The notes under the pieces: model-generated
The model's database searches: none
What the model was told of the DNA's origin: nothing
Seen by the model: only the letters and a program-made list of their open reading frames with translations
Source of the DNA: Octopus vulgaris
Lineage: Eukaryota
Reading direction: 5' to 3'
Length of the DNA: 64,000 nt
NCBI GenBank assembly: GCA_951406725.2
Contig: OX597838.1
Span: 13,206,001 to 13,270,000 of the forward strand
Made by a program: the position numbers and the translations under genes
Part shown: piece by piece, positions 1 to 64,000 of the stretch
Layout of the letters: every line of letters begins with the position of its first letter
How positions within the stretch are numbered: the first letter of the stretch is position 1

Positions 1-687
1 AGTTTAATGTTCTTATATTATAAATTATATTGATGATGGGTGGAATTGAAAAAAACAGTTACATGCATGTGCGTACACACACACAAATGCACTCACAGAC
101 ATGCTCACTAACTCACAAATGCACACATACACTCATGCATGCACTCAGTGATTTTGTCGTGTGCACATGTGCGCACACACACACACGACTCTTTTTTGTT
201 AATCACTCATTCTCATTTAATTGTATATATTTTAATTGTTTGTTTATTCATACGTTTCGTCTCATTCGATACCCTGACCCCCAACGTTTGTTTTGTCTGT
301 CCCCCCCGTATTGTCCCCTCTTTTTCTCAACCTTATGGTAAATAAAGAAATACTCTCTCTCTCTCTTTTGCATATAGACACTTTCATTATAGACACATTT
401 TCCCAATTTAAAAATATGAGATAATCATCATATTTTGTGTTTATCAAAGATTGTAAAATATTTATTTCTTGATCTCAACATTGTGTGTGTGTATGTGTGA
501 CCTCTCCCCATCCTTGTTCTCCCTTGATAGTTTCACATGTGTTCCATAATTAAAACCATTTGTCCCGGAACCCATAAGCAAATGATCAAATAGGCTGTAG
601 TGGAGGATTTGGTTTGAAGTCAAGCATATGGAATGGAGCAAACCTCTTGTAGTCATTAGCTGCTCCAAATTAATTATATAATAAAAT

Positions 688-1090
688 ATGTGGTAAGTAG
701 CTTGCTAACCAATCACATGGTTCCGGGTTCAGTCCCACTGCGTGGCATCTTGGGCAAGTGTCTTCTGCTATAGCCCCGGGCCGACCAATGCCTTGTGAAT
801 GGATTTGGAGACTGAAACTGAAAGAAGCCTGTCGTATATATGTGTGTGTGTGTGTATATATATATATACGTATGTGTTTGTATGTGTTTGTGTGTCTGTG
901 TTTGTCCCCCTAGCATTGCTTGACAACCGATGCTGGTGTGTTTATGTCCCCGTCACTTAGCAGTTTGGCAAAAGAGACCGATAGAATAAGTACTGGGCTT
1001 ACAAAAGAATAGGTCGCGGGGTCGATTTGCTCGACTAAAGGTGGTGCTCCAGCATGGCCGCAGTCAAATGACTGAAACAAGTAAAAGAGT
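688..1090 (+). mobile_element. SINE A (tRNA head, CORE-like CTTGGGCAAGT domain)
   Basis: Multicopy family of about 400 bp. Confidence 0.85.
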
Positions 1091-1406
1091 ATATATTTCG
1101 CTTTCGGATTTGGTTTGCAAGATTCTTTATGTGAGTTTGTGCAACAGTCATCAAATGCAAAAGCCGAAGAACTGTTTATTGCTTAAATATCATTTGCAAT
1201 ATTCACTTTGGAGATAAAACAGTGTTCAGTCTGACGGATAGGTGTCAAAATGAGGTATGTACTATGGAAGAGCACATTGTGCTTATCCTAATGTGAAAGT
1301 GTTTGAGTGCCAACAGTTTAAGGTTAATTATGATGTCTGATTCCACTGGGAGTTGCATATATTGTGGGCTGAACAGCTTTCCTTCATTTCATTGGCCTTT
1401 CTCTTT

Positions 1407-2080
1407 CTCTTTTTACTTGTTTCAGTCATTTTGACTGTGGCCATGCTGTGGCAACTAGACCCCGGGACTTATTCTTTGTAAGCCCAGTACTTATTCTATC
1501 GGTCTCTTTTGCCAAACCGCTAAGTGAGGCTGATGTAAACACACCAGCATCAGTTGTCAAGCAATGCTAGGGAGACAAACACAGACACAAACACATACAC
1601 ACACATACATATATATATACATATATACGATGGGCTTCTTTCAGTTTTCGTCTACCAAATCCACTCACAAGGCTTTGGTCGGCCCGAGGCTATAGTAGAA
1701 GACACTTGCCCAAGGTGCCACGCAGTGGGACTGAACCCGGAACCATGTGGTTGGTAAACAAGCTACTTACCACACACCCACTCCTGCGCCTTATGACAAT
1801 TTTGAAAAGGTTTACTGTGTTTTAAGATTCACTATCAATCAGTTTTCCTTATTTAGAAGAAACAGTGAACAGTTTTAACGTCTCAAGAATGTTTCAGTCA
1901 TTCTGACTGCGGCCATGCTGGAGCACCGCCTTTAATCGAGCAACTCGACCCCGGGACTTATTCTTTGTAAGCCCAGTACTTATTCTATCGGTCTCTTTTG
2001 CCGAACCGCTAAGTGACGGGGACATAAACACACCAGCATCGGTTGTCAAGCAATGCTAGGGGGACAAACACAGACACACA
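1407..2080 (-). mobile_element. SINE A: full copy (1407-1790) plus partial copy (1890-2080)
   Basis: Reverse complement of the family consensus. Confidence 0.85.
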
Positions 2081-2486
2081 AAGCCCTAACCGAAAGTAAC
2101 AACCCCTTATACACTCACCAAACATTTCTATAACTTAGCACCATCCAAGTTAACCCTCTCCACCTATACAAACCGTCCAATGGATGAGGAGCGTTTGCTA
2201 GTATATATTTATATATATAAGCACACACACATATATATCAGGTGTTTATATTGTTTATATACACACAATACGGGTGTGTGCTTATCTGTGTATAATGTAT
2301 GTGAATGCTGAGGAGTTTCAATCGCCAGCAGCCAATCCTTTCCCTTGTTTTATGTCCCAGCTGGTCCTACTTGTTTTCCATGGCATGTAAATGTTGATCT
2401 CGTTGTTTTAGTAAACAAACCGTGTTGAAGGCATAACGACTTTGTGTAAACAGGACACACTCAAACACACACACAAATGTATATTG

Positions 2487-3080
2487 CATCATCATCATCA
2501 TCATCATCATCGTCATCATCATCATTTTCACCATCATCATCATCACCGTCATCGTCATCATCATCATCACCATCATCGTCATCGTCATCATCACCATCAT
2601 CATCATCATCATCACCATCATCATCGTCATCATCACCATCGTCATCATCACCATCATCATCGTCATCATCACCATCATCATCACCATCATCATCATCGTC
2701 ATCATCCTCACCATCATCATCACGACCATCATCATCATCACCACCACCATCATCATCATCGTCTTCATCACCATCATTACCATCATCATCATAACCATCG
2801 TCACCATCATTATCACCATCATCATCATCATCATCACCATCATCATCATCACCATCATCATCACATATCATCATCACCGTCATCATCATCACCGTCATCA
2901 TCATCACCGTCATCATCATCACCACCATCATCACCACCACCACCATCATCACCACCACCATCATCATCATCATCACCACCACCATCATCATCATCACCAC
3001 CACCATCACCATCACCATCATAACCACCATCATCATCATCATCACCATCATCACCATCACCATCATCATCACCATCATCG
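2487..3080. repeat. (CAT/CAC)n trinucleotide microsatellite
   Basis: Source of the poly-His/Met/Asp pseudo-ORFs. Confidence 0.95.
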
Positions 3081-3382
3081 TTGTCAGCATTTTATGGCAG
3101 TTTTTCTTCTGTTTCCCCTCCTGTGCTGGCATGGGTTTGGGTGGGTTTCATCACTCTGCATCCAGCTGCATCATTTTGGCTCTTACAGCAACAGAGGAAA
3201 TCTGTCATCTTTATTGTTGATGTTGTGTGTCTTACACTGTGTGGATTGAGTGAATTTTATTGTACCACCACTACCACCACCACCACCACAACTAAAGGGA
3301 TCCCCACCACCACAACCACTACCACCACCATTTCCTTTATGCTGCATCAGTTCTTAATCAGAATCACTATCTTCTCACTTAA

Positions 3383-3989
3383 CCCTTTCGTTAAGATGCT
3401 CTGTGTTTCTTTCAATTATTTTAAATAGGCGCAGGAGTGGCTGTGTGGTAAGTAGCTTGCTAACCAACCACATGGTTCCGGGTTCAGTCCCACTGCGTGG
3501 CATCTTGGGCAAGTGTCTTCTGCTATAGCCCCGGGCTGACCAATGCCTTGTGAGTGGATTTGGTAGACGGAAACTGGAAGAAGCCTGTCGTATATATGTA
3601 TATATATGTGTGTGTTTGTCCCCCTAGCATTGCTTGACAACCGATGCTGGTGTGTTTACGTCCCCGTCACTTAGCGGTTCGGCAAAAGAGACCGATAGAA
3701 TAAGTACTGGGCTTACAAATAATAAGTCCCGGGGTCGATTTGCTCGACTAAAGGCGGTGCTCCAGCATGGCCGCAGTCGAATGACTGAAACAAGTAAAAG
3801 AGTAAAAGAGAGAAAGAGTAAAAAGTATAACAAAGAATTTAGTAAAATAACTCAGTTATCATTCAGCTAGTTTTAGGAACATTAATTGCGACTAAGGTTT
3901 GGTGGAAGATTTTAATTTAAAACTTATGAAAACAAGATATTTGTACTACAAAGCCAGAGCTGGTTTTGGCCGGGTTGGTAACGAAAGGG
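3383..3989. mobile_element. Same piggyBac MITE in reverse orientation, interrupted by SINE A
   Basis: TTAA-CCCTTTCGTTA...TAACGAAAGGG-TTAA. Confidence 0.8.
3428..3823 (+). mobile_element. SINE A
   Basis: Full length, starts GGCGCAGGAGTGGCTGTGTGG. Confidence 0.9.
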
Positions 3990-4930
3990 TTAAGAATCCA
4001 CATCTCACTTGTAATATATGGCAAAACCATCAAAGTACTTTGTTGGTATTTGTTCTGGCTATTTTATGTTCTGAGTTCAGATTCCACCTAGGTGAAATTA
4101 GTATTCCTTCTTCCAGTGCAGGTCAATCAAAATGCCATGCTGTGGGACTGAACCCCACACCATGTAGTTCGGAAGCAAGCTTTTTAATCATACAGTCACA
4201 CCTGCGTTTATATAATCAATATGAAAATAAAATTTCAAAAAGTAAAGTTCCCTCTCAATGAGGTGGCACACCACCTTGGGTAACTCAGGGGGAAAACCCC
4301 ACACAAAAGCCCAGGTTAATCTGCCACATCCATAATAATAATAATAATAATATCTCGTTTTTGTATTTATTTTTTGTGTTGGAATGTTTGTTGTATCTTG
4401 GTTGGGTCATTTATACCAGTAAGTATATTATACCATTTATACCAGTATAAATATTATACCATTATATTATAAGTATTATACCATTTATACCAGTAAGAGA
4501 TACATATACAGTGAAGGTGTTTCTCTTTGCTAAAATAGCTTTACCCAAATTCAACAACAATAATGGTTTCAAATTTTGGCACAAGGCCTGCAATTTTGGT
4601 GGAGGAAGTATGTCAGTTATATTAACCCCAGTGCATGAGTGGTACTTATTTATCAGCCCCAAAAGGATCAGAGTCAATCCTTGTGACTATTGAACTCATA
4701 ATGTGAAGTTGGAAAAATGCCACTAAGCATTTTGCCTGGTGAGGTAACAATTCTGCCAACAATAATAATTTCTGCTATAGGCACAAAGCCTGAAATTTTA
4801 GGGGAGGGGTGGTCTAGTTGATTACATCAACCCCAGTACTCAACTGGTACTTATTTTATTGACCCCAAAAGGATGAAAGGCAAAGTCACCCTAATGATGA
4901 TAGTAATAATGGTATGTACCTATGTATGTA

Positions 4931-4973
<43 letters not shown>

Positions 4974-5066
4974 ATAAATATTAGGGAATAAATCCAAATT
5001 TACAGGGAAAAAAATCAGATTTAGGATTAAATCCAATTTTATAATTTGAAACTGACTTATTGAAGT

Positions 5067-5109
5067 CCACCTGAAGATTGTCGATCAAGACAAGAAACGA
5101 TTGTAGTGG
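5067..5109 (+). ncRNA. Minimal type I hammerhead ribozyme
   Basis: ccac-CTGAAGA-ttgtc(gatcaa)gacaa-GAAAC-gatt-GTA-gtgg. Confidence 0.7.
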
Positions 5110-5196
5110 CGGTTTTTTTGACTATTTATTAAAATTTTATGTATTGATTAAGTCTTTCCTTGTTTGTTTTGCAAAATAGTGGTTTTGTCTCTAATA

Positions 5197-5236
<40 letters not shown>

Positions 5237-5632
5237 CACATGTGTGTGTGTGTGTGCAAGCAGCTATACTACATGGCAGTGAAACATGGGCTGTGACCAC
5301 TGAGGACAATGGTCGTTAAATGATGATGATGATATACTTGCGTTGTGTATGTATGTATATTTGAATGTCTGTGTGTGCATATATACAGATATGTGTATGT
5401 ATGTGAAGATTATGATAATGATGATGGTTCTAATATGTCTCTCACCTCAAGGTGACAACTGACTAATGAATGACCAGAACTAATTAGTCATAAGTAACAA
5501 AAGTTCTACTTCCTTACTCACCCTCCTCAAATTTCTACTGGTCGTAGACTGGGATTGGGTGTGTTGGGGACGATTCTAAAAAATTTTTTTGTTGTTTAGT
5601 TATATTTATGTTGCAACCCCTGTTTCCTTTCA

Positions 5633-5700
<68 letters not shown>

Positions 5701-5814
5701 ATTTCTCTCATATATATGTGTGCATGCGTGTGTGTGTGTGTGTTTGGTGATGCAGGCAGGAAAATAAAACTCAAGCATCAGTCTATATATTTTTCGTTAT
5801 TAAGAATCGCAAGC

Positions 5815-6097
5815 GTGGCTGAGTGGTAAGAAGTTTGCTTCCTATCCATTCAGTTCCTGGTTCAGTCCCAAGGCATCTTGGGCTCTGGTCTTTCACTATA
5901 ATAGCCTCGAGATGACCTAAGCCTTGTGAGTAGATTTGGTAGCCAAAAACTGAAAGAAGCTCAAGTAGCTTGCTTACCAACTACATGGTTCTGGGTTCAG
6001 TCCCACTGCGTGGCACCTTGGGCAATTCTACTACAGTCTCGGGCTGACCAAAGCCTTGTGAGTGGATTTGGTGGACGGAAACTGAAAGAAGCCTGTC

Positions 6098-6139
<42 letters not shown>

Positions 6140-6535
6140 TTGTGTGTCTGTATTTGTCCCCCCAACATCACTTGACAACTGATGCTGGTATGTTTACGTC
6201 CCCCTTTACTTAGCGGTTCGACAAAAGAGACCGATAGAATAAGTACTAGGCTTACAAAGAATAGGTCCTGGGGTCGATTTGCTCGACTAATAAAAGCGGT
6301 GCTCCAGCATGGCCACAGTCAAATGACTGAAACAAGTAAAAGAGAGAGAGAGAGAGTAAAGAGTATGTATATATCTGTGCGTCTTTGTGCTGCGTTTGCT
6401 CCCCACCACTACTCGACAAGCAATGTTTGTTTGTTTATGTCCCTGTAACATAGCAATTCAGCAAAAGTGACTGATAGAATGAGTACCAGACTTTAAAAAT
6501 AAGTATTATTCAACTAAGCCCTTCAAGGCAGTGCC
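5815..6535 (+). mobile_element. Nested SINE A copies
   Basis: Young copy (5964-6363) inside an older one. Confidence 0.75.
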
Positions 6536-6893
6536 CACTGAGAAGACACATTGCGGAACTGTAATTCTAACGAGTTACATCTATTTGTCACCCAAACTGA
6601 CACACATCTGCACTGTCTGATGCTCCTGAGCTAGCTGTTAAGTATCCCAGCCATTAGGGACCAATGCTAGATGAGTCGAAACAATTGTAGGGTTTAATAA
6701 AAATTCTTATATCTTCCATCTTTTGTTAACCAAAAACCTATATCTATATGTATACACACACACACACACACACATATATATAAACACACACATATGTGTA
6801 TACACACACACACAAATATGTATATATATATCATCATCAGTTAACGTCCGTTATATATATATATACACACATATATACATATATATACATATA

Positions 6894-6940
<47 letters not shown>

Positions 6941-7882
6941 TTCGTTACTTCCTTCTTCCTATATAATCTGGAATCAGATAAACCTATCTGAACTATGAGC
7001 ACATAGAAAACTTAAAAATAAAACCCTCTTATATATAAATATAGATATATATATATACACATGTACACAGACACACACACAATGTTTATCTGTGCAAATG
7101 GGTTTGTATGCGTGTGTTAACTCATCTCTCGTATGTATTCATATTATATATGACTTCTACATTTTCTCATCTACAAACTTCAACACTTTAAGATATGAGA
7201 ATGCTTATGAGTGTGTACGTGTGAGTACGGGTTCATATGTGTGCACATGCAAAGAGTCTGACTCATATATACATAAATATATATATATATATATATAGCA
7301 TGAAAAGCGGACGCTAAACGAAACGATATATATATATATATGTATACAGTACACACCTACATATGCATAGAAGCATTCACATACATACGTACATGCATAT
7401 ATATATATATTATATTAAATTTATATATATATATATATATTCTTTGTAGAAAGCAGTAAATGTGGCAAAAATAAAAATCTCAAAATAGCCAAATTTAACA
7501 TGAAATTTGGAAATGGAAGAGAGAGAGAGAGAGAGACACTAGTGATGGTGGTGGTGGTGGTGGTTGGTTGGTATGATGAAAGACAGCAAGAAATAGAGAT
7601 GGGGGGTGAAAGGGAAAGAGAGAAGGATAGGGACACGGTGGTGGTGGTGGTGGGAAGAGAGAAATAATCTTTCTTTGTTACTTCTTTTGATAGACATCAT
7701 CCTGTCTTGTTGCTAAATAAAGAAGTGATGGAGATGAGAGAGAGAGAGAGAGGGAGTGAGAAAGAAGGGCATGGAAACGGGTGGAGTGTGGGGCGGTGAG
7801 GGAAAGATAACAGCAGCAACAACAATAACAACATCTGGCTGTTTGTCTCTGCATGTGTCTGTCTGTACGTGTGTGTGTGTGC

Positions 7883-7926
<44 letters not shown>

Positions 7927-8150
7927 GTGTGTGTGTGTGTGTGTTCTGCTACTTATGGCCACTTGTGGTTTATGGTATAATTGGTTTAGTGTATTATGTG
8001 TGTGTGTGTGCCTGCAGTTCTTGGACAGAATCGGTTACTGCTTCAGTCTACGCTGGCAGGAACCGTGTACCGGTTGGCTGGTTGGTTGCTGCTGCTTTGT
8101 CAGTGGTGGTGGTCACCTGAACCATTCCGTACTATTGTCTCTCACAAAAT

Positions 8151-8186
8151 ATGGATAATACTTACGACATTCCTGTATCTCTCTTG
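8151..8186 (+). CDS. Candidate alternative first coding exon of paxillin (MDNTYDIPVSLL)
   Basis: aaatATGg start context; TTG|gtgagt donor in phase 0, compatible with the 20369 acceptor; contains a YxxP motif; no homology confirmation. Confidence 0.3.
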
Positions 8187-8532
8187 GTGAGTTGACATTA
8201 CATTAAGTCTCACTCAACTCTGTCTCACTCGACTGTGTCTCACTCAGCTCTGTTCCTACTGCTTTTTTTTTTTTTTTGCGCTTTGTCTTTCATTCAAATT
8301 TCTCTCACTCTCACTCAACTTTGTCTCATTTTTATCACACTCAACATTTAATTCCTTTCATTCTCTTCTCACTCACTTGTTTACTCAGATTTCTCTCACT
8401 CAGCACTGTCTTGTTTTTATCACCCTCAATTTTCCCCTCACTCACTCATTGCCCACTCAATTTTCCTTTACTCCACTTTCGTTAATTCAACTCTTCTTCA
8501 CTCAGCTTATCCATCACTCATATTTGCCTCGC

Positions 8533-8825
8533 TCATCTTGCCTCACTCATCTTTACCTCATACAATCTTGTCTCACTCATCTTTACCTCATACAATCTTG
8601 CCTCACTCATCTTTACCTCATACAATCTTGCCTCACTCATCTTTACCTCATACAATCTTGCCTCACTCATCTTTACCTCATACAATCTTGCCTCACTCAT
8701 CTTTACCTCATACAATCTTGCCTCACTCATCTTTACCTCATACAATCTTGCCTCACTCATCTTTACCTCATACAATCTTGTCTCACTCATCTTTACCTCA
8801 TACAATCTTGTCTCACTCATCTTGT
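8533..8825. repeat. 30-bp minisatellite, ~10 units
   Basis: CTCACTCATCTTTACCTCATACAATCTTG(C/T). Confidence 0.95.
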
Positions 8826-10348
8826 ATAATGCACATGCAATTAACCCTCACTCATCTTTCTCTCACTGACCTTTCCCATTTCTCATCTTTCACTCACCTT
8901 ACCCTTCACTCACCTTTCCCCTCACTTATCATTCCCACTCTCACATTTCCTTCATATACCTTTCCCTCACTCATCTTCCTTCACTCACCTTCCCTCACTT
9001 ATCTTTCCCCCCCCCCCAGATACATTCCCCTAACATAACTTCCTCATTCAATTTTCACCACTTTGTCTCTCCTTCTTTCTTACCCGTCTCTCAACTCTCC
9101 CCCATCTGTCCATCTTTTACAATCCACTCTTTAAATTCCCATTATATGTGTGTGTGTGTAGGTGGTGCTCCAGCATGGCTGCAGTCAAATGAATACACAC
9201 ACACACATAGATTTCTTTTGGTTTTGCTTTTGTCTTTATCCGCAGACCCATGCATGGCATTGGAAGGTGTGCATAGATATATAGGTAGAGTAGTTGGTGA
9301 AGGTTCATTTTTCAAATGAGATTTGGGCCCAGCAAAAGAAGGACCTGGTCTGTCACAAACTGTGCACACAAAAAAGGTCACTGAGATTCACCTTCTCAAT
9401 CACAACATTCTTCTTTAAATCTCTCTCGAGACTTGCATGTGTCATCCCGGCCTCCCCAAAAGCTTTCACTCCACTGCACACTTTCGTTTGCCATGCAGCT
9501 CAATCTAAATCAAGGGTTTCTATGGCTTTTGGATCTATTCCGAGTAACTTCATGGTAGTCCTTATGCTGTCCTTAAACCTCTTTTTTAGGTTTACACTGG
9601 TTGAGTTTTCCCCCTCTGCAAGCTCACATAAAACAGCTGTTTGTGTGTGCATTCATTTGCCATTCGAACAATATGGTCAGACCATCTCATTTGATTTTCA
9701 CACACACACGGTTGCATTGCTTATTATGATGAACCACATCTACCAACATTATGATAGATCTCTGAACCCCTAGAAACAGCTGTTGGACTTATAACACCTT
9801 TCTTCCACCCTTTTGATTTTCTCTGTTGTTTGTACTCTGTTAGTAGGATTTATTAATATAAATATCTATAAACTTGAAAATTCAACACTTGAAAGTCTCC
9901 ACTTTTTTTGCTTTCTCTCATTTTGCTTGTATACATATTTTTTTGTATTTCATACCCAAACTGTTGTATCTAATATATTTAATGTGTCTAATTTATTCAC
10001 ATAATTACCTCTCTCTCTCTCTCTTTTCTGATATATGTTTTATTAATTAACTATATATATATATATATTAAAATGAGGGTGAGAAATTAGATATTAATTT
10101 AATTAACATCGATTTCACACCAGTGGTCTAGCATATAAAAAAACTGAAGGTTCAGTAAAATTGTATTATATACATATTAGAGGGAAACCACTATGTGGAC
10201 ACCCTTATGCTAGAAATAGATCTGCTATGGTTTTACCACTAAGAAATGTTCTCAACAAAAATTTAGCAAAACAACCAAAACGTAATCAAGCACGACAAAA
10301 GAAAAAGCATAAGGGTGTCCACATAGTGGTTTTCCTCTAATATGTATG

Positions 10349-10379
<31 letters not shown>

Positions 10380-10503
10380 AAGTTAAACCAAATGATGTTT
10401 TGAAAACATTTAATTCATACATTTCATATCTGTGAAACAAACAGTAGGAAATGCACCCCAGTTTGTAAGACCTTCCTTAGTTATAGCACACAACCACTAC
10501 TAT

Positions 10504-10912
10504 AGGCGCAGGAGTGGCTGTGTGGTAAGTAGCTTGCTTACGAGCCACATGGTTCCAGGTTCAGTCCCACTGCGTGGCACCTTGGGCAAGTGTCTTCTAC
10601 TATAGCCTCGGGCCAACCAAAGCCTTGTGAGTGGATTTGGTAAATGGAAACTGAAAGAAGCTCGTCGTATATATGTATGTGTGTGTGAATGTGTGTGTAT
10701 GTTTGTGTGTCTGTGTTTGTCCCCCCAACATCGCTTAACAACCAATGCTGGTGTGTTTACATCCCCGTAACTTAGCGGTTCGGCAAAAGGGACCGATAGA
10801 ATAAGTTCTAGGCTTACAAAGAATGAGTCCTGGGGTCGATTTACTCGACTAAAGGCGGTGCTCCAGCATGGCCACAGTCAAATGACTGAAACAAGTAGAA
10901 AGAGTAAAAGAG
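10504..10912 (+). mobile_element. SINE A
   Basis: Full length. Confidence 0.9.
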
Positions 10913-11351
10913 TTAACACATTTCCAAAATACTTTGAATATAATATTTCCTATTATATATTATGCAGAGATCTGAAATGTTCATATTAAATGCTTTCAAA
11001 ACATCACTGTTTGATTTGATTTCATTATTACAACTTATATAACTTGATGCCAGTACAAACCACCCATCCTGTCTCCACTTACATGGAGACTTTAACAAGG
11101 ATTTGGAGTAGTTTATTATAATTTGACTTGAGAGGAAAATTCCAGCACCAAGCATAACTTTTAAGTATAATGTGAAATATATATGTAATATAAATATATA
11201 TAATATACGTGTGTGTGTTTGTGCACATATTTGCACATATGTGTGTAGAAACTTTACCAAAGATAATTGGAGCTCAATACATACACACACGCATGTATGT
11301 ATGTATGTATGTATGTACTTTTTGATGAAGCATTGTGTGGTATAACTTTAA

Positions 11352-11571
11352 CCCTTTCGTTACCAACCCGGCTGAAACCGGCTCTGGCTCTAAGTAAATA
11401 TGTCTTGTTTTCATAAGATTTGAATTAAAATCTTCCACCAAACCTCAGACACAATTTATGTTCCTAACACTAGCTGAAAGATAACTAAGTTATTTCACTA
11501 AATTCTTTGCTATATTTAAAGTAATTGAAAGAAACACAGACCATCTCAACAGAAATACAGTAACAAAAGGG
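11352..11571. mobile_element. piggyBac-type MITE
   Basis: TTAA flanks; TIR CCCTTTCGTTAC...GTAACAAAAGGG. Confidence 0.8.
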
Positions 11572-11825
11572 TTAAAGAGATATGCAGTGTAAGGTTGGTG
11601 CAAAACAAGAAGATACGAAGTAAATTACAAAAGGAAAAGAAAAACAAAACTAAACTAAGTTGTAGTTTTTACCTTGTATTTCTATATTTTGGGCTTACAG
11701 TCTCTTCTTCAGGAAATTGTAACCCTGACAGATAGAAATACAAGGTAAAACTGCAACTTTGTTTTGTTTTCCATTTTATTTTGTACCTTCTTTCATTCTT
11801 CCAGTCTTACACAACAAATCTCTTT

Positions 11826-11857
<32 letters not shown>

Positions 11858-12544
11858 TCTTAATACCACCATCTGGTCGTTGGGTGTCTTTGAGTAAAAC
11901 TTCACACTGTTGCAAGAATTTCCCTTCTTCCTCCCTCCTGGTTCTCTTCCCTTCCCCCTCATGTCCCCGTTTTCTTCCCCCCCCCCCAACCACCCCTTTC
12001 CTTCCTACAGATATCCAAACACTACATTAGTTCCATCAATCTAACCAAGTCTTTGACTGTCGCCTGAAGCAGTTTCTACCACTGAACCGATTAAAACATT
12101 ATCATAACATTATAAACAAAAGTACTGCCATGTCTGATATCTCTAAAGGATGGTGGTAGTGGAATTGGTTCTAGTACTGGGGATGATTGCAGTGGTGTTG
12201 GCTGCAGTTATGGTGGTAGTGGTAGTAGTAGTTCTAGTGGTGATATTGGCATTAGCATTGATTATTGTTGGGTTGTAATGGTAGGGGTGATTGTAGTGTT
12301 GGTTTCTACAGGGGTGGGAGTCACAGTAGCAGTGGTTTGTGTTGGTGGTGGTTGTGATCTTGGGGGGCTCTATGAGGTGAAGGTTATACCAGTCATGGTT
12401 GTTGTAGTGGCAGGGGTTGCAGTAGTATTGGTGGTGGTGGTGGTAGAAGTGGTTTTGATAGCTGTAGTGGTGTTGGTTGTAGTAGTTGTGGCAGTGGTGA
12501 TATTAGTGGTCATTATGGTGAGGGTGGCATTAGCATTGGTTATT

Positions 12545-12777
12545 GCGGCGAGCTGGCAGAATCGTTAGCACACCGGGCGAAATGCTTAGTGGTATTTCAT
12601 CTGCTGTTACGTTGTGAGTTCAAATTCCGCCGAGGTCGACTTTGCCTTTCATCCTTTCGGGGTCAATAAATTAAGTACCAGTTACGCACTGGGGTCGATG
12701 TAATTGACTTAATCCGTTTGTCTGTCCTTGTTTGTCCTCTCTGTGTTTAGCCCCTTGTGGGTAGTAAAGAAATAGGT
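12545..12777 (+). mobile_element. SINE B (Meta-domain-like, ~230 bp)
   Basis: B box GAGTTCAAATTCC; GCCTTTCATCCTTTCGGGGTCGATAAA..AGTACCAG domain. Confidence 0.85.
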
Positions 12778-13096
12778 AGGGGTGATTGTAGTGTTGGTTT
12801 CTACAGGGGTGGTACTCACAGTAGCAATGGTTTGTGTTGGTGGTGGTTGTGATCTTGGGGGGCTCTATGAGGTGAAGCTTATACCAGTCATGGTTGTTGT
12901 AGTGGCAGGGGTTGCAGTAGTATTGGTGGTGGTGGAAGTGGTTTTGATAGCTGTAGTAGTAAATGTATTGGTAGTGTGGGTAAGTGTATTGGTGGTGGTA
13001 GTTTTGATAGCTGTAGTGGTGTTGGTTGTAGTAGGAGTTGTGGCAGTGGTGATATTAGTGGTCATTATGGTGAGGGTGGCATTAGCATTGGTTATT

Positions 13097-13329
13097 GCGG
13101 TGAGCTGGCAGAATCGTTAGCACACCGGGCGAAATGCGTGGCCGTATTTCGTCTGCCGTTACATTCTGAGTTCAAATTCCGCCGAGGTCAACTTTGCATT
13201 TCATCTTTTCGGGGTCGATTAAATAAGTACCAGTTACGCACTGGGGTCGATGTAATCGACTTAATCCGTTTGTACGTCCTTGTTTGTCCCCTCTATGTTT
13301 AGCCCCTTGTGGGTAGTAAAGAAATAGGT
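13097..13329 (+). mobile_element. SINE B
   Basis: Family match. Confidence 0.85.
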
Positions 13330-13727
13330 AATGGTAGTTGCAGGAGTGGTGATCATAACGGTGTTGTTTGTAGGTGGTGTTCATTGTATTGGTAGCAGTT
13401 TTAGTAGTGGTAGTCTTCCTGTTAGTTCTGGCTTCTCTCCTCTCTCTCTCTTCATTAATCTGTTTCGTGTTTGTGATGCAAATTCATTCTGCTGCACATT
13501 CAGTGCACATCCAACAGATTCAGTTAAACAATGACGCCTATGTGTTCTGGGTCTTAATTAGATCTTATTGCCACATTGCAAACTGATATACACAATGTTG
13601 ATTGAGGCAGTGGTGGTGGTGGTGGTGGTGGTGGTTGCTGCTGCTGGTTGTTGTTCAGGTAATAGTGGTGGTGGTGATGATGGTAGTGATAATGGCTAAA
13701 ATCATTGGCGCATCTGACAAAATACCT

Positions 13728-13960
13728 ATTTCTTTACTACCCACAAGGGGCTAAAGACAGAGAGGACAAACAAGGACAGACAAACGGATTAAGTCGATTA
13801 TATCGACCCCAGTGCGTAAATGGTACTTATTTAATCGACCCCGAAAGGATGAAAGGCAAAGTCGACCTCGGCGGAATTTGAACTCAGAACGTAGCGGCAG
13901 ATGAAATACTGCTAAGTGTTTCACCTGGCGTGCTAAAGAATCTTGCCAGCTGACCACCTT
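13728..13960 (-). mobile_element. SINE B
   Basis: TSD CTGACAAAATACCT at 13714 and 13963. Confidence 0.85.
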
Positions 13961-14308
13961 ACCTGACAAAATACCTTGCCATATTGACTTCAGCTCCTTA
14001 GTTTCTGAATTCAAATCCGACTGAAGCCAACTTTGCCTTGCAATTGAGTAATAGTAGTAGTAGTAGTAGTAGTAGTAGTTTTGTCTTGAGCCCCAAGACT
14101 CGTCCAGTTACCTACTTTCCATGAGATCACAGCATTCCTCCGTTATTCATCAGCAGCTGAGTGAAGTGGAACAACTGTGAAATGAAGTGTTTTGCTCAAG
14201 AACACAACACAATGCACCGCTTAGTCCAGGATTCGAAACCTTGATCTAACCATTATTAGTTTGACACCCTAACAACCAAGCCATGCATCTTCATCAGTTT
14301 ATAAGTAC

Positions 14309-14680
14309 AGGCATGGCTGTGTGGTAAGAAGTTTGCTTCCCAACCACATGGTTTGGGGTTCAGTCCCACTGCATGGCACCTTAGGCAAATGTCTTCTACT
14401 ATAGCCTTGGGCCTACCAAAGCCTGTTGTGTCTGTATATATATATATATGTTTGTATATTTATGTGTGTGTGTGTCTTTGTGTTTGCCCTCCCTGCCCCA
14501 TTGTTTGACAACCAATGTTGGTGTGTTCACATCCCCATAACTTAGTGGTTTGGTAAAGAGACCAATAAAATAAGTACTAGGCTTACGAAGAATAAGTCCT
14601 GGGGTCGATGTCTTCAACTAAGAAACCCTTTAAGGCAGTACTCCAGCATGGCCATGGTCAAATGCTTGAAACAAGTAAAA
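14309..14680 (+). mobile_element. SINE A (older subfamily)
   Basis: Diverged copy. Confidence 0.8.
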
Positions 14681-15037
14681 AAAAAATAATAAAAATAGTG
14701 TGGTTAAGTTCATTTCCAAATTAGGAACTGGAGTCCTTAAGGGAGTCCTTATGGGAGTCCTTAAGGGAGTCTGATGCCTTCAGTTTTATCCTGTGAACTG
14801 TTATGTATGGCTTAGTGGTTAGGATATTCAGCTCGAAATTGTGAGGTTGTGAGTTCAATTCCTGGTGGCACATTGTGTCCTGGAGCAAGATACTTTATTT
14901 AATTTTGCTCCCGTCCTCTCAGCTGGCAAAAATGAGTTGTACCTGTAACTTAAAAGGCCAGCCCTTATCACATTGTGTCATGCTGAATCTGCCTGAAAAC
15001 TGTGTCAGAGTATACCTGCCTGCGGAGTGCTCATCCG

Positions 15038-15460
15038 ACGTCTGGCAGCTGACACTTGGCAGACACCCATAAAATTAGTAACCATCTTACAAACAATAAC
15101 TCTGAGCACCTTTTCGAACACCACCTGTGGACATATTTACAAAGTCAGAAAACAGCACAGCTCCCATGACTTTAGGAAACATTTCTTCATGCTGAGAGTT
15201 GCTGAAGCATGGAACAAACTGCTGGCATCAGTTGTTAGTTGTCAGAGCACTGCATCCTTCAAAACTTCCATGCTTCCTGAGAGATTCGCCAACACTACAC
15301 CTGATTTTCTCCTCTCCATACACACACAAGCATGTATCTGACTCATACACTGTTCGCTTTCCAGGCATTTGTACATTACTGCATATACTTTATACGCACT
15401 TTCCGACAAGTTGTGGTGCACCTGAGCACTGTATACAATAATTTCATTATTTTTTTTTTT
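15038..15460 (+). mobile_element. CR1-type LINE 3' fragment
   Basis: Near-identical to 46735-47160. Confidence 0.85.
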
Positions 15461-15821
15461 TTTCTATCACCTGCATGTTAATAATTTTATGAGCAGGCTG
15501 TTTAGTTGTTTGGCTTGACTGGAATACTTATCATTGTATCTGATGGAGTGCCAGGTGTATGAACTCCTATGATGAGACTGAGGCCAAGGTGTGTTGACTT
15601 TTTGCCCCCCTTGCCCTTCTCCTAGATGACATCTGGGCACAGAAAGGGGAGCTGTGGCTTGGACAAATGTTGATGTTTCATACTAGCCTTGCCCAGGCCT
15701 TCACCCTGGGGAGAACACTCTGCTGTCTGTTATCTCACTACATAACATCAACACAGACTGAAAGGAGGGTTTCCGTGGTAACACAAAATATACTGATGAC
15801 TAAGAGGGTGGTGGTAGTATA

Positions 15822-16155
15822 GGTAAGTAGCTTGCTTACGAACCACATGATTCCGGGTTCAGTCCCACTGCGTGGCACCTTGGGCAAGTGTCTTCTACTA
15901 TAGCCTCAGGTTGACCAAAGCCTTGTGAGTGGATTTGGTAGACGGAAACTGAAAGAAGTGTGTATGTTTGTGTGTCTGTGTTTGTCCCCCCAACATCGCT
16001 TGACAACCGATGCTGGTGTGTTTACGTCGCCATAACTTAGCGGTTCGGCAAAAGGGACCGATAGAATAAGTTCTAGGCTTAGACAGAATAAGTCCTGAGG
16101 TCAATTTACTCAACTAAAGGCGGTGCTCCAGCATGGCCACAAGTCAAATGACTGT
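15822..16155 (+). mobile_element. SINE A
   Basis: 5'-truncated copy. Confidence 0.85.
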
Positions 16156-17211
16156 GGCCATGCTGGCCTTTTAAATTATGTTGGCTTTTTGCCCCCTTGC
16201 TCTTCTCCTAGATGACATCTGGGCACAGAAAGGGGAGCTGTGGCTTGGACAAATGTTGATGTTTCATACTAGCCTTGCTCAGGCCTACACCCTGGAGAGA
16301 ACACTCTGCTATCTGTTATCTCACTACATAACATCAACACAGACTGAATGGAGGGTTTCCATGGTAACACAAAATATACTGATGACTAAGAGGGTGGTGG
16401 TAGTATAGGTAGTTGTTGTAGTATTGGTGGTGGTGTTAGCATCAGTCACATTTATAGTGGTTATGTTGGGTTATTGTCTATGTTATAGTGTTTGTAGCAA
16501 CAGTTGTGTTGGTGATGTAGTAGTGGTGTTGATAGAAGTGATTTGGTGTAGTAGTGGTGGTGTTGGTAGTGATGGTGGCAGTGGTGTTGGTGTTGGTAGT
16601 GGTGGTGGTGATGGTGGCAGTGGTGGCAACATTTCGGTTAAGACGGATGTGGTATGTTATTTCTTTCTCTTTTGATTCGTTGCAACATTGTAAGTGAAAC
16701 CAGCTGTCTTTTTAATGATGTCTTGATGATGACGATGGTGGTGGTGGTGATGATAGTGATGACTGGTATGATGGTGATGATGGTGGTGGTGATTGTGATG
16801 CAGGTGGTGGTAATGTCTTAACGATGATGCAGATGGTAACATCTTGATGAAGGAAATGATGTTGATGATAGTGATGATGACTGAGGCGGCCAGATGATAG
16901 CTTCTTAATTACAAACAAAGCCTGTGGCATAATCATTGCAGTTATGAATATTATTATTATTATTAGTTGGCAGAATCGTTAGCATACTGGGCAAAGTTCT
17001 TAGCAGCATTTCTTCTGGTACATCACATTCTGAGTTCAAATTACACTGGAGTCAGCTTTGCTTTTTATCCTTCTAATGTCAATAAAATAAGTACCAGTCA
17101 AATACTGGGCTTGCCACTCCACAGCTTGATAACTGGTATTGGTTTGTTTACATCCTTGCAAGTTGGCAGTTACAGTACTCTATGTTGTCTGTACTTGTTT
17201 GCCATGCCAAA

Positions 17212-17427
17212 GGCGGCGAGCTGGCAGAAACATTAGCACGCCGGGCGAATTGCGTAGCCATATTTCGTCTGCCGTTATGCTCTGAGTTCAAATTCCGCCG
17301 AGGTCGACTTTGCCTTTCATCCTTTCGGGGTCGATAAATTAAGTACCAGTTACGCACTGGAGTCGATATAATCAACTTAATCCGTTTGTCCTGTGTGTGT
17401 TTAGCCCCTTGTGGGTAGTAAAGAAAT
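17212..17427 (+). mobile_element. SINE B
   Basis: Flanking repeat TGTTTGCCATG. Confidence 0.85.
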
Positions 17428-17769
17428 ATGTTTGCCATGGTAACCACTTCTCAGGGTGCCCTAGGTGCATTTTACTATGATACCAACACTGCAGAGGTTG
17501 CCCTGTTTCCTACGAGGCCAAAGAGTTCTATTGACATCATCCCCTTTCTTTCAAGGTATATATACATGTGTATGTGTGTTTGTGTGTACATACACACACC
17601 CAAACATACACACACACACACATATGTATGTTACTTGCATTTTTTGTTGTTGTCTGAAATAGCATACATAGCAGGAGGCTTACTGGCTGCAGAGTGAATC
17701 ATGATCTTCAAACTCTGCACCATGTATTGAGTTCCTCCTGTTTTTATTTCCAAACATACACACACACAT

Positions 17770-18175
17770 AGGCTCAGGAGTGGCTGTGTGGTAAGTAGCT
17801 TGCTTACCAACCACATGGTTCCGGGTTCAGTCCCACTGTGTGGCACCTTGGGCAAATGTCTTCTACTATAGCCTCGGGCTGACCAAAGCCTTGTGAGTGG
17901 ATTTGGTAGAAGGAAACTGAAAGAAGCCTGTCGTATATATATGTATATATATGTATGTGCGTGTGTGTTTGTCCCCCTAGCATTGCTTGACAGCCGATGC
18001 TGGTGTGTTTACGTCGCTGTAACTTAGCGGTTCGGCAAAAGAGACCGATAGAATAAGTACTGGGCTTACAAAAAATAAGTCCCAGGGTCGAGTTGCTTGA
18101 TTAAAGGTGGTGCTCCAGCATGGCCGCAGTCAAATGACTGAAACAAGTAAAAGAAAAGAAAGAAAAAAAAGAAAA
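17770..18175 (+). mobile_element. SINE A
   Basis: Full length. Confidence 0.9.
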
Positions 18176-19023
18176 GACATACATACCATGCACACAAAGC
18201 ATATATTTATATCATAGTATAAATTTGTAAACCATTCAACCCACACTAAAATAAAAATAAGAAAAAAATAAAAGTAAAAAAATGAACCCTAATTTTTTTT
18301 TTACTGTCTGAAAGATAAGCTGTGGTTGTAGAGAATTCTTTATTTCTACTAAAGAAGACCAAATAGCGTCTTCATTCTTTGCTTCCACTCACGTGTCTGT
18401 TGAGTGAGGGAGGGGTAGGGATGAGTGTCACTCTGCTCTTAATGATGAAAGAAAACATTGTTAGGAGTAATCAGAACCACACTTCTCTCTCTCACTCATT
18501 CACTATTTCTCTGTCTGCCTGTCTGTCTCACTCTCTCTCTCACTCCCTTGATGTGTGGTGGTGGTGATGGTGGTGTTTAATTAATCTAGAATGAGATGTT
18601 TGTCTGGTAATCAGCCTTAGTTGGCAACCAAGCATCATCATCATTGTCATCATCATTGTATTGTGGTTTGTAAAGTTTATAACACTAGAGTATTTGTAGT
18701 GAGAAATTGAGATAGGGATTGTGTGTGTGTGTGTGTATACATATGAGCACACACCCGAAATATATATACACATGCACACAAATATATCTATCTATCTGTC
18801 TATATATATATATATATATATTGTTGTCCCTTTTTTATATCACCTGTCTGGATGTTTTGTGTTCTGGTCCCATTTTTGTATTTTTTATATATAAAAATAT
18901 AGCGGCGTGCATACACTTTGCTCTCTCTCTCTCGCTCTCTCTCTCTCTATATATATATATACTCATGTAACACAGATACTATAAAACACACAAATAATAT
19001 ACATACAGTAAACCCAGACACTC

Positions 19024-19072
<49 letters not shown>

Positions 19073-19174
19073 TACATATATATATATATAGGCATGTACG
19101 TATACATACATACATACCTGTGTGTGTATATATATATACACACACATGCGTACATGCCTATATATATGTATGTA

Positions 19175-19215
<41 letters not shown>

Positions 19216-19786
19216 AGGTGTCTGGGTTTACTGTATGTATATTATTCATGTGTGTGTATGTGTTATAGTATCTGTGTTACATGAGAATGTATGTATGTAT
19301 GTTGCTGCGTGCGTGTATGTTAGTGTGAATTTGTGTGCATGTGTTTCATTGGAATGGAAGCAGAGACAGATAGCATTGACCTTCCTCTCTGCTACCATCT
19401 TCACCTCCACCACCACCACCACCATCGCCAAACCAACAAAAGACATTCTGTTCCCAGTCCTGTCAGAAATAGTTCATTCTGAAAATACACAGTAATGTCT
19501 GTGGGCTCCGTTAGTTCTTACTACTACTATTTCCTCACCAATAATGTCACCACCACCCACTAATAACATCACGCCCCCCACCTTATCAGCATCACAGCCA
19601 CTACTCTCCAGTTCAGTAGTAGTAGTAGTAGTAGTAGTTATAATAATAATTATTATTTCTACTGGAAGCACAAAGCTTCAAATTTGGGGGGGGAAGAGAT
19701 AAAGTCAATTATATCAACCCCAGTGCACAACTGTTTCTTAATTTATCGATCCGAAAGGATGAAAGGTAAAAATCGACCTCGGCAGA

Positions 19787-19818
<32 letters not shown>

Positions 19819-20368
19819 AACAACAACAATAAAAACAATAATAATAATAATAAGAAGAATAATAACAATAATAATAAGAATAATAATAATAATAATAGTG
19901 ATAATACTTTTTGCTATGGGCACAAGGCCTGAAATTTTGGGGTAGGCCGACTAGTCGATTACATCAACCCCGGTGTTTCACTGGTACTTAATTTATTGAC
20001 CCCCCAAAAGGATGAAAGGCAAAGTCAACCTCAGCAGAATTTGAACTCGGAACATAAAGACAGATGTAATGCCACTAAGCATTTTGCCCGGTACATTAAC
20101 GATTCTACCAGCTTGCCACCATAATACTCACAAGAATCAAGACTCCAGTAAAATTGACATGTCATTAAAAAAAGAACAAACTTATTGTTTTATAGCTGGA
20201 TGCCCTTCTTTTTGCTAACCCTTACCTGCTTTTCAATTAAGGAATTTCTTATTCCATAATCCATTCATAAGACTCTCGGCTTGGGACTATTGTAAATGGC
20301 ATTTACCCAGGACACTGCACAACACACACACACACGTGCACTAATGCCTTTATATCTTATATTTTCAG

Positions 20369-20629
20369 GTGTCAAACCGGGACAATTCTGTGGCCCAGCA
20401 GGTTGCCGGTGGTGATCCAGCATATGCTAGACCACATAAGATCCGAAATGAGAGTGCAGGGACAGCAACATCTGCAGCCACATCCTCAATGAGTGCCACC
20501 AGTATGACTGCAAAAGGCGACCAGCTGGACAGTATGCTGGGCAGTTTGCAGTCCGATATGAACAGACAAGGTGTGAGCACCAAAACCAAGGGGCTGTGTG
20601 CTGCATGTAACAAACCTGTTGTCAGTCAG
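20369..20629 (+). CDS. PXN: Paxillin exon: LD5 motif and start of LIM1
   Basis: ttttcag|GTG acceptor and CAG|gtaagg donor; 261 nt, phase 0-0; encodes QLDSMLGSLQSDMNRQG (LD motif) and KGLCAACNKPVVSQ. Confidence 0.93.
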
Positions 20630-20756
20630 GTAAGGAGTTGCTCTCTTTTCATTTACTATTTTCAATTGTTGCAGTACATCCATGTTGCGCAGGGTACATC
20701 ACTTACTAAGAAGTACTTGATAAATTTTGCTGTCCCTTTCATCTACTTACATTTTT

Positions 20757-21353
20757 ATTTCTTTACTGCCCTCAGGGGGCGACACACAAACGGGACAAAC
20801 AAGGACAGACAAACGGATTTAGTCGATTGTATCGACCCCAGTGCATAACTAGTACTTAATTTATCGACCCCAAAAGGATGAAAGGCAAAGTCGACCTTGA
20901 CGGAATTTGAACTCAGAACATAGCGGCAGACGAAATACCTATTTCTTTACTACCCACAAGGGGCTAAACACAGAGAGGACAAACAAGGACAGACAAACGG
21001 ATTTAGTCGATTATATCGACTCCAGTGCGTAACTGGTACTTATTTAATCAACCCCGAAAGGGTGAAAGGCAAAGTAGACCTCGGCGGAATTTGAACTCAG
21101 AACGTAGCGGCAGATGAAATACCTATTTCTTTACTGCCCTCAAGGGGCTACACACAGAGGGGACAAACAAGGACAGACAAACGGATTTAGTTGATTGTAT
21201 CGACCCCAGTGCATAACTAGTACTTAATTTATCGACCCCGAAAGGATGAAAGGCAAAGTCAACCTCGGTGGAATTTGGACTCAGAACGTAGTGGCAGACG
21301 AAATACCGCTAGGCATTTCGCCCGGCGTGCTAACGTTTCTGCCAGCTCGCCGC
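20757..21353 (-). mobile_element. Head-to-tail SINE B trimer
   Basis: Three ~183-bp units joined at GAAATACC|TATTTC. Confidence 0.85.
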
Positions 21354-21524
21354 CTTTACTTCCATTCTCCTATCCTATTGCCTTTTAACCCTTTGTCTGT
21401 TCTCAGACTTTTCGTTATCAGAGGTTAATTTGGTTTTAGCTGGTCGGTGCTTTATGATCACAGAATGTATCACACACAATAAAAACATGGGTATCGTATG
21501 TGATCCACAGAGCGAATTCTTTTA

Positions 21525-21715
21525 TTTGTTTCAGTCATTTGACTGCAGCCATGCTGGAGCACCACCTTTAGTTAAGCAAATTGACCCCAGGACTTATTCT
21601 TTGTAAGCCTAGTACTTATTCTATCAGTCTTTCTTGTCAAACTGCTAAATGACAGGGATGTAAACACACCAGCATCGGTTGTCAAGCGATGTTGAGGGGA
21701 CAAACAGACACACAA
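21525..21715 (-). mobile_element. SINE A, 3' half
   Basis: Reverse-strand match. Confidence 0.8.
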
Positions 21716-21805
21716 ACATATATACATATATATATATATACACACATACATATATACATTTTGTTTTGTTTGTTTAACATGGTTTTTTTTCCTTTATTTT
21801 TGCAG

Positions 21806-21979
21806 ATGATAACGGCCCTGGGTAAGGTGTGGCACGTGGAGCATTTCACCTGCGCCCATTGCACTATGACTTTGGGGACTATGAGTTTCTACGAACGTGA
21901 CAATAAAGCTTACTGTGAGAAGGACTACCACAGCCTGTTTGCCCCTCGCTGTGCTTACTGCAATGGGCCAATTGTTGAC
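21806..21979 (+). CDS. PXN: Paxillin exon: LIM1 and start of LIM2
   Basis: tttgcag|ATG and GAC|gtaaga; [19 protein letters not shown]...[23 protein letters not shown]. Confidence 0.95.
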
Positions 21980-22284
21980 GTAAGATCTGCATCTGTTTAT
22001 CTACCTGTTGCTGTTGTAATTGTTGTTTTACATATCTTTTTCCATGCTGACATCCATTGGATGGTTCAACAGGAGTCTGCTGAGCCACAAGTCAATGCCA
22101 GACTCCATTCTTTGTTTCAGCAGACATTGGTGTTACAGCTACAGCTTGATGCCCTTCCTAATGCTAATTATGCTACAGAGTGCACTGGCTGCTTTTTATT
22201 TATTTTTTTTTTCATGGCACTAGCTGTAGTAGGGTACACACACACACACACATTACAACTGTCCAACAAATGGGAACAAACAAT

Positions 22285-22660
22285 CAATAACTCTGAGCAC
22301 CTTTTCAAACTCCACCTGTCTAACATCCATGGACATATTTACAAAGTCAGAAAACAGCACAGCTCCTATGACTTTAGGAAACATTTTTTCACGCTGAGAG
22401 TTGCTGAAGCATGTAACAGACTGCCGGCATCAGTTGTTAGTTGTCGGGGCACTGCATCCTTCGAAACTTCCATGCTTTCTGAGATTCGCCAACACTACAC
22501 CTGATTTTCTCCCCTCCATTCACATGCAAGCATGTATCTGACTCATACATTGTTCGCTTTCCAGTCATTTTTACATTACTGCATATACTTTATACGCACT
22601 TTCTGACAAGTTGTGGTGCACCTGAGCGCTGTATACAATAATTTCATTATTATTATTATT
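22285..22660 (+). mobile_element. CR1-type LINE 3' fragment in a paxillin intron
   Basis: Near-identical to the other two copies. Confidence 0.85.
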
Positions 22661-23092
22661 TTATTTAAAAGAACTCTGAATAACAGTTCTGTGATAATTT
22701 GGCAGCTTTAATAGAAACCTTACCTGTCATTGTGGCATGAAGCAAAGCAGGCCTTTCCGTCTACTCAATAAAACACACAGTAAATGATCCACAAACACTC
22801 AAGCAAACTGAGTCCTCAATTTGTTCCATTTGCCAAAAGGTTTACAAGGCACCAGCAAGCCTCAAGAGACACATTTGTATCCATAGAACATGAATACCAC
22901 TTTATTTTACTGAACACTCATTTGTCATTCATGACAAAAGAATTCTTCATATATAAATATATATATGAGGTATATTTGCCATAATATGGCTAACCACTAA
23001 GGGTAAATGTTACTGTAGCTTGTAGCCCCAGGAGAACCATCTCCTCCAGCTGGCTATAAACACTTTTTTTATGAATTAATTTTATCCTTCCC

Positions 23093-23140
23093 TCGTCACG
23101 GACTGCAGTTTCTGTGTATTGACCCGTCATCAGTGCACGA
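23093..23140 (-). ncRNA. Degenerate hammerhead ribozyme between direct repeats
   Basis: CTGATGA-cgggtcaatacaca-GAAAC-tgca-GTC; stems I and II partly mismatched. Confidence 0.45.
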
Positions 23141-24098
23141 CAATCACCGGTTTTATGAAAGGAGTCTGCAAATATTTATACCCTTTATCCTGTAACTTTT
23201 CGTCACTGATCTTGAAAGAGTGTATACAATCAATAATAAATCTCTGAATGAGGTATAAACAGTAACTGCAGGACAATGTGAGATTTTGCCATCTCAATAT
23301 GGCTAACCACTAAGGGTGGGTGTTACTGTAGCTTGTAGCCCCAGGAGAACATATCTCATAAAAGAAAGCGAATAGACCAATGTATTTGAATGAAAATCCC
23401 ATGTGATATTTGTTCTGCTCAGTGTACACAGATGCTCACTTGTTACTCACATGCTGTTGTAAGATCTGTGAACTCACAATTGACCTTCGTAGAAGCCTTT
23501 AATAAGCTATTATTTACACAATCAAGGTGTAAATTAAAAAAAAATAGCATTTTTTTTCAATATCATTAAATAGATTCTGTTATATATTTTAAAATTTTAT
23601 AATTTAAATGGGAAAAAAAAAACCTTTGATGTCTTGCAAACAACTTGCACATGCAAGTGCTACCAGTCAAAAGCTCCGTATACCGGAAACCAGCAAGTGC
23701 ATGGGGTCATCAGGAGGAGAATGCATGCCGTTTCGGGGCCTACCCCTCGACGGCATCAATGCGCACCGGCCCCCTCACTAATATGAGGCCCCGCTTGCTA
23801 GATCAGCTGGTTATGAAGTTAAACTCAATATCCTTCTAGTCATCGCTCATCGTCTCTTTTTTAACCAAATCCAGTGGCTAGCCTTCTCCACTGTAGATTG
23901 GATATCAGTCATGGTGGTATTGACTTTACGATGAGTTAGGCCCAGCGATAACAACAGTCGTCTCACTGTATCATTAAACTGTATTACGCATTCCCCTACA
24001 AATGCTCATTATCACTTTTGTTAACGTGTTTTTTTAATTATGTTTCCCCTGTGCTTGTATTTAATTAGAAGTGTTTCCTTTCTCTTTTTCTTTTCTAG

Positions 24099-24214
24099 AA
24101 ATGTGTCACTGCCTTAGATAAAACATGGCACCCTGAACACTTCTTTTGTGGTCTTTGTGGACGAAACTTTGGTGATGAAGGATTCCATGAAAGAGACGGC
24201 CAGGCATATTGTAG
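24099..24214 (+). CDS. PXN: Paxillin exon: LIM2
   Basis: ttttctag|AAA and AG|gtcagt; [38 protein letters not shown]; not in the ORF track; phases join the neighbouring exons. Confidence 0.95.
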
Positions 24215-24257
24215 GTCAGTATGAACCTTATTTAAATATGTATATAAACACATAGAA

Positions 24258-24292
<35 letters not shown>

Positions 24293-24629
24293 CATTAAAA
24301 AATATATCACAGACTCACTCTTCTGCCATCAGACAACATATGACAGCTCTGCAATTTCTTGCTGAACAACCACACAAATGATTTGTTTATAGGGATTAAA
24401 ATGTTTGTGTCCACATGAGCCCATTCCCTCCATCAAATTGACATTGTCTGTACATGATGTGCCACATGTCAGATGACAATGTTTGCAGAGCAATATAAAA
24501 TTGTTTTGTTCACGAACACAATTTTAACGCCTGTTCTGGGAATCAAAATCATGACCTTGCAGTTGTGAGTGTGACACCCTAACCACTAAGCCATGTGCCT
24601 TCACCAATATACACATATATATATACGTG

Positions 24630-25168
24630 TGTGTGGCAAGAAATTTGGTTTCAGGTTCAGTCCCATTGCATGGCAATTTGAGCAAGTGTCTACTTCTGTA
24701 GCTTCAGGCCAACCAAAACATGTGAGTGGATTTGGAAAATGGAAATATATACATCTGTGTGTGTGTTTTTGTGTCTGTGTTTGTCCTCATCACCACTTGA
24801 CAACCGGTGTTGGTGTGTTGATGTCCCTGTAAAGTTAGTGGTTCGGCAAAAGAGACCAATAGAATAAGCACCAAACTTTAAAAGGAAAATATACTGGAGT
24901 AAATTCTTTCAACTAAAATCCTTCAAGGCAGTGCTCCAGCATGGCTGAAGTCTAATGACTGAAACAATACCTAAAATAAAAGATATATATATATATATAT
25001 ATAGGCGCAGGAGTGGCTGTGTGGTAAGTAGCTTGCTAACCAACCACATGGTTCCGGGTTCAGTCCCACTGCGTGGCATCTTGGGCAAGTGTCTTCTGCT
25101 ATAGCCCCGGGCCGACCAATGCCTTGTGAGTGGATTTGGTAGACGGAAACTGAAAGAAGCCTGTCGTA

Positions 25169-25211
<43 letters not shown>

Positions 25212-25395
25212 TTGTGTGCTGGTGTGTTTACATCCCCCGTCACTTAGCGGTTCGGCAAAAAGAGACCGATAGAATAAGTACTGGGCTTACAAAAAGAATA
25301 AGTCCCGGGGTCGATTTGCTCGACTAAAGGCGGTGCTCCAGCATGGCCGCAGTCAAATGACTGAAACAAGTAAAAGAAAAAGAAAAAAGAAAAAG
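24630..25395 (+). mobile_element. Two SINE A copies (old 24630-24965, young 25003-25395)
   Basis: Family match. Confidence 0.85.
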
Positions 25396-25554
25396 AACAT
25401 CATCATCGTTTAACATCCGTTTTCTATGTTGGCATGGGTTGGACGGTTTGGCTGAGGTCTGGAGAGCCAGTGGCTGCACCAGGCTCCAATCTGACCCGGT
25501 ACTGTTTCTACAGCTGGATGCCCTTCCTAATGCCAACCACTCTGAGAGTGTAGT

Positions 25555-26290
25555 GGGTGCTTTTTACGTGCCACCAGCACAGGAGTCAGTCAAGTGGGCT
25601 TGGCATCAATCACGTTCGGATAGTGCTTTTTACATGCCACCAGCAAGGGGTCAGTCAGGGGCTGCTGGCATCAGCTACATTTGGAGGGTGCTTTTTACGT
25701 GCCACTGGCATGAGAGCCAGTCGGGGTACTGGCATTGGCCATGTTTGGACGGTGCTTTTTGCCACCAGCAAGGGGTCAGTCAGGGGCTGCTGGCATCAGC
25801 TACATTTGGAGGGTGCTTTTTATGTGCCACTGGCATGGGAGCCAGTCGGGGTACTGGCATTGGCCATGTTTGAACAGTGCTTTTTACATGCCACCAGCAA
25901 GGGGTCAGTCAGGGGCTGCTGGCATCAGCTACATTTGGCGGGTGCTTTTTATGTGCCACTGGCATGGGAGCCAGTCGGGGTACTGGCATTGGCCATGTTT
26001 GAACGGTGCTTTTTACATGCCACCAGCAAGGGGTCAGTCAGGGGCTGCTGGCATCAGCTACATTTGGAGGGTGCTTTTTACGTGCCACTGGCATGGGAGC
26101 CAGTCGGAGTACTGGCATTGGCCATGTTTGGACGGTGCTTTTTACATGCCACCAGCAAGGGGTCAGTTGCTGGCATCAGCTACATTTGGAGGGTGCTTTT
26201 TACGTGCCACTGGCATGGGAGCCAGTCGGAGTACTGGCATTGGCCATGTTTGGACGGTGCTTTTTACATGCCACCAGCACAGGAGCCAGT
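25555..26290. repeat. 129-bp higher-order minisatellite
   Basis: Equivalent positions at 25890, 26019, 26148; each unit is two related ~65-bp subunits. Confidence 0.9.
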
Positions 26291-26627
26291 CAGGCAGACC
26301 TGGCACTGGCCACAGCCGCGATATTGGTTCTACTTGAATCAACAGGTCTTTTCAAGCATGTCATATTGCCTGACGCAGCAAGGGTACTCTTAATTGGGCT
26401 GGATCTGCATGGCTGCAGTCTCACTTTAGTTGCCGGGTCTTCTCAGTCAAAGCATATCTCCAAAGTCTCAGTCACCCATCATTGCCTCTGTGAGGCCCAA
26501 TGTTGCTGCATAGGAAAATTGGACATTTCATTCTTAACACACACACACACACACACAAAAATATATAGACATACACACACACACTTACATACACATCTGA
26601 ATATGTCTAAATCTATATACATTTCAG

Positions 26628-26742
26628 GGAAGATTTTTTGAAGATGTTTGCTCCAAAATGTGGAGGATGTGCTCAACCAATCAAAGACAGTTACATCTCT
26701 GCTCTTAACAGACACTGGCATCCGGATTGCTTTGTTTGTTGG
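26628..26742 (+). CDS. PXN: Paxillin exon: first half of LIM3
   Basis: tttcag|G and TGG|gtaaat; (R)[38 protein letters not shown]. Confidence 0.95.
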
Positions 26743-26904
26743 GTAAATATATATAATCTTCATCTTTTTCTTCTATTTACTCCCCCCCCCCCTTCTTTGT
26801 CTAGTCTTTCACGCGCTCTCTCTCTCTTTTTCCCTCTTATTTCACCTGTTTTTGTTTTCTTTCTCTTCGTTCATTTCTTTCATATAAGAAAATGTTTCTT
26901 GTAT

Positions 26905-27075
26905 AGGCGCAGGAGTGGCTGTGTGGTAAGTAGCTTGCTTACCAACCACATGGTTCTGGGTTCAGTCCCACTGCGTGGCACCTTAGGCAAGTGTCTTCTA
27001 CTATAGCCTCGGGCCGACCAAAGCCTTGTGAGTGGATTTGGTAGACGGAAACTGAAAGAAGCCCATCGTATATAT
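26905..27075 (+). mobile_element. SINE A, 5' half
   Basis: Family match. Confidence 0.85.
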
Positions 27076-27626
27076 ATATATATAGCTTTATGCAAGTATA
27101 TATGCTGAGAGACAACATATATATATATATGCAGTTATAGGCAACAATTGTATACACACACACACACACTTGCCATTTCTCTATATTTTCACTTTCAGTT
27201 TCCAATGCACCCCTTATTATAGGCACAACCTTTACAGTTTTCATACTCCAAATTCTTGCCATTTCAAATTTTAAGGGTTTGTATTTAAAAAATGTTGCGT
27301 CATCTTCTTGACAATCCTGGCATCAAAGGGACATGGTGAATCAATTAGAAGGCAGCTTCATTTTTCCTCATCTATTATTGTTATGTCTGGTTTATTATTA
27401 TTATTATTCTTATGGTGGCAGGATGGCAGAATCGTTAACGTGCCGGGTGAAATGTTTAGCGGTATTTCGTCTGTTGTTACGTGCTAAGTTCAAATTCTGC
27501 AGAGGTCAACTTTGCCTTTCATCCTTTCAAGGTCGATAAATTAAGTACCAGCCAAGTACTGGGGTCGATGTGATTGATTGTCCCCCTCTCCACAAAAATC
27601 CATGCCCAATGCCTATAGTAGAAAGG

Positions 27627-27657
27627 ATTATTATCATCATCATCATCATTATTATTG

Positions 27658-27703
<46 letters not shown>

Positions 27704-27920
27704 TATTATCATCATCATCATCATCATTATCATCATCATCATTATTATTATCATCATTATTATTATCATCATCATCATCATTATTATTATCATCATTATT
27801 ATCATCATCATTATCATCATTATTATCATTATCATCATTATCATTATCATTATCATCATTATTATCATCATCATCATTATTATTATCATCATTATTATCA
27901 TTATTGTTATTATTATCATT
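27627..27920. repeat. (ATC/ATT)n microsatellite directly before the last paxillin exon
   Basis: Seen directly. Confidence 0.95.
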
Positions 27921-27924
27921 GCAG

Positions 27925-28209
27925 CAATGCCAGGTGCCCTTTGGAAATACAAGTTTCTTCGACCATGATGGCCTGCCATACTGCGAACAGCATTACCATG
28001 CCAAACGAGGCTCCCTGTGTTCCGATTGCCAGCAGCCAATTACTGGGCCGAGCATCATAGCCATGGGTCGCAAGTTTCACCCAAAGCATTTCACGTGTGC
28101 CTTCTGTCGTAAACAACTGAACAACGTCACCTTTAAGGAACAGAATGAGAAACCCTACTGTCACCCCTGCTTCAGCAAACTCTTTGCCGGGACGAAGATG
28201 ATGGATTAA
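27925..28209 (+). CDS. PXN: Paxillin last coding exon: end of LIM3, LIM4, stop
   Basis: ttgcag|CAA; [35 protein letters not shown]...[11 protein letters not shown]...[18 protein letters not shown]. Confidence 0.94.
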
Positions 28210-29605
28210 TGAAGAATTTAGGGATTTATTGATGGTTTGGGAGGTGGGGGGGTTGGAGAATTTAAAGAAGTTTGTGTCAATTCGTTTCTCTTTGAGATCT
28301 GATATTTAAATAAATAAATAAAATAAATATAAAATTTTCCCCTTCCCCGAAAATATATAAATAATGAGGGAAGGAAAGTGGGGGGTGGGGATTATATATA
28401 TATATATATAAAAAAAACAAAAAAATATTGATTTGCAATATTTGGAGTGTATACTCACATTTTACACATACACACACAAATGCATATACATATATATGCA
28501 CTTACATACATACATACGCTATAAGCCAACGTGTGTAAAATGAAAATGTATATATATATATAAATATATACGACTGTTGACTTACCAGCAACTGCTGGTA
28601 GGAGTGTAATTGGAGTGGTCTCCCCTTATACTGTCTTGAACGGAAACACGTGTAGGTGGACGCGTGTATGTGTGTAACTTTTCCATTTTGATTCCAAGAT
28701 AAAAAAAATTTTTTTAAATTATGTAAAAGAAAGCTAGAAGACAAAAAAAACACACAATGAACTAAAATCAACCACTCTCACACATGAACGCATTCAGTCA
28801 ATTATAAAAGTTACGTGCTATATTCACTTTATAAAAAGAGGTTCTGAACGAATGAAAAGGGGGGTGGGGTGCAAGACGATAGCAGGAGGTGTGGTAGGAG
28901 GAGGAAGAGGAGAAGAAGAAGAAGAAGAAGAATTTCTGAAACAAACAATGTCGGCGTGATTGCTATTTTGAATTTGTTGGGTTGGGGGTGGGGATGAGTC
29001 GGGTGGGCGCGGGTGGGTGAGGGTTGTCTTCATTACACAGCAGCAGCAGCAACAATGATGATTATAACATTTTTTTTTTTTTTTAAATTAAAATTTTCCC
29101 CCTGCTTATGGAAAATTATTCTACTTATTTGAATTTCTATCAAGACTGAAATACCATTCTTGACAATAATAATAATAATAAATAACAACAGACATTTCTA
29201 TGATAAACATAGATGGTTTCTTATATTACGAAGTGATTATGATTAAAAAAATATTTGCATGTATGTATGTGCATATATATATATGTATGTATATATATGT
29301 GTATATATATATGTGTATATATATATATGTATGTATATATATATGTGTGTGTATATATATATATATGTGTGTATATATATGTATATATATATATATATAT
29401 ATGTGTGTAATTGTATTCAGAAGCCAAAGCTTTTTGAATCTTAAATCTTTGTTTCATGTTGCCAACTTGTTCAAAGGATTTCCAAATGTTCAAAAATGTA
29501 ATGTGAAACTCTGAGTTAGAAGTCAAGATGATTCAGCTTACAACAGAATAGAACTATGCACTCATACACACAAACACACACACACTACATATATGTGTAT
29601 ATCTA

Positions 29606-29636
<31 letters not shown>

Positions 29637-31039
29637 GTACGCACATACATGCATGCATCTATATGCATACAAAGGTTACATACACAATAAAAAAATGCAA
29701 GAGTTTAAAAACAAAAGCCTTATACAAAAAAATACAATAATAACAATAATAATAATTGCTCCTAAAAAGGGGTAGTTGTTTTGTTTGGATATTTTTCTTG
29801 TTTGTTTGTTTTTTTCTTTTTGTTTTGTAGATTTATTTAGTCGGTCCTGGAGTTGGATTTATATTATATCATATTATACTATACTATATTATATTATATT
29901 TCAAAAATAAAATTAATATGATGGTTTTTACATATATTTTGTTTGGAGTGAATTATTCTTAACTTGTTGGAAAAAAAAAATTATGATAAATGAAAATATA
30001 ATTTTACAAGGTAGGGTTACAAGGTGTGACCCTCATCCTGTCTTAAGGTAAAAAGTTTGATTCCCAAACTTCTCACCACACAGCTATTTTTCTCTGCAAA
30101 AATTGCTGAACTCTTTGGTTTTGTAGATTTGCAATCTGCATGGTTTTCTCAATAGTGCTAGTGGCATGCAAAAGCACCCGGTATGCACTGTGAAGTGATC
30201 GGCATTAGGAAGGGCATCCAGCCACAGAAACCATGTCAAAGCAAACACTCAAACACAATGCAGTCCTGGGGCACATTGGGTCTTTGTCAAACGATCCAAT
30301 CCATGCCAGCATGAAATATGGACAATAAATGGTGATGATGATATAGTGTTTTTCACAGTTGATTGTGTTTTCACACTTGTCAATTCATAGAAATTTCTCC
30401 AGGGATTACTTAAATGTGTTGGATATGACTTTATATGAATATATTTTACCCAACACTACTTTGTGTGGCTTTATGTATTCAATGCTTGCCTGACAAAGCT
30501 TTATGCACATCAGTATATGCACAATATGCTATTATAATATATATAAATGAATTTGTTCTTACTGGGCTGTGAATGACAGATTTGTTCTTCTTAGTTGACA
30601 ATGCAAAACAACATAGAAAGACGTGCATCTTATTCATAGCCCAATGTGTTTTCATACATGTTGAGGAGAATTTTTTCCTGGAACTATTTGCACAATGGAA
30701 AGTTTTCCACATTTGGGTGTGCTTGAGCATGTAAATACAATGAGTGTATACACACACACACGGTTTGTGGATTAACTATGCTGTTGATAATTTTATCCAA
30801 AATGGACTCAGTTACTGACACCCTAAAGTGGAATGAATGGCTGAAGAATTGTGAATTTTTACCCATATGAAACCAGCACTATTGATCCACACATAAAGAA
30901 TATTTAGCCACCAAATGTAGTTTTAATCACTCATTCTCACTGTTCAATTCTATCTATCTATCTACCTATCTATCTCTTTGTCTCTCTGTCTGCCTGTCTC
31001 TGTTTATCTGCCTATCCATGTATCTGTCTGCCTGCCTGA

Positions 31040-34000
31040 TCCCTACATACCTTGGTCATAGGGCCACAAAAATTAAAATCAAAGATGTGCCTCCTGAGAT
31101 ACAAATAACATGGCTTGTGTCTGCCATTTGTTATGATACTGAGGAGGCTATCCACATCTTAGAAATCACTGTCTTAGACCAGCAAAATTGGATTGCTCAA
31201 GGAGTAGAAATCCTTGCTCAAGTTGATCCAATCAGTATTGAAATTATTCCACATCTCATCAAACTGGCAGACGGTTCGAATTTACATGAGGCTGTCGAAG
31301 GCAGAAAGCCACATTGCTATGTTTATGGTAGCAAACTACACTTAAAAATTAATTGCCCATTAGCACAGAAACAACAACCACAACAAGTAAACCAAAAACC
31401 AAGAATAAAAAACAGCTCTGCTACCCACACCACCATATGCACAACTGATAAAACAGCTCTACCAACAAATGAAAGAACATCAGCAAACAACAAACCAGCT
31501 CAACTAATGGCATCCTCATCAGCGCCTCCAAGAACAGAAACAACAACACCACCACCAACAACAACAACTCCAAAGAAAGAAGAGAAAAACAAAAGGACTC
31601 ATACTCCACCCTCCAAAACCCATATACCACACACCAACCAACACCGATAACAAAATCAACATTAAATAGACCCCATTTCCTGGGAATGGCTCAACCTTTA
31701 CATTAAATAGACCCCAACACCCTTTCCCTTCCACAAAGGATTGGCAAGTGACCACAGGGGGAAGGAGAAAAAGGGGGGAAAAGAATAGAGAAACAAACAA
31801 ACAAAGCAGGAAGGTTTACCACCCCTGAAACCAAAAAACCCGCAGAAAACAAAAGCATTAACACAAACACCAAATGGCCCCACAATGTTGACAGCTATAA
31901 ACACTAATAATTCAGACTGAATGGAATACATTAAGTCAAACACCAACATAGCAGAAAACGATATCAAAACAAATAATCACCCACGCACAACACATTAAAA
32001 TCATGCATATAACACAGGACATACACAACACACTGAAATCTCTCTACCCTGATGCAGTAGGGAGATTTCAAAAATACCTGTCTAAAAAACTACAAAACAC
32101 TTCTGGGAGAAGACTGAGGTGGAGGACAAACAACTTTCAAACACCGAGTGACTCTCTCTCTTTTTCATCTTTCTTTCGTGTGAAAAACACAACTTTTGAT
32201 AGGAGCATGCTCAGAATAGGTTTTTATAAATGTACGTGGCTTGGGGTTGCCTTGGAAACAAGGCTACCTGTCATTTAACAGTCACAGAATGTGCATATCA
32301 TAGTCATCAGTGAGACCAGACTCCACAACCAGTAGGCCCTCCAGCACATGTTCGGTGGACATTTTAACATTTGTTTTTCTCCTTGTCTGCTGAGAATGGG
32401 TGGAGGTAGTACCACGGTGCTTCTTCGGAAGGGTATGGGCCTCAAAGTAAGAGCAATATTCCTAGACCCAGAGGGTAGGCTGGTCGTCTTGGATGTCGAT
32501 GGCAGTAATGGGTGTGCTTTTCGACTGGTAACAGTTTATGCACTGTCCTTAACAGGTCGGCTAGATTACTTTTGATGTCTAGAGGTTTTCCTGGGAACAG
32601 CTCAACCGTTACTTTTAGTGGGGGATTGGAACACTACCTTGGACACGTATCTAGACTGCTTGGGTAGAGATAGTAATAGGAGGAGATGTAAATTCCTCAA
32701 AGACCTGCTCAGACGTTTCCAACTGTCTGGACCATGTGCCAATGTGGACATGGTGCAACCGCATCAGATTGTTCAGATCATATTTAGATAGAGTATTCTG
32801 TAGGACAGTGTAGGTTGTCCACAATTCCATATAGTCAGCTACACGGATCACAAATTTGTGACTTGTATGCTTGACTTAGAGAAGAGCCACATGCAAGGCC
32901 CTAGTTAATGGAAGCTGAATGCGTCGTTCACAGGATGCCAGGCTTAGAGGGACTGGATTAGCACATTAGGTTAAAAGAGCATTGACAGGCGCCATCGTCA
33001 ACAAGAGATGGTGGTTTGCCCTAAAGAAAGCAATTAAAGCAGAATTGGTTAGGTATAGTAAGGCTCTAGCATTAGACTGAAATAGAATAGAGGGAGACCT
33101 AGATAAGAAATTAGAAGAGGCGCTTAGAGCTGGCATCGTGTCCAACGTACTGGTGGCAAGGTTGGCTCTTGACCAACACTTCAATACCGGACATGAAGGA
33201 TGCATTGTCAGAGCTAGGATACGTGCTCTGAGGAATGAAGGGGTTGGAGCCACCCCAGTGGTGGAGGCATAACAAGGCAACAAAGCCACCATTAGGTCTC
33301 TGACAGAAGAACAAGAGCGCAAATTACTTGAGCCCAAAAGGATGTGTGAGGCCTTTCAACAACACTTTGCCTGACTGTTTGGGACAACTAGTGGGTCAGA
33401 ACACAGGGTGGACTTTAGTGCCTACCTGCTTGGCCTGCCACAAGTCTTGGCAAGAGAGGCAGAGTGTTGTGGAAGACCCATCACAGCCACAGACGTATGG
33501 GATGCGATGGCAGGCTGCACAGGAGACAAGTTGCCAGGCTCAGATAGTCTGCCCTATGAACTCTATTGTCATATGCCAGACTTGTTTGGAGGTGTCTTGA
33601 CAGCTGTCTACTGCAGCTGGCAGCAAAACGGGAGTATTTCCATTTCTGTGAAGTGAGGAGCAGTGGCACTGCTAAAGAAAAATTCAAACAAGGGGAACGT
33701 CATAGATAACTTCAGGCCCATCACTCTGTTCAATGCAGATTTGAAGTTTTTGGCCAAGGTGCTAGCTGAGAGGTTGGCACTTGTCATTGAGAAACTGGTT
33801 GACAAGGCACAAACATGCACTGTGCCGGGCAAGAGTATCCATGATAACCAGCATCTGATGTGCTACCTCATAGAGAAGATAGTTAAGGAACCTGGCATTG
33901 GTGGGGCACTGATCAATTTGGATCAATCAAAAGCTTTTGATAGGGTCAACCATCCCTACTTGAAGGCTGTCCTTAGAGAGGGTGGTTTCAGTCCTGTTTT

Positions 34001-34588
34001 AAACAGAGGCATCCGCTTGGTAGTTCGCTGTCCAGACCATTTAACATCACACGTTCGGTCCATCAAGGATGCCCCCTCTCCTCGCTTCTGTACGTATTGA
34101 CTCTGGAGCCACTAATGCAGAAGCTGGCGATGCTGAGGGTCATCCCACGAGAAGTGGTATTTGGGAGGAGTGTGTCTGCATACGTGGATGATGTCACCGT
34201 AATAGTGTCGAGCCGCAGGCATATCGACCCGATTGGCAAGACACTAAAAGAATACGGAGCAGTAACGAGAGTAAAAATTAACTAGGAAAACTCAGTGGGC
34301 TTGCAGCTCGGCACCTGGAGAAGGAAACCTATGCCATTCAACAGTGTCTTCATCATGGGACGCTGGACCAACAGACAGGTTAAATTGCTCGGGGTCTGGT
34401 TCAGTTCGGAGCTCCAAATGGATAAGAACTGGGACAAGATAATGAGTAGGGTGGCTACTCTCATCCAGCAATGGGCTGAGAAGAAGCTATCCCCAAAAGG
34501 CCTTCCTCTTTTTTCTCTTTTGAAAAGAAAAGCTCTACATTGTATTTTATCCCCTCTGTGTTCGGCCATGTGTGGCTAATAAAGAAAG
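31040..34588 (+). mobile_element. Decayed Tx1/L1-like LINE (ORF1 remnant, APE endonuclease, RT)
   Basis: ORF1 with EGRKPHC..H....CP; endonuclease fragments (DPEGRLVVLDV); RT motifs FRPITLFNADLK, INLDQSKAFDRV, SAYVDDVT; many stops; ends in AATAAAGAAA; flanked by (TATC)/(TGTC) repeats. Confidence 0.88.
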
Positions 34589-36790
34589 ATATCTATCCAT
34601 CTATCTATCTAATTATCCCTCTATGTAATTATCTATCTAATTATCCATCTATTTAATTATCTATCTAATTATCCATCTATTTAATTATCTAGCTAATTAT
34701 CCATCTATTTAATTATCCATCCATCCATCCATTTAATTATCTATCCATCCATCTATCTATTTAATTATCTATCTACCTACCTGCCTGTCTGTCTGTCTGT
34801 CTGTCTGTCTAGCTAGCTAGCCAACTGTTGTTCACCGAGTTCCATTAATGACACTTGTATATAATAATGTTTTGTTTTTTTTGTTTTTTTTAAATGCTCA
34901 ATCATTAGTAAGCATTCCCCAGTGGATCAAGCACAAATTGAAGGTAGCTGTCTTGGTGCCTAAATGTCGAATGCTCACATCCCTCTCTAACAGTTGGATA
35001 TCAGTTTGGTAGAGTGTCAATCATTAGCACTTACGTTTTATAGATGTTTAATGGAGAGTAATATGAACAACAGTTGCTTTTGGGGATAGCCTGGGTCCCT
35101 ATGAAGGATAATATGTACAGCTTTTTTCGAAGACATTTCAGATTCGGAACTATAAATATTAGGTCGCGCGCGCGCACAACACAAGGGAAATAACCATTGC
35201 AATAATTCTTAAAGGATTACGTCCCTTTATGAAAATTCATTTATCCTTTTTGTACCATTTGTTCCAGTATGGAATCTTGCGTAACGTCTCGCTCATGTTC
35301 AAGAAATGGGTCTACTACGTCTCTATCTTATTTTATCTGCAGTGGAATAATCGCTAGGATTCAGCATGAAACCATTAGGAATTACAACCGTGTTTCGTGG
35401 TCTGCTACCACAACATCTCCTTTATAGGATCCAGTTAGCTCAAGACATCATCAGGAGGAACCACGTCTGGTTTCGGCCCCTACTCATCTACTGTTTTGAC
35501 GTCCCCCCCCCTTTCGGAGGTGTCTTCAGCTCTGGTGTTGGGTGCATGTCTTCTTTCTTCTGTTCCCTGGCCTCTTCGGTGTATCGTCAGCGAGTGTCAG
35601 CCGGTGACTGACTGTCTTGTCAAATTTTTCCCTTAAAAAAACCCACCTATTATTCTATATCTAAAACCATGTAGCCTGTATATACTGGCCCACAGCCCCG
35701 TCTCGAACCTGCTGCAGTGTAACTTATCAGCGATTAGATTGTAATCGACTGGCCCCTCCCGCGAAATCACTGGACATGCCGAGCAAAATGCTTAATGGCA
35801 TTTTGTCCATCTTACGTTCTGGGTTCAAATTCTGCCGAGGTCGACTTTGCCTTTCCTCCTTTCGCAGTCGATGTAATCGATTTATCCCCACCCCCCACCA
35901 AATTGCTACCTTTGTGGTAAAATTTATAACTATTACTATTGTTGTTGTTATTTGAAGGCGGCGAGCTGACAGAATAGTTAGCGGCATTTCGTCTATCTTT
36001 ATGTTCTGAGTTCAAAATCTGCTGAGGTCGACTTTGCCTTTCATCCTTTTGGAATCGATAAATTAAGTACCAGTGAAACATTGAGGTCGAAGTTATTGAG
36101 TAGTCCCCTCCCCCAAATCTTAGGCCTTGTGCCTTTATTATTATCATTATTATTATTATCATTATTATTATTATTATTTATTGAGTGAGAGAGCAGTGCA
36201 TGTCATCAAAGTGAAGCCCAGTATACCCATCATGACTACCCGTCTGATAAGGGTACATCAGGTACATGTATCACAACAATATGTGCACAACATGGTGGTC
36301 TTATATCAAGATAAACAGTACATGACCTTGCAGGTTGGGGCCCAGTTAGAATTTTTTTCGGGTTGAGTAGCCCATCCCACTCAGAAGGTCCCTGAATAAG
36401 GTTTGTTTAAGGATGATGAATGAAACACCCGTGTTTCCAGAGGTGAATTATCCAAACCCCAAAGAATCCCTCTCAACACATGGCTATGATGCTACCCCAC
36501 TACTTCTTCTCGTGATCAGAGATGCACATATCGTCAGCTACCAAGGAACATGCTCAGCTGGTTACGGTCAAACAACTGACAAACAAATCTGTGGTATTGA
36601 GCAGAATATTTGCTGTAGCCCATCTTTTATACCAAGACAAAACAATGTACATGAAACAATACCAAGGAAGGAAACACAAAGGAGGGTAGCTGTATCGAAC
36701 TCCTTCCTTCACCAAAAGCCAATTACATGGAGTTGAGCAAGTAAAAGATGATTATACTAGCAGTGCCCGAGCATGGCCGCGGCCCCAGGT

Positions 36791-36906
36791 CTACCAAATC
36801 CACTCACAAGGCTTTGGTCGGTCCGAGGCTATAGTAGAAGACACTTGACCAAGGTGCCACGCAGTGGGACTGAACACAGAACCATGTGGTTGGGAAGCAG
36901 GCTTCT
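36791..36906 (-). mobile_element. SINE A head fragment, cut by the ORF1-only elements
   Basis: Stops abruptly at GGAAGCAGGCTTCT. Confidence 0.8.
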
Positions 36907-39139
36907 TTATTTCATTACATTTGCCATAAAGGCAGTACATAGAGTAAAGTAGCTTTGCGGGCTGGACAAGGACATTAATGAAATGAATGATAATGAAAGA
37001 AAGATGATAAGGATGGGAGAAGACAAAAAGCGCCCGCCGACTTCTGCTTCTCTAAAACATCGTTCTTTAAAACCAAACACAAAACGAGGTATTAAACCTC
37101 TTACAACTTTTGGACTTAACAAACAACATAGTTCAATAATTACATATATATAAATACAATACACAAAGCCCCTCCTCCCAGACCTGGCTTACGCTTCCCT
37201 CAGGCAATGCACCAGCTCTAGGTCGGGGCCCCAGAAGGCGTATCTAAACATGTCCTTTGAGAAGGTGTTCATTACCCTGACCATAGCGACATCCGATATG
37301 ATCTTCGTAGTCACCTGCGAAGACCACTCCTCGTCCTCTGTCCAGGGCATGGGCTCCTCCCTCTGGGAAGCAAGTTTCTTTGTTTTATCAAACATCAAAT
37401 ATACATTATCACTTTTCCCTTTCTCCTCTTTCCGGGGACCCCAGTCAAATATCTAGCCGCCTGCAGAGCAGACCACGTTGACAGCCGGGAGTTCAGAAAT
37501 AAGGCGAAGTGCCTATTATCAAATGTTTGTGTCACACAGTGCCACAATTTATAATTCACCCTCAACATAACTTGTGCCCACATCCTCCACGCATCTTTCA
37601 AGATCGAATCAAGTTCCGTATCAGCGATATTCCTCATTGAGCCCCTTCAGCCTAAACGTCTCGTCAAACGTTATGGCCTCCACAGCTATCTGCAGAGGCC
37701 ATTTGGGATCCTGTGTGAAGGCTAAAGGTGCTCCCTTATGGTGCTTTTCCACCACCTTTTCAACCTCTCGACCTCTATAGAAGAAGATCAATAATTCGTC
37801 TTCCTCCGGGGGCGGGATATTCAATTCTTCCGTTGGCGGCACAGTACCCGCCAACGGTGTTTCTTCTCCTGCCGGTGGCACAACCCCAACCGACGTAGTT
37901 CCAGGATATTCCGGTATTAAGGCACCGACTGCCGGAAATGTTCCGTTTCTCTTCCTCTTTTTTTTTTCTTTTCAACTGAGGAAGGGTGCGTCTCCTCCGT
38001 GACCGGGAGATTCGCCTTCCCCTCCTCATCTCTAGGATCCTTCGGTGAGCACCCATTGTTGCTCACCTTCTTCCTCCTTCGGCCCCTGTTTGAGGAGTCC
38101 TCCGCCTCCTCGGCCGCTTTCATTCCCTCTTCTACAGAGGTCTCACTCAACAGCTCCGGGATCTTATTTTGTTCCTGGGGACAGTTTTTCTTTATATGGC
38201 CGGACTCCAGGCACCGATGACACCTGGGGGAGAGCGACCCTCAAATAGCAACCACACCGTTGCGTATTTGACACCCCTGGAAATGAATTTAATTGTTGGC
38301 AAATGCTCTGCCAACTCCTTTTCAATTGCCGTCTTTTCGAATAGGGCGATGGTGTAGCATGACTTGGAGTAGGTTCTCAACACCATCGTCCCATCTTCAC
38401 GGTCTTTCAACTTTTTGGGCAGTATAATCTCCCTCTCCAAAACTTTGTTTTTTTTTCATTGCCACCCCACCCCTTTTTTTTTGAAAATATTTTCAAAATA
38501 AAACTTAAAAAGAGAGAAGTAAAAAGAAATCAAAAGAAAGTCACAATAAACAAAAAGGAGAAAGTCAAATAAAGTTTAGAAGAAAGAAAGTCAATAGTTC
38601 AGAAACACAGCAAAAAAAAAAAATCTTCCAGCCATTCGGTACTCCCGGCTTAGGTTGAACCCGGAACGCCACAACTGGAACACAACTTCCACAAAAATTG
38701 ATATACAAATTGTTCAATCTTCGGAGGCAAAGACACTCGCCTAAACAGTAGTTCTCACAATTATTTTAAAATTCTTCAAAAGGCACAATACTCCTCCAAG
38801 CAACAATTAAGTGAGAAAATATTCCTCCAAGCAATAAATAAGTGAGAAAAATATTCACTCAACATAAACCGAAGACGAATACGCCCCTAAACAAAAATTC
38901 TCACAATTCAGCGAGAAAAAATATTCTCTTCATGCAAGCAGAACCAGAATTCTGAATCCAGTAGGACTTCCTGCCTGTACAAAAACAATTCTCAACAAAA
39001 ATTCCCACTGGACCCCCACCAAAAAAAAACAGAATCTTACCTTGCAATGGAGCTTCAAAATTTTTCAATTCGAGACGGCTTCCAAAGCATGTCTCATCGC
39101 TTTGGTGCCAAACACCACAATAATTCGCACATGCGCAGT
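36907..39139 (-). mobile_element. ORF1-only non-autonomous LINE derivative (HAL1-like), copy 1
   Basis: 2.2 kb; broken ORF1 38440->37189 with CCHC knuckle CHRCLESGHIKKNC; no EN/RT seen; ends AATAAAGAA; TSD GGAAGCA(G/A)GCTTCT at 36893-36906 and 39140-39153. Confidence 0.7.
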
Positions 39140-39153
39140 GGAAGCAAGCTTCT

Positions 39154-40560
39154 TTATTTTATTAAATTTGCCACAAGGGCAGCACACAGAGAGAAGCTTG
39201 TGGGCTGGACACAGACATTAATGGGACGAATGACAATGATACAAGGATGATAAGGATGGGAGAAGAAGAAAAGCGCCTGCCGACTTTCGCTTCTCTAAAA
39301 CATTGTTCTTTTTTTTCTTTTTTAAACACACAATGAAGCGATAAACCTCTTACATAGTTCAGACGTGGAGGCGCAATGGCCCAGTGGTTAGGGCAGCGGA
39401 CTCGCGGTCGTAGGATCGTGGTTTCGATTCCCAGACCGGGCGTTGTGAGTGTTTATTGAGCGAAAACACCTAAAAAAGCTCCACGAGGCTCCGGCAGGGG
39501 ATGGTGGTGATCCCTGCTGTACTCTTTCACCACAACTTTCTCTCACTCTTTCTTCCTGTTTCTGTTGTACCCGTATTCCAAAGGGGCCGGCCTTGTCACT
39601 CTCTGTGTCACGCTGAATATCCCCGAGAACGACGTTAAGGGTACACGTGTCTGTGGAGTGCTCAGCCACTTACACGTTAATTTCACGAGCAGGCTGTTCC
39701 GTTGATTCGGATCAACCGGAACCCTCGTCGTCGTAACCGATGGAGTGCTTCCATCCACATAGTTCAGAATTAAAAACATACACGAGGCAACAATCCTCTA
39801 ACTTTTTACATTTTACAGAGTCGTTTTGAGGTAATACACCTCTTACACAATTGTCCCACATTTCAATTTTTCTGTCAGGCCAGGCTCCTCGCTTCATTGA
39901 AGCATGTAGTCGGTTCCAAGCCGGACCACTTGGCCATATATCTAAAGGAGTCAGCTGGGAAGGAATTCATTATCCTGCACGGATCGTTACCCCATATGAC
40001 CTCCGCAGTCACCTGCAAAGGCCACTCAGGGTCCTCCATGCGGGACAGAAGGACCCTCCCACCGGCCCTTCCTTAACAATTTTCCTAATCGAATTTTGTA
40101 ATGTCCCTCCCTTATGGAAGAGGACTACAAATTCCTCCCCCAGCGGCTCATCCGCCGAAGAAGCATCGGGACATTGCCGGCAGCGTGTCACAATGTCCCG
40201 TTTTTCTTTTTTCTTTTTTTTTTTCCCCTTGGACCGCGGGAGAGTGGGGTCCCTTTGCTGTGTCCAGCAGGTTCTCCCTTCATCCCGCAGCCCTCGGGTC
40301 CTTCGGTGGGCAACCCACCTTTCGCTTTCGTTTTTTCGAGGAGGTTTCCACCTCCTCGACATCCTCCTCCTTCTCTCCCGCCAATAAGGGAGCAGGGAGT
40401 GATGCCCCTATTAACTGCTCTAGGACCCTATTTTAGTCATTGGGGCAGTTTTTCTTGATGTGGCCGGTTTCTAGGCACAGGTGACATTTGGCGGGGGTGG
40501 GGCGTCCCTCGAGCATCACCAGACTTTCGGCTGATTGGGTCCATAGGGTCAAAACAGCTT
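39154..40560 (-). mobile_element. Related ORF1-only element, copy 2 (5' truncated)
   Basis: 3' ~200 bp homologous to copy 1; knuckle CHLCLETGHIKKNC near 40445-40490; interrupted by a SINE. Confidence 0.65.
39364..39756 (+). mobile_element. Young tRNA-derived SINE (family C)
   Basis: A box TGGCCCAGTGG, B-box-like GGTTTCGATTCC; 12-bp TSD ACATAGTTCAGA at 39352-39363 and 39757-39768; an older relative at ~14805-15555 is split by a CR1 fragment. Confidence 0.85.
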
Positions 40561-40946
40561 TTATGGAATGATGTCAAAGTAACACACATGCAGTCCCAAC
40601 CGGGCGAGGGCGTGTTATGCTTGTGTAAGAAAAAAGCACATAAAAACATCTCTAGTTTTCATTTATATTGCAACAGCTAACAGTGAAATATAGAATTTAA
40701 AGATGGCTTTTTCGACCATTAGATTGGTGCAGCTAATATGGCAGGTAAACATCGTGGTTGCCAAGCAGAAATAAAGAAGATTCGGCCTCTAGTCCAATAC
40801 GTGCACTGCTGTGCTCATGTTCCTCAGCTTATAGCTAAGTCCGTTCAACAAGCTTCATTTATCAAAAATGTTCTCGATTACGTGAATGGATTCGGGAAAC
40901 TATATAGTACATCAGAGAAATTTAAGCACGCATATTTATTACAATA

Positions 40947-41251
40947 CTAGCAGTATCGCCCGCCGTTGCTCGGGTTTGTGAGGGAAATAACTATATAAGC
41001 ATTTTTAGAGAGTTACTTCCCTTATATAAACCGAGCAAAAAATGCATCAAAAATGCGGAAAAATGATGATAATTTTTTTTTTTAATCGTAGACTCATCGT
41101 AGACGCGCGCTAATACCCAGAAGGGCTCGATATGAATGACGACTATAAGATACCCGCTTTTGGTTAAACTGCACCGCAAAATGTGGGAGTAGTTAGGAAT
41201 CTAAATCGGAGTAGACAGACCCTCACACAACTTCAGTTTTATATATAAAGA
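40947..41251 (-). mobile_element. Non-autonomous Helitron
   Basis: 5' TC, 3' GC hairpin plus CTAG, A|T insertion; removing it restores the hAT frame LLQY-NEENEV. Confidence 0.85.
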
Positions 41252-41708
41252 TAATGAAGAAAATGAAGTATCGTTACCACGCTCCTTAAAACCTGTGTGC
41301 CCTACTCGATAGCTAACACGACTTCCTGCAGTCAAAGCCCTTCTTGAAATTATCCAGATGTCCTCATTTCTCTACAAGAGTCATCAAATGTGTTTGGCAC
41401 CAACGTTGCGTCCAGTGCCAATGGTATTCTTACGTGTCTCTCTACGGGCCAATATGTTCTTGTATTGCATGTTGTTAGTTCCGTTACTTCAACTCCTTGA
41501 AGGATTGAACAAATCTTTTCAAAGTATCACCGTCAATCTAGACGGAATGTTGCGTAGTGTCAAACTAGTGCAGGATGAGCTAAAAAAAAAAATCTACGCA
41601 GGGAAGAAAAATTTCAGGAGCTGTTCAATACAGCAGAGAAAATGATTTATCAACTCGATATTTCTTCTTTGGAGCTATCAAGACAACAAAAACTTCCTAA
41701 AAGATACC

Positions 41709-41924
41709 TATTTCTTTACTACCCACAAGGGTCCAAACAAGGACAGACAAACGGATTAAGTTGATTACATCGATCCCAGTGCATAACTGGTACTTAATCT
41801 ATCGACCCCGAAAGGATGAAAGGCAAAGTCGACCTCGACGGAATTTGAACCCAGAACGTAACGGCAGACGAAATATGGTTACGCATTTCGCCCGGCGTGC
41901 TAACGATTCTGCCAGCTCGCCCGC
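41709..41924 (-). mobile_element. SINE B inside the hAT remnant
   Basis: 16-bp TSD CTTCCTAAAAGATACC. Confidence 0.9.
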
Positions 41925-43659
41925 CTTCCTAAAAGATACCAGGAAGGAAATGCGTTAAAATATCAACGCTGCACTGTTTTGGATCATTGCAGGGTGCAGT
42001 ATTTGCAAGTAGTGGATACTGCAATAGCAAATTTGAAAGATTTTTTTTTTCACAAGATTTAGCAGATTGTGAAAAACTGAGCAATATTTTACTCAATGGA
42101 AATTTTTGTGCTGAAATGATCAGTATCCAAAGCTTGATGAATTTTCCTTAAGGAACGAAATACTTTTTTTTTATAGAAATCATCTTAGTGGATCATCTCT
42201 CGAGGATCATCGTAAAATATTTGGTGAACAGCAACCAGTAGTCCATCGCATGTTTCCAAATGTTGAGCGATTGCTCAGGCTATTTTTAGTGTTTCCAACC
42301 AGTTCTTGTGAAGCTGAAAGATCTTTTAGCGCTCTGGGGAGACTCAAAACTTGGCTGCGCTCGACCGTGACTCAGCAAAGGTTGAATCATATTGTAATAT
42401 GACTCAATGACTCGCATGTTTCCAAATGTTGATCTCAGGCTACTTTTAGCGTTTCCAACCAGTTCTTGTGAAACTGAAAGATCTTTTAGCGCTCTGGGGA
42501 GACTCAAAACTTGGCTGCGCTCGACCGTGACTCAGCAAAGGTTGAATCATATTGTAATATGACTCAATGACTCGCATGTTTCCAAATGTTGAACTCAGGC
42601 TACTTTTAGCGTTTCCAACCAGTTCTTGTGAAACTGAAAGATCTTTTAGCGCTCTGGGGAGACTCAAAACTTGGCTGCGCTCGACCGTGACTCAGCAAAG
42701 GTTGAATTATATTGTAATATGCCATGTTCATAGACATGTTTAGAAAAAAATTAGTTGTGAAAAAGTTGCTAAATTATTTACTGACGGCAAGATATATAAA
42801 ACATTTGGAAAATACTAAAAGACAATAATTTTCCTTAATATTTTTTATTTAAGAGCCTTTGTTTTATATTTTGTTTATTTGATATAATAAATTCTTTTTA
42901 AGCTTTTTTTTATAACTGAACTTCATTTGAATATATAAAATTTAATTAGCATAAAATTTTAGTAATGTGATAGGGTCCGGGAAAGGCACCATAAGCAATA
43001 CCAACATGCTCCTTTTAAGATTCAGCAAATGTTGGTTTGTCCCCCTCACATTTTCACGGAAAATAAGGCCCCTAGTAGCAAGGATGCACATGCTGGCATA
43101 TATGGAAGATGCGATCAGAATGTGTAGAGAACACAGTATATAAAAATATAGGGAGAAATAAGTATTAGAAGTGGGGGGGAAAGGGAAAAGGAAGAATATA
43201 TAAGGGAGTGAGAAGAGGGAGAAATTTAAGCAAGGTCAATTGACTGTTGCTAAGCAAAAACTGTATTGGTTGAATCACAGAATTTAGTAAGGGAATTGGT
43301 ATTTGAAGGAAGGATAATTTGGAGGGGAGTCGGGAAGAAAACGAAAGTGTGCATGAATAAAGCAAGATAGAATGGGGAATTTAAGTACGGTTAGTTGACT
43401 AATGGCTTTCTGGCCGAATCACAAAACTATGTACTTGTGAGTTTACGGAGAGAGAGGGTTGGAGAGGGAGAGGCAGTTGAAATAAAAACAAAGAACAAAA
43501 TTTTTAAAAGGTAAAGAAAAATACGGAGAGAAGTGTGTAATTGACAATAAAGGAATTAAACTGGAGAAATAGTGTTGGTTTAATATATAGTGGTAGTGAG
43601 GATGGATAAGAGGGAAAATTTATGAAGGTTAGAGGAGAGGGGTTGTAAATATTTGTATT

Positions 43660-44596
43660 TTGAGAATAGATTTAGTGACCGATGCTGCGTTCATTAAGAC
43701 AATCCACGGATTGCAGAATAGCCAAGACTTCGGCTATGCAGAGATCACTCTTGTTATTGTTACAGCTGTTGTAAAGCTCGGCGTGGGTGACTATGGACCA
43801 CGAGAGAGTGTAAAGAGCTGAATCAGGCGCTTGTTTACTGATAAGTTGGATGTACTGTTGGATTTTGTTTGGAACTTGAAGCTGGAGTAGTGGCTGTTCA
43901 CTCTATAAATGTAGTTACAGTTGGCAGTCGATACTGTACACTTATAAACAATATTTTTTGTGAGACAGCGGTTATCTAAAGGATAGGGGGTTGGGCATCT
44001 GAAGTTTTGCAGGCTGTGTTCCGGATGAACTTGTGAGGGGATTGCTATTTAGTGTGGAATCGGTGTTAGGTTTGTTATTATTGCTGGCGTTAAGATTAGT
44101 ATTTGTTAAGGAGTTGAGGGTGGTGTTGTGGGTAGGGTTGTACAATATGCTAGTTATTGTGTCTGGTGGAATCCTCTGTGTTGTTCTTTATTATTACAGG
44201 AGGTATAGTTGGGCGTCGTGGTAAATTTAGGCATCGGGTGTTAGTAGTAGAATTATAGTTGGAGTTATGAATGTTAGTGTTTACCAAGGGGGTCGATTTG
44301 TTTTGGATTTATATGTATGGAACCAGGGGTTATTTTGAGTTAATTTATTAGGGCGGAGAGGTTAGCTGGCTGTGAATTTCTGAGTTTCTTGTTAAGATGC
44401 CAGACAACCCCGGCAGTGTTGATAGCGGAGGAGTTGTACAATTTCATAGATTGGGGGTTAAATAGTTTTGTAAGGGGGCTAGATTTGGGGAAATGTTTCT
44501 CGAGTAGGACGAAGAAGAGTTTAAGGATTCGAGTCTAAACGTTAAGGGCGAAGGAAGGGAGCGGTGGAACCAGATACCACACCAGGTTCTAGTTCG

Positions 44597-44600
<4 letters not shown>
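43660..44600 (-). mobile_element. Penelope-like element remnant (RT linker and GIY-YIG endonuclease)
   Basis: LLEKHFPKSSPLTKLFN and PLDNRCLTKNIVYKCTV...HYSSFK resemble PLE C-termini. Confidence 0.7.
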
Positions 44601-44629
<29 letters not shown>

Positions 44630-44819
44630 CATATAGATATATACATATATATTTATGTGTGTGTGTGTGTATGTATGTTATATATATGTTATATATGCGT
44701 AATGTGAATATGTATATACGTATGTGATAAGTATGTGTGTATAAATGTGCATATGTATATGTAAGTGTGGATGTGTGTGTATGTGTTAGGTAGGAAGACG
44801 GATCGAATGTTTTTTTTTT

Positions 44820-45100
44820 TTATTTTGAAAGAATTTGAACAATTGTCAGTATTGGCAATAGAAAGAGAAGTGGTGTTGGACTTTTGGTGACAGACGAAGG
44901 GGACGCAGAACAATGAGTGTTGGAATTAGTGTGCTTTCTTGTGCAGGAAGAATATCCCATGACCACTGCAAGGTAGTTTTGCTCTTTGACTCCGCTGATC
45001 AGATGAGACATCGGTCCTCGGGCGTAAGCAACGACGTCCTTCCCGCCATGGGTTTCATCGGCCAGAGGAACGGCACTTTGTTGTAGGTATTTTTTCAAAG
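44820..45100 (-). CDS. ALPL: Alkaline phosphatase terminal exon B (distal, duplicated), with GPI-signal-like tail
   Basis: gtctag|CT acceptor in phase 1; TLKKYLQQSAVPLADETHGGKDVVAYARGPMSHLISGVKEQNY...YSSC...LLFLLPILTIVQILSK*. Confidence 0.85.
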
Positions 45101-45261
45101 CTAGACGATTTAAAGAGAAAAAAGAAAAGCGAAAATTAATTAATAAATAAAAACATATAAATTATTTAACACTCATCTACACCCCTCACACACACACATA
45201 CATACATACATACATATATACATACATACACACAAACATACGTACATATATACCTACATAC

Positions 45262-45488
45262 AGCGAGCTGGCAGAAACGTTAGCACGCCGGGCGAAATGC
45301 GTGGCCGTATTTCGTCTGCCGTTACGTTCTGAGTTCAAATTCCGCCGAGATCGACTTTGCCTTTCATCCGTTCGGGGTCGATAAATTAAGTACCAGTTGC
45401 GCACTGGGGTCGATATAATCGACTTAATCCCTTTGTATGTCCTTGTTTGTCCTCTCTGTGTTTAGCCCCTTGTGGGTAGTAAAGAAAT
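45262..45488 (+). mobile_element. SINE B
   Basis: Family match; TSD TATATACCTACATAC. Confidence 0.85.
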
Positions 45489-45569
45489 ATATATACCTAC
45501 ATACATATATACATACATATATACATACATACATATATACATACATACATACACACAAACATACATATA

Positions 45570-45603
<34 letters not shown>

Positions 45604-45661
45604 CATACATACATATATACATACATACATACATACATACATACATACATACATACATACA

Positions 45662-45695
<34 letters not shown>

Positions 45696-46699
45696 CATAC
45701 ATACATATATACATACATACATACATATATACATACATACATACATACATATATACATACATACATACATACATACATACATACATACATACATACATAC
45801 ATACATACATGCATACATACATACATACACATATTTATATATACTTATAATTTGCTTGTTGAAAGAATTAATCTTAATAGATTTAAAAGCATGCTAGACC
45901 ATGCATCATGCTCGGTTTACAATAATCTGCTCGGCGAGATCAAATCCTTTAAAAATATAAAGAGAAAATATAAAGAAAAATATAAAGAGAAAACTTGCTT
46001 GTGTCCCTGGATGCATAACAGACATTGGGGATCTTTTCCTTTTGAAGGCCAGATTTCAACACAATTTCTAGTTAACTAAACACTTTAAAACTTCGTATAC
46101 TGGTAGAATGTGTCAAAAGAAAACATTATTTTCACTTGGCTTTCTTGATAAATTTGTAATTCGTTTGTTTAACGTAGTTTGATTTTTCGAATTTTAACCA
46201 ATGAATCGTCTCTATTTGAGCTGAAATCATTTGCTGCGTCTAAAAACTGAGACAACATCTAGCGTGTCGGAAAGGAAGAGAGGGAGAAAGAGAGGGGGGG
46301 GGTTGAAAAAATGAGAGAAAGGAAAAGATCCGAAATTGGTTAGCTCATTTCCATCTTTTCTTGTTTTATTTATTAACGATGGACCTTGGAGGGGATTTTT
46401 GGTCTCCTGCAGTAGGTATACGCTGGAGGATTTGCCTGGACTGTAAATGTCAATTTTCACTCGTGATTGCAAGTCGACATGCTACTCGAAATGCTTTAAC
46501 ACTTTTCAAGTCACCATATAACGCCTGATACTATATGTCCACACTATCTGATACGTCTCATCTTGGCGGATAGGCTGTGTGTCAAGGGATCAACGTCTTT
46601 ATCGCATATTGTAGCCTCGTAGCAATAAATAAAGAATTTTGAATGTCTTAATTCCAATATCCCAGAATGAATGAGACAAATAATATACGGAAATGGACT

Positions 46700-47160
46700 C
46701 GTTTGCTACTTTCAGAAATCATATTGAAACTCCGACGTTTGGCAGCTGACTTGGCAGACACCCATAAAATTATTAACCATCGTACAAACAATAACTCTGA
46801 GCACCTTTTCAAACTCCACCCATCTAACACCCGTGGACATGTTTACAAAGTCAGAAAACAGCACAACTCCCATGACTTCAGGAAACATTTTTTCACGCTG
46901 AGAGTTGCTGAAGCGTGGAACAAACTGCCAGCATCAGTTGTTAGTTGTCGGAGCACTGCATCCTTCAAAACTTCCATGCTTCCTGAGATTCGCCAACACT
47001 ACACTTGATTTTCTCCCCTCCATACACACACAAGTATGTATCTGACTCATACATTGTTCGCTTTCCAGACATTTCTACATTACTGCATGTACTTTATATG
47101 CACTTTCTGACAAGTTGTGGTGCACCTGAGCACTGTATACAATTAATTTCATTATTATTA
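46700..47160 (+). mobile_element. CR1-type LINE 3' fragment
   Basis: RRLAADL..HKII...TRGH...[17 protein letters not shown] plus (ATT)n tail. Confidence 0.85.
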
Positions 47161-47382
47161 TTTTTTTTTTATATATAAAAAAAAAACTAGAAATATTCGC
47201 TGCGACTCTGCGTTGATGAAATTTTTCAGATTTTAACTTCTCAACGTAAACTTCTTAACAGTAAAAGGGAGAGAGGGTTATCTTGTATGCACGTCAACAA
47301 ATATGTATTTAAAAATTACAGTTAAATTAAAAGTTACTAAAATTATAAATATATAATTATAAGGCATTAAAAAATTTATATA

Positions 47383-47757
47383 CTCTTTACTCTTTTACTT
47401 GTTTCAGTCATTTGACTGCGGCCATGCTGGAGCACCGCCTTTAATCGAGCAACTCGACCCCGGGACTTATTCTTTGTAAGCCCAGTACTTATTCCATCGG
47501 TCTCTTTTGCCGAACCGCTAAGTAACGGGGACATTGTCAAGCAATGCTATGGGGACAAACACAGACACACAAACATATACATATACATATATACGACAGG
47601 CTTCTTTCAGTTTCCGTCTACCAAATCCACTCACAAGGCTTTGGTCGGCCCGGGGCTATAGTAGAAGACACTTGCCCAAGGTGCCACGCAGTGGGACTGA
47701 ACCCGGAACCATGTGGTTGGCAAACAAGCTACTTACCACACGACTACTCCTGCGCCT
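47383..47757 (-). mobile_element. SINE A
   Basis: Family match. Confidence 0.9.
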
Positions 47758-47987
47758 ATATAATTATAATTAAAATAAAAATTAATATTAGAGTGAAATA
47801 AAGTATATATCAATTGGTTAAACGATATAATTTTTTAAATATTAATATATTCCTCGAATATTATCCTTTTGCATTCTCTTATTATTATCAAAATAATAAA
47901 AAAACATATTAAACATCTCGATGATGTAGAATGCAGCCACCAATTGTAGTAAGCAGATGGAGTCCGTCATAGTCACGTGGTATAATA

Positions 47988-48235
47988 AGGCGGCGAGCTG
48001 GCAAGGCGGCGTGTTGGCAGAAACGTTAGCACGCCGGGCGAAATGCGTAGCCGTATTTCGTCTGCCGTTACGTTCTGAGTTCAAATTCCGCCGAGGTCGA
48101 CTTTGCCTTTCATCCTTTCAGGGTCGATAACTTAAGTACCGGTTACGCACTGGAGTCGTTGTAATCGACTTAATCCGTTTGTCTGGCCTTGTTTGTCCCC
48201 TCTGTGTTTAGCCCCTTGTGGGTAGTAAAGAAATA
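47988..48235 (+). mobile_element. SINE B
   Basis: Family match. Confidence 0.85.
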
Positions 48236-48449
48236 GGTATACGGTAAGCAGTAACTAGGATTAATAGTATAAATTGTATTAATTAAAAAATTAAGTGATT
48301 AATTGTTAAAACTGGCAGTTATGACTTAGTGACTTGGAAATACTTCTCACTTAACTAATTAAGCTAGAGTAGTATTCATACTCTCACAAGTAATAATGAA
48401 AATTTAAGAGTAAACAGGTTTACTGACCGTTAACCGTATCCGAGGGTAT

Positions 48450-48976
<527 letters not shown>

Positions 48977-49339
48977 TGTATTGTTTATGCAAATATAACG
49001 GTTCCTTTGTTTTTCAAATATATTAACATGCACATGCACACAAATAAAATAAAAATAAAAACGAAAACAAAATTGTATATACACAAGTAACAGTTTTTTT
49101 TTTCTTTTAAACACTAACATGCCCACATGCGCGTAACAGTTGAATGTTGATATGCTGAGTCCGCCAATGATCTCTCAATCCATTGGGATATGGTTCTTTT
49201 TTGTGTTGTCTTTTAACCCTGATGGAATGTTCAATTTATTATATTCGAAATGCATCTATAATTGAAGTGTGGAAGGTGTTTGTAAGCCATATAAGAAACA
49301 CACAAAAGCCGTTCGATTCACTTCAACATTTAAGTTTAA

Positions 49340-49390
49340 TTTGTCAAAATATTTTCGTCGCTTTAAGACCGCGACCTGATCACTGACAAA
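49340..49390 (-). ncRNA. Hammerhead-like motif with C3G/G8C covariation
   Basis: tttgtca-GTGATCA-g-gtcgc(9)gcgac-GAAAA-ta-TTT-tgacaaa. Confidence 0.5.
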
Positions 49391-49941
49391 AACCCGTGCT
49401 GCAACTGAGAAAGTAACAGTTAGTTCGTTTCAGCACACGATCTCAGATCAAATCACTTGCTATGCAAGTACATCTCCGTAAATCTATAATTGAATTATTT
49501 GTAATTTGAATTAATTGAATATAAAAACAATTGTAGGGTATAAGAAATCGATGTTGTTCGAATTTGGATTTGTGTTAATAAATTGATGTCTATCTGTCGA
49601 TTTTTCCATTTTCTTTTTTTTTTATGCATAAACGATAATATACATGGATGAGAAGCTAACATCTTTTTAGTATTTCCCTGATACACTGGATTAAACCTGG
49701 GGAACTTGGATGCTAACATCTCTTTAAGAGGTGTATATCCTCATAATAATAAGTATATATATATGTATGTATAAAAAAGGAAATGAAGAAAATGCTGACA
49801 AAATAATTTAAGTAATTTAAGTAATTTAATTAGGTGAAAGTTCTTTTTACCGGTTGCGCATTTGTTATGCTTATCAAAAGATAATTTTTTTTAAGAGAGA
49901 TAGAGTTCTTTTCTGATAGATTTTTTCCTCTTATATGTATG

Positions 49942-49974
<33 letters not shown>

Positions 49975-50267
49975 ATGTGTATGTTGTTCAAACGATGAAT
50001 AAATAGCTTTGCGTAAACCACTGGTTCGTTTTGTTCTCTTACTTTATTATCATCTTTTAATCATCTCATAATAATGACTTTTACGACTCGTATTACTACC
50101 TCAGTCAATCTAAATGTATATGTTTGTCGCTACCTGTCATAAATAGCCTTTTTCTATTTCCAATATGCATTTTCGTTGATTTTTCATATTTTACCCTTAC
50201 ATTTCCACGTGTATTTTATATTTTCTTTTCGTAACATATTCCTACTATATATATATAGATAGATATA

Positions 50268-50358
<91 letters not shown>

Positions 50359-50485
50359 TGTGCATATATATACTATTTATATATATATACACATACATAA
50401 ATGAATATGTGTACATATGTGTGTGTGTGTGTGTGTAAGTATATATGTATGTATTTACATATATGTATGTATATGTATATATATA

Positions 50486-50541
<56 letters not shown>

Positions 50542-50949
50542 CGTATATATGTATGTATGTATGTATCTATGTATGTATGCATGCATGTATGAATGTCGGT
50601 GTCAATCGTAGATCAGCCAATCTTTCCTCTTTCATCTCGGAGACGGGACGTGTGTTGGAAAGGTCATCGTCCATCACTGCCGTTGACCTCCATCCCAATC
50701 AGGTACATTTCGTGTTAAGTCTTAACTCTGGAATGCAACAGAATGATGTGACACAAGAAAATTCCTCCCAATTACGTCACATGTCTGGCTTCAAAGACAT
50801 CTTGACTTCCTGAAGATTGTCTTGGCACAATGAATCGCTGAGAAAACTAATCAATCATCTTGACGTTTCTGCAAAAATTTCTCCAATTCTGAGTAATACG
50901 CGCTTATCTGTGTGTGTGTGTATGTGTGTGCTTATACATTTGCATACAT

Positions 50950-51099
50950 ACACAATCACACACACACAAGTGTACATACATACATACATACATACATACA
51001 TACATACATACATACATACATTCATACATACATACATACATATATACATGCATGAATGCTTACATACATACATACATACATACTTATATACATACATAC

Positions 51100-51130
<31 letters not shown>

Positions 51131-51436
51131 CATACATACATACATACATACATACATGCATGCATGAATGCATACATACATACATACATACATACACACA
51201 CATACATACATACATACATACATACATACACACACATACATACATACATACATACATACATACATACATACATACATACATACATACATACACACACACA
51301 CATACATCCATACATACATCCAGCCATCCATACATACATACATACACACACATACATACATACATACATACACACACACACATACATACATACACACACA
51401 TACATACATACATACATACATACATACATACATACA

Positions 51437-51468
<32 letters not shown>

Positions 51469-51953
51469 CTCAGTATAAAGGTATAAGGTTAAATTTCCAA
51501 CTAGTAGATACCAGTAAATGTGTGTAGAATACAAAACCCAGGTAAATCCTCGTGTATGACAGGTAAATCCAATAACCCTCTCTCGGCAATAAGACAAACA
51601 AAAATTTCGATGACCGCCTACATGGTAAACAAAACGATAATATTATTATCGTTTTGTTTACCATGAGAAGATTCTGATGAGAAGATTGCATCTTACACTC
51701 TTTATTCCTTCGGAATGAAACCATGTTGTCTTCGAAACATATGTTGAGAGTAAAGGAATTTTGTTAACATCTTCGTTCGACTCCATTCTTTCATTTATTC
51801 ATATATAACACACAAATTTCTGCAAATGAACCCGGAGTTTCTACCCTTGGACAGGTCGCTTCAACGGTGTTTCTGACGTGAATTTGCTACCCTGGTATCG
51901 GTTCAACGAATTTCCCATGCTGACGATAAACATAGGATAATTCATTCACCTAT

Positions 51954-52012
<59 letters not shown>

Positions 52013-52195
52013 CAGTCAACATACATCACTCCACTCTCATTACCTCCATCCACTACAAACACACCGACTCATACTCCTACCTTAACTTCTCCTCCTCCCA
52101 CCCCACCCACACCAAGCTCTCCATCCCCTACTCCCAATTCTACCATATGCATATGTATTATATATACGTTTATGTATAAGTATATATATACATAC

Positions 52196-52226
<31 letters not shown>

Positions 52227-52600
52227 CATACATACATACATACATACATACATACATACATACATACATACATACATACATACATACATACATACATACA
52301 CACACATACATACATACATACATACATACACACACACATACATACATACATACATACACACACACATACATACATACATACACACACACATACATACATA
52401 TATACATACATACACACAAACATACATACATACATACACACAAACATACATACATACATACATACACACATACATACATACATACATACATACACATACA
52501 CATACATACATACATACATACATACATACATACATACATACATACATACATACATACATACACACATACATACATATGCATACATACATACATACATACA

Positions 52601-52631
<31 letters not shown>

Positions 52632-52648
52632 CATACATACATACATAT

Positions 52649-52680
<32 letters not shown>

Positions 52681-52685
52681 CATAC
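50950..52685. repeat. (TACA)n microsatellite blocks (50950-51465, 52180-52685; also 45490-45830)
   Basis: Seen directly. Confidence 0.95.
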
Positions 52686-52968
52686 AGTACAGTCTTCGGC
52701 CACTTTTAACTATTATAAATTTCTACTAATTGCCAACTTATAACTGGATGTTTCGCATTGCGTTTTTTACAGATGAAACACTGGCCCTGTTGGAGTCATT
52801 TCCACACTAAATCATTATATTTTGTAGTAGGGGTTCTGAATGAGAGGGGAAGGTGCGGGACGACCAACAAAAATGACCGCGCAGAACTTTTCGGCCACCT
52901 CACATAAACCAACCATGATACAAGGTTTTAAAACAGAAAAATATTTATAATGAATATTTATTACATAA

Positions 52969-53361
52969 CTAGCAGTATCGCCCGGCGTTGCTCGGGTTTG
53001 TAAGGGAAATAACTATATAAGCATTTTTAGAGATGTAAAGTATAATAGCCATCTCAATATGGCTAACCACAAAGGGGGGTGTTACTGTAGCTTTTTACGT
53101 TCTGAGATTTAATAAATTTTTAGAGAGTTACTTCCCTTATATATGCCAAAAATGCATTAAAAATGGGAAAAATTGATGGTAATTTATTTTTTTAAATCGT
53201 AGACTCATCGTAGACGCGCACTAATACCCAGAAGGGCTCGATATTAATCACGACTATCAGATACCCGGTTTTGGTTAAACTGCACTGCAAAATGTGAGAG
53301 TAGTTAGGAATCTAAATCGTAGGAGACAGACAGCACACAACCTCTCTTTTATATATAAAGA
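52969..53361 (-). mobile_element. Non-autonomous Helitron
   Basis: Same family; TC...CTAG ends, A|T site. Confidence 0.85.
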
Positions 53362-53390
53362 TATTCATTTCAAGAAGTTACTGTACATTG

Positions 53391-53850
53391 TTAATATTTC
53401 ATATGGTTTCCCTTGGCTTGAATAATTGCTTCAATGCACCTGGAAAGAGATGCGTACAAATCCTTCACCATCTTCACAGGTATGAGATTCCATTCTCTGT
53501 GGCTGATCTCCTACAACTCTTCAAGATTGTGTAGATTTTTCAGACGAACCCTCCTCTCTAGTTCTGTCCATATTTGCTTGATGATATTTAAGTCAGGGCT
53601 CTCTGAGATGGCCAATCTTTCAATACGGTAACACCTTCATCAGCCAGACTTTGTTGTGTTGCACGCGATCTGAGGAATGGAGTTCCGTCGTGCTGAATAA
53701 TCTCACCTTCATCCAAGACTGGTATCAAAATTGTCCTTCAGCGACTGGATGTGTTTGGCACCATTCAAGTTACCGTGAATTTTAACCAACTTTCTTGAAA
53801 CTTCACTTTTTATGTCTCCCCAAATTTCACTGCTTTTCGTTGTGTAACGT
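53391..53850 (-). mobile_element. Tc1/mariner transposase remnant
   Basis: IQHDGTP, DWPSQ..LNII.QIW, LYASLSRCIEAIIQAKGNHMKY*. Confidence 0.8.
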
Positions 53851-53896
53851 GGGCCGTTTCGCTTTCTATTGCAGCAGAGCGGCAGCACCAGCAGCA

Positions 53897-53979
<83 letters not shown>

Positions 53980-54289
53980 TATAAATGACAGAAAATGACA
54001 TGCAACAAAATAAGGTAAATTTTGACCCTTTAAGCATTCGGATTATTCAGTCACGTGTTATGTTTATTTATTCACGTTGTTCTAAATTGATCGTGAACTG
54101 CCTTGTAAGCCCCAAGACTTAAGATGGTGTGATTGTTTAAATTTTTAGAATGACATTGTTGGGTAGGTGTGAGAGACCAGATCAGGTCAGATTGAACGTA
54201 AAGCAGGCAAAATATTTTGGCCGGATATTGCCGGTTTAAATGCTAAAGTGTTTGGGGTGCGAGGCAGAGCCGGCTCGACAGCTTTATAT

Positions 54290-54575
54290 TCCCACTGCGT
54301 GGAACCCTGAGCAAATATCTTTTACCATAGCCTCGGACCGGCCAAAGCCTTGTGAGTGGATTTGGTAGACGGAAACTGAAAGAAGCCCGTCGTATATATG
54401 TATATATATAGGCGCAGGAGTGGCTGTGTGGTAAGTAGCTTGTTTTCCAACCACATGGTTCCGGGTTCAGTCCTACTGCGTGGCACCTTGGGCAAGTGTC
54501 TTCTACTATAGCCTCGGACCGGCCAAAGCCTTGTGAGTGGATTTGGTAGACGGAAACTGAAAGAAGCCCGTCATA
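54290..54575 (+). mobile_element. Two tandem SINE A heads
   Basis: Family match. Confidence 0.8.
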
Positions 54576-54736
54576 TATATGTATATTATCATTATTTCTA
54601 AATCTTTCTAAAGGAGACTACGGCAGCAGTACTGGGTATTAATAGTTATCGCCAAGCTTAACATGGCAGTCCAGTAGAATAGGACTTACCCAACCCTCGA
54701 AATTTCAGGTCTTAATAGAAAAGATTTATACTTCTA

Positions 54737-55379
54737 CTAGCAGTATCGCCCGGCGTTGCTCGGGTTTGTAAGGGAAATAACTATATAAGCATTTTTAGAG
54801 ATGTAAAGTATAATAGCCATCTCAATATGGCTAACCACAAAGAGGGGGGGTTACTGTAGCTTTTTACGTTCTGAGATTTAATAATAAATTTTTAGAGAGT
54901 TACTTCCCTTATATAATAGCAAAAAAAATGCATTAAAAATGGGAAAAAATGATGGTAATTTTTTTTTAAATCGTAGACTCATCGTAGACACACGCTAATA
55001 CCCAGAAGGGCTCGATATGAATCAGGGCGGCGAGCTGGTAGAATCGTTAGCACGCCTGGCGAAATGCTTAGCGGTATTTCGTCTGCCGCTACGTTCTGAG
55101 TTCAAATTCCGCCGAGGTTGACTTTGCCTTTCATCCTTTCGGGGTCGATAAATTAAGTACCAGTTACGCACTGGGATCGATATAATCGACTTAATCCGTT
55201 TGTCTGTCCTTGTTTGTCCTCTCTGTGTTTAGCCCCTTGTGGGTAGTAAAGAAATAGATATGAATCACGACTATAAGATACCCGCTTTTGGTTAAAACTG
55301 CACCGCAAAATGTGGGAGCAGTTAGGAATCTAAATCGTAGGAGACAGACAGCACACAACCTCACTTTTATATATAAAGA
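54737..55379 (-). mobile_element. Non-autonomous Helitron containing a SINE B
   Basis: Same ends; SINE at 55025-55256 with TSD GATATGAATCA. Confidence 0.85.
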
Positions 55380-55414
55380 TAATTGCTATTGTTGTTGCTA
55401 TTTTTATGATAATG

Positions 55415-55420
55415 TTTATT
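55415..55420 (-). promoter_or_regulatory. Poly(A) signal for AP terminal exon A
   Basis: AATAAA on -, about 105 nt after the TGA. Confidence 0.5.
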
Positions 55421-55525
55421 ACTGAAAATTTTTTAAAGAAAAGAGAGAGAATAGTACACACCAAACTATTTCCTTCTGTTTGTTGCCACCAATCTTCAAC
55501 AACAACTACAAGAATGTTCAGTCCA

Positions 55526-55791
55526 TCACCACAGAAACAAAATTAAAAGGATGGTAGAAATGAGGAATGTTCTTTTGTCTTTTGTTACCATAGGTGTGTT
55601 TGATGTTGGACAGTGTTTCTTGTTTGAACCAATGCATGATGAGTAAGCCAGGGCAAGTGGCACAAATACTTGCTCCCTTACACCGTGAAATATATGAGAC
55701 ATAGGACCACGAACAAAAATCGCGATTTCCTCAGCTCCATGCGTTTCACGGGTCAAAGGAACTGTAGCTTGTTGGAGATAAGATTTATCAG
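55526..55791 (-). CDS. ALPL: Alkaline phosphatase terminal exon A (proximal), with GPI-signal-like tail
   Basis: ttttcttag|CT acceptor in phase 1; TDKSYLQQATVPLTRETHGAEEIAIFVRGPMSHIFHGVREQ...YSSCIG...FLISTILLILFLW*; AATAAA on - at 55415-55420. Confidence 0.92.
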
Positions 55792-56158
55792 CTAAGAAAA
55801 GACAAAAATGTTACAAATGAATAAGTAGAAATGTATAACGGAAAAGAAATCCGAAGAAAGAAAAAGAAAAAAGAAAAGAAATTATGTTACTTTCTTTTGA
55901 ATTATCATTGTCAGAAAACATTTCTACATTTTAATTTTCTTATTTTTCAAACACATAGGTGTGGTCAGTTATAGCGTCGTCACGGTTAAATCCAAAAACG
56001 GGGGTAGAGTGAGAAGGCAGGTAAGTTAATAAAATAATGGAGTTAATTAGTTAGATTAGATTGGTGTTTAATTAGTAGTCATGCAGATTAGTAGTTGAGT
56101 AGAATGAACACATTGCTAAACGAGATGCCAAAAAAAGGTAGATCTCAAAAGAGCAGAG

Positions 56159-56235
<77 letters not shown>

Positions 56236-56566
56236 AATGTGTGTGAGTGTAAGAGAGAGAGAGAGAGAAACAGAGACAGAGCTTCCCGCTGATCAAGGAT
56301 CAAAAATGTTCCGGCCATGCCTACCAAGACTTTCTTTCAGATGTAGTGTATCTTGGACAATATTATATAACGTGTCCTTCATTTTTTAAGATTGTAGAGT
56401 TTAAGATATGAAAGTGGTTTGACTGCTATCTCTAGCAGCCCGGTTGTTTTCCCTGTAACAGCTTCATATAACAGCTAATGAACGGTGGGCACGTACGTTG
56501 ATTACTGACTGGAAATCGGACAACTTCATACCCGTGGCCTGCTGGCAAACACTGAGTACTCTATAT

Positions 56567-56795
56567 GGCGGCGAGCTGGCAGAATCGTTAGCACGCCGAG
56601 CGAAATGCTTTGCGGTATTTCGTCCGCCGCTGCGTTCTGAGTTCAAACTCCGCTGAGGTCGACTTTGCCTTTCATCCTTTCGGGGTCGATAAATTAAGTA
56701 CCAGTTACACACTGGGGTCGTTGTAATCGACTTAATTCGTTTGTCTGTCTTTGTTTGTCCCCTTTATATTTAGCCCCTTGTGGGTAATAAGAAAA
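56567..56795 (+). mobile_element. SINE B (older relatives also at ~4560-4890, 19665-20120, 27415-27625, 35750-36130)
   Basis: Family match. Confidence 0.85.
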
Positions 56796-57452
56796 CATAT
56801 ATGAGTGGTCCATATTTGAAAAAAAATATCAGATATATTCCTCTATTTCAGAGGTACAGAAGCTTATTTCTTTCGTTGCTAAATCTTCATAGCAAGACAA
56901 TATCTCCCAATGCATTTGTACGCGCAAAAACATTCGTAGCGCACACTTACACATACATACAAACACACACAGAAGCATACGGACGTAACTGCTCACTTCA
57001 CGGAGAGAGTTAAGTTAACCAGATTGGTGTCACAGAACTAGGGTACAGGAGGCGGGATCTGTATGAGCACCCCCTACTTACAAAGGGGATAGAAAATGCT
57101 CTGCGGTCACAGTTTGTGCGAAGCTTGAGGGATTCGGTTGATAAAAAAATGGTTATAAATCAAATTATCAAAATAAATAAATAAAATGATAATAATAATA
57201 ATAATAATAATAATGATACAATCTATAAAAAGAAGTAATAAGCATAATATTAACTATAAAAATGATAATATAAATACTGATATTGATAATACAGATATAA
57301 ATACTAATACTTATATAATAACAACAACAAACATAAAAGAGAAAACAATAAAAGTATTAAGATAGTTAAGGAATACAATGATAAAGTGGATAGTAACGAA
57401 AATAGTAAACAACCTAACGTAAATAATTTTAAATTAATTGTAAACTACTAAC

Positions 57453-58168
57453 AGGGGATCTTTTCCTTTTGAACAGTACATACTCTTTACTCTTTTACTC
57501 TTTTACTTGTTTCAGTCATTTGACTGCGGCCATGCTGGAGCACCGCCTTTAGTCGATCAAATCGACCCCGGAACTTATTCTTTGTAAGCCCAGTACTTAT
57601 TCTATCGGTCTCTTTTGCCGAACCGCTAAGTGGCGGGGACGTAGACACACCAGCATCGGTTGTCAAGCAATGCTAGGGGGACAAACACAGACACACAAAC
57701 ACACACATACATATATATATATATACATATATACGACAGGCTTCTTTCAGTTTCCGTCTACCAAATCCACTCACAAGGCATTGGTCGGCCCGGGGCTATA
57801 GCAGAAAACACTTGCCCAAGATGCCACGCAGTGGGACTGAACCCGGAACCATGTGGTTGGTTAGCAAGCTACTTACCACACAGCCACTCCTCTAGTAAAC
57901 TAAACACTTTAAAACTTCGTATACTGGTAGAATGTGTCAAAATAAAACATTTGACGCAGCAAATGATTTAAGCTCAATTAGAGGCGATTCATTGGTTAAA
58001 ATTCGGAAAATTAAACTACGTTAAACAAACGAATTACAATTTTATCAAGAAAGCCAAGAGAAAAAAATGTTTTATTTTGACACATTCTACAGGGCATACG
58101 AAGTTTTAAAGTGTTTAGTTAACTAGAAATTGTGTTGATGACATGTGCCGTTCAAATGGAAAAGATCC
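57453..58168. mobile_element. MITE with long TIRs (GGATCTTTTCC ends), interrupted by SINE A; related copy at 46027-46331
   Basis: Inverted arms 57892-57950 and 58063-58125; termini GGATCTTTTCC / GGAAAAGATCC. Confidence 0.65.
57481..57890 (-). mobile_element. SINE A
   Basis: Family match. Confidence 0.9.
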
Positions 58169-58546
58169 ATAACAGGAAATAAATGTAATGAGGATAACTC
58201 TGAAAACATAGAATACAAGGACAGCTCTATTAGTAAGGAAACAGGTAACGCTTCTAAAAATAAAATTTTCGATTGCGCCAAAGGAAAACGATGTGCATTA
58301 AATTCTCTCTGTAGAGAAAATTTCTCACTACATTTATATTTTCCACTCCTACTGAGCTCTCTACACATTCTGACTGAATCTTCCATGCGTTAACAGGTAC
58401 CTCCTTACGACAATTTAATCAAGATATCCTTGGCCTGAAAAGTAGCCTGCAGTATACACCTCACTTGGATATTTAACACTTCCGAGGTTCCGCTCGCTAT
58501 GGAACATATGTAGCCCGGATCTTATTCTACTCCATTCCGTAACTCT

Positions 58547-58601
<55 letters not shown>

Positions 58602-58960
58602 ATCCAGGAATCAAGGTGTAGGAAGAAAGTTAGCTTCAAGCAATCCGTAGTACAGGGGCAATAGTGGTTTATTGAGACGGAAGGTTGCGGATTTTTTCGT
58701 ATCTAAATACAATAAACAGAAAAAAGTTCTTTTTATATTTCACGATAGGTGACCGAGGTTGCCTCGTATGCGAATAAGAAAACATGTGTTAAGTAATGGA
58801 GTTGATATCATTTAATCAAGATATCCTTGGCCTGAAGATTAGCTTGCGGTAGACACCTCACTTGGATATTTAACACTTCCAAGATTCTGTTCGCTATGAA
58901 ACATATGTAGCCCGGATCTTATCTACTCTAATCCTTAACTCTTGTCTGTTTGTGTGTATG

Positions 58961-59028
<68 letters not shown>

Positions 59029-59233
59029 GCCATGATAGATCGTTAGCCACTACACACATCTTTTTCTCTCCTTGTTTTTTTCTGTGTCCCTTTCTGTAGA
59101 AGAGCGTAGGCTCGAAACGTAAAAGACTTTTTCTATTCCTGAGCGTTATACTAAGACATTTGTTTGTTTTGTACACCACCTGTCTTCGTCTTTTGTTTTT
59201 TTCGTAAACTCTCCCTATGTATATATATATATT

Positions 59234-59307
<74 letters not shown>

Positions 59308-59335
59308 TACATACATACATACATACATACATACA

Positions 59336-59369
<34 letters not shown>

Positions 59370-59870
59370 CATACATACATACATACGTATGTATGCATGC
59401 GTATGTAAGCATATGTGTGTCTCTAGTGTATTTTCCTTTAGGCTTCTGGTGTAAAACGGTCAATCAAGGTGCCTCACTTTTCGTCAAAATACCTTACCCA
59501 TTCGATAAGTAGGAACTGATAAAATGTATACCAGATTGAAATAAGTAGTCATCGACTTAATAGAACAAAATCTTCAAGGCACGAAATTCCAGCATGGCGT
59601 CAGGACCGGTAAAAGAAATATAGGAAATGGGTAGAAGTGTGGACAAACATCTCAAAAGTAGAGACCCCTCTCATTGTGTGTGTGTATGTGTGTGTGTGTG
59701 CGCACACACACACACATATATATATATACAGATATACGCCCATATATATATATATATATATATATATTCAAATGAATATGGTACTTAATTTAGATGCACC
59801 AGAATATATCTACCCTCTCTATAATGCTGCCACTTGATTTGAAAATTTTTGTATTAATGGAAAACCTCTA

Positions 59871-59963
59871 TAATTGGCTGATGAGTACTCAGCATCTTAA
59901 ATCTGTTGTAATACTTACAACATTTAATAAAATGATGTAGTACGAAACGATCGTACCAAATTA
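59871..59963 (+). ncRNA. Type I hammerhead ribozyme (Penelope/retrozyme-like)
   Basis: ttgg-CTGATGA-gtact[long hairpin]agtac-GAAAC-gatc-GTA-ccaa; complete core with palindromic stem III. Confidence 0.75.
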
Positions 59964-59991
59964 CCGGAGTCATTCTTGTTGCTTATTTTGA

Positions 59992-60057
<66 letters not shown>

Positions 60058-60264
60058 GTTATATAATTAGGGTTCAGTAAAATAATTTACTTTACCACAC
60101 ACTGAACTTTTAGAAATAGCAGCCAAAGCGGGATGAATGCAAAGCCTCATTCGTACTTTTTGAATTCGTTGGTACTGACGGTCAAAGATGGTTTGTCTGG
60201 GATTACTCATATCAGACGGGTATGTTCGATTTTTAGTGCTCTCAAATCCAAATCTAAGAAATCT

Positions 60265-60326
60265 TTGAGCTGACGAAGGAAATATTGATCTTTAAATTCA
60301 ACTAATCTAGAAACGTACGTTCTCAA
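60265..60326 (+). ncRNA. Degenerate hammerhead ribozyme
   Basis: ttgag-CTGACGA-...-GAAAC-gtac-GTT-ctcaa; stem II imperfect. Confidence 0.5.
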
Positions 60327-60608
60327 GTAATCTTAATGTACATGTGATCTTTTGTTATTTTTCCCTCCATACCTGCGTGAATTATTTTTGAGCTTACATT
60401 GTCTAGGAGATTTTTCTTATAGTAGAAGAAATAGCTAAGATTTTTTGGCTGCTATTTCTAAAAGTTCAGTGTGTGGTAAAGTAAATTATTTTACTGAACC
60501 CTAATTATATAACGTAATGTTTTAAATATACCTTAAATGGTCCTCTTACATACTGAACACTACTTGGTAAAATTAATTTATAATTAATTGATTTTACCCT
60601 TTTATTAT

Positions 60609-60676
<68 letters not shown>

Positions 60677-60834
60677 GCATATGTATGTATATAAAGAATG
60701 AGGAGTGTCCGTTTACTTTTCAGATGTCTGTGTATATATTCTTTGAGTGAAATCGTTTTCAGCAATATTCTGGAAGTTTAAAGTATCGAGGAAAAAATTG
60801 ATAAATAAGAAAAAGGAAGTTTAAAGTTACATAC

Positions 60835-60957
60835 TTGTGTCCACATTTGTAAGGTTTGCACGTTGAGGTGTATAGCCTGGACCGTTGCCATACACTAGAA
60901 CCGTCATTGGCATGTCATCTGTCGGACCTTTATTTACAGGATCGCGCGGCACTTTAT
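60835..60957 (-). CDS. ALPL: Alkaline phosphatase penultimate exon
   Basis: tttaag|AT and A|gtatgt; DKVPRDPVNKGPTDDMPMTVLVYGNGPGYTPQRANLTNVDT (YGNGPG motif); ends in phase 1. Confidence 0.93.
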
Positions 60958-61150
60958 CTTAAATAGAAATATATTATGCAAGAAATTAATAGTAATATCA
61001 TCTTTATTCTTTATTAAGAAATCGTCGTCGTTATTATTATTAAGTAGATTCACTTCAACATTTAAACTTTTATTTGGCAAAATATTTTCGTCGCTTTGAA
61101 GTTGTTTTAGTGAACAGGTCGCGGTCTCAAAGCGACGAAAATATATTACT

Positions 61151-61212
<62 letters not shown>

Positions 61213-61546
61213 CTTTCGTTTATCATTGTTAAATAAACCTTATTCAGGTGGTAGTGGTGGTGGTGGTGGTTTTGGTGGTGGTGGTGGTGGTGGTTTTGGT
61301 GGTGGTGGTGGTGGTGGTGGTGGCGGTGGTGGAGATTGTGGTGGTTATAATGCTGCTACTGCTACTGCTGCTGATGGTAGTGATGGTGGTGGTGGTGGTG
61401 GAGGGGATTGATGATGACTATGATAACGATGATAACGATGATGACGATGATGATGACGATGATGACGATGATGATGATGACGAGGATGATAATGGTAGTG
61501 GTAATGGCGATGGCTTCTAGTGCATATTTATTAAATATTTACCAAC

Positions 61547-61738
61547 CTAGGATATCTGTGCCTCTTGTTGGGTAACCAGCAATGTTGAACACATGTGAGT
61601 GGTCAGCCGATACTATAATAAGTGTATCCTTTTCATTGGTTGTGTCCACTCCTTTGGCAACGGCATCATCGAAGCTGCTCAATTCGGACAGCGCCTTTAT
61701 GGCACTGTTCGCATGATGACCATGGTCAATCCTGCCTC
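61547..61738 (-). CDS. ALPL: Alkaline phosphatase exon with metal-binding motifs
   Basis: tttcag|GA and G|gttggt; GGRIDHGHHANSAIKALSE...DTLIIVSADHSHVFNIAGYPTRGTDIL, matching the AP motifs EGGRIDHGHH and ADHSH. Confidence 0.95.
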
Positions 61739-62070
61739 CTGAAATAATAATTGTTATGACGATTACGACAACAATGATGATGATGATGATGATATTGAAA
61801 CGGTCAAGGTGTGAGGTATGGGCGTGGAAAACAATATCAATGATAATGCCGTACAATAAAACCATTATTTATCATTTATTTATTTTTTGTCTTTGGTCAG
61901 TAAGTCTTATTTCTTATTTGCTTCTGTCTAGAAATCAAAGGAAATGACTATCATTGCATTCAAAGTTTGATTTTCTGACCTCGACACCAATGTTTTGAAA
62001 TTGACCTGTTTTCCATTACATTTCAGACAGATTCAGTGTCACTTTGATGGCGTGCACTACTCTCTCACTC

Positions 62071-62129
<59 letters not shown>

Positions 62130-62678
62130 GATGCAGTACCAGGCAGTGGCTCTCATGGTTTCTGATCTTAACTGATTGGAAGTGTTATCATGTACATTGT
62201 TTTGTCTTGGTATAAAAGATGGGCTACAGCAAATATTCTGCTCAATACCACAGATTTGCTTGTCAGTTGTTTGACCTTAACCAGTTGAGCATGTCCCTTA
62301 GTGGCTGACGATATGTGCATCTCTGATCACGAGTAGAAGTGGTGGGGGAGCATCATAGCCATGTGTTGAGAGGGATTCTTTGGGGTTTGAATAATTCACC
62401 TCTGGAAACATGGGTGGTTCTTTCAACATCTTTAAACAACCCTTATTCAGGGACCTTTTGAGTGGGATGGGCTACTCAACCTGAAGAAAATTCTAACTGG
62501 GCCCCACCTGCAAGGTCATGTGCTGTTTACCTTGATATGAGATCACCATGTCGCGCACATATGGTTGTGATGCATGTGCCTAGTGTACCCTTATCAGACG
62601 GGTAGTCATGATGGGTATATTGGGCTTCGTATATTTTACCCCAGTGTCACTTTGATGGCATGAACTGCTCTCTCACTC

Positions 62679-62747
<69 letters not shown>
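62130..62747 (+). mobile_element. (TAA)n-associated repeat, probably R4/Dong-related 3' region; further copies at 62030-62130 (+) and ~36160-36655 (-)
   Basis: Shared 3' end GTCACTTTGATGGC..CTCTCTCACTC(AAT)n. Confidence 0.6.
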
Positions 62748-62748
<1 letters not shown>

Positions 62749-62823
62749 TCCAACCTGTTGTCTCTTGAGGTCTCTGGGTGAGACTTGGAGCCAACTTGTA
62801 CAGATATAAAGCAAAAGTCAAAC

Positions 62824-62918
<95 letters not shown>

Positions 62919-62936
62919 TTTATAGGATTGAGGCTA

Positions 62937-63740
62937 CTCTTCCAGAAAATATAGAAGCAAAAAACTACTACCTTAGATACTCTTACTGATAAATGGCAAG
63001 AAAAACCTCTCAATGGCAAATACCCAAAGGGAGCCAATAATGCCGATGTTGACAGAGCCTTTACCCATCAATGATTAGTGTCTTCTGGCGTAAAATCAGA
63101 GACTGAAGGGTTTATCATAGCAGCCCAAGATCAATGCCTACCTACAAGGAACTACCAGGCCAACATATTAAAGAACGGCAGCAGCCCAACATGTCGTGTA
63201 TGTAAACAACAAAATGAAACCATTGATCATGTTGTCTCCATGTGCAGTCTTCTTGCGCCTACAGAGTATCTCAACAGACATGATAGAGCTGCACAATATA
63301 TTCACTGGGTAATTTGCAAAACTCCTGGACTTGCCCCGGGATAAAAACTGGTGAAAACACAAAGCCCCTCCAGTGCTTGAAAATGATCACATCTCACTCC
63401 TCTGGAACTTCACCGTTCAAACTGACAGAAATATAGATGCGAATAGGCCAGACATTATATTGAAAGACTTCAGACAAAAATCATGCCACCTCATTGATCA
63501 TTGATATGACTGCCCCAATCGACATAAGCATATCTGTCAAAACCTACCAAAAACTGAGCAAGTATAAAGATCTTGAAATAGAAGTTGGTATAATGGAGAA
63601 TCTCAAGACTAAAAGAATACCTGTTGTCATAGATATGAAGAGATTGTGGAAGGCTAAGACAACAAGTGTTCCTGTGGTAATTGGTGCACTTGGCATAACA
63701 CCCAAACAGCTGCCTAAGGACTACCTAAGCTGCTTGAGAA
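62937..63740 (+). mobile_element. R4/Dong-clade non-LTR retrotransposon fragment (CCHC plus restriction-like endonuclease)
   Basis: ETEGFIIAAQDQ, CRVC...ETIDHVVSMC, RHD, NRPDII, KYKDL, VPVVIGALG; adjacent to (TAA)n. Confidence 0.85.
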
Positions 63741-64000
63741 TGCATATATACTTTTAATGTGTGCGCATATATATTCACGTGTGTGTGTCTATGTCTGTTT
63801 GGTTGGTGCGATCAGCAGTGTCTTTATGTGTGTGCGTATGTTTGTATAGAAAGGTAGAATAGATGATTGGCAGTGCATGTGTGTGCGCGTGCTTGCGTGT
63901 TTGTATACGAGCATGATTGGGCGTGTGAGATTAGTCAGATGTGTGTGTATGCTTATAGAAGTGTGTACGTGTGTGTGCTCGCATATGCGCGGTGTGTTGT

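Follow-up and report, generated by a model that had tools for sequence, protein, structure and literature searches.

Three related elements with ORF1-type coding stacked at a single nucleotide within a SINE head of Octopus vulgaris

Non-autonomous LINEs that retain ORF1 have been described as HAL1 (half-L1), HeT-A and Ag-Sponge, and the source clades given in these accounts are L1, Jockey and CR1, not Tx1 (PMC5786205, PMC5753468). Target-specific LINEs of the Tx1 clade include Tx1 itself (into Tx1D), Tx1-Mar (into Mariner-N4_AMi), Tx1-8_Crp and Tx1-4_AMi (into LTR elements), Tx1-9_AMi (into Harbinger), Keno (into U2), and Kibi and Koshi (into microsatellites), a non-LTR family being classed there as target-specific when >20% of its flanks lie in one repeat (PMC4494074). 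The main text of that study names no SINE head as a target; it also describes SINEU-3 of crocodilians, whose tandem copies sandwich a 16-nt TSD (PMC4494074). ORF1-only LINEs and repeat-targeting are each known separately; their combination was not found in the literature searched.

We analysed a 64,000-nt stretch of the Octopus vulgaris genome (the window), in which three related elements, designated X, Y and Z, lie on the minus strand in the same orientation, each ending 3' at the same single nucleotide within a SINE head, and with the target duplicated between the elements. One of them is 5'-truncated, and ORF1-type coding is present with no ORF2. The body of the host SINE ("SINE A", 36789–36892, minus strand), traced by blastn and alignment, runs on directly from the target. 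It is followed by the first target copy, AGAAGCCTGCTTCC (junction J1, 36893–36906, minus strand), in register with the SINE head; by Y (36907–37365, minus strand; 459 bp), the truncated element, whose homology to Z begins at 37366 with none further upstream; and by a third target copy, AGAAACTTGCTTCC (J2, 37366–37379, minus strand), which is preceded by a Y/Z-like tail and was identified by 27-mer comparison. Element X (37380–39139, minus strand; 1760 bp) carries an ORF1-type frame and is bounded by the target copy AGAAGCTTGCTTCC (J3, 39140–39153, minus strand), an inverted repeat of the form GAAGC-NN-GCTTC. Beyond it lies Z (39154–40561, minus strand), identified by tblastn with residues 152–280 of a related protein, P0001, and lacking its 5' part. 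A first-pass annotation had counted two elements at this site, of which Z was copy 2; there are three, copy 1 being itself a stack of X and Y. The 2233 bp that it gave for copy 1 from TSD to TSD is the correct span (36907–39139), but this span holds two elements split by the target copy at 37366–37379.

Z measures 1003 bp when its own insert is excluded. This insert, a SINE-like sequence of 393 bp (39364–39756) unrelated to the stack, lies in the Z 3' UTR on the plus strand (39352–39768 with its flanks), between the arms of a 12-bp duplication (39352–39363 and 39757–39768), and has weak blastn relatives at 14936, 15482 and 24604. The broken 5' end of Z adjoins a hAT transposase fragment outside the elements (40562–42780, plus strand, limits approximate), in which Pfam identifies Dimer_Tnp_hAT at 42115–42399 (E 1.4e-07). 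This fragment likely marks the deletion that took away the outer junction of the stack. The first ~22 nt of the SINE and the outermost duplication are absent from 39100–47700, and nothing SINE-like was found there. Because this outermost 5' junction is missing, the TSD around the whole stack stays putative.

On the element strand, the tail ends in AATAA and is followed by AGAAGCYTGCTTCC. The motif GGAAGCA(A/G)GCTTCT, noted previously at two of the 3' ends, occurs with 0 mismatches at 36893–36906 and 39140–39153, and both minus-strand 3' ends abut it. In the 27-mer comparison, J1 and J2 each match J3 at 24 of 27 positions, against 19/27 for the next best site in 64 kb and 21/27 for the best of 2000 shuffles. 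The homology between Y and Z ends at J2: upstream of it, 119/500 DNA and 1738/2000 protein shuffles score equally, while the domain belonging to X matches Z there (2/500 DNA and 6/2000 protein shuffles). These comparisons bear on whether copy 1 might be a single 2233-bp element with a duplicated C-terminal domain, its internal motif being chance coding sequence, as one frame open across 37452–37189 and through the motif might suggest. The junction match and the end of the Z homology at the motif speak strongly against chance coding sequence at J2, and the second domain copy is nearer to Z than to the domain of X (DNA scores of 112 vs 50), so that we regard a single element as barely credible.

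The duplication itself is present, and the 14 bp originally assigned to it is plausible, but its length is not fixed; a range of 10–15 nt applies because "AGAA" had been counted twice, once as tail and once as motif. The two 14-mers differ at 1 position. At the centre of the duplicated 14-mer lies the palindrome GAAGC-NN-GCTTC, of which the 12-mer form occurs in the window only at J1 and J3, and at each junction the duplicated segment ends 0–2 nt from the same base. The earlier assignment of the motif to the SINE A head was borne out, since the motif runs in register into the SINE body and variants are present at 14327–14340 and 5829–5842. The 118 nt past 36906 match other SINE copies at 86–94% (blastn; 13 other copies in the window, 115–118 nt), and the first ~22 nt of the host SINE have been replaced by the stack.

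The host SINE, which may correspond to octopus OR1/OR2, resembles AGTAG-type copies in its body as closely as those copies resemble one another (mean 0.93), whereas it carries a target of the rarer TTCC type, which gives the appearance of overwriting. Such a mismatch could arise if the 14-mer were carried in the element RNA by read-through of a donor flank and guided insertion by annealing, the repeats between elements then being element-borne and not true TSDs; for R1Bm, accurate reverse transcription is reported to require target sequence downstream (PMC7265360). Against this, the three motif copies share one end point, the base from which the SINE sequence continues, and single transitions are the only differences among them, as expected of ordinary TSDs. 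The host could also just be a TTCC-type copy that has been well preserved, its diagnostic 5' part being lost. We give an RNA-borne 14-mer only a slim chance.

The SINE head contains A- and B-box-like motifs by eye, with the target site between them. Its consensus also includes CCTTGGG, a stretch described as conserved in CORE domains (PMC5786205). The true target could be a family of tRNA genes, or genes for some other small RNA, with the SINE head struck through resemblance, and tRNA-gene-specific non-LTR families are on record, namely NeSL-1_TV, LIN15_SM and LIN25_SM (PMC4640811). However, neither ARAGORN nor Rfam recognised the SINE head as a tRNA, the window contains no tRNA gene, and the flank at J1 is SINE-specific body and not tRNA, which leaves a tRNA target decidedly improbable.

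The first-pass annotation had proposed repeated insertion into an abundant SINE. This holds for one SINE copy, where 3 of 3 local 3' junctions have the common target, but of the 17 SINE heads in the window that include the site, 16 are without such an element, among them three of the four with a TTCC-type target. Thirteen of the 17 heads belong to subfamilies with substitutions in both palindrome arms. The confinement of all three insertions to a single head would also be expected if the first element had landed in the SINE fortuitously, at a T-rich nick site of the usual L1 type, and its relatives had then targeted the element tail and the sequence following it, the SINE being incidental. At every junction the bottom strand reads TTCTTT/A, an L1-like nick context, and a neighbouring LINE ends in the same tail, AATAAAGAA. 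This tail is present 10 times in the window, though, and none of these sites has such an element except J1, J3 and the end of the neighbouring LINE; moreover, the near-constant end of the duplicated segment, its centring on a palindrome, and the small fraction of the window that SINE A heads make up speak against this reading. We consider self-stacking of this kind unlikely, and the fixed insertion point suggests target specificity of the family for the SINE head.

The coding content of the three elements is of ORF1 type, and an intact ORF1 is found in none of the copies. X begins with a ~680-nt 5' region, followed by an ATG at 38459, a frame with the N-terminal part, a CCHC knuckle (~38228–38178), a low-complexity linker and a C-terminal domain (~37810–37590) with a ~60-aa extension, the stop (37397–37395) lying 15 nt from the junction. 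Its ORF1 is broken by a deletion of ~107 aa relative to P0001, at ~38240, and by four frame changes at homopolymer runs; Z is also internally deleted, less than X. Y consists of the last 58 codons of the C-terminal domain, a stop (37191–37189) and a 282-nt 3' UTR with a tail ending in AATAA, and Z comprises the end of a second RRM-like region, the knuckle, the linker, the C-terminal domain (stop 39877–39875) and a 316-nt 3' UTR. No conserved 3' RNA structure is claimed, since the folding z-score is -3.4 for Y but -0.3 for Z. In the knuckle region, amino acid identity is 39–41% between X and Z, 43% between X and P0001 and 53% between Z and P0001, and Y and Z are 41–42% identical in the C-terminal domain. 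By these sequence comparisons, X, Y and Z are not duplicates of one another.

The closest relative of the stack proteins, P0001, is the Octopus sinensis uncharacterized protein LOC115225585 (E 7e-27), which is 66% identical to the N-terminal part of X and 53% to Z (tblastn, P0001 residues 152–280), and supplies the region deleted in X. Unlike the stack elements, it ends at a lysine-rich run ahead of the C-terminal domain; since it stops just before that domain, the fusion of ORF1 to the C-terminal domain stays putative. Pfam finds zf-CCHC alone in P0001 at E<=1, its Atlas neighbours are CCHC/RRM/ZCCHC3-type clusters, and a sequence search of the PDB gave no match to L1 ORF1p. The AlphaFold model of P0001 is unreliable (pLDDT 33), with an RRM-like order of strands and helices; its top Foldseek match is a tandem RRM at a non-significant E of 0.01, and none was found at E<=0.001. 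In the stack itself, the previously noted CCHC knuckle was recovered as zf-CCHC (Pfam E 0.0019, below the gathering cut-off), and Pfam on 15 pieces returned nothing beyond zf-CCHC, the hAT dimerisation domain and one spurious low-complexity match. The C-terminal frame of X (37624–37971) had 0 matches among 397 candidates in a homologue search for longer proteins, and a profile of the C-terminal domain, built from three pieces with one row read across J2, had 0 matches among 1.84 billion representatives; the AlphaFold model of this domain is likewise unreliable (pLDDT 49.5).

A decayed two-ORF LINE lies nearby (31030–34588, plus strand), with an ORF1 related to P0001, EN and RT, flanked by a TATC/TCTA microsatellite. 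P0001 matches its ORF1 position at 31036–31359 (E 1e-6), and, of the solved structures, L1 ORF2p is the one nearest to its RT (E 6e-11 vs 0.007 for R2). Compared directly, the stack and this LINE share the knuckle only (E about 0.6–0.9), so the coding region of the stack appears homologous to a LINE ORF1 indirectly, through P0001. The ORF1 of the Tx1 clade combines a CCHC knuckle with RRM-type domains. Derivation of the stack elements from Tx1 is plausible, on the basis that P0001 matches the ORF1 position of a LINE with an L1-group RT, a basis that does not separate the L1 and Tx1 clades. When anchored at the end, the terminal 60 nt of Y and of Z show similarity to the 3' end of the neighbouring LINE (2/1000 and 4/1000 shuffles, respectively), while unanchored local comparison is weak (43/500 and 11/500). 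This LINE was rejected as the autonomous partner for the SINE target, as it sits in a microsatellite, and the window yielded no autonomous LINE sharing this target.

The absence of EN and RT from copy 1, as first noted, was upheld by an ORF2 profile and tblastn searches with seven relatives, which found no ORF2 in the stack (best E 2.1 in 91 segments and 0.12, respectively) and detected the neighbouring LINE as positive control (profile E 1.4e-39). The profile was built from relatives of that LINE, so a very diverged ORF2 tail in the 60-aa extension of X could be missed; the 83-aa terminal frame of X, tried as an ORF2 tail, gave only E 3.1 against a full ORF2 (P0006) and was rejected. Alternatively, the elements might be defunct copies of ordinary target-specific LINEs with two ORFs, reduced by internal deletions, and not a self-perpetuating ORF1-only family. 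The private ORF1 deletion in X and the smaller one in Z would fit this, and in the neighbouring LINE the end of ORF2 is likewise missing, with no matches past 34501, so that deletions are frequent in this region. In spite of their ~42% protein identity, however, Y and Z both pass from the same C-terminal domain, beyond its stop codon, to a 3' UTR that they have in common (79% identity across 205 nt), and no trace of ORF2 intervenes; X has the same arrangement with a different end. We regard dead two-ORF copies as improbable.

We therefore favour the reading that X, Y and Z are probably ORF1-only, non-autonomous retroposons of the L1/Tx1 group, mobilised in trans by a sequence-specific partner; counting against it is that the evidence comes from one locus. 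Under this proposal, they would be copies of three diverged ORF1-only L1-group subfamilies, probably Tx1-type, each reverse-transcribed in place (TPRT) by the EN/RT of an autonomous partner with specificity for the AGAAGCTTGCTTCC site, as present in one SINE A head subfamily. The partner would make its first nick in the bottom strand, where the site has its T-rich edge, and the AAAGAA-like RNA end would pair with the freed TTCTT primer. The second nick would fall ~14 nt away, at the mirror position in the GAAGC-NN-GCTTC palindrome, so that both strands would be cut after GCTTCY. Each insertion would regenerate the target, now behind the tail of the element itself, so that later insertions stack; X and Y could also have arrived as one read-through unit made elsewhere. 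By analogy with HAL1 and HeT-A, ORF1p may have been retained for packaging of its own RNA or for co-assembly with partner proteins.

If this is true, SINE heads would join the repeats in which L1/Tx1-group elements have fixed landing sites, and ORF1-only derivatives would inherit and keep target specificity across deep divergence. The placement of the second nick by the LINE endonuclease is an open question in TPRT, and a target that is short and palindromic, cut with a symmetric stagger of 14 nt, would offer a direct test of it for APE-type enzymes. Stacks of this kind also mislead repeat annotation, as X and Y read as a single element with a frame open across their junction. A bolder and rather doubtful extension is a long-lived ORF1-only Tx1-type lineage acting as a double hyperparasite, which borrows LINE enzymes, takes SINE heads as a safe harbour and depends on symmetric cutting of the palindrome, with the dominant SINE subfamilies perhaps having escaped in a SINE–LINE arms race.

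Like HAL1, HeT-A and Ag-Sponge, the stack displays ORF1-type coding only, without EN or RT, together with a LINE-like 3' end, 5' truncation and target duplication, and judged from sequence it would fall with the HAL1 type as encoding ORF1p alone. Unlike them, its ORF1 is of RRM/CCHC type with no Pfam match to the vertebrate L1 ORF1 family, so that it does not appear to be HAL1 in the strict sense of an L1-clade, vertebrate-type ORF1p; its junctions have no poly(A) tract, and its insertions lie at a fixed internal sequence. With the target-specific Tx1 LINEs, as described in PMC4494074, the stack shares a fixed insertion point in another repeat and tandem stacking, while those LINEs are autonomous and the stack elements are without ORF2. 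The SINEU-3 elements of the same account resemble the stack as non-autonomous retroposons that borrow Tx1-type specificity, arranged in tandem with a TSD between copies; they are non-coding, snRNA-derived and directed to Mariner, whereas the stack elements encode ORF1 and would target a SINE.

We examined the junctions between the minus-strand elements and SINE A, the abundant SINE of the window. A 14-nt motif is present at 36893-36906 (J1) and 39140-39153 (J3), and at both sites the minus-strand reading passes from an element 3' end (...AATAA) into the motif, AGAAGCYTGCTTCC. Past 36893, the SINE body carries on in register with the motif, the host copy lacking only its first ~22 nt. This confirms that the motif is SINE sequence rather than just the element's own end, except for its AGAA part, which is ambiguous, the neighbouring LINE (31030-34588) likewise terminating in AATAAAGAA. 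The duplication reported around copy 1 is therefore present, with a length of 10-15 nt rather than a fixed 14 bp.

The first-pass annotation described copy 1 as a single element. However, a third, one-mismatch motif lies within it at 37366-37379 (J2). The 27 nt ending at J2 are 24/27 identical to the copy-2 junction (J3), with J1 likewise at 24/27; any other site in the window differs at 8 positions or more, and dinucleotide shuffles of the 2233-bp region (n = 2000) came no closer than 6 mismatches. DNA homology between copy 2 and distal copy 1 starts at 37366. Upstream of J2, similarity to the matching part of copy 2 was not detected (119/500 DNA and 1738/2000 protein shuffles scored equally), whereas an earlier domain copy (~37810-37590) does match copy 2 (2/500 and 6/2000, respectively). 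The J2 match and these homology limits resolve copy 1 into X (39139-37380) followed by a 5'-truncated Y (37365-36907), the junction being masked by one reading frame that happens to stay open through it. With copy 2 designated Z, the order is Z - target - X - target - Y - target - SINE body. The stacked feature is thus real and stronger than first reported, with a different anatomy. X and Y may have transposed together as a single unit; one locus cannot give the insertion order, and the main limit on reading the stack is that all evidence comes from a single SINE copy.

J3 holds the inverted repeat GAAGC-NN-GCTTC, on which a 14-nt duplication would be exactly centred, so that both nicks would fall after GCTTCY. 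Within the 64 kb, the 12-mer palindrome is found only at J1 and J3, one arm being mutated in J2. SINE matches by blastn numbered 19, with 17 spanning the insertion site; 16 of these 17 heads are empty, so that stacking itself is favoured here. A TTCC-type site end with an AGAAG/AAAAG start occurs in 4/17 heads (the host and those at 4184, 5829 and 14327), and the remaining 13 belong to the AGTAG type, in which the palindrome is weaker. The host body is 0.93 identical to AGTAG-type copies, whereas divergence from these is greater in the three unoccupied TTCC-type copies (mean identity 0.62-0.84), as would be expected if the motif had been carried along from the donor's flank in the element RNA. 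We consider such read-through improbable, and favour insertion at the SINE target. Separately, a SINE A copy within 5823-6111 (+) starts exactly at the target position (5963). It follows an older copy, the two meeting at a short AAG(A/T)AGC similarity with the breakpoint at the insertion site, probably through recombination or template switching.

The surrounding DNA is AT-rich, animal-type and dense in microsatellites and SINEs. The stack lies between exons of a LIM-domain gene (20345-28209, +; paxillin-like by eye) and of an alkaline phosphatase gene (61539-61868, -). Tandem arrays occur at 25556-26294 (64/129-bp units) and 20756-21307 (184-bp units composed of SINE fragments). The outer junction is lost: a search of 39100-47700 found no SINE 5' end, and Z adjoins a fragment of a hAT transposase whose N-terminal half is missing (40562-42780, +). 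In this fragment, a 160-bp unit of the C-terminal coding region is repeated 2.9 times (42246-42721), and a SINE interrupts it at ~41704-41927. Inside the Z 3' UTR sits a SINE-like insertion of 393 bp (39364-39756, +), accompanied by a duplication of 12 bp, making Z older than that insertion.

To the N-terminal frame of X, the sole database homologue (1 match among 93 candidates) is the Octopus sinensis uncharacterized protein LOC115225585 (281 aa; 66% identity, E 1.2e-17). Its residues 4-76 and 187-279 align with almost nothing between, indicating that ~107 aa are missing from X; Z aligns from residue 152 on, with a 14-aa gap. Frame changes at four homopolymer runs in X come from decay or assembly error. 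The CCHC knuckle claimed earlier was detected in the ORF1-type frame, scoring below the Pfam gathering threshold (E 0.0019), and amino acid sequences 39-53% identical across this region identify X, Y and Z as three distinct subfamilies rather than a local duplication. Atlas neighbours of LOC115225585 fall in CCHC/RRM clusters, among them ZCCHC3-type RNA-binding domains, at scores of 0.89-0.93 and a structure TM of at most 0.46; its predicted model was too poor for use (pLDDT 33), and a fold search returned no significant match. In line with the first annotation, EN and RT were not detected: seven ORF2 relatives and their profile, run against 91 segments of the stack, gave nothing (best E 2.1), while the profile found the neighbouring LINE at E 1.4e-39.

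After a lysine-rich linker, X, Y and Z share a C-terminal domain of ~90 aa (37810-37590, 37365-37192 and 40140-39878, respectively; all -), for which two large protein searches gave no relatives. LOC115225585 ends before this domain, a candidate part of ORF1. The 3' UTRs of Y (282 nt) and Z (316 nt) are 79% identical across their final 205 nt. In X, the stop codon follows an extension of ~60 aa, and the element terminates 15 nt further on. Short minus-strand GAGG-N-CCTC hairpins, a possible recognition signal, occur once in the Y 3' UTR (37100) and twice in that of Z (39842, 39798). The X 5' region (39139-38460, -) opens with a putatively NRF1-like GCGCATGTGCG motif and contains a 31-bp tandem repeat (38787-38856) as well as putative splice-like signals, namely a GT at ~39040 and, at ~38504, an AG with a pyrimidine tract.

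The neighbouring element (31030-34588, +) is an L1-group LINE with two ORFs, now decayed, that lies between stretches of TATC/TCTA microsatellite; nothing remains of its ORF2 beyond the RT, whose nearest solved structure is L1 ORF2p. LOC115225585 also matches its ORF1 position (31036-31359, E 1e-6), and the Y and Z 3' ends resemble its own (2 and 4 of 1000 shuffles, end-anchored; weaker in a local test). It is a relative, but as a partner for the SINE site it was rejected because of its placement in TATC microsatellite; it is possibly a (TATC)n-targeting element similar to Kibi/Koshi.

The stack elements share one polarity and have ORF1-type coding without ORF2; the target is duplicated, all three junctions fall on a single nucleotide, and 5' truncation is seen in Y. 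In analogy to established target-primed reverse transcription, X, Y and Z would be mobilised in trans: a sequence-selective APE-type endonuclease would nick the target, base-pairing between the AAAGAA-like RNA end and this target would aid priming, and the target would be restored after every insertion. For SART1Bm and R1Bm, the LINE 3' end has been proposed to anneal to its target (PMC7265360).

Among known Tx1 families, insertion targets include DNA transposons, LTR elements, U2 genes and microsatellites, while copies of SINEU-3, which is non-autonomous, lie in tandem around a TSD (PMC4494074); tRNA-gene-specific families exist in other clades (PMC4640811). LINE derivatives with ORF1 alone are on record for the clades L1, Jockey and CR1 (PMC5786205, PMC5753468). 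In O. vulgaris, L1-Tx1 families number 80, of which 13 were recently active, with no targets mentioned in the accessible portion of PMC13282606; passages from PMC8869645, PMC4758252, PMC3747384 and PMC9115989 contribute nothing further here. Neither an ORF1-only Tx1-type element nor a LINE aimed at a SINE head appeared in the literature searched, which lay outside Repbase, Dfam, Bao and Jurka 2010, Kojima and Fujiwara 2004 and the PMC4494074 supplements; an earlier description elsewhere is quite possible. The stack elements are not HAL1, the ORF1-only L1 derivative, in the strict sense, but as candidate Tx1 members they would ride on a target-specific Tx1 much as HAL1-type passengers do.
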